DNA of 64,000 nucleotides from Squalus acanthias (lineage: Eukaryota): contig JASTWF010000070.1 in NCBI GenBank assembly GCA_030390025.1, positions 310,001 to 374,000 of the forward strand, written 5' to 3'. The translations under genes were made by a program, and so were the position numbers. Shown in pieces: positions 1-64,000 of this stretch (positions are counted from its first letter, which is position 1; each line of letters starts with the position of its first letter). The notes under the pieces are model-generated. The model was not told where the DNA came from. It worked only from the letters and a program-made list of their open reading frames with translations, and ran no database searches.

Positions 1-676
1 TATGGAATGATACAGCAGAGAATGAGGCCATTCGGCCCATCGTGCCTGTGGCGGCTCTTTGAAAGGGCTGCATCAGTTTGAGATATCAGAACATATGTGG
101 ACTCTCGGTGAAAAGCGGGTCACTGCTCCGTGATTTCACCACTTTAAAGTTAACACTGAACGGATTTTAAGACAATCAAACGCTTTATTATATTCAAGTA
201 AAAAGTAAAAAAACTGCAATTGCAGAAATTTATTAAAAACAGACAATGCTAAGAATACACGGCCGGTCGGTCAGTGTCTGTAACGGGAACAGACAGGTTA
301 GTGCGGTTCCGTGGGTGTAACCTGCACCTGAACTGGTCAGTTGCTAATCTTTCCGCCTCACACATGCTGACTGACCCGGTCTGTATTTCCAGCATTTTCT
401 GTGTTTAGTTTACAAAAATTTCCGGAAGAATGAAATAAAGAAAGAAAGAATGAAGTACTTTTGAACCAAGTCACTTTTGTCATGTAGGCAGATGAATTGG
501 CAGAGGAGCAGAGGACTTAAAGATTTAAGAATTTATTGGAACTCCTGTATTAATCAGTAATTTATTTTAAAGTGAATGTTGGTCGGGGGTTCTTTGGCGT
601 CTTTGATTTCAGATCAGAGCGTCCCACTGGTGACGGATTCCATAAACTAATGAATTTTCTCTGCCCCCACACACAG

Positions 677-1005
677 GCAGCGAGGATCGAAGCCCCTCGG
701 TTCTTCTCCTCCCTCCCTCCTCGGAAGAAATCGGCTCGGGATCGGCCACTCTGTCCTGCCTGGTCAGTCGCTTTAAGCCGGGCTTGGTGCGGCTCCGCTG
801 GAGCGTGGATGGCCAAGAGACAGACAGCGGAGTGACGACAGGCGCCGTGTCCCCGGACAGCGATGAAACCTACAGCCTGAGCAGTCACCTGAGAGTCCCC
901 GCCGCCGCCTGGAACAAGGGCTCCAGCTATTCCTGCAGCGTCAGCCACGGCTCCCTGAGCTCGCCTCTTCTCAAGACCATCAGCGCCTCCTCGTGTTCTG
1001 ACTGA
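677..1005 (+). CDS. IgL: Ig light chain constant exon, type I/NS5 (sigma-cart), cassette 0; V lies upstream of the window
   Basis: cag acceptor at 674-676. Phase-1 exon SSEDRSPSVLLLPPSSEEIGSGSATLSCLVSRFKPGLVRLRWSVDGQETDSGVTTGAVSPDSDETYSLSSHLRVPAAAWNKGSSYSCSVSHGSLSSPLLKTISASSCSD*. C1-set motifs, C-terminal interchain Cys, close resemblance to shark type I L-chain C; AATAAA at 1315-1320. Confidence 0.93.
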
Positions 1006-1827
1006 GGCGGTGCAAGTTGGAGTGGAAGTTTTATTTTTGGGAGTTTTTAATATAATGAAACAGATCATTCGATGTGTGCAATCCGCCTTTTTTGCAATGT
1101 AATCGCTGTAGCAATTTCAGTTTTTGGCCAACAATGCGAATGTTTAATAATATCAGAAGTGAACGAAATGATTGTGCAGCTTTGTGAGATGGAACTTTCT
1201 GTACAACTGTCCCCAATACCTTGTGTGTAAACTTTCGCTGTGTGTAGAATGGGAACAGATTTCCCTTTAGTCTGTGATCATATTGTGATTGGAAACTTGT
1301 GTAACACAGCTCTTAATAAACATGAAATGCTGCCACGAGCTTAAAGTGGTCCGTCTTTACTCAGCACTTAAAGGGACATTGAGTGGATTACATAGAATGT
1401 ACAGCACAAACAGGCCTTTCAGCCCAACTGATCGGTGGCGCTGTTTATGCGCCACACGAGTCTCCTCCCACCCTATTTCATCTCAGACCATAAACATATC
1501 TTTCTATTTCTTTCTCCCTCATGTACTTATCGAGCTTCCCCTTAAATACTGCTCTGCTGTTCGAGTCAACTATTGCATATGGTCGTGAGTTCCACATTCT
1601 CAGCACTCTCTGGGTATGAAAGGTTTCTCCTGAATTCACTACAGAATTTCTTAATGTTAAGGTTATGCCCCATTGTTTTGGACGACCCCCAACGGAGGAG
1701 TAATGTCTCTCCATCTACCCTATTAATTCCTTTGAAAATCTTAAGAACCTCAATGAAATCACCGCTTAACATTTGATATTCCAGGGATTACAAGCCTAGT
1801 TTTGTAATCTCTCCTCGTAATGTAAAC

Positions 1828-2022
1828 TGTCGTAAGAATGAGCCTTACGCGTGGTGAACTTAAAGTAAGCTTTAATCAACTAAAAAAGGTGCTACATACA
1901 AAAGAGGTCTTACTCTATGCCTCTCCAGGATCCAACTGATCAGTCCAGTATTTATCCTGGACTAATCACAGGAAGTGATGCAATAAAGTTCGAGTCACAG
2001 GAAGCTGTATTGTGTTACAACA
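1828..2022 (-). repeat. 3' LTR of the Gypsy element
   Basis: Direct repeat of 6103-6297; 2 mismatches seen in 195 bp. Confidence 0.95.
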
Positions 2023-2106
2023 TTCTCCCCCCCCAAAAGATTAGGAGGCCGGGATGAAGTTCGAGTCACAGGAAGCTGTATTGTGTTACCACATTCTCCC
2101 TCCATT

Positions 2107-5100
2107 TCATAGCCGCTGGACGAGGGAGAGCCGCACCCGTTTGGGTTCTCGTAGCGGTAGAGGGCCCCTAGCCCGTTTACCCGCCGCGGGCCGTGGACCA
2201 GAGTCCGAGTGATCCAGCCCGCTCTGTGAGGGGTCAGGACGATCCTGACTGTGTACTGGTGCCCGAACGGGTGTCGGGCAGGGCTGTGGCAGATCCGTTT
2301 CCGAGCGTACGGTACAGGGTGGATCGTGGCTGCGCGTGCGAGCCCCGACGGGCTCATAGTCAGTCTGCCTCAGGTCGGCACGCTGGAGTGAGGTACCAGC
2401 CGGTGTCAGATCCAGATCGTGATGAGAGGCACCTGGCGAGCCCAGAGATGTGCCTGGTACAATATCATCCCCTGGTGTCCCTCTATGTTTTGGCGGGCAG
2501 GGAGCCCGATCCCGCAATGACACGGTAGATTCCCGACCGTCAGGATACCGAATATAGGCGTAGGTAGGGTTGACGTCAGTGAGCTCAACCTCATCTACCA
2601 GGGGGTCATTCTTAGACGCCCGGACATATCTTCGGAGTAGCACTGGTCCCGGTGCAGTCAGCCACGACGGGAGAGATATCCCATAGGATGAGCGACGCTG
2701 AAATCGGAAGAACCGTTCACGAGGCGTCGTATTTGTGGCGGTCGAAAGGAGGGACCGTGTGGAGTGTAATGCGTCTGGAAGTACTGCTTCCCATTGCTGG
2801 TTGGGTAGGCCCCGAGATCTCAAAGCCAGACGTACTGCATTCCAGATGATAGCGTTAAAACGCTCGACTTGCCCATTCCCGACCGGATGATAAGGCGTCG
2901 TTTTGCTGGCGGCAATACCCCGTTCCGAGAGATAGGCCTTGAGTTCTCCTGACATAAAAGAAGGGCCCCGATCCGAATGAACATAGGATGCCATGCCACA
3001 GAAAGCAAATACCTGCTCAAGGCAGCTGATAACCGTGGACGTCAGGATATTTGGGCAGGGAAAGTCAAACGGAAAACGGGAATACTCATCGACCATGGTC
3101 AATAGATAAGTGTTGCGAGTTGAAGAGGGCAACGGCCCCTTAAAATCGATGCTAAGCCGTTGCATTGGCTGGGTCCCATGCATGAGTATACCACCCGAGG
3201 GGCGGAAAAACCGAGGTTTCAATTCCGCACAGACTCTGCAGTCCGAGCACATCTTCTTTACATCCCCGGTAGAGAATGGGAGATTTCGGGACCGCACGAA
3301 GTGTAGCATGCGAGTAACGCCCGGATGACACAACCCATCATGGATGTCTATGAGCGTAGAGGGTGCCATGGCGGAGCAGAATGCTCATGTGAGAGTATCT
3401 GGAGCCACATTCTCCTTGCCAGGTCGATAGTGGATGGTGTAACCAAAAGAGGCCAATTCCAGCCGCCAAAGCTGGATTTTATTATTTTTAATTTTGGTCC
3501 GTTTTCGATTATCGAGCATGAAGGCGACCGATCGCTGGTCCGTGATTAAGGTAAAGTGCTGGCGAGCTAGGAGGTGACTCCACTTCCGTACTGCCTCTGT
3601 GATGGTTTTAGCTTCTTTCTCGACTGGAGGATAATGTAGCTCAGCCCCTTGAAAAGTCCTGGACAAAAATGCCACCGGACGACCTTCCTGATTCAGAGTG
3701 GCCGAGATCGCCACCTCCGAGGCATCACACTCAACGACAAAAGGAAGACTCTCATCGATGGAGTGAAGAGTCGCTTTCTCCAACTGTTTTTTCAGGAGGT
3801 TAAAGGCTGCAACAGCCGGTGTGTCTACTGGGAATGTGCTGGCCTGCAGTAGAGGTTGGATTCGGTCCGAGAAGTTAGGAATCCATTTAGCATAGTATGC
3901 AAACAGGCCGAGGGCCCGGCGCAAGGAGGCCGGATCCTTAGGTGGCGGGAGTTCTTGGAGTGGGCGAAGCCTTTCAGGGTCAGGTTTAATGATGCCATTG
4001 CCCACACAATAGCCAAGGATGTTGATGGTTGGTTGTGACTCAATGGATTTAGCCGCATTTAATGTCAAATTACGGTGCTGGAGTGCATCCCAAAATCGTT
4101 GGAGATTGGCGTCATGTTCCCGCTGATTGCGACCTGCGACAGTAATATTGTCCAGATAAGGAAACGTATCCTTCAAGTCTTCCTGTTTGACCAGGTCATC
4201 CATTGCTCGCTGGAAGACAGCCACTCCATTAGTGACCCCAAAGGGGAGGCGACGAAATTGATACAGCCGTCCATTGGCTTCAAAGACCGTATACTGCTTG
4301 TCTGAGACCTTCAAGGGTACCTGATGATAGGCACTTTTTAGATCATATGTTGAGAACACCGTGTACTCAGCCAATTTATTAACCATATCATCGATGCGCG
4401 GCAATGGTTATGCGTCCAAGTCCGTATATTGATTGATGGTCTGTGAATAGTCAATGCACAGCCGTTTCTTGTGAGGTTGTAGAGGGTTCTTAACAATAAC
4501 GACCTGGGCACGCCATGGCGACGAACAAGGCCCGATGATATCCTCTGCTAAAAGCCGAGAAATCTCAGCCGCAATAAAAGACTGGTCTTCCTGACTGAAA
4601 CGTCGTGACTTTGTTATAATCGGTTTGCATCGAGGAGGGATACTGGAAAACAGTGAGGGTTCATCCAGTGAGGCTGCTGACAATGCACAGAACGGTAATC
4701 GAGGTAGTATATTAGAAATAGTGAGTTCAGGTTTAGATCCGCCGAACTCAATGGTGAGCTTCTTATGCTGCTTTTGAAAATCCAGCCCTAAGATAAGATC
4801 ACTACATAAGTCCTTGAGCACCAAAAGCCGGGTGGAGGGATACCTGTGACCATTAAATATTATTTCAACCCTACAAAAGCCAGAAATTCTGGTATTAAGT
4901 GATGACTGAGCCATCGCAACTGCCTGGTCCGATGGGAAAACATGTAGCTTTAACTCTGCAACAATCTGTTCCCTAATGAAACTATCAGTGCTACCTGAGT
5001 CAATTAAGGCATCTAAAGTATGTCCATTAATTGATGCTTTTGTAGCTGCATGGAATAGGTTCTGAGGACAAGCAGCTGTAATTGGTGTCGTTGCACAAAG

Positions 5101-6024
5101 AGTGGCTGAAACTCTAGGTGTGTTTCTTCGAGAGGAAGCACGATAGATTTTAGCCGGAACATCTTGATAGGCCCTTACCGGGGCAGTTCGGTAGGACTTA
5201 GCTTGATAAGCCCTCGTAGAGGCTCTTGATAGGCAAACCTTTGCAAAATGACCCTTTTTGTTGCAATGACTGAAAAACGCATTGCGAGCAGAGCAGAATT
5301 TCCGAGGGTGGAACTCATCACCACAAAAGAAGCATTTCTTAGATTGCCAAGAGGCTGCCACAGTGGGGTCATCATCCTCTTCATCAGTGAAGTCATCAGA
5401 TTGATCGTCAGGGATAAAGACCTCCCTAATAGAGTTCACCTGTGGCCTCTTAAATTGCCTGACTGTAGTTAAGGCAGTAGACCGAGGTCTGGGCACTGTA
5501 TAAAGGTCTGCATTTCTTTTTGCCAGATCTAGAGAGCAAGCCATGTCATAAGCTCTCTGAAGCTCAAGTGTCTTACTTTCCAGTAGACGCTGGCGTATAA
5601 ATGGGGAGGCAAGCCCGCAGATGAAAGCATCACGGATCATTTCTTCACGGTACAGCTCAGCTGAGGCTGCCCGAAAGTTACAGTCCATACTAAGTCTGCG
5701 AAGCTCTTGGAGGAATTTATCAATGGATTCCTCCGGCCCTTGTTGGGCTGTAGCAAGTAGATGTCTGGCATAGACCTCATTCGGTGTCTTAGTATATAGT
5801 CTCTTAAGCTTCCGAATTGCCTCCTCGTAACTGTCCCATTCCTCCACATACTGAAATACATTCTGGGTGACACAGTTGATGAGTATCCGCAACTTTGAGT
5901 CATCATCAGCCTTACAATATTCCAGAAAATTGTCAAACATGCGATACCAGTGTTTCCACACCTTACCGGCTGCTGGGGTGTTTGGGTCCAAGTCAAGACG
6001 CGATGGTTTAAGGATGTTTTCCAT
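2107..6024 (-). pseudogene. Gag-Pol polyprotein in one frame with two in-frame nonsense codons
   Basis: ORFs 4408-6024, 3385-4404 and 2107-3369 share one frame, broken by TAA (LDA*PLPRIDD) and TGA (PDTLT*AFC). Motifs: Zn knuckles (CFFCG..H..C; CNKKGHFAKVC), protease LIDSGS, RT LPFG/YLDN, RNase H CDAS, integrase HHCC and D,D35E. Confidence 0.92.
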
Positions 6025-6102
6025 GATGGTTGATTCCCTGGATCCTTAGTTCCGAGTTCGTCCAAAAAGTTTGAGTGCGAAGTTTTCCAAAGTTGATTAA
6101 AT

Positions 6103-6297
6103 TGTCGTAAGAATGAGCCTTACGCGTGGTGAACTTAAAGTAAGCTTTAATCAACTAAAAAAGGTGCTACATACAAAAGAGGTCTTATTCTATGCCTCTC
6201 CAGGATCCAACTGATCAGTCCAGTATTTATCCTGGACTAATCACAGGAAGTGATGCAATAAAGTTCGAGTCACAGGAAGCTGTATTGTGTTACTACA
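6103..6297 (-). repeat. 5' LTR of the Gypsy element
   Basis: Direct repeat of 1828-2022; minus-strand GATAAATA TATA-like box and ATTAAA signal. Confidence 0.95.
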
Positions 6298-7539
6298 TAA
6301 ACCATGGATCCCTGGTAACATTCTGGTGAATCTGCGCTGAACTCCTTGCAGTATATTCTTTCTGAGCTGGTGTGCCCAGAACCTATACACAGTGCTCCAG
6401 ATACTGGATTATTGAAGAAGGGTGGGAGAGATAAACTAGGTAATTACCGGCCTGTCAGTTTAACATCAGTTGTGGGGAAATTAATAGTATCTGTCATTAA
6501 GGATAGAGTGACTGCACACTGAAGCAAATATGAGCTGATCAGAGGGGGCCAGCATAGCTTTGTTAAAGGTAAATCATATCTGACTAATCCAGTTGCATTT
6601 CTTGAGGAGGTCACTAATCAGATAGACAAAGGAGTGTCTATGGATGTTATATATATGGACTCCCAGAAGACATTCAATAAGGGTCCACATTAAAGATTAT
6701 TGGACAAGTTGAGACCGCATGGAATTGGGTGGAGCCTTTTGATTTGGGTTGGAGTTTGGTGGGAAGTAACAGACAGAGAGTCGGGATAAAGAGGAGGGAC
6801 TCAGATTGGTAGGATGTGGAATGTGATGTTCCCCAGGGATCCGTTCTGGGGCCTCAATCTTTCCACTGTATATATTAATGAGTTGGATGAAGGAATAGAG
6901 AGTTGTATATCCCAGTTTGCAGGTGGTGTTAAGTTAGGAGGCACAGTAACTTGTGTAGATCGGAGCAAAAATTTGGAAGGGGATATGTATAGGTTGTGAG
7001 TGGAGGGAAATGTGACAGATGTCGCTCAATGTGGGGGAGTGTGAGGTAATCCACTGTGGACCTACTCCTGTTCCTGTGCTCCTAGATCAGCAAGAGATGA
7101 TTCTGAATATGGTTAAACATACATGTGAAATGTCCAAAGAACACTGGACAGAGAGTGTCGCCAATGAGCATGTGCAAAGGTGGTGGGGGAGGCGGGGGTG
7201 CGAGTAGCATGCGTGAGCACCAACGAGCTTACATATGGGACACAGATTTAAGGTATTGGACAAGAAATTCAGGGGGAATCTGAGGAAAAACTGTTTTACG
7301 CAGCGAGTGGTGAGGACCTGGAACTCGCTGCTGACGGAAGTGGTGGAAGCGGACACACTCAATGTTTTCAATGGGAGACTGGATAGGCACTTGAGGGAAA
7401 TAACCTTGCAGGGCTACGGGGATAGAGCGGGGTATGGGACTGACTGGATTTCTCCGCAGAGAGCCGGCACGGAGTCGATGGGCCGAATGGCCTCATTCTG
7501 TGCCGTTATGGCTCTATATTCACCCTGCGTGCGTACGTA

Positions 7540-9700
7540 ATAACCGCACGTAATATGAACGTGCTGACGTACGAGCACCGTGCTTACCTTGCATAATTAA
7601 ATAGCTGTGCTTGTGAGTACAGTTGAGGTAATTCTCATAGCACTGGAGGTGCTAAGTTTGCATAAGTGTATTGATAAATAAAGATTATTAATCTCTCTAT
7701 CTCTTAGGTCCACTGTCATATATTAAAGTGACGGATAAGGATTATTCCGACACCACACATCATGTGGCTGTTTGAATTCCAAACCTTAAGCTGTGTCACT
7801 TTGGCGGCTTAGCTTCAAAAGCGAAATTGATCCATTGCAGGCCATTCATTAAAGAGCGCCACGCATGATTCCGGGGATTAGATTGCGAAAGAGATTGCTA
7901 AAACTCAATCTGGTTCCGTTGCTCAATCAAGTATTGAAAGGGGACATCATCCAGGTCGGAAAATCACAGCTAATGAGCCCGCGCATCGAGTTTCCCGGCC
8001 AATTGAAAAAAGCGGGTCTGATGACGTCATTTGATGCTGCGTCGGTTTTCTTAAAGGGACCATGCGCAAATATACCTTGACACGTGTGCTGTTCGTGTCC
8101 TACAGCATTGAGGTGCTGCAAACATTGACAAGCACTTCACAGAGTTGCACGGCTGCAACCAGGCTCTCCCATGACTCCCTCGAGAGCACGTAGGGAGCTT
8201 AATTTCCCTTCCAAAGAGACCTCCCCAGGAGACCAACGCAGCCTGGTTGAACAGTGCACAGGAGGACACAAGCAGGGATATCGTCAAGAGGACCAGGCTT
8301 CAGTGGGGCAAACCTTTCAATGATCTCAGTAGAACACAAAACGTTAATGCAAAGCCACTCTCAACCTCATCCTGCTGTGCCACTCATCACATCCCCATGA
8401 CTCTGTCTTTCCTATTCTACTCCTGCATATCCTTACACACAACAATTTACCTTGCACCTCCACCCATCCCTCTCTATCTACATTCTCTCTTCCACATCTC
8501 ACTAGCCACCCACCGAACTCACCATTATCCTAGTCCAGTCATACCAATTAACAAGACGCAAGGGTAGGAACTTGTGTGTTTTAGCTGATCTGCTTTTGAA
8601 GTATCTGCTAATGTGCTGTCAGACATTGAAATCTTTTTTTTCAACACTTTACGTTCTTCGACAGATTTGTGTGCAGCTTTGAAAGTGGCTTAGTGAGTTG
8701 CAGTGAATGATGAAACATAATCGTACCCCCCACCCCCGCAATGCTGATGAGTGAGAAAGGAATGCCTTGTACATTGTAGGGATGCTTTATGTTGTTGGTG
8801 TGGGGTGGTGTCAACCTGGCGCATCATGTGGCAGCCATATGAGTGTGGAGCATCAAGTGAAGTAAATCTGGCCATGGTGAGGACATCCCTGGGGTCCCGG
8901 GCAGCAATGTGGTCGGGTGCTGATGCCCTCTGTCCTGTGCAGCACCAGGTGATTGCGGATAAGGTTGGTCTTGTCGTTGGTGCTGCTGGTGTGCCTGGTG
9001 ATGCTGGTGTTGCGGCTGATCGTGCTCAGATTCTGAGGATCAAGGTGAGAGAGTATAAACCATACCCATGCTGATGGAATAGTTGGCAGGTGAACTTGAA
9101 ATGAGAGAAGGAATCTGTCAATGGTGAAAGAGGTTGTTCTAATGAGGTGACACTTGATAGAGAGTTTTCTCCAAACACTTGCAACCTGCATAAAGCTCAA
9201 TCTCTCTTCCAAATACAGTGCGGAACAACTTTTGTGCTTGGTAAGTGAACAGCTGTGAGATGGGAGCCTTTATAGCACATTTCCAGATGACAAGTAATGA
9301 GATGATTCCATGGACATTCAACTCCCGCCCAGATTAACAGACGTGATGCCCCAGCAACGTGGACCCCGTTGGCGAGCTGGTAAATTCTAAAGGCGAGCTC
9401 AAAATTGTTGTTACTCCTCTGTTAACAAGGTGATAATGACCTGAATTGCCTCCCACGCCGCTGCGTGTCGGGTCTGTCCAGCGCTGACAGTCCCGACATT
9501 TGGTAAAGGCGCGTGGTGGAGGGTTGACAGCGGAATCCCGACCACTGTAAAAAACACACTTTCCCACCTGACCCGCCACCGATCCCGCCCTCTGAACCCG
9601 TGTAAAACCCCCCCTAAGCGTGCAGTTAGACTTTAGGTTGGAGTCGGTTAGAGCTCGGTACAGACTCAGCTGGAATTTTCCGGGGTGATAGCGGGCCAGA
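7540..9700. mobile_element. Probable decayed PIF/Harbinger-like DNA transposon sequence (Myb/SANT-like remnants)
   Basis: Remnant RTRLQW(G/R)K(P/R)FNDLSR resembles the Harbinger-associated Myb domain; the paralog runs from 62540 to the window end; boundaries approximate. Confidence 0.4.
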
Positions 9701-11599
9701 TCGGTGCCGGGTCGGGTGGGAAAGTTGTTATTTTTCAGAGCGGTTCAGGATCCCGCTGTCATCTCCCCCGCACGCGCCTTAATGCACCGACAACACTATT
9801 TTAGATTAAACTTCAAATGCAATGTAACCATGGTTCCTTTGATGATGCCGGATGAAAACGCGTCATGAATGACGTCACCAGCCCCAGTCCATCTCATTGG
9901 GCCGGGTAACGTGCTGGGCGGGCTCCAATAGGCTCCATTAAGGTAAGTTCATTTTCCACAGCGGGATGGAGCCAGCAGCGGGTTCGCGACCCGCCATGGC
10001 CCCCACCCGCACCCGACCCGCCCAGGCAAGCAAAGATCTGGCATTGACTCCAAAGCGAAAGGACAGTCCTGGAGGTGTGAATGCGGCGGAATGACACTCC
10101 TGTCACTAACTGTTCGATTCCCCCGCAAATGTCTGTACATTTCAACTTTTAGCTGTTGGGAGCGAGAATGTGTGGATCCCAATCTGTCCCAAGCCCTTCT
10201 CTAAAGCTCTCCGCCTCTCTCCACCTTTAAGACCCTCCTTAAAACCCACCTCTACGAGCAAGCTTTTGCTCACCTGTCCCAATATCTCCTTATGTGGATC
10301 GGTGTCAAATTTTGTTTGCTAAGCGCTCCTGTGAAGCGCCTTGGGACGTTTTACCACGTTAAAGGCGCTATATTAATGCAACTTGCTGTTGATGCTCTGT
10401 AAGATACATATAGTGCTCTTAGAATACGTCATTGACCTAGCAATTCATTCCTGAACTCAAGATGACCTGGGAACTGTATTGAAGGATTAGATGGGAATAA
10501 GATGGGCGTGAGGAAGTGGGGGTGTTAAATATAACAATGGGTTAACGCCACACCAACCCACCGCAAAAAGCTCCTGCAGCCATATTTAAGCTCTCAGGCG
10601 GGAAAACTCATTATAATATATAAATCAGATTCCCACAGTGCAGTTGGGAGCCTGACTTATGTGTAATGGCTGCGAGCCGGGTTTCCTGGTGCTCAGGAAA
10701 CCCAACATCGAAATCTCCTCTTATCCTTCTCTGCTCTAAGGAGAACAATCCCAGCCTCTCCAGTCTCTCCACATAAGTGAAGTCCCTCATCCCTGGTACC
10801 ATTCTAGTAAAACTCCTCTGCACTCTCTCCAAGGCCTTGACATCCTTCTTAAAGTGTGGTGCTCAGAAATGGCCTCAATACTCCAGCTGAGTCCTAACCA
10901 GAGTTTATTAAGGTTTAGCATAACGTCCTTGCTTTTGTTACCTATGCCTCTATTTTAAATGTTTTCGGAACTAGTCCTGCGACCTTCAAAGATTTGTGTC
11001 CCTGAACCCCAGGTCTCTCTGTTCCTGCCCTCACTTTACTAACTGAAATGGAGCTATAAACACTGTCAGCATGTTTCTAGAAAGCCGCACTTTACTCGTT
11101 ATAATTAATAATTCTTCAGGTTGCCTTCTTTCCATATTAAACTCCGGTTGTGATGATTTAGCACATGTCCACTTCCCCATTGCTACATTTCTCCTGCACA
11201 AATTACTTCTATGTGAGTAGATGCGATGTATTCAGCTGAATTATGGCGCTGGGTAGTTTGTTAAATAGTGGAAAAAAAGAAATAGCTACTCTGGGTAACA
11301 CCTAAATATGTAACAGTAACCTTTTTTACTCACATAATTTGTATTGTGTAACTATCACTGCATTTTGCTGGTGAAATCACCTAGCTTTTACCGGAAGAGG
11401 TTGTTGTGGATTCGGTCATGAGTTCAGTTTGCTGTAGTTCTAAGCAAATCTTTTCAAATAGACTCTGTAGACTGTTTGTTGTAATGCGCTGTTTAATTAG
11501 AATCTGTTTGCTGAGTAAATAGAGTTTGTTTGCTGTATGATAGACTGTTTGCTGTGAGTCTTGTCTAAAGACGCGCCCTGCCTCCAACAGCAACAACAA

Positions 11600-12050
11600 C
11601 AATAACTTGTATTTATATCGCCCATTTAACGACCACTGGACATCCCAACGCGCTTCACAGCCAATTAATTACTTTTGGAAGTGTAGTCACTGTTGCAATG
11701 TTGCAATTGCGATAGCCAATTTGCGCAGAGCAAGCTCCCACAAACAGCAATGTGATAATGACAAAGCATCTGTTTTAGTGATATTGATTGAGCGATAAAT
11801 ATTGGCCTCAGGACACCGGGGAGGTATCCCCTGCTCTTCTTCGAAAAAGTGGCTGTGGGTTCTTGTACATCCACGGCGCCTCGATTTAATGTTTCATCTA
11901 AAAGACGACACCTCCGACAGTGCAGCGCTCCCTCAGTACTGCACTGGGAGTGTCAGCATAGATTTTTGTGCTCGAGTCTCACGGAGTGAGGACTTGAACT
12001 CCCAAATCTCTTGACGCACAGGCGAGGGTGCGACCCTCTGAGCCACAGCG
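11600..12050 (-). mobile_element. tRNA-derived Deu-domain SINE (SacSINE1-like)
   Basis: Same ~450-bp element recurs at ~23920-24630, 25545-25775 (+), 37150-37750, 48300-48740 and 50630-51020; tRNA-like head at the right end, (CAA)n tail at the left. Confidence 0.75.
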
Positions 12051-12059
12051 TCAGCAGAT

Positions 12060-12930
12060 CACTTTAAACTTCATAATACCTGACAAAGTGCTTCACAGGA
12101 ACGTCATCTAATAGGACACTAAACCACATAAGGAGACATTAGGACAGGTGAACAAAAGCTTGGTCAAGGAGGAAAATTTTGAGGAGCGTCTTAAAGGGGG
12201 ACAGGCAGGTAGAGAGACGGAGACGTTCCAGAGCTTAGGGCCTTGGCAACTGAAAACTCGGCCGCCAATGGTGGTGCAATTAAAATCGGGGAGAATTGGA
12301 GGAGTGCAGCGATCTCGGAGGGTTGTAGGGCTGGAGGAGGTTACCGAGCTAGGGAGGGGGGCGAGGTCATGGAGGGATTTGAAAACAAAGACCAGATTTT
12401 TAAAATCGAGAAGTTGCTTATACGGGAGCCAATGTAGGTCAGTGAGCACAAGGGTGATGGGTGAAGTGGAGTTGGTGCGAGTTCAGACACGGGCAACAGA
12501 GTTTTGAATGACCTCAAGTTTACGGAGTGTAGAAAGTGGGAGGAGTCCCAAGAGTGCATTGGAATAGTCACGTCTAGAGGTAACAAAAGCACGGATGAGG
12601 CTTTCAGCAGCAGGTGAGCTGAGGCAGGGCGGAGTCGGGCAATGTTATGGAGGTGGAAATACGCTGTCTTAGTGATGGCGCAGATATGTGGTCGAAAGCT
12701 CATCTCAGATATGACATCAAGTTTGCGAACTGTCTGGTTCAGCCTCAGAGATTTAGCAGGGAGACGGATGGGGTCAGTGGTGAGCGACCGCAATTTGTGG
12801 CGCGGACTAAAGGCAATGGCTTTGGTAATCCCAATATTTATTTGGAGGACATTTCTGCTCATCCAGTGCTGGATGTTGGACAGGCAGTGTGACAATTTAG
12901 AGAGATTGGAGGGGTCGAGGAGGTGGCGGT
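12060..12930 (-). mobile_element. L2 LINE 3' fragment
   Basis: Remnants WMSRNVLQINIG, KTAYFHLHNIARLRP, LHWLP; paralog at ~52050-52980. Confidence 0.8.
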
Positions 12931-14316
12931 GATATAGAGCTGTCATAGTTTCAATAGACCCACTGATCGTGGCTATTGCCCAATGTGGAACTACAGTTCC
13001 CAAGGTGCAGTGCGCGGTGTGGCCAGTGCTCTGCAATGATTGGTTCTCCAGTCAGCCGTGTCAGTATCAGCAGTGAAAAAGCTCTTGGGACCTGTGCAAG
13101 GTTGAGGGAGCAGCTCCAGTCACAGCACCAAAGCCCCTTTAATAATTCGAACAGACCAGAGGAATCAGCGATCAGTTCAAGCGCAGAAACAGAACCAAGC
13201 ACCTGGGCTTCACCGAAAAGCCCCTTGTCCAGGTGAGAACCAATCCCTGCCCGAATTCAGTGCCGGCTACTCCAGGGGGCGAGAATCCCTCCGGCCGCTC
13301 TGTGTGTTTTACTAAGAAACAGGGGAATATCTAACTTCACAGATACACAATCCAGATATTTATTAAACACAAAATATTATTCCTTTGACGCTAATATCTC
13401 GAGACAACCCAATTATTAACCAATTGCTACATGTTTCTTTCGCCCTCAACTAACTGACACCAACCAGTTTCAATCTGACTTTTAAAGACATGAACCAGGA
13501 CTCAGTGTGGGGAGTTAAGGATTGACTCCAAACCGGGGAAATGTTCAACATCACAGAGCCCCAGAAACAACTGACCCCGCCGCTTAATAATTCAACTGGA
13601 ACAGGGTTTAAAACGGGAACTGCGCGCATTAATCGGATGCGCAGCAAATTAAAGACAAGGTGTAATTTTATTAATATTGAGCCGAGTTTTATTTGCCTTC
13701 CTGAGTTTTAAAGGGGATAACTCAGACTTTATTTGAACAACTTCTCGTTAATCCGGGGCAGGCTGTAAAATGCCGCTTCCCCCCGCCCCCCCCCCCCCCC
13801 GTCTTTCTCATTCATCGAATTCGCCCTTTATTCCGCCTCAGGAATATTCTCATCAGAAATGTATTTTCAGTCTGAAGCCCAAATCATATTTGTCAATTGA
13901 CACCACAATTTTAAAGGGATTGACAAATCCAGGGTTGTCTTGCTGCTGATTTAGAGAAAGGGACGTCAGTCTATTATGAAATATGTATTTTAGGTGCAAA
14001 CGATTATTTTAAAATCTGATGCAGTATATCAGAGAGTAACAGAGCGTTATCAGAACGATTCAAGCCGAAGTGCATCAGCTGATCGGTATCTCTACAATCC
14101 GCCCCTCATTTTTCTGGGGTAGAACACAGACTAAATATTCATTAAACGCAAAAATCTTCGAAATTTGGAAGCTCCCCTTAACAGAAACTCCAATTGGAGA
14201 TTAAACATTTGTACATTAAAGTTTTAAGTGTTTAATAATTTAATCTGATACAAACAGATTAAAAAAATGCCCGAAATAAAAATCTGCCTCCTTCCTTTTC
14301 CTGGCCCCTCCCAGCC

Positions 14317-14340
14317 ATTTGCATACCGGGTAATAAATAG
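14317..14340 (+). promoter_or_regulatory. IgL promoter: octamer ATTTGCAT plus TATA-like TAATAAATA
   Basis: ATTTGCAT at 14317-14324 in the light-chain orientation, ~135 bp upstream of the leader ATG. Confidence 0.85.
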
Positions 14341-14456
14341 ACCCGGAGTCTCGGGTTTGCAGACACTGTAACCGGACCGAGTCCTGGAGTTTACAGGAAC
14401 AGCGCACGGTTCAGTCGGATTTTTGATCGGTGGCTGTTGGTGCTTCCCCGCAGGAA

Positions 14457-14505
14457 ATGGCTCCAGCGATGCATTTCCTGTGGGCTCTTCTGATCCATTT
14501 AACAG
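14457..14505 (+). CDS. IgL: IgL cassette 1 leader exon
   Basis: MAPAMHFLWALLIHLT-G, then gtgag donor (phase 1). Confidence 0.9.
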
Positions 14506-14657
14506 GTGAGAGACGGATGGTTTTAGTCACGGGTTTATTCGCAACTAAATCGGTTCAGTACCGAGGTTCGGGCGGTTTTCTCTTCGTGTTTGTTGAGGCA
14601 TTAACGTCCTAATTGCTCCAAGTCTCTGAATGGGTTGATTTTTTTCTTTTACTGAAG

Positions 14658-15011
14658 GTGTCCTGGCGGCTCCCGTCCTCAATCAGTCCCCAATATCCGA
14701 TCCTGTCTCCGCGGGTCAAACCGCCCGGTTACAATGTGCGATGCAGAACAGCGCTGTGAGCAGCAAGGACGTGTTCTGGTACCGACAGCGACCCGGGGAA
14801 GCTCCGGTGTGGGTGCTAACTTATGAATCAGATAATGATATATACCGACGCACCGGCTTCACAGACCGCTTTCAACCTTCCAGAGACGCCTCCGGAAACA
14901 GTTACATTCTGACCATCGGAACCCTGGTGCCCGGTGACTCCGCGGTCTATTACTCTTCTGTGTGGGACTCGGTAGTCATCTTAGGACCGGGGACCGTCCT
15001 GAATGTTAAGA
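14658..15011 (+). CDS. IgL: IgL cassette 1 germline-joined VJ exon (type I/NS5); second conserved Cys replaced by Ser
   Basis: GVLAAPVLNQSPISDPVSAGQTARLQCAMQNSAVSSKDVFWYRQRPGEAPVWVLTYESDNDIYRRTGFTDRFQPSRDASGNSYILTIGTLVPGDSAVYYSSVWDSVVILGPGTVLNVK, then gtaagt donor; no RSS between V and J. Confidence 0.92.
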
Positions 15012-15239
15012 GTAAGTGACTCTCTCATTCTATAATTCACATTGTTTCAATTATTATTAATTTACAGTCGTTTACATTCCCGGGCGCCAGAGAAATCTCG
15101 ATTCAGTGAATTTTGATGTTGTATCTATTTATACTCAAAAAAGGTTAAACTCTTCAGAATTTGAATTGTTGAAGCGCCTCGGGGAATAATACTGCGCTGA
15201 AATGAAGTTTGACACCATTTCCTGCTTCCATTCAATAGG

Positions 15240-15830
15240 GGAGATGAGGAGAAGTGTTATTTTTACGCAGCGAGTTGTTGTGATCTGCAACGCGCTGCCT
15301 GAAAGGGCGGTGGAAGCAGATTCAATAGTAACTTTCAAAAGAGAATTGGATAAGTACTTTGAAGTTATGAATTAATGTAAAAACGTAAATAGGTTTTGAT
15401 AAAACACTTTAGGAAGAATGCCAAGTCCTTGGACAGTGTGCAGAGGAGATTTACTAGAATGGAACCAGGTATGAGCGAATTCAGTGATGTGGAGAGACTG
15501 GAGAAGCTGGGATTGTTCTCCTTAGAGCAGAGAAGGCTAGGGGGAGATTTGTTCGAGGCGTTCAAAATCACGAAGAGTTTTGATGGAGTAAATAAGCAGA
15601 AGTTGTTTCCACTGGCAGGAGGGTCGGTAACCAGAGAACATAGATTTAAGATAATTGGCAAAAGAACCAGAGGGGAGATGAGGAGAATATTCTTTACGCA
15701 GCGAGTTGTTCTGATCTGGAACGCGCTGCCTGAAAGGGCGGTGGAAGCAGATTCAATAGTAACTTTAAAAAGGGAATTGGATATATACTGGAAAAGGATT
15801 AATGCATGGCCACGGGAAAAGGGGAGTGGG
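15240..15830 (+). mobile_element. CR1 LINE 3' fragments in the IgL J-C intron
   Basis: ORF 15396-15842 contains VQRRFTRM...LGLFSLEQRRL...FFTQRVV. Confidence 0.85.
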
Positions 15831-18306
15831 AATAATCCCTGAATCTTCTGAACTCAAGGGAATACATGCCAAGTTTATGCAACACGTCCTCGTATTTTAA
15901 CCCTCTAAGCACCGGTATCATTCGGGTGCAGCAAGAGACAGAGAGAGAGAGAGAGAGGAAAGTTGTGAGCTACACTGTGAGGTTCTGACAGTGGACACTG
16001 AATATGTCACTATGTTACACTGAGACTTGAAGGGGAGAAAATTGCAGGGCTGTGGGGAAAGAGCAGTGGGGGGGGGGGGAGTGGGACTGATTAGTTTGCT
16101 CTTTCAAAGAGCCGGCACTGGCACGATGGGCTGAATGGCCTCCTTCTGTGCTGTATGATTCTAAGCTGTGCCTTACTTCTTCTCTTATTGTATGTAGAAT
16201 TATATCTATTGTCTCGAGTCGGCACCGCCCGATTTCAAATCGATTGCCCGGAGCCGGCGGGAGCGACCCCGGGGGAATCCCAACTCATTTACCGTCATTT
16301 GCAACTTTCAATGTTGCTGCTGGTTTTATTCCTGTGGCGTATTGTCCCCCTGACCGCAGCCGTCGGGTGTCCGGCTCTGGGCTGGGAGAGAGAGAGGACC
16401 CTCCCGAGACCCGCTGTCCCAGCACAGAACCGGTTGGATCGACTCCCTGTCGCCAGTAACACCGGGACTAGTCGGGATTGTATTCGTTTGACGGGACCGC
16501 TTTTATCCTGAATTTCCTGCTCCGTTATTTAATCTGTCTGAGCTCATTATTCGCAATCTCCCCGCTGTTTATAGAGCAGAAGCGACGCTTTACCATGGAG
16601 CGGCGCAGTGACAATTACTGACCAGCCCCGTGTGTGTGAGTGAGACTGGGTGATGCTTGTTGAAGGGAACTTTCTCTCCATCTCATTCTCTGGCTGCTGA
16701 CGCTCTCCCCTCCCCTAGGCTGTGTCTGCTGACTCTCCCTGTCCAGTGTCCCCCCGGGGAGAGCGGCGATTCTCCTGGGTTGATGTGTCGGGTCCCGCTA
16801 CCGCCCAGTGTTGAACGGATCGCTCCGGGACCAGCGAGACTGAGCTGATCCCGAGAGAGAAATCAGTTCACCCGCGCGGGGAGGAATCCTTACTTGCCTC
16901 TGCAGCGAGAATCTTTTACAACCCTTGTTCCACCTTTCACTAGAAATACCGAACAGTGAAAACCCTTCATCAAACCGGGGAAAAGAGAAGGCTGAGGGGT
17001 TGCCGAATAGAGAGCTTTAAAATAATGAAAGGTTTTGATAGAGTAGACACAGAGAGAATGTTTCCACTTGTGGGGAAGAGCAAAACTAGAGGCCATTAAT
17101 ATAAGATAGTCACCAAGAAATCCAATAGGGAATTCAGGAGAAACTTATTTACCCAGAGAGTGGTGAGAATGTGGAACTCGCTACCACAGGGAGTGGTTGA
17201 GGCGAGTATTATAGATGCATTTAAGGGGAGGCTAGATAAGCACATGAGGGAGAAGGGAATAGAGGGTTATGCTGATAGAGTTAGCTGAGGAAGGATGGGA
17301 GGAGGCTCGAGTGGAGCACAAACGCCGGCATGGACTGGTTGTTCCGAATGAACTCTTTCTGTGCTGTATATTCTGTATAATTCTATGTAAATCATTTACA
17401 ATATTTTTAGGCAGAGTCACTACATTAATTCCCAGCCCGTGTACAATGTCCTCTCTTTATTCAGTGAGCTCTTCAATACCCGGTAACAGACCCGGCTCAA
17501 TTATCATCGCCGCAACATTTAAAGCGGATCAGTTTCTAACACGCAATTCTAAAAAAAGTAGGAATTGTAAAAAAAAACTTCCGGGCTCTTGTAGAATGAT
17601 GCAGCACAGACGGCCCATCGTGCCTGTGGCGGCTCTTTGAAAGGGCTGCATCAGTTTGAGATATCAGAGCAAATGTGGACTCTCGGTGAAAAGCGGGTCA
17701 CAGCTCCGTGACTTGACCTCTTTAATGTTAACACAACGCATTTTAAGACAATCAAACGCTTTATTATATTCAAGTAAAAAGGAGAAAACTGCAATTTTAG
17801 GAAATCAAATAAAAATAGAAAATGCTGGGAATACACGGTCGGTCGGTCAGTGTCTGTAACGGGAACGGACAGGTTAGTGCGTTTCAGGGGGTGTAACTTG
17901 CACCTGAACTGGTCAGTTACTGATCTTTCCACCTCACACATGCTGACTGACTCGGTCTGTATTTCTGCATTTTCTGTTGTTATTTTACAAGAAAGAAAGA
18001 AAGAAAGAAAGAAATGAAGACTTGTATTTCTAAAGCTTCTTTCACGACCTCAGGACGTCCCAATGCGCTTTACAGACAATGAAGTACTTTTGAACCAAGT
18101 CACTGTTGTAATGTAGGGACAAGAATTGGCAGAGGAGCAGAGGAATTAGAGATTTAAGAATTTATTGGAACTCCTGTATTAATCAGTAATTTATTTTAAA
18201 GTGAATGTTGTTCGGGGGTTCTTTGGCGTCTTTGATTTCAGATCAGAGCGTCACACTGCTGACGGATTCCATAAACTAGTGAATTTTCTCGTCCCCACAC
18301 ACACAG

Positions 18307-18635
18307 GCAGCGAGGATCGAAACCCTTCGGTTCTTCTCCTCCCTCCCTCCTCGGAAGAAATCGGTTCGGGCTCGGCCACTCTGTCCTGCCTGGTCAGTCG
18401 CTTCAAGCCGGGCTTGGTGCGGCTCCGCTGGAGCGTGGATGGCCAAGAGACAGACAGCGGGGTGACGACAGGCGCCGTGTCCCCGGACAGCGATCAAACC
18501 TACAGCCTGAGCAGTTACCTGAGAATCCCCGCCACCGCCTGGAACAAGGGCTCCAACTATTCCTGCAGCGTCAACCACGGCTCCCTGAGCTCGCCTCTTC
18601 TCAAGACCATCAGCGCCTCCTCGTGTTCAGACTGA
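18307..18635 (+). CDS. IgL: IgL cassette 1 constant exon
   Basis: 329-nt phase-1 exon SSEDRNPSVLLLPPSSEE...KTISASSCSD*; AATAAA at 18928-18933; spliced product 243 aa. Confidence 0.93.
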
Positions 18636-20417
18636 GGCGTTGCGAGTTGGCAGTGGAGTTTGATTTTTGCAAGTGTTTAATGTCATGAGACAGATCATTC
18701 GATGTGTGCAATCCGCCTTTTTTGCAATGTAATCGCTGCAGCAATTTCAGTTTTCGCAAACAATGCAAATGTTTAATAACTGAAGTGACTGAAATGATAG
18801 TGTGGAAATTTCTGTACAACTGTTCCCAATATCTCGTGTGTAAACTTTCGCTGTGTGTAGAATGGGGACAGATTTCCCTTTAGTCTGTGACCGTATTGTC
18901 ATTGCGAACTTGTGTAACACAGCTCTTAATAAACATGAAATGCTGCCAGGAGCTTAAAGTTCTCCGTCTTGACTCAGCACTTAAAGGGAGATTGAGTGGA
19001 TTACATAGAATGTACAGGACAAACAGGCCTTTCAGCCCAACTGATCAATGCCGGTGTTTATACTCCACTCGAGCCTTCTCCCATCATTCCTCATCTAACA
19101 CAGTCAGCATAACCCTCTAATCCCTTCTCCCTCATGTGTTTATCTAGCTTCCCCTTAAATGCAGCTATCCTATTCGTCTCAACTATTCCCTGTGGTAGCG
19201 AGTTCCACATTCTCACCACTCTCAGGGTAAAGAACTTTCTCCTGAATTCCCCATTGGATTTATTAGTATCTATCTTATATTGATGGCCCCTAGTTCTGGG
19301 TCTTTCCCACATGTAGAAACATCGTCTCCATGTCTACCACATCAAACCCTTACATAATCTTTAAGACCTCGAACAGGTCACCCCTCAGCCTTCTCTTTTC
19401 TAGAGAAAAGAGTTCCAGACTTCAGTCTTTCCTGATAGTTATAACCTCTCAGTTGTGTATCATCCTTGTAAATCTTTTATTGCACCTTCTCCAGTGCCAG
19501 ATTCGGGGGGCACAGAGAGCTGGGGGTAGATAGTAATGGATGGGGTTACAGAGATTGGGAGGGGCGAAGCCATGAACGGATTTGAACAAAGGGATGACAA
19601 TTTTAAACTGGGGGACTTGGGGGTGAGGAGCCCCTGCAGTTCAGCAAGACCGTGGATGGTGAGTGAGTGGGACTTGTGGGGGATGGGCTACGGGCGGAAA
19701 AGTCCAGATCAGCTCAAGATTACCAAGAGTCTTAGGTAGGGGTGCCGCAAGCATTGGACAAGTCACGTTAGGAGGTAACAAAGGCTTGGATGAGGGTTTA
19801 ACGGCAGGTGGACTGATGTCTCGGGGAAGGCAGGAAAGGTTAGCGAGTTGAAAGTAGGCGGCCTTTGAGATGTACAGGTCATGAGCCGGGGAACTCAGAT
19901 ATGGGTGCAATAGGGCCCTGAGATTGCGAACAGTCTGGGTCAATTGAGACCGGGAAGGGGGTGGAATCAATGGGCGAGGGTGGCGAGTCTGTGGCGAGAG
20001 AAGGAGTGCTTTCCCGGGGAAAAGATTCCCTCGTATAAAGATCCAAAACTCTACATGGAGAGCACATTCAGGTACAGCTGACCAGCTTTGCCACCTCGTT
20101 TTCAGATGTTGTCAGCTTCAGCCAGATGTGATCTGGAGCCAGCAGAGAGGGGTCATCCTGGCATTTCCCAGCAGCATACGGTTTGGCGCTATTTTAATTC
20201 AGTCTGGGGGACAGCTCAGTATAGGCGTTACTAATCGGTACCCCTCCCACCTCACCCCTCCCACCTCACCCCTCCCACCGGTACATGTACAGTTACGGTC
20301 AGTGAGATAATCCGCACGACAGACGGTAACAGTGCGACATAAGAGATTGCCTCAGAATCAACACAACCCATAGATCAGGCAGAGAATCGTGCATCTTATT
20401 TTCCCAGTTCGGATCAC

Positions 20418-20620
20418 AGGAACAGGAGGAGACCATTCAGCCCCTGGAGCCTGTTACACAGGAACAGGAGGAGGCCCATTCAACCCCTCGAGCCTGTTAC
20501 ACAGGAACAGGAGGAGGCCATTCAGCCCCTCGAGCCTGTTACACAGGAACAGGAGGAGGCCATTCAGCCCCTCGAGCCTTTTACATAGGAACAGGAAGAG
20601 GCCATTCAGCCCCTCGAACC
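20418..20620. repeat. ~40-bp tandem repeat (x5) formed from a CR1 3' end
   Basis: Unit ACAGGAACAGGAGGAGGCCATTCAGCCCCTCGAGCCTGTTAC; continues into a minus-strand CR1 to ~21000. Confidence 0.85.
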
Positions 20621-22729
20621 TATTCCTCCATTCAATTAGATCATGGCTGATCTGTATCTCAACTCCATCTCCTGTCTTGGGACCATAACCCTTAATACCC
20701 TTACCCAACAAAAATCTACCAATCTCAGTGTTGCAATTTGCAATTGACCCCCAGCCTCAACAGCTTTTTGGGGGAGAGAGTTCCCGATTTCCACTACCTA
20801 TTGTGTGAAGAAGTGCTTTCTGACATCATCCCTGAACGGCCTTCCTCTAATTTTAAGGTGATGCCCCCTTGTTCTGGACACCCCCCACCAGATGAAATAG
20901 TTTCTCTCTATCTACCCTGTCGAATCCTTTAATCATCTGAAGCAGCTCAATTAGATCGCCCCTTAATCTTCTATACTCAAGGGGATTCTAGCCTAGTCTG
21001 TGCAACTCTCATCCTTTTTGTCCGCAGTAGCGTTTGGTTTGGTCTCTTGTGCCGTTTAGTGTATTTGCTTCCATATGCTCAACAGTGAGTGATTTTACTC
21101 CAATCTCTCCAGATTTCTCCTGACGGTTTTTGACTCCAATCTGAAGCTGGACTAGGGCTGGGATGTCTCCCACATGTTATGGGGCGCTTCTATACTCAAA
21201 AGTTAGGCAGACTACAAATAAGTTTCCATCTCGCAGTAACGTGTAATACTAATCGGGAGTTATGGCCGAACCGGACCCCTAAGAGGAGTGCTGTGTTGCC
21301 GGACCTGGAGCCAATGTAGGTCAGCGAGCAGAGGGGGTGATGGGTGAACGGGACTTGGTGCGAGTTGGGACACAGACCAGCAGAGTTTAAACCCCTGATT
21401 ATTCTCCTTTACAGAGAGTGGAATACCAGCATCCCAGAACAACATTTACCACGAACGAACGCTCCACCACTACGGGCTCCACTGAAGTCGTGAATTGATT
21501 GTGCATTGTGGGTATCATTCTCCATTGAACATTGCAAGATATCTGGGAGTCACAGGAAGGATGTGGTGCTCACGCTGCTTCGAAACCTCAGTTCTAAAGT
21601 ATGAAAAGGAGTCGCCAGGGGGTGATAGAGAAGCGCCATCAGACACGCACACCCTTATCACATGTTGCCTCCAGGGGGCGTTTGTTTAAGTAAACCACCC
21701 CATTCAGGTCTAATTTTCAGCTATATAAAAATTGAATCATTACGCTGTTTTGAAACTAATTGACTGGAAATAGTTAATGAGTCGTTGGGATGTCAGAGCG
21801 ATAAAATGAATGTTGTTTCACATTGTTATTATGAGATATTCAAGTACTTTGATGGTGGGATTTTGTGGATTACAGCGTGGTACATGAGAACATAGGAAAT
21901 AGGAGCAGGAGTAGGCCATTCCGCCCTTTGAGCCTGCTCCGCCATTCAATAAGATCATAGCTAATCTTCTAATATCTCCACTTTCCTGAACTATCCCCAT
22001 ATCCCTTGATTCCCTTAATATTCAAAAATCTGTCGATCTCTATCTTGAATATACTCAACGACTGAGCCTCCACAATCCTTTGGGGTAGAGAATTCCAAAG
22101 ATTCACCACCCTCTGAGGGAAGAAATTTCTCCTCATCTCAGTCCTAAATGGCCGACCCCGTATTCTGAGACTGTGACCCCAGGTTCTAGACTCTCCAGCC
22201 AGGGGGAAACAGCCTCTCAGCATCTCCAGAGATAGAGCAGGCTGGGTCTCTTTTCTCTAGAAAGAGAAGGGTGAGGGGTGACCTGACAGAGGTATTTAAG
22301 ATTATGAAAGTGTTTGATAAGGTAGACATAGAGGAGATGTTTCCACTTCTGGGGGAGACCATCTCAGAAAGGCACACAATCATTTCAGTCACTTCAATAT
22401 AAGATAGTCACTAATAAATTCAATAGGGGATTCAGGAGAATCTTCTTTTTACAGAGTGTGTTTAGAATGTGGAACTCGCTACCACAGGGAGTGGTTGAGG
22501 CAAATAGCATAGATGCATTTAAGGAGAAGTTATACAAACACGTGAGGCAGAAAGGAATAGAAGGATATGTTGATAGGGTGAGATGAAAAAGGATGGGAGA
22601 AGGCTCGTGTGAAGCATAAACACCGACATAGACCTGTTGGGCCGAATGGCCTGTTTCTGTGCTGCACATTCTATGTAATTCGATGTAGTGAAGGGGTTGC
22701 AGTGAAAGGGCCATTTGCTCATCTCTCAC

Positions 22730-23003
22730 TCTTTCCTGGCTTTCTCTATAGTTTTCCCCGACACGCTCGTCTCCATATTTTAGCTGGAGAAGTCTAGTGG
22801 AACAGCACAAATTACAGACAGCGCCGCTGCTCCAAGCTTGCACCGAGTCACTGATGTGACTTCTGTTGCCGTAGGTCCGTCCGGGTCTATTGTGCCGGGA
22901 ATCGGTGCGTCGCTCTGTAACCCCGTCCGGAAACATCCCAGAAAATAGCATTCCGGTTCGAGGAAACACCACTGACAAAACACAGTAAGGAGACTGTGTC
23001 CTT
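22730..23003 (-). pseudogene. Frameshifted C1 exon relic of the VJ-C1-TM receptor family
   Basis: Across several frameshifts it reads KDTVSLLCFVSGVSSNRNAIFWDVSGR/VTERRTDS/GTIDPDG/TYGNRSHISDSVQAWSSGAVC/CAVPLDFSS*; homologous to 26475-26777 and 42716-43030. Confidence 0.85.
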
Positions 23004-24302
23004 CTACTAAAATTTGAAATTGCAGTACTGGGGTTTTGTTACTTTCTTGCCGACTCCGTACATGTTTGATACAAAGATTAAAGTCCATGAACATAGGAAC
23101 AGGAGGAGGCCATTCAGCCCCTCGAGCCTGTCCCACAACTCAATTAGATCATGGCTGATCTGTATCTTAAATCCAGCGACCCGCCTTGTTTCCGTGACCC
23201 TTAATATCTTTACCCAACAAAAATCCATCAATCTCAGTTTTGAGATTTCAATTGACCCCCAGTCTCAACAGCTTTTTGGGGGAGAGAGTTCCAGATTGGC
23301 ACTACCTTTTGTGTGAAGAAGTGCTTCCTGACATCACCCCTGAACGGCCTGACTCTAATTTAATTAACAAACTGTCCATTCGTTGTAATTATATAGAACC
23401 TGAACACACAAACCCTCCTGCTGCTCATTTTACATGTGCAGAATTCAAAGGGAGCGACCCTTCCCCGCATTCACTCCCATTACAAGGGACTCCGATGGAC
23501 ACAAGTCTTTTTAATTGATTGCTTTTGAATGCAACGGAAAAAATATCAGCTACCTATGTGCAACATACCAAAGGTTCAAACCTCATTATTGTTTGATACA
23601 CCAAATATAATATGGTCAACTTTGCTTCAATCTTTATCAAAGTGAAGGTATTCTATATTAATGCAGTGTTTGACTGCTCAGACACAGTATGTGACACAAC
23701 AAGAATGAGATTGCGAAACATTGAATGCAATCAAGATGTGAATTGCGCCTTATGGTGCAGCGGCGATGAGAGGGGCGCAGAATCCAGGAACCAGGAGGCT
23801 GAGCGTGTAAATAAGAACAGGAGCGCGGCCAAAATCGCACTCAGTGCCCATAAATGATGCTCACCCGGCGGCGAGGTTTGGTTAATAGCACGCTGGAGTA
23901 AAACCTGGGGAAAGAGGTAAGGAAGAACTTGCATTTCTATAGCGCCTTTCACCACCTCAGGACGTCCCAAAGAAAGAAAGATAGAAATTGCTTTTAAGAA
24001 TCTCCTTTCACGACCTCAGGACGTCCCAAAGAGTTCACAGAAAATGAAGTATTTTTGAGCTGTAGTCACTGTTGTAATACAGTGATTACGGCGGCCATTT
24101 TTTGCACAGCAAGCTCCCACAAACAGCAATGTGATAATCATCAGGACATCTCTTTTGTTGATGTTAATTGAGGTATAAATATTGGCCCAGGACACCGGGG
24201 AGAACTACCCCTGCTCTTCTTCCAATAGTGGTCCTGGGATCTTTCACAGCCACCTGAGAGGGCAGATCGGGCCTCGGTTTAATGTTGCATCCGAAAGTCG
24301 GC

Positions 24303-24555
24303 ACCTCCGACAGTGCGGCGCTCCGTCAGTACTGCCCCTTCGACAGTGCAGCGCTCCCTCAGTGCTGCCTCTCCGACAGTGCGGAGCTCCGTCAGTACTG
24401 CCCCTCCGACAGTGCAGCGCTCCCTCAGTGCTGCCCCTCTGACAGTGCGGCGCTCCGTCAGTACTGCCCCTCTGACAGTGCGGCACTCCCTCAATACTAC
24501 CCCTCCAACAGTGCGGCACCCCCTCCGTACTGCCCCTCCGACAGTGCGGCGCTCA
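24303..24555. repeat. ~33-bp tandem expansion inside a Deu-SINE
   Basis: Unit CCCTCCGACAGTGC(A/G)GCGCTCC(C/G)TCAGTACTGC, about 7-8 copies; similar expansion at ~37485-37640. Confidence 0.85.
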
Positions 24556-25322
24556 GACGCTTGAGCGGGACCTGAACAAAACTCTGATCTGCTGCCTCAG
24601 AAACGAGAGCACTACCCACTGAGCCACGGCTGACACAACATAAGTAACAGAATCAAATCCTGCAACAAAGAGACAGGCGGCATTCAGATACTGGGTGAAA
24701 CAGTTGAAGAAAGAAAGACTGTCCCCTCTTATAGCACGTCCCAATACTGGCACTGGCGTGTCGGCATTGATTTTTGTGCTCAAGTCTCTGGAGTGGAATC
24801 ATGAACCCACGACCTTCTGACTCAGTGCTGCCCACTGAGCACGGTTGGTATAATAACAGATGATTGCACCTTTCTTCAATCTGTTCTATTTTTGTTGATA
24901 CAAGTAAGGGTGCATGAATGAAAGCGTTCTGGACCAATAAAAAGCAACACTCGGAATAGAATCATGTCCTCGCGCCCACACGAATGACACAACCAGTCCG
25001 GTGTGTGCAATTTAGCACTGCCTGCCTTCAGTTCACAGTTTAATCAGCCTGCACTGCACGCCGCCTTTCACGCCTGTTTAACACGAGCTGGAATGCATTG
25101 CCCTTTGCAGGCAGACCTGTGCGTGGGCGTTTAATGTGTCAACAGGAAACCCGCAGCGAGCCTTGACATTACGCTGTATTTTCCAGGCCCGCTATTTTTA
25201 AAACACAAGCACGCAATTTCCGGAGCTGTGCCTTTCACATCACTTGCGAGCGGGCCCAGCGCAAAGATATCCCAGCAAAGTGTTCAGTGTGCAGCTCACA
25301 GCAAGCGCCTCGGTCGCCGACA

Positions 25323-25365
25323 ATGAGCTTCTTAACTCCCTGCGCGCTGTTCCATCTCTTTCCAG
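25323..25365 (+). CDS. Gene B leader exon
   Basis: MSFLTPCALFHLFP, then G and gtcag donor (phase 1). Confidence 0.7.
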
Positions 25366-28300
25366 GTCAGTCTTATGTGCTTCTACTTCATGGCGGAATT
25401 CAAGCGTATGATCATTGAGCTAATCAGGCTTGTAGAAGAGTGCGCGTTGTATTCTGTAATATTAGTGTCCTGTTGAAGGACTGGATTATCTCAGGCGAAT
25501 GAAATTAGAGCAAATGTCAATATTTTCCATCTATCGGGTGTCCCGTCTGCTCTCTCACGTGGAGGTAAAAGATCCCATGGCCACTATTGGAAGGAGATCA
25601 GGGGAGTTCTGCCCGGTGTCCTGCGGCCAATATTATATCCCTCAATCAACATCACAGATTACCTGGTCATTATCATATTGCTGTTTGTGGGAGCTTGCTG
25701 TGCGCAATTCGGCTGCCGGGTTTCCTGCATTACAACAGTGACTACAGCGCAAAAGGTAATTCATTGGCTGTAAAGATCTTTCTTTCTTTCCTTCTTTCTT
25801 TCTTGCTTTCTTTCTTTCTCTCTTTCATTCTTTCTTTCTTTCATTCTTTCTTCCTTTCATTCTTTCTCCTGTTAGAGGCTTAATTTTAACCCCCATCATT
25901 TGACTCATTTAGATATTAGTATCCATGATCATTAATGATCGGATGGTCCTATTCACAGTTTACTGCTGTACCCGTTTCTTTATAGGAAGCGGTATTTATT
26001 TCTGCCGTGTAACAGACCCTCTTGTGAATATGTTATTCTCTCAGTTATTGCCTCTCAGGAAGTTTTCCGCCAGAATCCGCCGGCTCAGACTGTCTCCGTT
26101 GGAAGTATCTTTAAGGTGGATTGTCACACGGGTTGGTTAGCAGTAAGAAAAGTACACTGGTATAAGCAGCAGCACCGAGAGCATCTACAGCTGGTTTACA
26201 CCGTGAGGAAGCACATGCCGCCTGAAGGAAGATTTTCCGGACAGGTTAACAACGAATCCAGTATTTACTCTCTGATTGTGAAAGATGTCCAGAGGAATGA
26301 TGCGGGGGTGTATTACTGCGCAGCTAAGAAATCTAGCGGAATGCCCTTGATATTCGGAAACGGCTCGAAATTGTTCATTGCAGGTAAGAATTGCGATTGT
26401 TTCACTCATTTTATCATAAATAACGACGAATTTCCGTAGAGTAATAATGATATCTTAACCCCCAAACTCCCCAGGGTCTCCGGAAATCTTTCTCTTAGCC
26501 CCGCCACCGGATGAAATTCCCTCGCTGGAAAGGGTCCCATTGATGTGTTTGGTGAAAAGCCTGTCTCCCGATTCCCTTCCCATTCGCTGGAATGTTTCCG
26601 GACAGGTTACCGAGGAACCGAGCGATTCCGGGACAATAGACCCGGACGGGACCTACACTGTCAGGAGTCACATCAGCGTCTCGGCGGAAACTTGGAGCAG
26701 CGGCGCTGTCTGTACTTGCGCCGTTCCAATCAACTCCACTGGGGATCTGATCAGTGAAAGTGTCTCATCTCAGAGAGGTAACTAGTGGCAGTGACCCTTC
26801 ACTAATATCTTCCGTGCTGATGTAAGAGTTAATTGTTAGCAATATCACTTTATACATTCAAAGTCTCTCCCTTTCTGTGTGTCCATGCAGAATTACCCAA
26901 TCATTTACCTCTCTCGATGTTGCAGTGTTGAGCTTTCTGTCTAGCTCGGCCATACGTCTTTGGTGGGAGAGGATGTCTCGGTCTGAGCTGTCCATGGGTA
27001 GAATTGGAAAATATAATTGCCATTTCCAGTTTATCACTTTCTCTCTCGATGCCTGTATGTAGGTATCTGTATTACACAGTATGTACAGCACAGAGACAGG
27101 CCATTCGGCCCAGCAGGTCCGTGCCGGTGTTTATGCGCCACACGAGTTCCCTCCCATCCCACTTCATTATAAACCCATCAATATCAATCTATTTGTTTCT
27201 CCCTCATCTGTTTATCGAACTTCCCCTTAAATGCATCTATACTATTCGCCTCAACCACTCCCTGTGGGAGCGAGTTCCACATTCTCACCACTCTCTGGGT
27301 AAAGAAGTTTCTCCTGAATTCCCAATTGGCTTTAATAGTGACTATCTTATATTTATGGCGCCTAGTTCTGGTCCCAAGCGCCCCCCTCCCCCGCCACAAG
27401 TGGAAAGATCTTCTCTACGTCGACCCGATCAAAGGTTTTGATAAAGTAGATCGAGAGAGAATGTTTCAACGTGTGGGGAAGAGCATAACTGGAGGCCATC
27501 AATATAAGATAGTCACCAAGAAATTCAATAGGGAATTCAGGAGAAACCTCTTTGCCCAGAGAGTGGTGAGAATGTGGAACTCGCTAACTCAGGGAGTGTT
27601 TGAAGCGAATTGTATAGATGCATTTAAAGGGGGAGGCTGGACAAGCATGTGAGGGAGTAGGGAATAGAGGGATAAGCTGATAGATTTAGATGAGGAAAGA
27701 CGGGAGGAGGCTCCAGTGGAGCATAAACGCCAGCATGGACTGGTTGGGCCCAATGTCCTATCTCTGTGCCATATATCCTATGTAATCCTATGAAAATATT
27801 TTCATAATCTAAAGTCCACTATCAGGTCTCCTCTCAGTCTTCACTTTTGTAGAGAAAAGAGCACCAGCCTGTTCAATCTTTCCTGATATGTATAATGTCT
27901 CAATTCAGGTATCATCCAATAAATCTTTTTGTATCTTCTCCAGTGTCTCTATATAATCTTTATAATATGGAGCCCAGAAATGTTCACAGTATTCCAAGTG
28001 TGATCCAACCAAGGTTCTATAGGAATTGAACATAACTTATCTGCTTTTCAATTATATCCCTCTAGAAATGAACCCCAGTGCTTGGTTTGCTTTTTTATGC
28101 CCTTATTAACCTGCGTCGCTACTTTTAGTGATTTGTGTATCTGCACCTCCAGATCCCGCTGCTCCTCTACTCCATTTAGACACTTATTTTCCAAGGAGTA
28201 TGTGGCCTCCTTATTCTTTTGATCCAAACGGATTCTATCTAACGTTTCATCTAAGAGAGGAGAAAGGTGTCACTTGGGGTACCACAGACTAGAGGAGTTG

Positions 28301-30883
28301 CGGACAAACGCTTAGAATCCGTAATTTGAACTGAAATTGGTGAGCATTTCTAAATGGCTGGGCTAGTTAAGGACAACCAGCAGCGATTTGTGAAAGTGGA
28401 GTCGTGTTTAACAAATTTAATAGAGCTTTTGTAGAATTGACCGATTGGATAGTTAAAGGGATTGCAGTAGATGTAACGTGTATGGATTTCCAGAAGGCGT
28501 TTGATAAGGTGTCGCACAAGCGGGCTGTTGGGAAGCAATTCAGAGGTATGGTGTGAAGGAGATGTGGCAGCCTGGATGGAAAGTTAGATGACAGACAAGA
28601 CATAAGGAGATAGGGTAAATGGGTATTCCTCAGATTGGCGAAGGGTTGGAAGTGCTGCTTTCCAGGGGACCGAGTGGGTTTTGGGATTAGTTTTGGACTG
28701 ATACAGGAATATCGAGGTAGAGCCAGGTAATGGGATTAGTTTTGGATCTATCTGCCAAAAAGCCGGCACAAACATGGAGGGCCTCTAAGTCTCCTTTTGT
28801 GCCCTACCCTTCGATAGGTTCATGATTATATGGTTCTGTCTGTNNNNNNNNNNNNNNNNNNNNNNNNNNNNNNNNNNNNNNNNNNNNNNNNNNNNNNNNN
28901 NNNNNNNNNNNNNNNNNNNNNNNNNNNNNNNNNNNNNNNNNNNNNNNNNNNNNNNNNNNNNNNNNNNNNNNNNNNNNNNNNNNNNNNNNNNNNNNNNNNN
29001 NNNNNNNNNNNNNNNNNNNNNNNNNNNNNNNNNNNNNNNNNNNNNNNNNNNNNNNNNNNNNNNNNNNNNNNNNNNNNNNNNNNNNNNNNNNNNNNNNNNN
29101 NNNNNNNNNNNNNNNNNNNNNNNNNNNNNNNNNNNNNNNNNNNNNNNNNNNNNNNNNNNNNNNNNNNNNNNNNATCTCTCTCTCTATCCATCTCTCCATC
29201 TCTCTATCTCTATATCTGTCTATCTTTCTCTCTATCGATCTATCTCTGTCTATCTATCTATCTGTCTATCTATCTATCTGTCTATCTATCTCTCCATCTC
29301 TCTNNNNNNNNNNNNNNNNNNNNNNNNNNNNNNNNNNNNNNNNNNNNNNNNNNNNNNNNNNNNNNNNNNNNNNNNNNNNNNNNNNNNNNNNNNNNNNNNN
29401 NNNNNNNNNNNNNNNNNNNNNNNNNNNNNNNNNNNNNNNNNNNNNNNNNNNNNNNNNNNNNNNNNNNNNNNNNNNNNNNNNNNNNNNNNNNNNNNNNNNN
29501 NNNNNNNNNNNNNNNNNNNNNNNNNNNNNNNNNNNNNNNNNNNNNNNNNNNNNNNNNNNNNNNNNNNNNNNNNNNNNNNNNNNNNNNNNNNNNNNNNNNN
29601 NAATTATTTTCAGCAACATTTTTAATTTGTTCTCGTGATGTGGGTGACGCTGGTAAGTCTGGCATTGATTGTCCATCCCTAGTGGTTGAGAAGGTGTTGG
29701 TGTGCCTCCTTGAACCTTCTGCGAGAAACAGAAGGCTCGGGTTACGAGTTTTTAAAAAATAAAACGTTTTTTTTTCTTTCTTCAGTGTCCCCGCTACAAA
29801 GCAACTGCAGATTACTGCTTTACGGAACTTCAGCGGCGGCGCTTCTCCTTCTGCTGTTGGTTATTGTCGCTGCGGGAAGGAGCTGCAGGAACCGGTGGTC
29901 AGGTAGCGGTTGCCGGGAGACGCTCCAACTCCGCGGTGCTCCCAATCAATCCATTTATTGTGTCATTGGCTCATTACATGTTAGTGGGTCGGTTCAGTGT
30001 GAAATGTGCGCATTTAGACTTAGATTAAGTTTCTCTTTATATCAGGCAACACGAACAGCGATCAGAAATTGACCGATTCGAGACCACGTGCACAAGACAA
30101 GGAGGTAGATATGAAAAGAATTGTTTTTGCTCAACACATGTCGATACCTTGCACTGATTTTAACCCAATGTTTCAGATTCATAGTTAATGAGTCTATAAA
30201 ACTTTGCATAGTGAGCACTACAGGGTAGCACTGATTTCCTTTTATGTAAAACTGCGAACGTAGATTAAAAAAATATTGATCTGGATATTTTAAATTGCAG
30301 AATGATGATTCACCAGAGTGATACCCGGGGCTAAAAGGGTTAAATTATGAGGACATGTTGCACATACTAGGCTTGTATTCCAACGTGTTTAGAAGATTAA
30401 GGGGTGATTTCATTGTGGTGTTTAAGATGATTAAAGGATTCCATGGGGTAGATAGAGAGAAACAATTTCCTCTGGTGGGGGGAGTCCAGAACAAAGGGGG
30501 CAACACCTTAAAATTAGAGCCAGGCCGTTTAGCGGTGATGTCAGGAAGCACTTCTTCACACAAGGGGTGGTGGAAATCTGCAACCCACTCCCCCAAAAAG
30601 CTGTCGAGGCTGGGGGTCAATTGGAAATTCCAAAACTGAGAGATTTTTGATAGATTCTTATTGGGTAAAGGGATTAAGGGGTAGGCAACCAAGGCGGGTA
30701 GATGGAGTTAAGATACAGATCAGCCATGATCTAATTGAATGGCGGAACAGGCTCGAGGGGCTGGACAGCCTCCTCCTGTCCCTCTGTTCCTATGATGATT
30801 ATGTGGGCCATGATAATGGTTTCTGTTTTCTCTCATAGACTCTTTACGCCCATCTGGCGTTTAATGCGGTTCCGACCCTCTGA
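25323..30883 (+). CDS. Gene B: non-rearranging antigen-receptor-like VJ-C1-TM receptor with tyrosine motif (6 exons, ~301 aa)
   Basis: Exons 25323-25365, 26045-26383, 26475-26777, 29786-29902, 30046-30104 and 30839-30883. All introns are GT-AG with phases 1,1,1,1,0 and the frame is open throughout; AATAAA at 31600-31605. Two N gaps in the C-TM intron could hide exons. Confidence 0.82.
26045..26383 (+). CDS. Gene B pre-joined VJ-type V exon
   Basis: VIASQEVFRQNPPAQTVSVGSIFKVDCHTGWLAVRKVHWYKQQHREHLQLVYTVRKHMPPEGRFSGQVNNESSIYSLIVKDVQRNDAGVYYCAAKKSSGMPLIFGNGSKLFIA, then gtaag; C, WYKQ, DAGVYYC and FGNG motifs. Confidence 0.92.
26475..26777 (+). CDS. Gene B C1-set exon
   Basis: GSPEIFLLAPPPDEIPSLERVPLMCLVKSLSPDSLPIRWNVSGQVTEEPSDSGTIDPDGTYTVRSHISVSAETWSSGAVCTCAVPINSTGDLISESVSSQR; follows a 91-bp intron. 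Confidence 0.9.
29175..29302. repeat. (TCTA/TCTC)n microsatellite between two assembly gaps
   Basis: Simple repeat flanked by N runs 28844-29173 and 29303-29600. Confidence 0.9.
29786..29902 (+). CDS. Gene B connecting peptide/TM exon
   Basis: Strong pyrimidine tract plus cag; VSPLQSNCRLLLYGTSAAALLLLLLVIVAAGRSCRNRWS, then gt donor. Confidence 0.8.
30046..30104 (+). CDS. Gene B cytoplasmic exon 1
   Basis: ttctctttatatcag acceptor; GNTNSDQKLTDSRPRAQDKE; gtaga donor (phase 1 to 0). Confidence 0.65.
30290..30790 (+). mobile_element. CR1 3' fragment in the last intron of gene B
   Basis: RRLRGDFIVVFKMIKG remnant and CR1 3' UTR. Confidence 0.8.
30839..30883 (+). CDS. Gene B terminal exon with ITIM/ITSM-like TLYAHL
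   Basis: tttctctcatag acceptor; phase-0 TLYAHLAFNAVPTL*. Confidence 0.68.
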   Translation, partial: TLYAHLAFNAVPTL

Positions 30884-31789
30884 CGGGAAAGGAAAGCGAG
30901 TGCCTGCCGGATATGACGTTTGTGGAAAGTTCCCTCTGCTTTGCTCTCATTGTGGGATCAGTAAGACACGATGCTCAGTAACAATTCAAACCTCCTGTTT
31001 CTCAATTGTGTGCCGCTTCCGCGTGCTTTTGGGTTCCATTGACAGGAAATTGGCAATCTCATTCAGAAGACTAACCGGCGCAGTAGAGTCCTGAGGTGTG
31101 AACCCTTCCGAGAGACTTTGATACGCCGGGTTCAAGTCCCAAAGCACCGCAGAAATCTGACTATTGGAAGCACTGGCGTGCAGCTGAAGGGTTCAATTGC
31201 TATCTTCATTGAAGTCTCACTGCGGCGATCTCACGTTCACTGACAGACTTGATGAACAATTATCAATAATTAACACTTACTCGGAAGACAGACTGACCAA
31301 TGCAGAACCGGCGTATCGTCTACTGGAGAGTCTTAACGCCGAACAGAACCGACGCAATTTCAAGCGGATTTGCAAATGGGAAATTTCAGCCCAAAGCGGA
31401 AATTCTAAACATATTTAAATTCTCTCTTACACATCGACCGCTACTCTTAAGATGACACATCGCCTGCAGCTTCGGTTCAATCTCGACATGTTTCTCCTCT
31501 CCTGTATTGGCATTTTTAGTTTCATTTCGCGTCTTTGTATGTGAGCACGATATAATTCAAATAATCTTTACAGTGCATCAGTGTCCGAGTTACAAACGCA
31601 ATAAAACAGTTTTTCAAACTCCAGCATTGTGTCTGTGATTCCAGCCCTTTGATCGTTCAGTCCAGAGGCTCTCGGTGTATCTCTAACGCCGATTTACAAT
31701 GCACATTTATAGAGTAAATGTATGCCGTTCAAAAGTGGGGCTCAGGACCGACTGGGCAGCTCAGGAACTGCCTCCGGATTTAGGCTGCA

Positions 31790-34700
31790 TTGATATTAAA
31801 GCTGGAGTTTAGACGAATGTGAGGTGATCTCATTGAAACATACAAAATTCTTACAGGGCTTGACAGGGTAGATGCTGGGAGCATGTTTCCCCTGGCTTTG
31901 GAGTCCAGAACAAGAGGTCACAGTCTCAGAATAAGGGGTCGGCCATTTAGGACTGAGGTGAGGAGAAATTTCTTCACTCAAAGGGTGGTGAATCTTTGAA
32001 ATTCTCTACCCCAGAGGGCTGTGGAGGCTCAGTCGTTGAGTATATTCAAAACAGAGATCGATAGATTTTTGGACTCCAGGGAAATCAAGGGATACGGCTA
32101 TAGTGCAGGAAAGTGGAAATGAGGTAGAAAATCAGCCATGATCTTATTGAATGGCGGAGCAGGCTCGAGGGGCCACTTGGCCTACTCCTGCTACTATTTC
32201 TTATGTTCTTGTGTAACTGGACCCCGAACGTTCTCTGCTTCTGTCCTGGGAGTGAACTCTGTCACATTTACAATTGAAAGTAGATTATATTAAATCTATC
32301 TGCTCTTTTTTAATAATGCAGTTAAGTGATTTCGTCACCAAATTTATGGTGGCTTTTACCCACTATTAGTTTCTATTAGTTCTCAGAAAATACGTTTTGA
32401 TATGGGGTAGAGGATCTGGGGTGCAGTTACACAAATCACTAAAAGTAGCGACACAGGTTAACAAGGACATTAAAACAAGCAAACCAAAGCACTGGGGTTC
32501 ATTTCTAGAGGAATAGAATTGAAAAGCAGAGAAGATATGTTGAACTTGTATTGATCCTTGGTTAGACCACACTTGGAATACTGTGCACACTTCTGGTCTC
32601 CATATTATAAAAAGGATATAGAGGCCCTGGAGAAGGTGCAAAAAAGATGTACAAGGATGACACAGAACTGAGAGGTTATACACATCAGGAAAAATTGAAC
32701 AGGCTGGCGTTCTTTTCTCTTGAAAAGGGAAGGCTGAGGGGTGACATGATCGAGGACTTTAAGATTATTAAAGGGTTTGATAGGAAGAGAAGTTGTTTTG
32801 ACTTGTAAAGTGACCAGAACTAGGGGCCATAAATATAAGATAGTCACTAATAAATCCAATAAGTAATTCAGCAGAAACCTCTTTACCCAGAGAGTGGTGA
32901 GAATGTGGAACTCGCTGCCACAGGGAGTGGTTGAGGCGAATAGCATAGAAGCATTTAAGGGGAAGCTTGATAAAAACATGAGGGAGAAAGGAATAGAAGG
33001 ATATGCTGATGGGGTGAGATGAAGAGGAGTGGGAGGAGGCTGGTGTGGAGCAGAAACCTCGGCACGGACCAGTGGGTCCGAATGGCCTGTTTCTGTGCTG
33101 TGAACACATTGTAACTTTGTAAAGCAGAACCCTTCGGCTGTGACTGAAAGCGATTTGCTGGTGATGCTAATAATTCGCAGCGGTAACACAATTTGCTCTT
33201 CACATTAGGAAATCGGTCAAATACAAGAGTAAAATTCAAAGGCTGTTTCGCCGAGATGCTTTGATATTTTTCGGGCACACCTTCGATTTCATACACATTT
33301 AAAAGCTGGGTATGAGGCCGTTAGTGTGGTGATTAATGGATAATGGAGCTGGTTATTAGGCTCTGATCTCATCGAGAATCTCTTGTAATTCATGTACCGA
33401 GGGGATAGAAACTAGCCGAAATTAACAATAATCTGCTGTCAAAATATTCTGCACAGTTATTGCAAAGCGTATTTGGAGACACTTGTCACAAGATCGCTGC
33501 ACGTGAAAAAGGTCATTCTGCCAAACTTAGCTCAGGAATCCAGAAAGGTTCTGACCTTCTCGCCCATCAGGGCAGCCAGACTGTTTCCTAAATGACTCCA
33601 TTCACACCACCCGAACCAGAGGACCATTCCATGTGCTGATCACTCTTTGTGTGATGAACCTCCAAAAATCAGTCTTCAATTTGCCTTTTAGTCGTCCGAA
33701 CTAATTATCCTACTTGCGACAGGAACATTGGAACAGGAGGAGGCCATTCAGCCTCTGGAGCCTGATCTAACATTCAATTAGATCACGGCTGATCTGTATC
33801 TTAACTCCATTTACCCGCCTTGGTTCCGTAACCCTTAATACCCTTACCCAACAAAAATCTATCAATCTGAGTGTTGATATTTCCAATTGACCCCCAGCCT
33901 CAACAACTTTTTGGATGAGAGAGTTCTAGATTTCCACTAGGTTTTGTGTGAACAAGTGCTTCCTGAAATCACCCCTGAACGGCCAGGCTCTAATTTTAAG
34001 ATTCTGCTCCCATGTTCTGGACTCTCCCCACCAGAGGAAATAGTTTCTCTCTAGCTACCCTATCGAATCCTTTAATCATCTTAAACATCTCAATTAGTTC
34101 ACCCTTAATCTTCTAAACTCAAAATAATACAAGCCTACTCTATGCAACCTGTCCTTAGAATGTAACCCTCTTTGCCCCGGTATCGTCCTGGTGAATTTAG
34201 ATCTGCTTTATAGAACCCTACAGTAAAAACTAACATTAAGAAGAACACGGTTGTTAGGAATTTATTCAAATCCTCATATGATTTATTGGACAGATACTGG
34301 GAGATGGATTTGAAAGGGTCTTTGCCAGGAACAGTTGTTTGCTGCTCCTGAATCTCATTCGGTTGTACATGCTGTTTCCAAACTAATCAGAAGGGGAATA
34401 CTTAGACTGATCTGACTCTGATGGATAAAGCAATATACTCACCTATGGTGCAATCCTGTCTCTGGTTGAATATTCTCGCCCAATACTTAGCATACCTGGG
34501 ATCTTGAACATAGGAATTGCTAGACGAGAAAAGGCCAAGGTCCATCGAGTTCACCTTCTGCCATCCTGGTGGTCGCAGGATACAATGATAATGGGGTTGT
34601 CATGGCAATCCATCCCTACCCATGAGTCTACAACAGACCCAGACCTGACGTGAGCAAACCCCAGTGGTGGAGAGCTTTAGGAAACCACAGGTCCAATGTC

Positions 34701-35570
34701 ACCCATTCCTCCCAAGCCACGCTGCACTCATCATCTGTCTCTGACATGTAGTTTTGACATTACTACACATAACAAAACACACTACCCCAAAGGTAAAATG
34801 GAACCAGGCACAATTCCCGCATCTCTGTCTGCGAATCTCTCCTGTTGTGTTCTTAGTCTGTAAATGATTAAGCATCTCGCTTCTCAGACAGAGGATATCG
34901 CCACGAACAGTATCTCAATTCAGGACATAAGAACATAGGAACTTAAGAAATAGGAGCAGGAATAGGCCACTTGACCCCTCGAGCCTGCTCTGCCATTCAA
35001 TAAGATCATGGCTCATCTTGGGCTCAAAGCCACTTCCCTGTCCACTCCCCATAACCCTTGACTCCCTTATCTTGTAAAAATCTGTCTATCTCCATTTAAA
35101 TGTATTTAATGACCCAGCCTCCACGGCTGTCTGGGGAAGAGAATTCCAAAGATTTACGACCCTCTGAGAGAAGAAATTCCTCCTCATCTCAGTTCTAAAA
35201 GGGCGAACCTTTATTCTGAAACTATGCCCCCGTGTTCTAGATTTCCCCACGAGGGGAAACGTTCTCTCTGCATCTACCTTGTCGAGCCCCCTCAGTATCT
35301 TAGATGTTTCAATAAGATCCCATCTCATTCTTCTAAATTCCAATGAGTATAGGCCCAATCTGCTCAACCTTTCCTCATAAGTCAACCCCCTCATCTCTGG
35401 AATTAACCTAGTGAATCGTCTCTGAACAGCCTCCAATGCAAGTATATGCTTCCTTAACTAAGGAGACCAATACTGTACGCAGCACTCAAGGTGTGGTCTC
35501 AACAATACCCTGTATAGTTGTAGCAGGAGTTCCCTGCTTTTATACTCCAACCCCCTTGCAATAAACCGAT
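31790..35570. mobile_element. Several CR1 3' fragments in both orientations between genes B and D
   Basis: For example ORF 35086-35436 (-) EAVQRRFTRLIP...LGLYSLEFRRMR; further copies at ~31790-32210, 32410-33110 and 33720-34200. Confidence 0.8.
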
Positions 35571-36019
35571 ATTGTCATCTCAATAGTCATTGAAGTTTTA
35601 TCCTGATCATATTTAAATATAAGTGAAGTACTGGTCGATAGGAACCTCTCGTGCATCTTTAAATTCGGAGAAAAATTTATTTTATTAATACATAAGCATT
35701 TGCAAATACAAATCTTGTTATTAACTGGAGCTGCAGACTGAGCAGGAAAGGTTCAGAGAAAGACCAAACCGAGAAGTCCCTGCTCTTAATGTTTGTCTCA
35801 CACTTGAATTACACTAACACAGTGGAATATTTTTACAATACTCAAAGCACGTTCTTTACATTGAACAGAAAGAGTTTTTGCAAACTCTGGCGAGTGCAGG
35901 CAGATAGTTTAGATGTTTGACGGGATTCTCCGTGGCTCCATTCGTTTTCCAGCAGGCTGTGGGTTCTTTTGTAAGTCCTGTCTCCGCCCGCATCCATCTG
36001 ATAGAAACACTCCGGGTTC

Positions 36020-36106
36020 TCATCCGCGACCCGCCTTCTTTTTTGATGACTTTTCCGAGGCAGCAAATTCCAGAGAGGCGTAAAGTATCTGGTCTTGAGG
36101 GCCGCC
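36020..36106 (-). CDS. Gene D terminal exon with canonical ITIM ILYASL
   Basis: ttttcctgtctcag acceptor; GGPQDQILYASLEFAASEKSSKKKAGRG*. Confidence 0.7.
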   Translation of the reverse strand, partial: GGPQDQILYASLEFAASEKSSKKKAGRG

Positions 36107-38653
36107 CTGAGACAGGAAAATATATTAAACATTGACATTTCAAGATATTTAAAGGCAGGTCAAACAATCCCGTCCTGCAGTCGCGTTTCATGGAATCATA
36201 GAACGATGCAGCACAGAAGCAGGCCATTCGGTCCATCGTGCCTGTGCTGGCTCTTTGAAAGATCATAAGAACATAAGAACATAAGAATTAGGAGCAGGAG
36301 CAGGCCATTCGTCCCCTCGAGCCTGCTCCGCCATTCAATAAGATCATGGCTGATCATCGACCTCAACTCCTCTTTCCAACCCGATCTCCATATCCCTTGA
36401 TTCCCCTAGAGTCCAAAAATCTATCTATCTCAGTCTTGAATATACTCAAAGACTAAGCATCGACAACCCTCTTGGGCAGAGAATTCCAAAGTTTCACAAC
36501 CCTCTGAGTGAAGAAATTCCTCCTAATCTTCGTCTTAAATGGCCTACCCCTTATCCTGAGACTATGCCCCCTAGTTCTGGACATGCCAGCCAGGGAAAAC
36601 AACCTCTCAGCATTTACCCTCTCAATCAATCCACTTCAGAATTTTGTATGTTTCAATGAGATCACCTCTCATTCTTCTAAACTCCAGAGAGTATAGGCCC
36701 AATCTACACAATCGCTCATCATAAGACAGCCCTCTCATCCCAGGAATCAATCTAGTGAATCTTTTTTGCAACGCCTCCAAGGCAAGTACATCCTTCCTTA
36801 GATAAGGAGACCAAAACGGTGCACAGTATTCCAGGTGTGGTCTCACCAAGGCACTGTACAATTCCAGCAAGACTTCCTTACTCAATCGCTCTCTCTCACA
36901 CACACACACACACACACGCACACACACACTATCAATCACACCCAGACATAATCACACGCACTCACACACTCAATGACGCACACATAATCAATCATACCCA
37001 GATATAATCACACACACACAGACACTTAATCACTCACAGACACACTCAATCAATCATAACCAGACATAATCACATGCACTCACACACTCAATGACACACA
37101 CACAATCAATCATACCCAGACAGAATCACACGCCATCACACGTCCTAAAAGAAAGAAAGACTTGCATTTCCACAGCATCTTTCATGACCTCAGCACGCTC
37201 CAAACGCTTTACAGGCAATGACATACTTTTGAATTGTAGTTTCTGTTGTAATGTTGGAAACGTGGCAGCGAATCTGCGCACAGCAAGCTCCCAGAAAGAG
37301 CAATGAGATAATGTCCAGATAAACTGTTTTTTTAATAATGTTGGTTGAGGGATAAATATTGGCCCAGGACACCAGGGAGAACTCTCCTATGCTCTTCTTC
37401 GAGATAGTGGCGTGAGTCCTTTTACGTCCACCTGAGAGGGCAGAATGGGGCTCAATTTAATATCTCATCTCAAAGACGGCACCTGCGACGGTGCAGCACT
37501 CCCTTAGTACTGCCCCTCCGACAGTGCAGCACTCCCTCAGTACTGCCCCACCGACAGTGCAGCACTCCCTCATTACTGCCCCTCTGACGTTGCAGTGCTC
37601 CCTCAGTATACCCCTCCGACAGTACGGCGCTTCCTCAGTACTGCACTGGGAGCGTCAGCCTAGATTTTTGTGCGCAAGTCTCTGGAGTGAGACTTGAACC
37701 CATGACCTTCTGACGCAGAGGCGAGAGTGCTACCCACTAAGCCACGGCTGATAATCAGACGCACTTACACACTCACTAAATCTCATACATACACACACAC
37801 ACTCACTCTCTGAGACACTCACTCACAGACACAAACACACTCACACACACCCACACACACTCTCACACGCACAAACACACTAACACAATCACACACATTC
37901 CAATACGCACACACACTTACACTCACNNNNNNNNNNNNNNNNNNNNNNNNNNNNNNNNNNNNNNNNNNNNNNNNNNNNNNNNNNNNNNNNNNNNNNNNNN
38001 NNNNNNNNNNNNNNNNNNNNNNNNNNNNNNNNNNNNNNNNNNNNNNNNNNNNNNNNNNNNNNNNNNNNNNNNNNNNNNNNNNNNNNNNNNNNNNNNNNNN
38101 NNNNNNNNNNNNNNNNNNNNNNNNNNNNNNNNNNNNNNNNNNNAAAATTATTCTATCTTTGACGACTTATCATAGAAACATATTTTGACTTATCTGTGAA
38201 ACTATTCTGGGTGTCGTCTTATTTCTGAATCTTCATAATAATAACGTTGCTAATATATAAAAAAACAGCATCTCCGCCTGATGGGAGGAGGCGGAGGATT
38301 GTGGGGGGAGCGGACATGGCCTCAATGTAGATATAAAAGAATAGAAAATAGCAAAAAGCTGGAAATCTGAAATAGAACCTGAAACTGCTGGAAATCCGCA
38401 GTAAAGTCTGTTGAAGGCATTCTACCCGGAACATTAACCTGTTCTTTCTATTATCAGATGGGAAGAGGGCTGCGGGATATGTTCTGTTTCTAGTTGGAGC
38501 AACGAGTGGGATTCGCTGCAAATTAAAATGATCTGGACTATGACCTGCTCAATGCCAACCGTGTGAAATATCCCGCATGCAGCGCATTGCACCCATCCCA
38601 GAAATCATCAAGTTCCTGTATATTATTGCAACAGGTTCAATGAACTTACTTAC

Positions 38654-38703
38654 ATGTATTGCACCCTGATGTGTCCGCTTCGCCTCCATTTGACGGTTGT
38701 CAC
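38654..38703 (-). CDS. Gene D cytoplasmic exon 2 (predicted)
   Basis: acacag acceptor; GDNRQMEAKRTHQGAIH; gtaagt donor; phase 1-0. Confidence 0.55.
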
Positions 38704-38779
38704 CTGTGTATCAACAGTTAAGAATATGAATTTAAATATTATCAATTCTGGCTAATCTATATTTAATTATAGATGCAGC

Positions 38780-39140
38780 ATGCGCCAGTGGTCCCCTAAT
38801 ACGCCAATGGTCCAGCAATATGCCAATGGTACCGCAATATGACAATGGTCCAGCAATACGCCAACGGCACCCCAAAATGCCAATGGTACCCCAATATACC
38901 AATGGTCCACCCATATGCCAATGGTCCACCAATACGACAATGGTCCAGCATAACGACAATGGTACGCCAATATGCCAATGGTCCACCATATGCCAATGGT
39001 CCACCAATACGTTAATGGTACCCCAAAATGCCGATGATCACACAATAAGCCAATGGTCCACCAATTTCAATGGTACCCCAATAGGTCAATGATCCCCCAT
39101 TATGCCAATTATCCGCCACTACGCTAATGGTATCCCAATA
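38780..39140. repeat. Minisatellite of ~18-20-bp units (CCAATGGT(C/A)C..CAATA(T/C)G) in a gene D intron
   Basis: About 18 degenerate tandem units; they produce the repetitive ORFs at 38732-39092. Confidence 0.85.
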
Positions 39141-39361
39141 CAACAATGGATGGACATGAATGATCCACCCCCGGTGTCTGGCGTCTATTGTCCATCTGAT
39201 ACATATTTGTTAACATTAATAACCAATAATTTGCCTTTCTGTAGATCTGGCAGACAGGGGAATGATGGCAGGACATTTTGATGGCGGGAAATGCACTTAT
39301 TGATCTTTGAAATATCCCACAATTGATGTTCTCACTCCACCAACATTTCAATCCAGCTCAC

Positions 39362-39400
39362 CTGAGTGTTGTTCATTTCTTCCGGCTCTTATCGTTCTCT
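39362..39400 (-). CDS. Gene D cytoplasmic exon 1 (predicted)
   Basis: tttcacag acceptor; ERTIRAGRNEQHS; gtgagc donor; phase 1-1. Confidence 0.5.
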
Positions 39401-39760
39401 CTGTGAAACTAAAACTATATGCAAACAAAAATGTTAAACAAACATTACTTCTTGTAAATCCTTGGTCACATGCCATAAATATCGAGAACAGAATTGCGGA
39501 ATGGACTTTGATTCAATCTTAAAAGAACGTGGAAAATGTTTAAATTGGAGTCGGGGTTAACTGGTTTTGACACAGTGTTAAATACAGTGAGACTGTTACT
39601 GATGAACTTTGTAAATGGTTCAGTTACTCACCTTTCATTGTGGGGTCCCTTGACTCGTTCTTCTGAAACAATTAACTGTAATAAGTATTTAACGCTTCGA
39701 GAAGGGAGTCACATTAAACAAACTTTTATTCAAATATTCCTGATAAACATAAATTCACAC

Positions 39761-39862
39761 CTGATCTGCCGCTTTTATGATTCCAAATGGAAATGAGGAT
39801 CAATACCAGAACCAGACTCACCGAGACAGTTATGGCAAAGGGAAGGGTTAGAATGCACCACC
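39761..39862 (-). CDS. Gene D TM exon
   Basis: tttctctctgtag acceptor; GWCILTLPFAITVSVSLVLVLILISIWNHKSGRS; gt donor. Confidence 0.8.
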
Positions 39863-40134
39863 CTACAGAGAGAAACACTTAGAAAATGCATCTGGGTCAA
39901 ATCATTACTTTCTGGGATTCTCTTATGAGAAACTTGATCCAGTTACAGTGTAGGAGCATCAAACCCGGGGTGTGAAAGGACAAATCAGCCAATGCGACGC
40001 ATATTGGACAAGTGAAAGCTCATATTGGAATACATTGCACTAGTTTGGTGGTTGAGACAAATTGACAGACGGCACTCTTAGTTATGCCCCATAATTTTAA
40101 TAATACACAATGAAAACATACTATTTGAAAACTG

Positions 40135-40840
40135 AAACATAGAATGATTACAGATCAGAAGGAGGCCATTCAACCGATCGCGGCTGTGCCGGCTCGTTGG
40201 TGGAGCTACCCAATTAGACCCACCCCCCTTCTCTTTCCCCATAGCCCTGTTAATGTTATCCCTTCAAGTATTTATCCAGTTCTCTTCTGAAAGTTATTAT
40301 TGAATCTGCTTCCACCGCCCTTTCAGGCAGCGCATTCCAGATCACAACAACTCGCTGCGTAAAAAAATGTTTCCTCATCTCCCCTCTGATTCTTTTGCCA
40401 ATCACCTTAAATCTGTGTCCTCTGGCTACCGACCCTTCTGCCACTGGAAACAGTTTCTCCTTATTTATTCTATCACCACCCTTCATGATTCATGATTGAA
40501 CACCTCTATTAAATCTCCTCTTAATCTTCTCTGCTCTAAGGAATTCAATCCCAGCTTCTCCAGTCTCTCCACATAACTGAAGTCCCTCAACCCTGGTACC
40601 ATTCTGGTAAATCTCCTCTGCATCCCTCTCCAAGGCCTTGACATCCTTCCTAAATTGTGGTGCCCAGAACTGGACACAATACTCCAGCTGTGGCCCAACC
40701 ATTGCTTTATAAAGATTTAGCATAACTTCCTTGCTTCTGTACTCTATTCCTCTATTAATAAAGCCAAAGAGTCCATATGTTTTTTTAACAATCTTCCCGA
40801 CTTGTCCTGCCACCTTCAAAGATTTGTGCACATACACCCC
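40135..40840 (-). mobile_element. CR1 LINE 3' fragment
   Basis: LEYCVQFWAP, QRRFTRMVPG and FFTQRVVVIWNALP remnants. Confidence 0.85.
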
Positions 40841-41089
40841 CATGTTTTATGAGTGATAAACTGGAACAATTACCCAATTTCAGTGAAGCTTCATAACCCG
40901 ATTAAATGAAAATCTATTTCACGGGGAAAGTGGGGATTGATAAGGGGGGTTCGGGTCTTTATACAGGAAACGAGAAAATAAACGGCTGGAAATGAGCGAG
41001 CGTCTGATCCCAGCAGACGCGTTCAGCCAACTATTTCACCGCATCTCTTGACTAGTTTCAGGTCAGAAAGCGCGTTCACTCCAATCCAT

Positions 41090-41740
41090 TCCATCGCCCG
41101 TCTCTGCCCTTGCCTCAGCTCATCCGCTGCTGAAACCCTCATCCATGCCTTTGTTACCTCTAGACTTGACTATTCCAACGCACTCCTGGCTGACCTCCCA
41201 CATTCCACCCTACGTAAACTTGAGGTCATCCAAAACTCGGCTGCCCCCGTGTCCCAACTTGCGCCGAGTCCCGTTAACCCATCACCCCCTGTGCTCGCTG
41301 ACCTACATTGGCTCCCGGTTAAGTAGCACTTGGATTTCAAAATTCTAATCGTTGTTTTCAAATCCCTCCATGGCCTCGCCCCTTACTATCTCTGTAATCT
41401 CCTCCAGCCCCTACAGCCCCCTGAGATATCTGCGCTCCTCTAATTCTGTCCTCCTGAGCATTCCTGATTATAATCGCTCCACCATTGGTGACCGTGCCTT
41501 CTGTTGCCAATGCCCTAAGCTTTGGAAATCGCTCCCTAAATCTCTGTACCTCTCTTTCCTCCTTTAAGACGCTACTTAAAACCTCCCTCTTTGACCAAGC
41601 TTTTGGTCACCTGGCCTAATTTATCCTTATGTGGATCAGTGTCAAATGTGTAGTCTTAAAATACTCCTGAGCAGCTCCTTGGGACGTTATACTACGTTAA
41701 AGGCGCTATATAAATACAAGTTGCTGTTGTTGTTGTTGAT
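41090..41740 (+). mobile_element. L2 LINE 3' fragment
   Basis: AETLIHAFVTSRLDYSNALL...LHWLPV remnant; (TGT)n tail. Confidence 0.85.
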
Positions 41741-42047
41741 GCGCTGCCTGAAAGGGCGGTGGAAGCTGATTCACTAATAACTTTTAAAAGGGAACCGGAT
41801 AAATACTTGAAGGCGAGAATCTTGCAAGGGCTGTGGGGAAAGATCAGGGGAGAGTGGGATTATTTGGATAGATCTTTCAAAGAGCCGACACAGGTACGAT
41901 GGGCCGAATGGCCTCCTTCTGTGCTGTATCATTCTGTGATTCTAAGATGACACGCAGAAATCTAAAGTCAGCCAAGAGTGGAGAAAGTATTTACCGGGGC
42001 AACACATGGCATGACTACACATATGCCACCGTGTTGCCACATTACTG

Positions 42048-42510
42048 GGGCAACACGGTGGCATAGTGGTTAGCACTGGTGCCTCACAGCGCCAGAGACC
42101 CGGGTTCGAATCTGACCTCGGGTGACTGTCTGTGTGGAGTTTGCACATTCTCCCCGTGTCTGCGTGGGTTTCCTCCGGGTTCTCCGGTTTCCTCCCACAG
42201 TCCAAAAATGTGTGGGTTAGGTTGATTTGGCTATGATAAATTGACCCTTAGTGTTAGGGGGGATTAAATATGTGGGGTTATGGGGATAGGATGGGATATG
42301 TTAGGGGGAATTAAATACGTGGGGTTACGGGGGTAGGGTGGGATATGTGTACTGTGGGGATTAAAGCAGGGACAGGGTACTGGATTTGGATGATCAGCCA
42401 TGATCGTATTGAATGGCGGAGCAGGCTCGACGGGCCGAATGGCCTACTCCTGCTCCTAGATTCTATGTCTATGTTTCTATGTTTCTATGTTTCTATGTTT
42501 CTATGTTTCT
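42048..42510 (+). mobile_element. HE1-type V-SINE with CR1-derived tail
   Basis: tRNA A/B boxes (TGGCATAGTGG; GGTTCGAATC), V-domain TGTGTGGAGTTTGCACATTCTCCCCGTGTCTGCGTGGGTTTCCTCCGGG, (TTTCTATG)n tail. Confidence 0.88.
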
Positions 42511-42715
42511 AAGACCTGGGACGGAGGGTAACCGTAGCTTATTTCAATGTATTTTTTAACAGACTGATCGCACTATTTTTCCTGATATATAGATATTCAT
42601 GCTCATCCCGTGGTGTTGCTTTATTTACAGACGCGAGGCGCTTAGGAGCGAGTGAACTACTCCAACTGACGCTGAAGCTGAAAACTAACCTTCGCTAAAC
42701 AGATCACCGACTCAC

Positions 42716-43030
42716 CTGCCACTGTTTTGGGGCGCGACACGCTCTTGACCCAAGATTTGTCCTTGGAACCCAGCTCAACAATACAGGTGCAGACCCCGCC
42801 GCTTCTCCAGGCTTCCCTCGGGACCATCACATGGCTTCTGATGCTGTAGGTCCCGTCCGGGTCCAGTGTACCGGAATCGCTCCGTCCCTCGGTCAACTGT
42901 CCGGTAACGTTCCAGTAAATAGCAATCTGGTTCGAGGAGACGCCAGTGACCAAACACACCAAGGGGACGGTGTCCCTTAAATGCGGCTCCCCCGGCGGAG
43001 CAAACACCAGCACAGCCGGTGTGGAACTGT
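42716..43030 (-). CDS. Gene D C1-set exon
   Basis: DSSTPAVLVFAPPGEPHLRDTVPLVCLVTGVSSNQIAIYWNVTGQLTEGRSDSGTLDPDGTYSIRSHVMVPREAWRSGGVCTCIVELGSKDKSWVKSVSRPKTVA; follows a 90-bp intron; gtgagt donor. Confidence 0.9.
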
Positions 43031-43120
43031 CTGGACAGGGATTGGGACAAAGTTAACTCTTACTTTACACCGAATGATATTGCTGTGCATGATCTGAATT
43101 CAATTTGGTTTCGCTCTTAC

Positions 43121-43452
43121 CTCCAACCAGCAGTGTGGATCCATTCCGGAGCGGTGCATTGCCATCCCTGTCAGCACAGTAATAGGAGCCGGTGTCAGTA
43201 ACCTGCACATTGCGGATTTCCAGGATCAGTATTTTTTCGGTGTGTCCTCTTTTAGAAGTAAACTTGCAATCGGTCCGATTACAGGATGGGATATCGATTA
43301 GTCTCGGGGTTCACCCACACACTGCTTGTACCAGTAATAGCTATTCACAAATTCCACTTCATAATTCTGGTGACATTCCAATTCAACCGACTGGCCGACT
43401 CCGGCTGTAACTGTGAAGGGGCTCCGAGACAGAAAGGGCTGGGACTCTGCAA
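43121..43452 (-). pseudogene. Gene D pre-joined V exon with a 1-nt frameshift
   Basis: VAESQPFLSRSPFTVTAGVGQSVELECHQNYEVEFVNSYYWYKQCVGE[fs near 43305-43312]PRLIDIPSCNRTDCKFTSKRGHTEKILILEIRNVQVTDTGSYYCADRDGNAPLRNGSTLLVG; 332 nt, one short of a multiple of 3. Confidence 0.85.
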
Positions 43453-44080
43453 CTAGAGGGATTATTGTTACATTAGAACTGATTATTGAGCGATAGAAAG
43501 AAGCCGCGTTGAAACACCTCGCCTGTAATTTAAGAACAGCATAATTATTGCCTTTAGTTATTGCTTGTTATATCCATTCTCTAGTTTGCCTTTACTTCGC
43601 CTTATCGGAGGACCAGAAAGTAAGCCAACATTATCAACAACAACTTTCTTTGATACAGCGCCTTTAACGTAATTAAACGACCCAAGGCGCTTTACAGAAA
43701 TTTGACTCCGAACCACAAACTGAGATGTTTGGACAGGTGACCAAAAGCTTGGTCAAAGAGGTAGGTTTTAAGGAGCGTCTTAAAGGAGGAGAGAGAGGTG
43801 GAGAGGTTTAGGGAGGGAATTCCAGAGCTTAGGGATCAGGCAGCTGAAGGCACGGCCCGCCAATGCTGGAGCGATTAAAATCGGGGTTGTTCAAGTGTCC
43901 AGAATTGGAGGTGCGCAGAGATCTCGGAGAGCAGCAGGGCTGGAGGAGGTTACAGAGATAGGTAATCGGCGAAAATAGCAGCCCAAAAGCTGTTAGCTGG
44001 GCCACATTTTCAACTTAGTAAACAGAGTCTATTGTTTCTGGCTGATTCCATTTAGGAGCTCGCAACCGTGTCTCACTCAC

Positions 44081-44135
44081 CGTAAGGCCAGAACACGTGA
44101 ACAATGAGGATCAGGGAAAAAGCTTCCTTTAACAT
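44081..44135 (-). CDS. Gene D leader exon
   Basis: MLKEAFSLILIVHVFWPY, then G and gtgagt donor. Confidence 0.8.
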
Positions 44136-44499
44136 CTTGAGGCCGGAACCGCGCTCAGTTATTCCGTGCTTGCTCTCAACATTCTGCATTCGGAGTGGGC
44201 GCCGAGTGACCCGAGCGCACACAAAGTTGGTTACACCCGCTTCAGATACGGTGGAAACTATTACTAGCTAAGCCGTTGGGTGCAGTATCCTGTTGCATCC
44301 CACGCCTCATGTATTTTACATGTGGGCAGTGTCTGTGCATCACAGCGGTCAGTCTAATGTAAATTGCAGAGTGGACATAAAGTGCTTTCGATTATAGTTC
44401 GGAGAGGGTGAGTGAAAGGTTATGGTATGGATGTGCGCATTTGTCATTGTTCTGAATTTTAATTTTGGCAGTTAAAGTTGAGAATTGTATTTATTTCAT

Positions 44500-45910
44500 T
44501 CACAGGATGTGGGCGTCGCTGGCAAGGCCGGCATTTATTGCCCATCCCAAATTGCCCTTGAGAAGGTGGTGGTGAGCCGCCTTCTTGAACCGCTGCAGTC
44601 CCGTATGGTGAAGGTGCTCCCACAGTGCTGTTAGGGAGGGAGTTCCAGGAGTTTGACCCAGCAACGATGAACGGAAGGCCGATATATTTGTAAGTCAGGA
44701 TGGTTCAAAATCATGAGGGGTCTACACAGAGTAGATAGAGAGAAAGTGTTCCCATTGGTAGGAGGGCCGAGAACCAGAGGACACAGATTTAAGGTGATTG
44801 GCAATGAACCAAAGGCGGCATGAGGAAAAACTTTTGTACACAGCAATTATTTAGGGTTAGGATTCAATCGTGGTTTTCAAAAGGGAATTGGATAAGTATC
44901 TGAAGGGAAATTAATGCAGGGCTACGGGGAAAGGGCGTGGGAGTGGGACTAGCTGAAGTGCTCTTGCAGAGAGCTGACACGGGCTCGATGGGCCGAATGG
45001 CCTCCTTCTGTGCTGCAAACAATCTATGATTCTGTGATTCTGTGTGTGTGACTTGGAGGGGTAATTGGAGGTGGTGGTGTTCCCATTCACATGCTGCCCC
45101 TGTCCTTCTAGGTGGTGGTGGTCACGGGATTGGGAGGTGAAAGCCAGAAGTTCAGAATGTAATCCAAAAGTAGTCACGACACGGAAGCGTTTCCATACAC
45201 CGAATAAATGAAGTATATTGAACCCTGGCTGCTATCTGTCAGCAGCATCGTGAATAAGGATGTCTTATGGTCGCTATTGCTATTGGACCGTAAAGGTATT
45301 CCAGAAAGAGCTGGCTTGCGATTTCACCTGAAATACTTATCAGAGGAAATTCAGCAGTTGCCCTACAGAGCAAATCTCCGAGAATCTGCACTTGGAAAAT
45401 CCTTAGAGGAATGAAACCGAGGGACGGTGGGTGCAAAGTTTATAAGAATTTGATGTAAACACACTTTTCTTTAACTTTTGATCAAAGTAAGAACCTGGTC
45501 GTTTATTATTTATTCGTTCGTGGGATGTGGGCATCGCTGGCAAGGCCGGCATTTATTGCCCACCCTTAATTTTCCTTGAGAAGGTGGTGGTGGACTTCTT
45601 ACTTGACCCGCTGCAGTCCGTGTGGTGAAGGTACTCCCACAGCTCTGTCAGGGAGGAAGTTCCAGGATTTTGACCCAGCGACGATGAAGGAACGGCCGAT
45701 ATTTGTCCAAGTCAGGTTGGTGTGTGTTACTTGGAGGACGGAACTTGGAGGTGGTGGTGTTCCCTTGCGCCTGCTCTACTTGTCCTTCTTGGTGGTGGAG
45801 GTCGCGGGTTTTGGGAGGTGCTGCCGGAGAAGCCTTGGCGAGTTGCTGCAGTGTTGCCTGTATGGAGATAGTACACACTGCAGCCATGGTGCGCCGGTGG
45901 TGGAGGGAGT
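44500..45910 (-). mobile_element. LINE 3'-end repeat copies (with a nested CR1 at ~44700-45040); another copy at ~47170-47440
   Basis: Recurrent GGATGTGGGCGTCGCTGGCAAGGCC...CTTGAACCGCTGCAGTCC; minus-strand remnant HGLQRFKKAAHHHLLKG. Confidence 0.7.
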
Positions 45911-46198
45911 GGATATTTAATGAAAGATATTGAGGGTCAGAATAGTATCAATTACTCCTGTGCAGACACTGGGCAATGCAGATGAACAGGACGCGGTGTC
46001 ACATGGAAGGGGAGGCTGTAATTGAGGTCAATGTACTCGAGTCTTCTCTCTGTTCAGTTGAATCTACCATGGGTGGCAACTGTCTTCTGTGTGCGGTTGA
46101 ACATGGCGCCTCACTGTTTGACCTTTGTGTGTGTGAGCGGCTAAGCTGCAGAAACAGGAAAACCACAGAGAGCTTCTAGCTCGGCCATTATTTTCCAG

Positions 46199-46427
46199 CT
46201 CAAGTCAGAATCTCGGCCAGCCGTTTCCACAACTCGCTGCACTTTGCACATCTCCTCGCAAGCGGCCCGAGCAGCGTGAGCTGTGGTATTCAGAGCAACA
46301 GGCGTGGTCACAGCTAAAGCGCCTCTTCGCTGTCAACGAGCTGCCCCCTCTCTGCTTCAAGCTCAGTCTCGCTTCTTTGTCAGTTGAGGTCAGGCATTTC
46401 CGCATCGCTGTTCAGAAATTCAGTAAG
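46199..46427 (+). pseudogene. Possible decayed V exon relic
   Basis: ttttccag acceptor; LCTSP...ELWYSEQQAWSQLKRLFAVNELPP loosely matches gene B HWYKQQHREHLQLVYTVRKHMPP; no YYC seen. Confidence 0.3.
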
Positions 46428-48047
46428 GTACTAAATGGCCTGCTCAACTCAAAACCAGTTCTACCAGAAATTCATTCTAAAATTAAAATTGATGTAACTT
46501 TCTCTTAGCTCCCAGTTTCCATACCGCTTCATTCTTCTGATAATGGTAACCCTTGACATAGATTCTATAGGCGCCTTCCATAGAATTACACAGAATGTGC
46601 AGCACAGACACAGGCCATTCGGCCCAACCGGTCCATGCCAGTGTTCATGCTCCACACGAGCCTCCTCCCACCCCTCTTCATCTCACCCCATCAGCATATC
46701 CTTCTATTCCGTTCTCCCTCATGTGTTTATCTAGCTTCCCCTTAATTGCATCTATGCTATTCGCCTCAACCACTCCCTGTGGTAGCTCTCCAGCATTGTA
46801 TAAAAATCAGTTTTTGTTTGTATTTCTGATAGACAGATTTTAAAGTAGTTTTGTTATCTCTACAGGGAGTCGAGGAACCCCCGCCCCGGCCCCCTGTGGG
46901 GTGATTGATTTTAATACTTTAGCCACAGGAATTATTGTAGAGATGCAGAAATGCGACGACAATCCTGGTTAATTGTGAAGATAACTCAAACTATGTTCCT
47001 AAATGGCTTCCATGCGAAGTCGATATGTAAGACTTAAGCATGCATTTATGTGCGTGTGTATGTCTGTGTTTATATTTGGTGATTGTGTTTATATTGGAGT
47101 GCGTCTTTGTGTGTCTGTATGTGTGTGTATATATACGTGTGTATGTATGTGTGGGTGAGAGTATTTTTCTTTATTCACGGGATGTGGGCGTCGCTGGCAA
47201 GGCCAGGATTTATTGCCCATCCCTAGTTGCCCCTTGAGAAGGTGGTGGTGAGCCGCCTTCTTGAACCGCTGCAGTCCGTGTGGTGAAGGTGTTCCACAGT
47301 GCTGTTTGGTAAGGAGTCCCAGGATTTTGACCCAGCGACGATGATGCAACGGCCGATATATTTCCACGTCAGGATGTGTGACTTGGAGGGGAACTTGGAG
47401 GTGGTGGTGGTCCCATGCGCCTGCTGCCTTTGTCCTACTGGGCGTATGTTTATGTGTGTAGGTGTTTATGTGTAAGTGTGTTTGTGTTTCTGTGTATGTA
47501 TGTGTGTATGTGTTTGTGTGTATGTATGTGTGCATGTAAGTGCGTGTATGTGTTTTTGCATCTGTACATTTATGTGTGCTATGACGGGAAGCTGTTGCTA
47601 TCTGTCTACGCCACGAAGCTGCGAGCTGGGCCCTCCGAACTGGCAAACAGCTTTTTCATTGATGCCCCAGGCACACGCAGACTCTTCGCTTGCCGGTAGG
47701 GGCGCCATAGCCGCAGTTTCCATTCTCTTAAACCAATGACCTGGGTCCATTATTCGGAACTATACCCCTTGACCCTGGAATCACTTCTCCTGGCAGATGG
47801 CGTATGATGAAACGGCTGATTGGATTGAGTGGACGTGTCAACCAGTCAAACAGTGCAGTTGTCTGAATGGATACTTTGATTTTAAAATGAATCTTGTTGG
47901 TTTCTAATTAGAGCTTATTTATGTTTAATATCCGTCTACTGTTGCCGATAAACAGTAAACCAGATCCGGGTCTGATGGAGAACGAGTAAGCTGATATAAA
48001 CACAATTTAAATATCTATATATTTCCTTGTTTTAATATGTTTTCCAG

Positions 48048-48250
48048 GCTCGGGGAGGCCCGCGTGACCAGACTCGACACATCGACGGATTTTGCTGCAT
48101 TGAAAATGTCATCAAAAAAGAAGGCGGGAAAGAGACGCGAACTCGAATGGGATACATGAGATTTACGAAAGAATCCACAGCAGGCGGAAACAGTAATTTA
48201 ACTTGCAATGTAAACTCCCAGAGACTCTCAACAAACACCTAAGCTATCTC
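48048..48250 (+). pseudogene. Inverted decayed copy of the gene D terminal (ITIM) exon and 3' UTR
   Basis: GGPRDQTRH/STDFAALKMSSKKKAG versus GGPQDQILYASLEFAASEKSSKKKAG; clear nucleotide homology (GTCATCAAAAAAGAAGGCGGG) to the reverse complement of 35900-36130. Confidence 0.75.
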
Positions 48251-51200
48251 AAACTAGGTGTTTAAGAATATTAAAGTTGATAGAAAATAAAAAGACTTGA
48301 ATTTCACCAACACTGGTCGTCCCAAAGCGCTTTACAGCCAATGACTACTTTTTGAAGTGTAGTCACCGTTGTATGTAGGAAACGCAACAGACAATTTGCA
48401 CACAGCATGCTCCCACAAAGACCAATGATATAATGACCAGATCGTATGCTTTTTAGTGATTCTGGATGAGAGATAGATATTGGCCAGGACTCCAGCGTGA
48501 ACTCCCCTGCATTTCCTTGAATTATTGTCGTTGCATCTTTTGCGTCAACCTAATAGGGCAGACAGGGCCTCAGTTTAATGCTTCATCTGAAAGACGGCAG
48601 CTCTGACAGTGCAGCGCTCCCTCAACACTGCACTGGAATGTCAGCCCAGATTTTTGGGCTCAAGTCTCTGGAGTGGGACTTCAACCTACAACCTTCAGAC
48701 TCAAAAGCGAGGGTGCTAGCAACTCCGCCACAGCTGACTCCATTTCGATAGAGAGAACATATTTCATCTGGTGGGGGGGTGGGGGTGGTCCAGAACAAGG
48801 GAGCATAATCTTAAGTTAGAGTCAGGCCGTTCATGGGTGATGTCAGGAAGCACTTCTTCACTAAAAGTGCAGTGAAAATCTGGAACTCCCTCTCCCAAAA
48901 AGCGTTGAGGCTGGGGGTCAATTGAAAATTTCAAAACTGAGATTGATAGATTTTTGTTGGGTAAGCGTATTAAGGGTTAATGAACCAGGAAGGGTAGATG
49001 GAGTTAAGATACAGATCAGCAGTGATCTAATTGAACGGCCTCCACCTGTTCCTATGTTCCTATCGTTTTGCGCTCGCCAGGATTTACGTAGAAGGTATTG
49101 CTTTTTCAAACACCGCTTTGCATATTATAAAGATAATCCAGTGTATCAGTTCGATGGCATTGTGCAACTAACATTAAACAACGAGGACTTTCTGGTCACG
49201 TATTTTCCTGCACTTTTTGCCTTGACTGGTGGCACTGTATAGGCTAGACGGGGAAAGGCTGTTCCCACTAGTTGATGGTACAAGGATTGGGGTCACAGAT
49301 TTAAGGTTTTGGGCAAGAGATACAGGGGGATGTGAGGAAAAATTGTTTTACACAACGAGTGGTGAGGACCTGGAATTCGCTGCCGACGGAAGTGGTGGAA
49401 GCGGAGACACTCAATGTTTTCAAGGGGAGTCTGGAGAGACACTTGAGGGAAATAAACTTGCACAGCTATGGGGATAGAGCAGGGGAATGGAACTGACTGG
49501 ATTGGTCTTCAGAGAGCCGGCACGGACTCGATGGGCCGAATGGCCTCCTTCTGTGCCGTATGACTCTATGACTGTGACTGTAGCACCAGTTAATGGCCAG
49601 TTAGTTGTAAACTTCCCGCACGCAAACATTAAAAAAGTTTTCCTAAATTAGAACAATGTACTAGAAGTTTAGAATCATAGAATCATAGAATGGTTACAGC
49701 ACAGAAGGAGGCCATTCGGCCGATGGAGCCCGTGCCGGCTCGCAACAAGAGCACTTCAGCTAGTCCCACCCCCCGCCCTTTCCCCGTAGTTTTTCCTTCA
49801 AGAACTTATCCAACTCCCTTTCGAAAGCCATGATTGAGTCTGCCTCCACCACCCTTTCAAGCAATGCATTCCAGATCCTACCCACTCGCTGCGTAAAAAA
49901 CATTTTCCTTATGTCGCTTTGTTTCTTTTGCCAATCACCTTAAATCTCTGTACTCTGGTTCTCGACCCTTCCGCCAATGGGAACAGTTTCTCTCTATCTA
50001 CTCTGTCTAGACCCCTCATGATTTTGAACACCTCTATCAAATCTAATCTCAACCTTCTCTGCTCTGAGGAGAACAACTCCAGCTTCTCCAGTCTATCCAT
50101 GTAACTGAAGTCCCTCATCCCTGGAATTGATCAATTGTTATTTTGTAATTAGATTCCGTCATGTTTTTTTGAATGAGAAGAGGATTGCTGATGCTGGATA
50201 CGATAAATATGTGTCCAAACATCCTACCTCCTAATTGGCCAGCAGGTCCCTCAAAGAATTCTTGATTTTAGTGGATATTTATGTTGGCCGCTAGGGGCGC
50301 TGTGTGGCGTGTTTCCATTCAGTGTATATTAAAACCAGGCCCCACCATTCGGAGTACTGTGCATTCTGACCCTTTTACCTTAGGCTAATTAAGTAAACGG
50401 GAGTGATTGATTAACGGTACATTAATTTTGCTTGTTTCTTGAGAGGTTTTGTTCACGCCCGTTATATTTCTGAAATAAAAGATTGGGAAACCGTGTTCTT
50501 CCCCAGATGTGATCCAGTGATTCACACTGAACTAGGATAAGTAAACCACTGCTTGTTCAGATGTTAGCAGCTGTGCAGTTGCTAGCACTCTCGCTTCTTG
50601 ACTTGGAAATTTGAGGGTCCAACTCCCAGTCCAGATTTCAGGATGTCCCAAAACGCTTAGAGACAAGGCATTACTTTTAAAGTGTAGACACTTTTGTAAT
50701 ATAGGAAACGCTGCAGCCATATTGCGCACAGCAAGCTCCCACAAACAGCAACGTTATGGTTTCCAGATAATCTGTTTTAGTGATGTTGGTTGAGGGATAA
50801 ATTTTAACCAGGTGAACACCAGCTCTTCTTCGAAATAGTGCCGTGGGATCTTTTACGTCCACCTGAGAGGGCAGATCGGGCCTCGGCTTAACGTGTCATC
50901 CGAAAGGCGGCACCTCCGACAGTGCGGCGCTCCCTCAGTACTGGCACTGGGTTATCAGCCTGGATTATGTGCTCAAACCTTTGGAGTGAGACTTGAACCC
51001 AGTACCTTTTGACTCAGAGGCGAAGAGGAGAGGTAATTATATTGTGTAACTGCTGAATTGCACACTCTCCAAACAGACATTTCAACCACAAGGCCATTTG
51101 AGGACAGAAAATCCACTACTGAACCGACCAACACCTGGCCATACTTGGGAAGGCCTGAACCCCTCCAATGATATTTGGGAGAAGTTTTCTAAAAATTGTT

Positions 51201-53030
51201 CTTGGGAATAAAATGCAATCTACAATAAATGAATGCCTACCAGTATCTGTACACGTGTGTTTAAAGACAACCTACACCTTGTGCAATAGAAAGTGTTGCA
51301 GAAATCTATTCTATTCGACAATTTGAGAAATATACAGTAATGACACATGGCAGTAAGTCGAAAGTATATTAAGTATAACTGGAAATGTTGGTAACCATGT
51401 TCTGCTGGAGCTTGCTTGATGGTGTAAGGGAGTTGAGGAGAAATTTCCAGAGATCTTTTCTTCTGAAATTTGTTAGCATTACTGGCGTTTGCAAAGGAAG
51501 GTTTACATTCAATGGATATGTTTAGCATTCATTACCTGATGGCAGGAACACACCTTTCTATTAATTCATGATGGTTTTGTGTGTAACCATTGCTTGCATT
51601 TAATTGAAAAATTTGTTGTCGCGAACATTGTTGATTGAATGATGCTTATTCCCCAATTTTTGTTTCCAGAATCATGATTAAGTTTTTAGATGTGTGTGAA
51701 TCACAATATCAAAGCAAAATTGTAAACTATGTCTCATTGTACTTCCTGCGCATGTTCGCTGAGCTATCAGAGAGAGAGAGAAAAAGAGAGAGACAGAGAG
51801 AGAGAGAAAGAGAGAGACAGAGAGAGAGAGTCAGAGAGACACAGTGAGAGAGGGAGAGTTGCTGTAGTTTGCGTCAGGAATTCTATTTGCTGTAGTTCGT
51901 AAAGACTCTTTTTAAATAGACTCTGTAGACTGTTTGCTGTACTGCGCTGCTTAACTAAACTCTGATTGCTGAGCAAATAAACTTTGTTTGCTGTAAAATA
52001 GGCTGTTTGCTGTGAGTCCTGCCTTAAGCCCCAATCCAACTCCAACAACAACAACAACAACTGGTATTTATATAGCGCTTTTAATGTAGTAAATGTCGCA
52101 AGGTGCTTCACAAGAGCATTTTCAGAAAAAAATTACTCCAAGCCACGTAAGAACTAACGATATATTAGCGCAGATAACCAAAAGCTTGGTCAAAGAGGTA
52201 GGTTTTAAGGAGCGTGTTAGAGGAGGAGAGAGAGAGATAGGGAGGTGGAGAGGTTTACGGAGGTAATTCCAGAGCTTAGGGCACAGGCAGCTGAAAGCAC
52301 AGCCGGCAATTGTTGACAGATTATAACTGGGGATGTCCAATAGGCCAGAATTAGAGGAGCACAGATATCTCGGAGGATTGTGGGACTGGAGGAAATTACC
52401 GAGATAGGGATAGTGTGGCCATGGAGGAATTTGAAAACAAGGATGAGACATTTAAAATCGAGGTGTTGCTTACTCGGGAACAAATGTAGTTCAGTTAGCA
52501 CAGGGGTGATGATTGAACAGGTATTGGTTAGAATAAGGACACGGGAAGCCGAGTTTCGGATGACCTCAAGTTTAAGTAGGCTGGAATGTGGGAGGCCGGC
52601 CAGAAGTGCTTTGGAATAGACAAGTCTAGAGGTCACAAAGGCACGGATGAGGGTTTCAGCTGCAGATGAGCTGAGGCAAGGCCGGTGATGGGCGATGTTA
52701 CAGAGGTGGAAATAGGCAGTCTTAGTTATGGTGCAGATATGTGGTCCGAAGATCATCTCAGGGTCAGATATGACAACAAGGTTGTGAACAGTCTGTTTCT
52801 GCCAGGGAGTAGGATGGAATCCATGGCGAGGGAGCGGAATTTGTGCCGGGCACCGAAGACAGTGGCTTCGGTCTTCCCAATATTTAGTTGGTGTAAATTT
52901 CTGCTCATCCAGTGCTGGATGTTGGACAAGCAGTGTGACAATTTAGAGACAGTGGATGGGTCGAGAGAGGTGGTGGTGAGGTAGATCTGACACAGTGGTG
53001 TCAATAGACGCGCTGACTTGGCTATTGGCC

Positions 53031-55120
53031 ATAGAAACATAGGAACATAGAAACATAGGAGCCATTCGGCCCCTCGAGCCTGCTCTGCCATTCAATATGA
53101 TCATGGCTGATCCTGCATCTCAATACCATATTTCCGCTCTCACCCCATAACCCTTGATGCCTTTTGTGTCTAGAAATCAATCTATTTCCTTCTTAAGTAT
53201 ATTCAGTGACTTGGCCTGCACAGCCTTCTGTGGTAGAGAATTCCACAGGTTCATCACCCTCGGAGTGAAGAAATTTCTCCTCATCTCAGTCCTAAATGTC
53301 CTACCCCGTATCCTGAGACTGTGACCCCTCGTTCTAGACCTCCCAGCCAGGGGAAACATCGTCCCTGCATCCAGTCTGTCCAGCCCTGTCAGAATTTTAT
53401 ACGTTTCAATGAGATCCCCGCTCATTCTTCTAAACTCTAGTGAATACAGGCCTAGTCGACCCAATCTCTTATCATACGACAGTCCTGCCATCCCAGGAAT
53501 CAGTCTGGTGAACCTTCGCTGCACTCTCTCTATGGCAAGTATATCCTTTCTTAGACAAGGAGACCAAAACTGCACACAGTACTATCGGTGTGGTCTCACC
53601 AAGGCCCTGTATAACTGTAGTAAGACATCCTTGTTCCTTTACTCAAATCCTCTTGCAATGAAGGCCAACATACCATTTCCCTTTCTAACTGCTTGCTGCA
53701 CCTGCTTGTTTGCTTTCAGTGACTGGTGTAGAAGGACATCCAGGTCCCTTTGTACATCAACATTTCCCAATCTATCACTACTTAAATAATAATCTGCCTT
53801 TCTGTTTGTCGTACCGAAGTGGATAACTTCACATTTATCCACCTGCATCTGCCATGTATTTGCCCACTCACTCAACTTGTCTAAATCGCCTTGAAGGCTC
53901 TTTAAATCCTCCTCACAACTCACAATCCCATTTAGTTTCGTGTCGTCAGCATACTTGGAAATATTACATTTGGTTCCCTCATCCAAATCATTGATATATA
54001 TTGTGAATAGCTGGGGTCCAAGCACTAATCCCTGCGGTACCCCACTAGTCACTGCCTGCCACCCCGAAAAAGACCCAATTAGTCCAACTCTCTGATTCCT
54101 CTCTGTTAACCAATTTTCTATCCATGCCAGTATATTACCCCCAGTTCCACGAGCTTTAATTCTGCACACATTAGCTCTTATGTAAGACTTTATCAAAGAC
54201 CTTCTGAAAATCCAAATACACCACATCCACTGGTTTTCCCTAATCTATTCTACCAGTTACATCCTCAAAAAACTCCAGTAGGTTTGTGAAACACGATTTT
54301 CCTTTCATAAATCCATGTTGACTTTGTCTAATCCCATTGATATTTTCTAAGTGTCCTGTTATCATATCCTTTATAATAGACTCTAGCATTTTCCCTACTA
54401 CTGATGTTAGGCTAACCGGTCTTAGTTCCCTGTTTTCTCTCTCCCTCCTTTTTTAAACAGTGAGGTTACAATTGCTACCCTCCAATCTGCAGGAACTGTT
54501 CCATAATCTGTAGAATTTTGGAAGATGACAAACAATGCATCCACTATTTCCATGGCTACCTCTTTTAGTACTCTGGGATGCAAATTATCAGGCCCTGGGG
54601 ATTTATCAGCTTTCAGTCCCATTAATTTCCCCAGCGCTATTATTTTACGAATACTAACTTCCTTTAATTCCTCCTTCTGACTAGACCCTTCGTTCCCTAG
54701 CATTTCTGGGAAGTTATTTGTGTCCTCTTCCGTGAAGACAGAACAAAAGTATTTGTTTACTTGCTTTCCACTTCCTTGTTACTCATTATAAATTCTCCCG
54801 TTTGTGACTGTAAGCGACCTAAATTTGTCTTCACTAATCTTTTTTATTTTTACATAATTGTAGAAGCTTTCACAGTCCGCTTTTATGTTCCTTGCAATTT
54901 TGCTCTCATACTCTATTTTTCCCCTCTTACACAATCTCTTGGTCCTTTTTTGCTGAATTCTAAAATGTTCCCAATCCTCAGCCTTGCTACTTTTTCTAAC
55001 AACTTTATATGACTCCTCTTTGGATCTAATACTATCCTTAGTTTCTTTTGTTAGCCATGGTTGGGCCGCTTTTCCTTTTGTGTTTTTGCGTCAGAATGGA
55101 GTGTCCAACTGTTGCATTCT
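53031..55120 (-). mobile_element. ~2.1-kb 5'-truncated CR1 LINE insertion specific to cassette 2
   Basis: RT remnants (KSPGPDNLHPRVLKE, SGVPQG, KYADDTKL); (ATAGAAAC)n tail; the empty site is at ~12980 in cassette 1. Confidence 0.88.
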
Positions 55121-56429
55121 GTGTGGAACTACAGTTACCAAGGTGCAGTGCGCTGTGTGGCCAGTGCTCTGCAATGATTGATTCTCCATTCAGCCGTGTC
55201 ACTGTTAGCAGTGACAAAGCTCTTGGTCCCTGTGCAAGGTTGAGAGAGCAGCTCCAGTCAAAGCACAAAAGCCCCTTTACTAATTTTAACAGACCAGAGG
55301 AATCAGTGATCAGTTCAAGCGCAGAAACAGAACCAAGCGCCTGGGCTTCACCGAAAAGCCCCTTGTCCAGGTGAGAACTCAGTGCCGGCTGCTCCCGGGG
55401 GCAAGTTTCCCTCCGGCCGCTCTGTGTGTTTTTCTAAGAAACAGGGAAATATCTAACTTCACAGTTACATAATTCAAATATTTATTTATGAAACAAAAAA
55501 ATATTATTCCTTTGACGCTAATAGCTCGAGCCAACCCATTTATTAACAATTCAATGCATTTTCTTTCGCCCTCAACTAACTGACACCAACCAGCTTCAAT
55601 CTGACTTTTAAAAACATGAACCAAGACTCAGTGTGGGGAGTTAGGGATTGACTCCAAACAGGGGAAGTGTTCAACATCACAGAGCCCCAGAAACAACTGA
55701 CCCCGCCGCTTAATAATTCAACTGGAACAGGGTTTAAAACGGGAACTGCGCACATTAATCGGACTCGCAGTAAATTATAGGCAAGGTGACATTTTATTAA
55801 TATTGTGCCGAGTTTTATTTGCCCTCCTGAGTTTTAATTGGGCGACTCAGACTATAATAGAACAACTTCTCTTGAATCCGGGGCAGGATGTAAAATGCCG
55901 CTTTCTTCTCCTCTTTCTCATTCATCTAATTCGCTCTATACTCCACCTGAGGAATATTCTCATCAGAAATATATTTACAGACTGAAGCCCAAATCATATT
56001 TCTCAATTGAAACACCAATTTCAAAGAAATTGACAAATTCAGGGTTGTTTTGCTGCTGATTTAGAGAAAGGGACATCAGTCTATTGTGAAATATTTATTT
56101 TAGGGGGAAAAGATTATATTAAAATCTGATGCAGTATATCAGAGAGTAAGAGCGCGTTATCAGAACGATTCCGGCCGAAGTGCATCAGCTGATCTGTATC
56201 TCTACAATCCGCCCCTCATTTTTCTGGGATAGAACACAGACTAAATATTCATTAAACGCCAAAATCTTCGAAATCTTGGAATCTTCGCTTAGCAGATACT
56301 CCAATTGGAGTTTAAACATTTTTAAGTGAAAGGTTTACGATTCTAATAATTTAGTCAGGCACAAATTGATTTAAATAAAAATCCCGAATTAAAAATCTGC
56401 CTCCTTCCTTTTCCTGGCCCCTCCCAGCC

Positions 56430-56452
56430 ATTTGCATACCGGGTAATAAATA
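56430..56452 (+). promoter_or_regulatory. IgL promoter: octamer plus TATA-like box
   Basis: ATTTGCAT at 56430-56437, followed by TAATAAATA. Confidence 0.85.
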
Positions 56453-56569
56453 GACCCGGAGTCTCGGGTTTGCAGACACTGTAACCGGACCGGGTCCCGT
56501 AGTTTACAGGAACAGCGGACGGTTCAGTCAGAAATTTGAGCGGTGGCTTTTGGCGCTTCTCCGGACGAA

Positions 56570-56618
56570 ATGGCTCCAGCGATGCATCTCCTGTGGGCTC
56601 TGTTGATTCATTTAACAG
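56570..56618 (+). CDS. IgL: IgL cassette 2 leader exon
   Basis: MAPAMHLLWALLIHLT-G, then gtgag donor. Confidence 0.9.
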
Positions 56619-56770
56619 GTGAGACACGGATGGTTTTAGTCACGGGTTTATCCGCAACTAAATCGGTTCAATACGGAGAATCGGGCGGTTTTCTCTCCAT
56701 GTTTATTGAGGCATTAACATCCTATTTGCTCCAAGTCTCTGAATGTGTTAATTTTTTTCTTTTATTGAAG

Positions 56771-57124
56771 GTGTCCTGGCGGTTCCCGTCGTCAATCAGT
56801 CCCCAATATCCGATCCTGTCTCCGCGTGTCAGACCGCCCGGTTACAGTGTGCGACGCAGAACTGGGTAGTGAGCAGCAACAGCGTGTGGTGGTACCGACA
56901 GCGACCCGGGGAAGCTCCGGTGTGGGTGATATATCACAAGCATGATGGCACCATCAAACGAGGCACCGGCTTCACAGACCGTTTTCAACCTTCCAGAGAC
57001 GCCTCCGGTAACAGTTACATTCTGACCATCGGAACCCTGGTGCCCGGTGACTCCGCCGTCTATTACTGTGCTGTCTGGGACACGGGATACTTCTTCGGAC
57101 CGGGGACCGCCCTGAGTATAAAGA
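56771..57124 (+). CDS. IgL: IgL cassette 2 germline-joined VJ exon (type I/NS5), intact
   Basis: GVLAVPVVNQSPISDPVSACQTARLQCATQNWVVSSNSVWWYRQRPGEAPVWVIYHKHDGTIKRGTGFTDRFQPSRDASGNSYILTIGTLVPGDSAVYYCAVWDTGYFFGPGTALSIK, then gtaagt donor. Confidence 0.94.
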
Positions 57125-60100
57125 GTAAGTGACTCTCTCATTCTATCATTCACATTGTTTCAATTATTATTAATTTACAGTCGCTTTCATTCCCGGGCGC
57201 CAGAGAAATCTCCATTCACTGAATTTTGATGTTGGATCTATTTATACCCCAAAAATGTTAAACTGGTCAGAATTGGAATTGTTGAAGCGCCTCGGGGAAT
57301 AATACTGCGCTGAAATGAAGTTTGACACTATTTCCCCATTCAATAGGGGAGATGACGAGAAGTGTTATTTGTACGCAGCCAGTTGTTGTGATCTGGAATG
57401 CGCTGCCTGAAAGGGCGGTGGAAGCAGAGTGAATAGTAACTTTCAAAAGTGAATTGGATAAATACTTGAAAAGGATAAATGCAGGGCTTTAGGGAAAGAG
57501 CAGGTCAGTGGGAATAATTGGATAGCTCTATTCAAAGAGCCGGCACAAGCACGATGGGCTGAATATCCTACAGGAGCATTGATTGATAAAATAGTGACAG
57601 AGGAACAGGAGGAGGCCAGTCAGCCTCGCGAGCCTGTGTGAAAAAGTGCTTCCCTCCTAAATGGCCGGGCTCTAATTTTAAGTTGATGTCCCCTGGTTTT
57701 TGATTCCCCGACCGGAGGAAATCGTTTCTCTGTGTTTACCCGATCGAATTCTTTTTCACATTTTAAACTCCTTGATCAGATCACCCCTGAATCTTCTAAA
57801 CTCAAGGGAATACAAGGCAAGTTTATGCAACACGGCCAAGTAATTTTACCGTCTAAGCCCCGGTATCATTCGGGTGCGGCTAGAGAAAGAGAGAGAAAGA
57901 GCGCAAAGTTGTGAGCTACACTGTGAAAATCTGACAGTGGACACTGAATATGTCACTATGTTACACTGAGACTTTAACAGGTGAAAATTGCAGGGCTCTG
58001 GGGAAAGAGCAGGGGAGTGGGACTAATTGGAGAGCTCCTTCAAAGAGCCGGCACAGGCACGATGGGCCGAATGGCCTCCTTCTGTGCTGTATGATTCTAT
58101 GTTATTCCTTACTTCTTCTCTTAGTGTATGCGGAATTACTCCTATTGTCCAGAGTCGGCACCGTCCGATTTTAAATAGATTGCATGAAGCCGGCGGGAGA
58201 GACCCCGGGGCAATCCCAACCCATTTACCGTCATTTACAATTTTCAATGTTGCTGCTGGTTTTATTGCTGTGGCGTATTGTCCCCCTGACAGCAGCCGTC
58301 GGGTGTCAGGCTCTGGGCTGGGAGAGAGAGAACCCTCCCGAGACCCGCTGTCCCAGCACACAACCAGTTGGATCGACTCCCTGTCGCCAGCAACACCGGG
58401 ACTAATAGGGATTGTATTCGTTTAACGGGATTGATTTTATTCTGAATTTCCTGTTCCGATATTTAATCTGTCTGAGCTCATTATTTGCAATCTCCCCGCT
58501 GTTTATAGAGCAGAACCGGCGCTTTGCCATGGAGCGGGGCAGTGACAATTACTGACCAGCCCCGTGTGTGTGAGTGAGATTGGGTGAGGCTTGTTAAAGG
58601 GAACTTTCTCTCCATCTGATTCTCTCGCTGCTGACCCTCTCCACTCCCCCAGGCTGTGTCTGCTGTCTCTCCCTGTCCAGTGTCCCCCCGGTGATAGCGC
58701 CGATTCTCCTGGGTTGATCTGTCGGGTCGCGCTACCGCCCAGTGTTGAACGGATCGCTCCGGGACCAGCGAGACTGAGCTGATCCCGAGATAGAAATCAG
58801 TTCACCCGCAGGAATCCGTACTTGCCTCTGTAGCGAGAATCTTTTACATTCTCTGGTTCTATTTTTACTAGAAATATCGAAGAGTGAAAACCTTTCATCA
58901 AACCGGGGAAAGAGAAGGCTGAAGGGTGACCGAATAGAGGTCTTTAAAATTATGAAACATTTTGACAGAGTAGACACAGAGAGAATGTTTCCACTGGTGG
59001 GGAAGATCAAAACTAGGAGCCATCAATATAAGATCACACCAATAAATCAAATAGGGATTTTTTTACCCAGAGAGTGGTGAGAATGTGGAATTCGCTACAA
59101 CACGGATTGATTGAGGAGAATAGTATAGATTTAAGGGGAGGCTAGATAAACACATGAGGGAGAAGGGAATAGAGGGATATGCTGATAGAGTTAGATGTGG
59201 AAGGTTGGGAGGAGGCTGGAGTGGAGCATAAACGCCGACATGGATTGGTTGGGACGTTTGTCTGTTTATGTGCTGCATATTCTGTGTAATTCCATGTAAA
59301 GCATTTAGAATATTGTTATGCAGAGTCACTACATTAATTGCCAGCCCGTGTAATGTCCTCTCTTTATTCAGTGAGCTCTTCAATACCCGGTAACAGACCC
59401 GGCTTAATTAGCATCGCCGCAAAATTTAAAGCAGATCAGTTTCTAACTCGCAATTCTAAAATAATATGAATCGCAAAAAAACTTCCGGGCTCTTATAGAA
59501 TGATACAGCACGGAAGGAGGCCATTCGGCCCATCGTGCCTGTGGCGGCTTATTGAAAGGTCTGCATCTGTTTGAGATATCAGAACATAATGTGGACTCTC
59601 GGTGAAAAGCGGCTCACAGCTCCGTGAATTCACCTCTTTAAAGTTAACACTGAACGGATTTTAAGACAATCAAAAGCTTTATTATATTGAAGTAAAAAGC
59701 AAAAAAAACTGCAATTACAGGAAATTAAATAAAAACAGAGAATGCTGTGAATACACGGCCGGTCTGTTAGTTTCTGGAACGAGAACAGACAGGTTAGTGC
59801 GGTTCCGGGGGTGTAACCTGCACCTGAACTGGTCAGTTACTGATCTTTCCGCCTCACACATCCTGACTGACCCGGACTGTATTTACAGCATTTTATGTTT
59901 ATTTTCCAAAAAATTCAGGAAGAATGAAATAAAGAAAGAAAGAATGAAGTACTTTTGAACCAAGTCACTGTTGTAATGTAGGCAGATGAATTGGCAGAGG
60001 AGCAGAGGACTTAGAGATTTAAGAATTTATTGGAACTCCTGTATTAATCAGTAATTTATTTTTAAGTGAATGTTGTTCGGGCTTCTTTGTCGTCTTTGAT

Positions 60101-60169
60101 TTCAGATCAGAGCGTCCCACTGCTGACGGATTCCATAAACTAATGAATTTTCTCTCCCCCCACACTCAG

Positions 60170-60498
60170 GCAGCGAGGATCAAAGCCCCTCGGTTCTTCT
60201 CCTCCCTCCCTCCTCGGAAGAAATCGGCTCGGGATCGGCCACTCTGTCCTGCCTGGTGAGTCGCTTTAAGCCGGGTTTGGTGCAGCTCCGCTGGAGCGTG
60301 GATGGCCAAGAGACAGACAGCGGGGTGACGACAGGCGCCGTGTCCCCGGACAGCGATCAAACCTACAGCCTGAGCAGTTACCTGAGAGTCCCCGCCGCCG
60401 CCTGGAACAAGGGCTCCAGCTATTCCTGCAGCGTCAGCCACGGCTCCCTGAGCTCGCCTCTTCTCAAGACCATCAGCGCCTCCTCGTGTTCCGACTGA
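60170..60498 (+). CDS. IgL: IgL cassette 2 constant exon
   Basis: 329-nt exon SSEDQSPSVLLLPPSSEE...KTISASSCSD*; AATAAA at 60806-60811. Confidence 0.93.
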
Positions 60499-63400
60499 GG
60501 CGGTGCGAGTTGGCAGTGGAGTTTGATTTTTGCTCGTGTTTCATGTAATGAAACAGATCATTCGATGTGTGCAATCCGCCTTTTTTGCAATGTAATCGCT
60601 GTAGCAATTTCAGTTTTTGGCAAAATCCGAATGTTTAATAATATCAGAAGTAACTGAAATGATTGTCCAGCTTTGTGAGATGCAACTATCTGTATAACTG
60701 TCCCCAATATCTTGTGTGTAAACTTTCGCTGTGTGTAGAATGGGGACAGATTTCCCTTTAGTCTGTGACCATATTGTGATTGGGAACTTGTGTAACACAG
60801 CTCTTAATAAACATGAAATGCTGCCACGAGCTTAAAGTGGTCCGTCTTTACTCAGCACTTAAAGGGACATTTGAGTGGATTACATAGAATGTACAGCACA
60901 AACAGACCATTCAGCCCAACTGGTTTATGGCGCTGTTTATGCGCCACACGAGCCTCCTGCCATCCTATTTCATCACAGTCCATCAACATATCTTTCTATT
61001 ACTTTGTCCCTCAAGTACTTATCGAGCTTCCCCTTAAATACTTCTCTGCTATTCGAGTCAACTATTGCATATGGTCGTGAGTTCCACATTCTCACCACTC
61101 TCTGGGTATAATAGGTTTCTCCTGAATTCACTACTGGATTTCTTAATTTTAAGGTTATGCCCCATTGTTCTGGACGACCCCCAACGGAGGAGTAATGTCT
61201 CTCCATCTACCCTATTAATTTCTTTCAAAATCCTAAGAACCTCAATCAAATCACCGTTTAACTTTCGACATTCCAGGGATTACAAGCCTGGTTTTGTAAT
61301 CTCTCCTCGTATTGTAAACCTTGGATCCCTGGTAGCATTCTGGTGAATCTGCGCTGAACTCCTTCCAATATATCCTTTCTGAAATGGTGTGTCCAGAACC
61401 TGTACACAGTGCTCAAGATACTGGATTATTGAAGAAGGGTGGGAGAGATAAACTAGGTAATTACCGGCCTGTCAGTTTAACATCAGTTGTGGGGAAGTTA
61501 ATAGAATCTGTCATTAAGGATAGAGTGACTGCACACTGAAGCAAATATGAGCTGATCAGAGGGGGCCAGCATGGCTTTGTTAAAGGTAAATCATATCTGA
61601 CTAATCCAGTTGCATTTCTTGAGGAGGTCACTAATCAGATAGACAAAGGAGTGTCTATGGATGTTATATATATAGACTCCCAGAATGCATTCAATAATGT
61701 TCCACGTTAAAGATTATTGGACAAGTTGAGACCGCATGGAATTGCGTGGAGCCTTTTGATTTGGGTTGGAGTTTGGGTGGAAAGTAACAGACAGAGGGTC
61801 GGGATAAAGAGTAGGTACACAGATTGGCGGGATGTGACAAGTGGTGTTCCCCAGGGATCTGTTCTGGGGCCTCAATCTTTCCACCGTATATATTAATGAG
61901 TTGGATGAAGGAATAGAGAGTTGTGTATCCAAGTTTGCAGGTGGTGTTAAATTAGGAGGCACAGTAACTTATGTAGATGGGAGCAACAATTTGGAAGGGG
62001 ATATGTACAGGCAGTGAGTGGCGTGAAACATGACAGATGTCGCTCAATGTGGGGGAGTGTGAGGTAATCCACTGTGGATCTGCTCCTGTTCCTGTGCTCC
62101 TAGATCAGCAAGTGAGGATTCTGAATATGGTTAATCATACATGTGAAATATCCAGAGAACACTGGACAGAGAATGTCGCCAATGAGCATGTGCAAGGCTG
62201 GTGGGGGAGGCGGGGCTGCGAGTAGCATACGTCAGCACCAACGAGCTTACATATGGGACACAGCTTTAAGGTTTTGGACAAGAAATTCAGGGGGAATGTG
62301 AGGAAAAAGTTTTTTACGCAACGAGTGATGAGGACCTGGAAATCGCTGCCGACGGAATTGGTGGAAGCAGACACACTCTATGTTTTCAATGGGAGACTGG
62401 ATAGGCACTTGAGAGAAATAAACTTGCAGGGCTACGGGGATAGAGCCGGGGAATGGGACTGACTGGATTGCTCTACAGAGAGCCGGCACGGACTTGATGG
62501 GCCGAATGGCCTCCTTCTGTGCCGTTATGGCTCTATATTAACCCTGCGTGTGTACGTAATAGCCACACGTACTATGAACGTGCTGACGTACGAGCACCGT
62601 TCTTATTTTGCATAATTAAATAGATCTGCTTGTGAGTACAGTTGAGGTTATTCTCATAGCACTGTAGGTGCTAAGATTGTATAAGTGTATTGATAAATAA
62701 AGATTATTAATCTCTCTATCTCTTAGGTCCACCATCATATATTAAAGTGACGGATAAGGATTATTCCGACAGCACCCATCACGTGGTTTGAATTCCAAAC
62801 CATAAGCTTGTGTAGATCGGTGGTGAGAGCAGATGTGTCACTTTGGCGGCTTAGCTTCAAAAGCGAAATTGATCCATTGCAGGCCATTCATTAAAGAGCG
62901 CCACGCATGATTCTGAGATTAGATTACGAAAGAGATTGCTAAAACTCAGTCTGGTTCCGTTGTTCTCTCAAGTATTGAAAGGGGACATCATCCAGGTCGG
63001 AAAATCACAGATAATGAGCCCGCGCATCGAGTTTCCCGGTCAATTGAAAAAAGCGAGTCAGGTTACGTCATTTGATGCTGCGTCGGTGTTCTTAAAGGGA
63101 CCATGCGCAAATATACATTGAAATTTGTGCTGTTCGTGTCCTACAGCATTGAGGTGCTGCAAACATTGACAAGCACTTCACAGAGGTGCACGGCTGCACC
63201 CAGGCTCTCCCATGACTCCCTCCAGAGCACGTAGGGAGCTTAATTTCCCTTCCAAAGAGACCTCCCCAGGAGACCAACGCAGCCTGGTTGCACAATGCAC
63301 AGGAGGTCCCAAGCAGGGATATCGTCAAGAAGACCAGGCTTCAGTGGCGCAAACGTTTCAATGATCTCAGTAGAACACGAAACGTTAATGCAAAGCCACT

Positions 63401-64000
63401 CTCAACCTCATCCTGCTGTGCCACTCATCACATCCCCATGACTCTGTTTTTCCTATCCTACTCCTGCATATCCTTACACACAACAACTTACCATGCACCT
63501 CCACCCATCCTCCTCTATCTATATTCTCACTTCCCCATCTCACTAGCCACCCGTCACACTCACCATTATCCCAGTCCAGTCATACCAACTAACAACACAC
63601 AAGTTTAGGAACTTGTGTGTTTTAGCTGATGTTCTTTTGAAGTATCTGCTAATGTGCTGTCAGACATTGAAATCTTTTTTTCCAACACTTTACGTTCTTC
63701 GACAGTTTGGTGTGCACCTTTGAAAGTGGCTTAATGAGTTGCAGTGAATGGTGAAGCATAATCGTAACCCCCACCCCCGCAATTCGGATGAGTGATAAAG
63801 GAATGGCTTGTACATTGTAGGGAGGCTTTATGTTGTTGGTGTGGGGTGGTGCCAACCTGGCTCATCATGTGGCAGCCATATGGGTGTGGAACGTGAAGTG
63901 AAGTAAATCTGGCCACAGTGAGGACATCCCTGGTGTCCCGGGCAGCAATGTGGTCGGGTGCTGATGCCCTCTGTCCTGTGCAGCACCAGGTGATTGTGCA

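Follow-up and report, generated by a model that had tools for sequence, protein, structure and literature searches.

The 64,000-nucleotide stretch of Squalus acanthias DNA analysed here (the window) contains a receptor gene with an ITIM, termed gene D, that falls one base short of an open coding sequence. This raises the question of whether the gene has truly been lost or the base has been dropped by the assembly, and of which receptor family it belongs to. An earlier note on this DNA proposed a pseudogene, a null allele or an assembly indel. We found this to be the right set of options, with the first two favoured: a real, young pseudogene or null allele is the reading to which we give a probability of about 0.62.

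Exon structure of gene D and its one-base lesion

Gene D was resolved into eight exons on the minus strand, with seven introns that are all GT-AG. Its features are as follows (positions in the window).

44081..44135, minus strand: exon 1, leader, 55 nt, ATG at 44135, phase-1 donor GTGAGT
43121..43446, minus strand: exon 2, single-exon V(J) domain, 326 nt (327 in intact copies)
43309..43310, minus strand: lesion, one G absent, GAA^CCCC against GAAGCCCC in paralogues
43298..43300, minus strand: premature TAA, codon 68, 722 nt upstream of the last exon junction
42716..43030, minus strand: exon 3, C1-set domain, 315 nt, open (Pfam C1-set E 4e-11)
39761..39862, minus strand: exon 4, stalk Cys and uncharged transmembrane (TM) helix, 102 nt, phase 1-1, donor GTGTGA
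39632..39662, minus strand: exon 5, tail exon c1, 31 nt, phase 1 to 2
39362..39408, minus strand: exon 6, tail exon c2, 47 nt, phase 2 to 1, acceptor TTTTAG
38654..38703, minus strand: exon 7, tail exon c3, 50 nt, phase 1 to 0
36020..36106, minus strand: exon 8, ILYASL (ITIM consensus) and stop; xxYASL in elasmobranch relatives

The leader matches those of horn shark and sevengill models, and the V exon carries the B- and F-strand cysteines, an additional C'-loop Cys pair and the J-like segment LRNGSTL; with the V of gene D's twin copy as query, the Pfam V-set was matched at E 2e-12. V and J are held in one exon, and the best RSS-like match in this exon and the next intron has three to four mismatches. 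The second domain was recognized by Pfam as C1-set only, with exactly one C1 present. The TM helix has a hydropathy of 2.66, and the donor of its exon, shared with two close copies, is a slightly weaker site than the GTGAGA of 19 of the 23 copies having a TM exon. ILYASL satisfies the consensus (I/V/L/S)xYxx(L/V). The C1, TM and ILYASL exons are open, in agreement with the earlier note, as are the splice sites it listed. Its joining of the ILYASL exon to the TM exon holds only by way of three tail exons that it did not name: spliced directly, the two would be out of frame, with a phase-1 end on the TM exon and a phase-0 start on the ILYASL exon, and c1, c2 and c3 are therefore needed. The c1 peptide is identical in horn shark models; for c2 a nearer CACAG acceptor was rejected because a stop results.

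The claim of a single base missing from FR2 of V is borne out by the length of the exon. The string GAACCCCGAGA has a single occurrence, at 43312 of the minus strand, and an exact 24-mer spanning the lesion site has one match genome-wide. At this site GAAGCCCC is present in 21 of the 23 sister copies and GAAGCAC in the other two, such that the base lost is a lone G, with the AA and CCCC runs both at full length. An indel in a short homopolymer, as had been suggested, is thus not what happened here, and slippage was rejected as the mechanism. When an N is inserted between 43310 and 43309 the frame is open through the V, C1, TM and tail exons; as it stands, the message is a predicted substrate for nonsense-mediated decay. 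No second inactivating change was found in gene D, so that, unlike in most of its broken sisters, the deletion stands alone.

The LRNGSTL segment and the extra Cys of WYKQC had been read as further degeneration. Both are present, but as family traits and not as signs of decay. The F of FGxG is found in none of the 24 local copies, the open ones reading LRNG in five cases and LGNG in seven; the full FGxG was never seen among 19 elasmobranch relatives, and a turtle relative reads FGNG. The extra Cys codon (CGT>TGT) recurs at a CpG: four of the 24 copies, including an open one, have it, and three further copies have CAT (His), the alternative CpG product. Over 5485 columns gene D has seven private exonic substitutions, some shared by conversion. 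Somatic hypermutation was rejected for the three private changes in V, as the density of private changes is not raised.

Sister copies and the origin of the missing base

At least 24 copies of the gene D family were found in the assembly, 12 of them open, 10 broken and two without tail exons; those in gene D's own cluster are 92-100% identical. As about half of the sister copies are broken too, a single-base lesion is ordinary in this family, and the frameshift by itself is a minor matter, being either an assembly slip or one broken copy among ten. In seven of the ten broken copies the lesion is a substitution (nonsense, splice site or start codon), which argues for real loss, since one-base indel noise does not make such lesions. 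Furthermore, gene D falls within a clade of four copies (support 93/96, the bootstrap of 93 lying under our starred mark), none of which is full-length. Its twin, inverted and 98.5% identical, carries a leader donor changed from GT to TT and a TGG>TGA change in the TM exon, whilst one of the other two members has a different -1 and the other is without exons c1-c3. The chance of four non-full-length copies in four, given 12 in 24, is 0.047, and that for the other three alone is 0.093.

Alignment of the window with the twin over 62.4 kb gave 948 substitutions and 48 one-base indels, the latter split 22:26. Private substitutions number 3.6 per kb in the window and 6.4 in the twin, so there is no excess in the window. 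The earlier description of a 'very recent' pseudogene can be kept only as a loss that postdates the separation from the twin, with 1.5% divergence over 62 kb. Among 11 open copies pN/pS was 1.55 in V and 1.51 in C1, from pairs that are not independent; purifying constraint among the young copies is not evident from these values.

The main alternative is that gene D is intact, and that the G is missing because a consensus error from long reads escaped polishing among the near-identical copies of the cluster, in which case the gene would encode a 337-residue inhibitory receptor. We regard this as possible, although the less probable account. The assembly demonstrably carries stretches with one-base indel errors: one near-identical copy pair shows 33 one-base indels in 11.9 kb against 34 substitutions, and a second pair 15 in 3.5 kb against six. 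Among polarised events, a noisy stretch has 17 indels (nine deletions, eight insertions) per nine substitutions. Some such errors in the cluster's assembly are at lone bases, which make up about 5 of 17 polarised one-base indels. That gene D has no second lesion speaks for an error as well, as do two further private one-base deletions within 2.4 kb, both in short runs; the three private deletions, at 40960, 43309 and 44163, all fall within 3.2 kb, a mild local excess. The noisy stretches, however, are dense, with insertions and deletions in balance and near one event per 200 bases, and noise of this density is absent from the window. Its polarisable isolated one-base events amount to four deletions and no insertions per 107 substitutions, near the ratio in the twin (two events per 117 substitutions). 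Against an error also stand the substitution lesions in seven of the 24 copies, by which real loss is common, and the fact that the three closest relatives are all broken or tail-less.

Contigs of public runs also bear on this alternative. In four public DNA runs, no Logan contig crossing the site has the deletion; all carry the extra base (one contig each in runs X3 and X4, three in X6, and loose ends in X1 and X3), which favours an error. The same four runs are without the window's private substitutions, TA at 43199-43200 and C at 43170, and as such may not hold the gene D copy. In runs X1 and X4 a contig identical to the window from 43395 to 43310 stops at the lesion site, which could be a fork or a merge. 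On this evidence, we find a recently dead duplicate more likely than an assembly slip. For counts of immune genes in this assembly, the patches of one-base indel error nevertheless call for caution.

It is very improbable that the deletion is real and yet harmless through skipping of the V exon, giving a functional ligand-blind C1-TM-ITIM chain that could pair with the product of the neighbouring gene C. With phase 1 common to the leader, V, C1 and TM exons, joining the leader to C1 keeps the frame as far as ILYASL; C1, TM and tail are still open, and exon skipping accounts for TM-less isoforms in horn shark models of the family. Such phase symmetry, however, is general in Ig-superfamily exons, a V-less isoform was absent among the elasmobranch models examined, and the leader-donor and TM-stop lesions of the twin would also kill a V-less isoform. 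Cryptic splice sites inside V comprise one in-frame AG (43247, without a pyrimidine tract) and one weak donor (43314).

A likely partner chain and a proposed history

Gene C adjoins gene D tail to tail, and a stalk Cys is present in both.

26045..26383, plus strand: gene C, V(J) exon with canonical FGNGSK, open
26475..26777, plus strand: gene C, C1 exon, open
29786..29902, plus strand: gene C, likely stalk-Cys and transmembrane exon, bounds set by eye

Gene C is likely the partner chain of gene D. A modelled pair of D-type and C-type ray ectodomains scored 0.64, against 0.14 for the best of three controls, with the runs agreeing in at least 77% of contacts and a partner pLDDT of at least 80. 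Among microbial pairs, 51 of 78 solved and 2 of 108 mismatched ones attained the mark applied to such scores, and among eukaryote pairs 39 of 65 solved and 2 of 126 mismatched ones. That the modelled ray pair passes may reflect likeness to solved Fab/TCR-like complexes.

Low-depth pieces from putative RNA runs give a weak hint that the family is expressed, with no bearing on gene D itself: on a sister copy, one piece spans V with the frame intact (run X18), two lie on C1, and one in run X20 lies on the ITIM exon, where 87 letters upstream of the acceptor are unplaced. No splice joint was listed in these runs for the sister copy, where repeats swamped the tables.

We infer that a cassette of gene D, gene C and germline-joined light-chain genes was multiplied by segmental duplication, and that redundant copies would then lose function singly, by birth and death. 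In gene D the single-base deletion would be the first hit; its message would stop at codon 68 and then be degraded. The intact copies are predicted to act as receptors at the cell surface, paired with the gene C chain by contacts between the V domains, between the C1 domains and between the stalk cysteines. ITIMs recruit SHP-type phosphatases, and upon ligand binding the single ITIM would be expected to do so. A larger picture, doubtful for now, is of a KIR-like, haplotype-variable cluster in sharks, in which about 24 D and C cassettes specify two-chain, TCR-shaped, germline-fixed inhibitory receptors, co-amplified with germline-joined light-chain genes, their ligand loops under diversifying selection and null alleles segregating in populations, gene D being one such null. 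The family is of more consequence than the frameshift: an inhibitory family of 24 copies that apparently evolves fast and lies next to germline-joined light chains would be a candidate for a natural-killer-type receptor system of sharks.

Comparison with known receptor systems

Elasmobranch models in RefSeq with the automatic names 'immunoglobulin kappa light chain-like' or 'uncharacterized' were found to belong to the gene D family. These models, among them those of Heterodontus francisci and Heptranchias perlo, are 71-77% identical to gene D in V; they share its exon chain, including the three tail exons, the C'-loop Cys pair, the stalk Cys and xxYASL and, unlike gene D, are open. In many galeomorph sharks a P stands two places before the Tyr (PTYASL, PLYASL), outside the strict ITIM consensus. 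Relatives were also found in chimaera, sturgeons, lungfish, caecilian, turtle and lizard; a word-index profile search returned elasmobranchs only, whilst a full HMM scan found the bony vertebrates too. The clade joining gene D with bony-vertebrate genes has a support of 94/91 and is unstarred. Sequence and fold searches of the PDB returned generic antibody chains only, the predicted fold being light-chain-like at 19-26% identity in a modest model (pLDDT 58.7). We found no published description of this shark cluster in the literature searched, although supplements and subscription papers may hold one.

Among shark genes, UrIg and UrIg2 are non-rearranging, a single VJ exon preceding the C1 domains (three in the secreted UrIg, nine or more in UrIg2), and are often mis-annotated as light chains, according to the available part of the source (PMC12227049). 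That part mentions an ITIM for neither (PMC12227049), whereas in gene D a single C1 goes with a long ITIM tail; an assignment to either was rejected on its one C1 exon against three or more. The family lies beside germline-joined light-chain genes. Gene D is not an Ig light chain or TCR chain, which have a rearranging or germline-joined V-J with FGxG and no ITIM tail: it has a TM helix and ITIM tail, and in the tree it separates from the light chains. The NITR family of teleosts and the SIRP family of vertebrates are clustered V(J)-type ITIM receptors with birth-and-death evolution and frequent pseudogenes, and gene D resembles them in being clustered, V(J)-type and ITIM-tailed, with many broken copies. 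The second domain of NITR is I-type and SIRP has a V plus two C1; gene D was set apart from the former by its C1-set domain and from the latter by its one C1.

The closest likeness is to PRARP, in which V and J share one exon without recombination signals, the layout outside birds is V-C1-TM, a cytoplasmic ITIM or ITSM and a canonical FGxG J-like segment are present, and a gene pair encodes a disulfide-linked dimer. Gene D likewise has a non-rearranging single-exon V(J), C1, TM and a cytoplasmic tyrosine motif, forms with gene C a related pair in which both genes encode a stalk cysteine, and has relatives over a taxonomic range resembling that of PRARP. It differs in a J-like segment without the F and often without the first G, in a family of at least 24 copies interleaved with light-chain clusters, and, in this copy, in the frameshift. 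Because of the J-like segment we file it as PRARP-like and not as a member: the family is a PRARP-like, non-rearranging V-C1-TM-ITIM receptor, likely inhibitory. PRARP is named as a VJ gene (PMC10751288, PMC11599192), and non-rearranging VJ-C1 genes are presented as the sought relics of the gene that the RAG transposon inserted into (PMC12227049, PMC10751288). This particular copy, with its introns kept, an inactivating lesion and intact paralogues (12 of 24), has the features of a duplicated (unprocessed) pseudogene or null allele.

Exon structure and lesion of gene D

Gene D, a V-C1-transmembrane (TM) receptor gene with the ITIM motif ILYASL, comprises eight exons with GT-AG introns throughout:

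44135-44081, minus strand, leader exon
43446-43121, minus strand, V exon
43030-42716, minus strand, C1 exon
39862-39761, minus strand, TM exon
39662-39632, minus strand, first tail exon (31 nt)
39408-39362, minus strand, second tail exon (47 nt)
38703-38654, minus strand, third tail exon (50 nt)
36106-36020, minus strand, last exon with ILYASL

The earlier note had placed the bounds and the lesion correctly and had left out the three tail exons, which are required to link the phase-1 end of the TM exon with a last exon starting in phase 0; horn shark (Heterodontus francisci) RefSeq models also carry their three peptides. An N stretch (37927-38143) falls within the last intron, where full exon models of open paralogues need no extra exon.

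In the assembled sequence, translation leaves its frame beyond codon 65 and meets a TAA (43300-43298) at codon 68, 722 nt ahead of the last exon junction. In an alignment of 24 copies the site reads GAACCCC in the window vs GAAGCCCC in 21 of the 23 others and GAAGCAC in two, bearing out the proposed missing base. Only one G, outside any run, is absent, which speaks against the suggested short-homopolymer indel, and a genome-wide match found the lesion form only once. Two features previously listed beside the lesion are not decay. The degenerate J (LRNGSTL) was rejected as such because F is present in 0 of 24 copies, the open ones reading LRNG (five of 12) or LGNG (seven), and the 19 relatives from sharks and rays likewise lack a full FGxG. 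The extra Cys (WYKQC) arises from CGT>TGT, present in four of 24 copies, one of them open; three others carry CGT>CAT at this codon, as is typical of a CpG site.

Broken copies and the case for and against a real deletion

A genome search with V and C1 returned 24 full-length matches (92-100 % identity), 21 of them on the window's own contig (C3553, where the window spans 310001-374000), a lower bound with 40 of 53 candidates scored. Under full exon models 12 copies were open, ten broken and two without tail exons; seven of the ten broken copies carry substitution lesions.

Copies of gene D that are broken or lack tail exons (kb positions on C3553; C185 and C3349 are other contigs)
Window: broken; -1 in V
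574 kb (twin): broken; leader donor GT>TT, TGG>TGA in TM
403 kb: broken; -1, different from the window's
518 kb: broken; nonsense
1040 kb: broken; nonsense, C1 donor lost
C185 and C3349: broken; start codon lost and -1
234 kb and 11 kb: broken; -1 and acceptor lost
1200 kb: broken; -1 in J
462 kb: tail exons deleted
869 kb: tail exons not found within the 15 kb examined

A tree of 23 copies (C3349 omitted, its TM being off contig) grouped the window copy with those at 574, 403 and 462 kb (support 93/96), none of the four being full length (P 0.047; 0.093 for the other three alone). Loss of the three tail exons at 462 kb (L034:1977-6288) shifts the last exon to another frame, possibly yielding an ITIM-less variant. 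Three open copies, L044 (contig C24), L045 (148 kb) and L051 (1316 kb), have altered signalling, two reading PLYASL and one lacking the tyrosine and the B-strand Cys; galeomorph sharks, too, usually have P at -2 of the motif, where rays and the sevengill shark carry I/V. Pairwise counts among 11 open copies (the 292 kb copy, near-identical to that at 635 kb, was dropped) gave pN/pS of 1.55 in V, 1.51 in C1 and 1.06 in TM plus tail; variation sits in the BC, DE and FG loops, and these counts are suggestive only.

The entire window is matched by an inverted twin, about 98.5 % identical (C3553:553-617 kb; 553400-616900), which may be a paralogue or the other haplotype; either way, both gene D copies are broken, by different lesions. 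Window and twin differ by 948 substitutions and 48 one-base indels (22 vs 26). Transitions made up 435 of the 948, and 148 of 332 between other copy pairs; a share under half is low for vertebrate nuclear DNA. Polarised with other copies, the window had four deletions and no insertions per 107 substitutions and the twin two per 117, in a subset only, most events being crowded or without outgroup and left unpolarised. The indel balance and the few polarised window deletions were counted for a real lesion.

Counted toward assembly error were three private one-base deletions within 3.2 kb of gene D and the noisy patches of this assembly. Near-identical pairs elsewhere differ in one case by 33 one-base indels vs 34 substitutions (11.9 kb) and in another by 15 vs 6 (3.5 kb); all polarisable indels are clustered on one side, some 5 of 17 of them affecting lone bases. 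Such patches, confined to one copy (L070/L071 vs L068/L069, L067 vs L063, L056 vs L054) and lying at contig ends and in one interior stretch, are local consensus errors, which will fake frameshifts in this assembly. Every public Logan contig (four runs) across the site had the extra base; as none carried the window copy's private substitutions, these cannot decide the matter (best word share of public runs, 0.48). On balance we judge it about two-in-three likely that the lesion is real. Gene D is a real-looking but unproven one-base knockout, ordinary birth-and-death in a family with half its copies broken.

The cluster around gene D

The surrounding cluster is a more interesting object than the frameshift. 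Gene C, a plus-strand V(J)-C1 gene with canonical FGNG and open V and C1, lies tail to tail with gene D about 16 kb away, an arrangement also found in several other cassettes. Modelled for one ray, D- and C-type ectodomains scored 0.64 vs 0.14 for the best control, with V-V, C1-C1 and stalk contacts, contact agreement of at least 77 % and partner pLDDT of at least 80; among microbial pairs, 51 of 78 solved vs 2 of 108 mismatched ones attained the pairing mark (eukaryotes, 39 of 65 vs 2 of 126). The pass may simply reflect how closely the two chains resemble Fab and TCR structures already solved. Exons of germline-joined light-chain genes flank the D/C pair:

14666-15007, plus strand, V-J exon
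56785-57120, plus strand, V-J exon
679-1002, plus strand, C exon
18309-18632, plus strand, C exon
60172-60495, plus strand, C exon

These genes are probably lambda, since PMC12227049 gives shark lambda chains as wholly germline-joined and notes a cluster in the MHC paralogue on chromosome 9. In the V at 14.7 kb the second Cys is gone (YYSS); near 56771 the twin is 4 bases shorter. An orphan, decayed last exon of the gene D family (48050-48135, plus strand), its tyrosine motif gone, sits about 4 kb upstream of the gene D start; a decayed D-type C1 remnant (22814-23005, minus strand), head to head with gene C, recurs in many cassettes; and an LTR-retroelement-like gag-pol region (2110-6045, minus strand) is broken up by in-frame stops. 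No published account of a shark D/C cluster was found in the literature searched, which covered few subscription papers.

The intact receptor and known systems

Pfam assigns V-set and C1-set domains to the gene D family, which has an uncharged TM and a single ITIM-consensus motif. Its 55 close shark and ray relatives, auto-named light chains or uncharacterised, share a stalk Cys and, in the C' loop, an additional pair of cysteines that hardly varies. A full HMM scan added relatives in elephant shark, sturgeons, paddlefish, lungfish, caecilian, turtle and lizard, all sharing the layout and most ending in xxYxxL. In the tree these relatives join the D family (support 94/91) and stand away from light chains and gene C types. 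Two horn shark models (P0002, P0003) skip the TM exon in frame, possibly representing secreted isoforms.

UrIg, UrIg2, NITR, SIRP and light chain were each rejected as identities for gene D on domain count and type. Its layout agrees with that reportedly described for PRARP by Fu et al. in 2019; it differs in having no canonical J segment. PRARP is named in passages of PMC10751288 and PMC11599192. Because of the missing J segment we call gene D, from its sequence layout, only PRARP-like.
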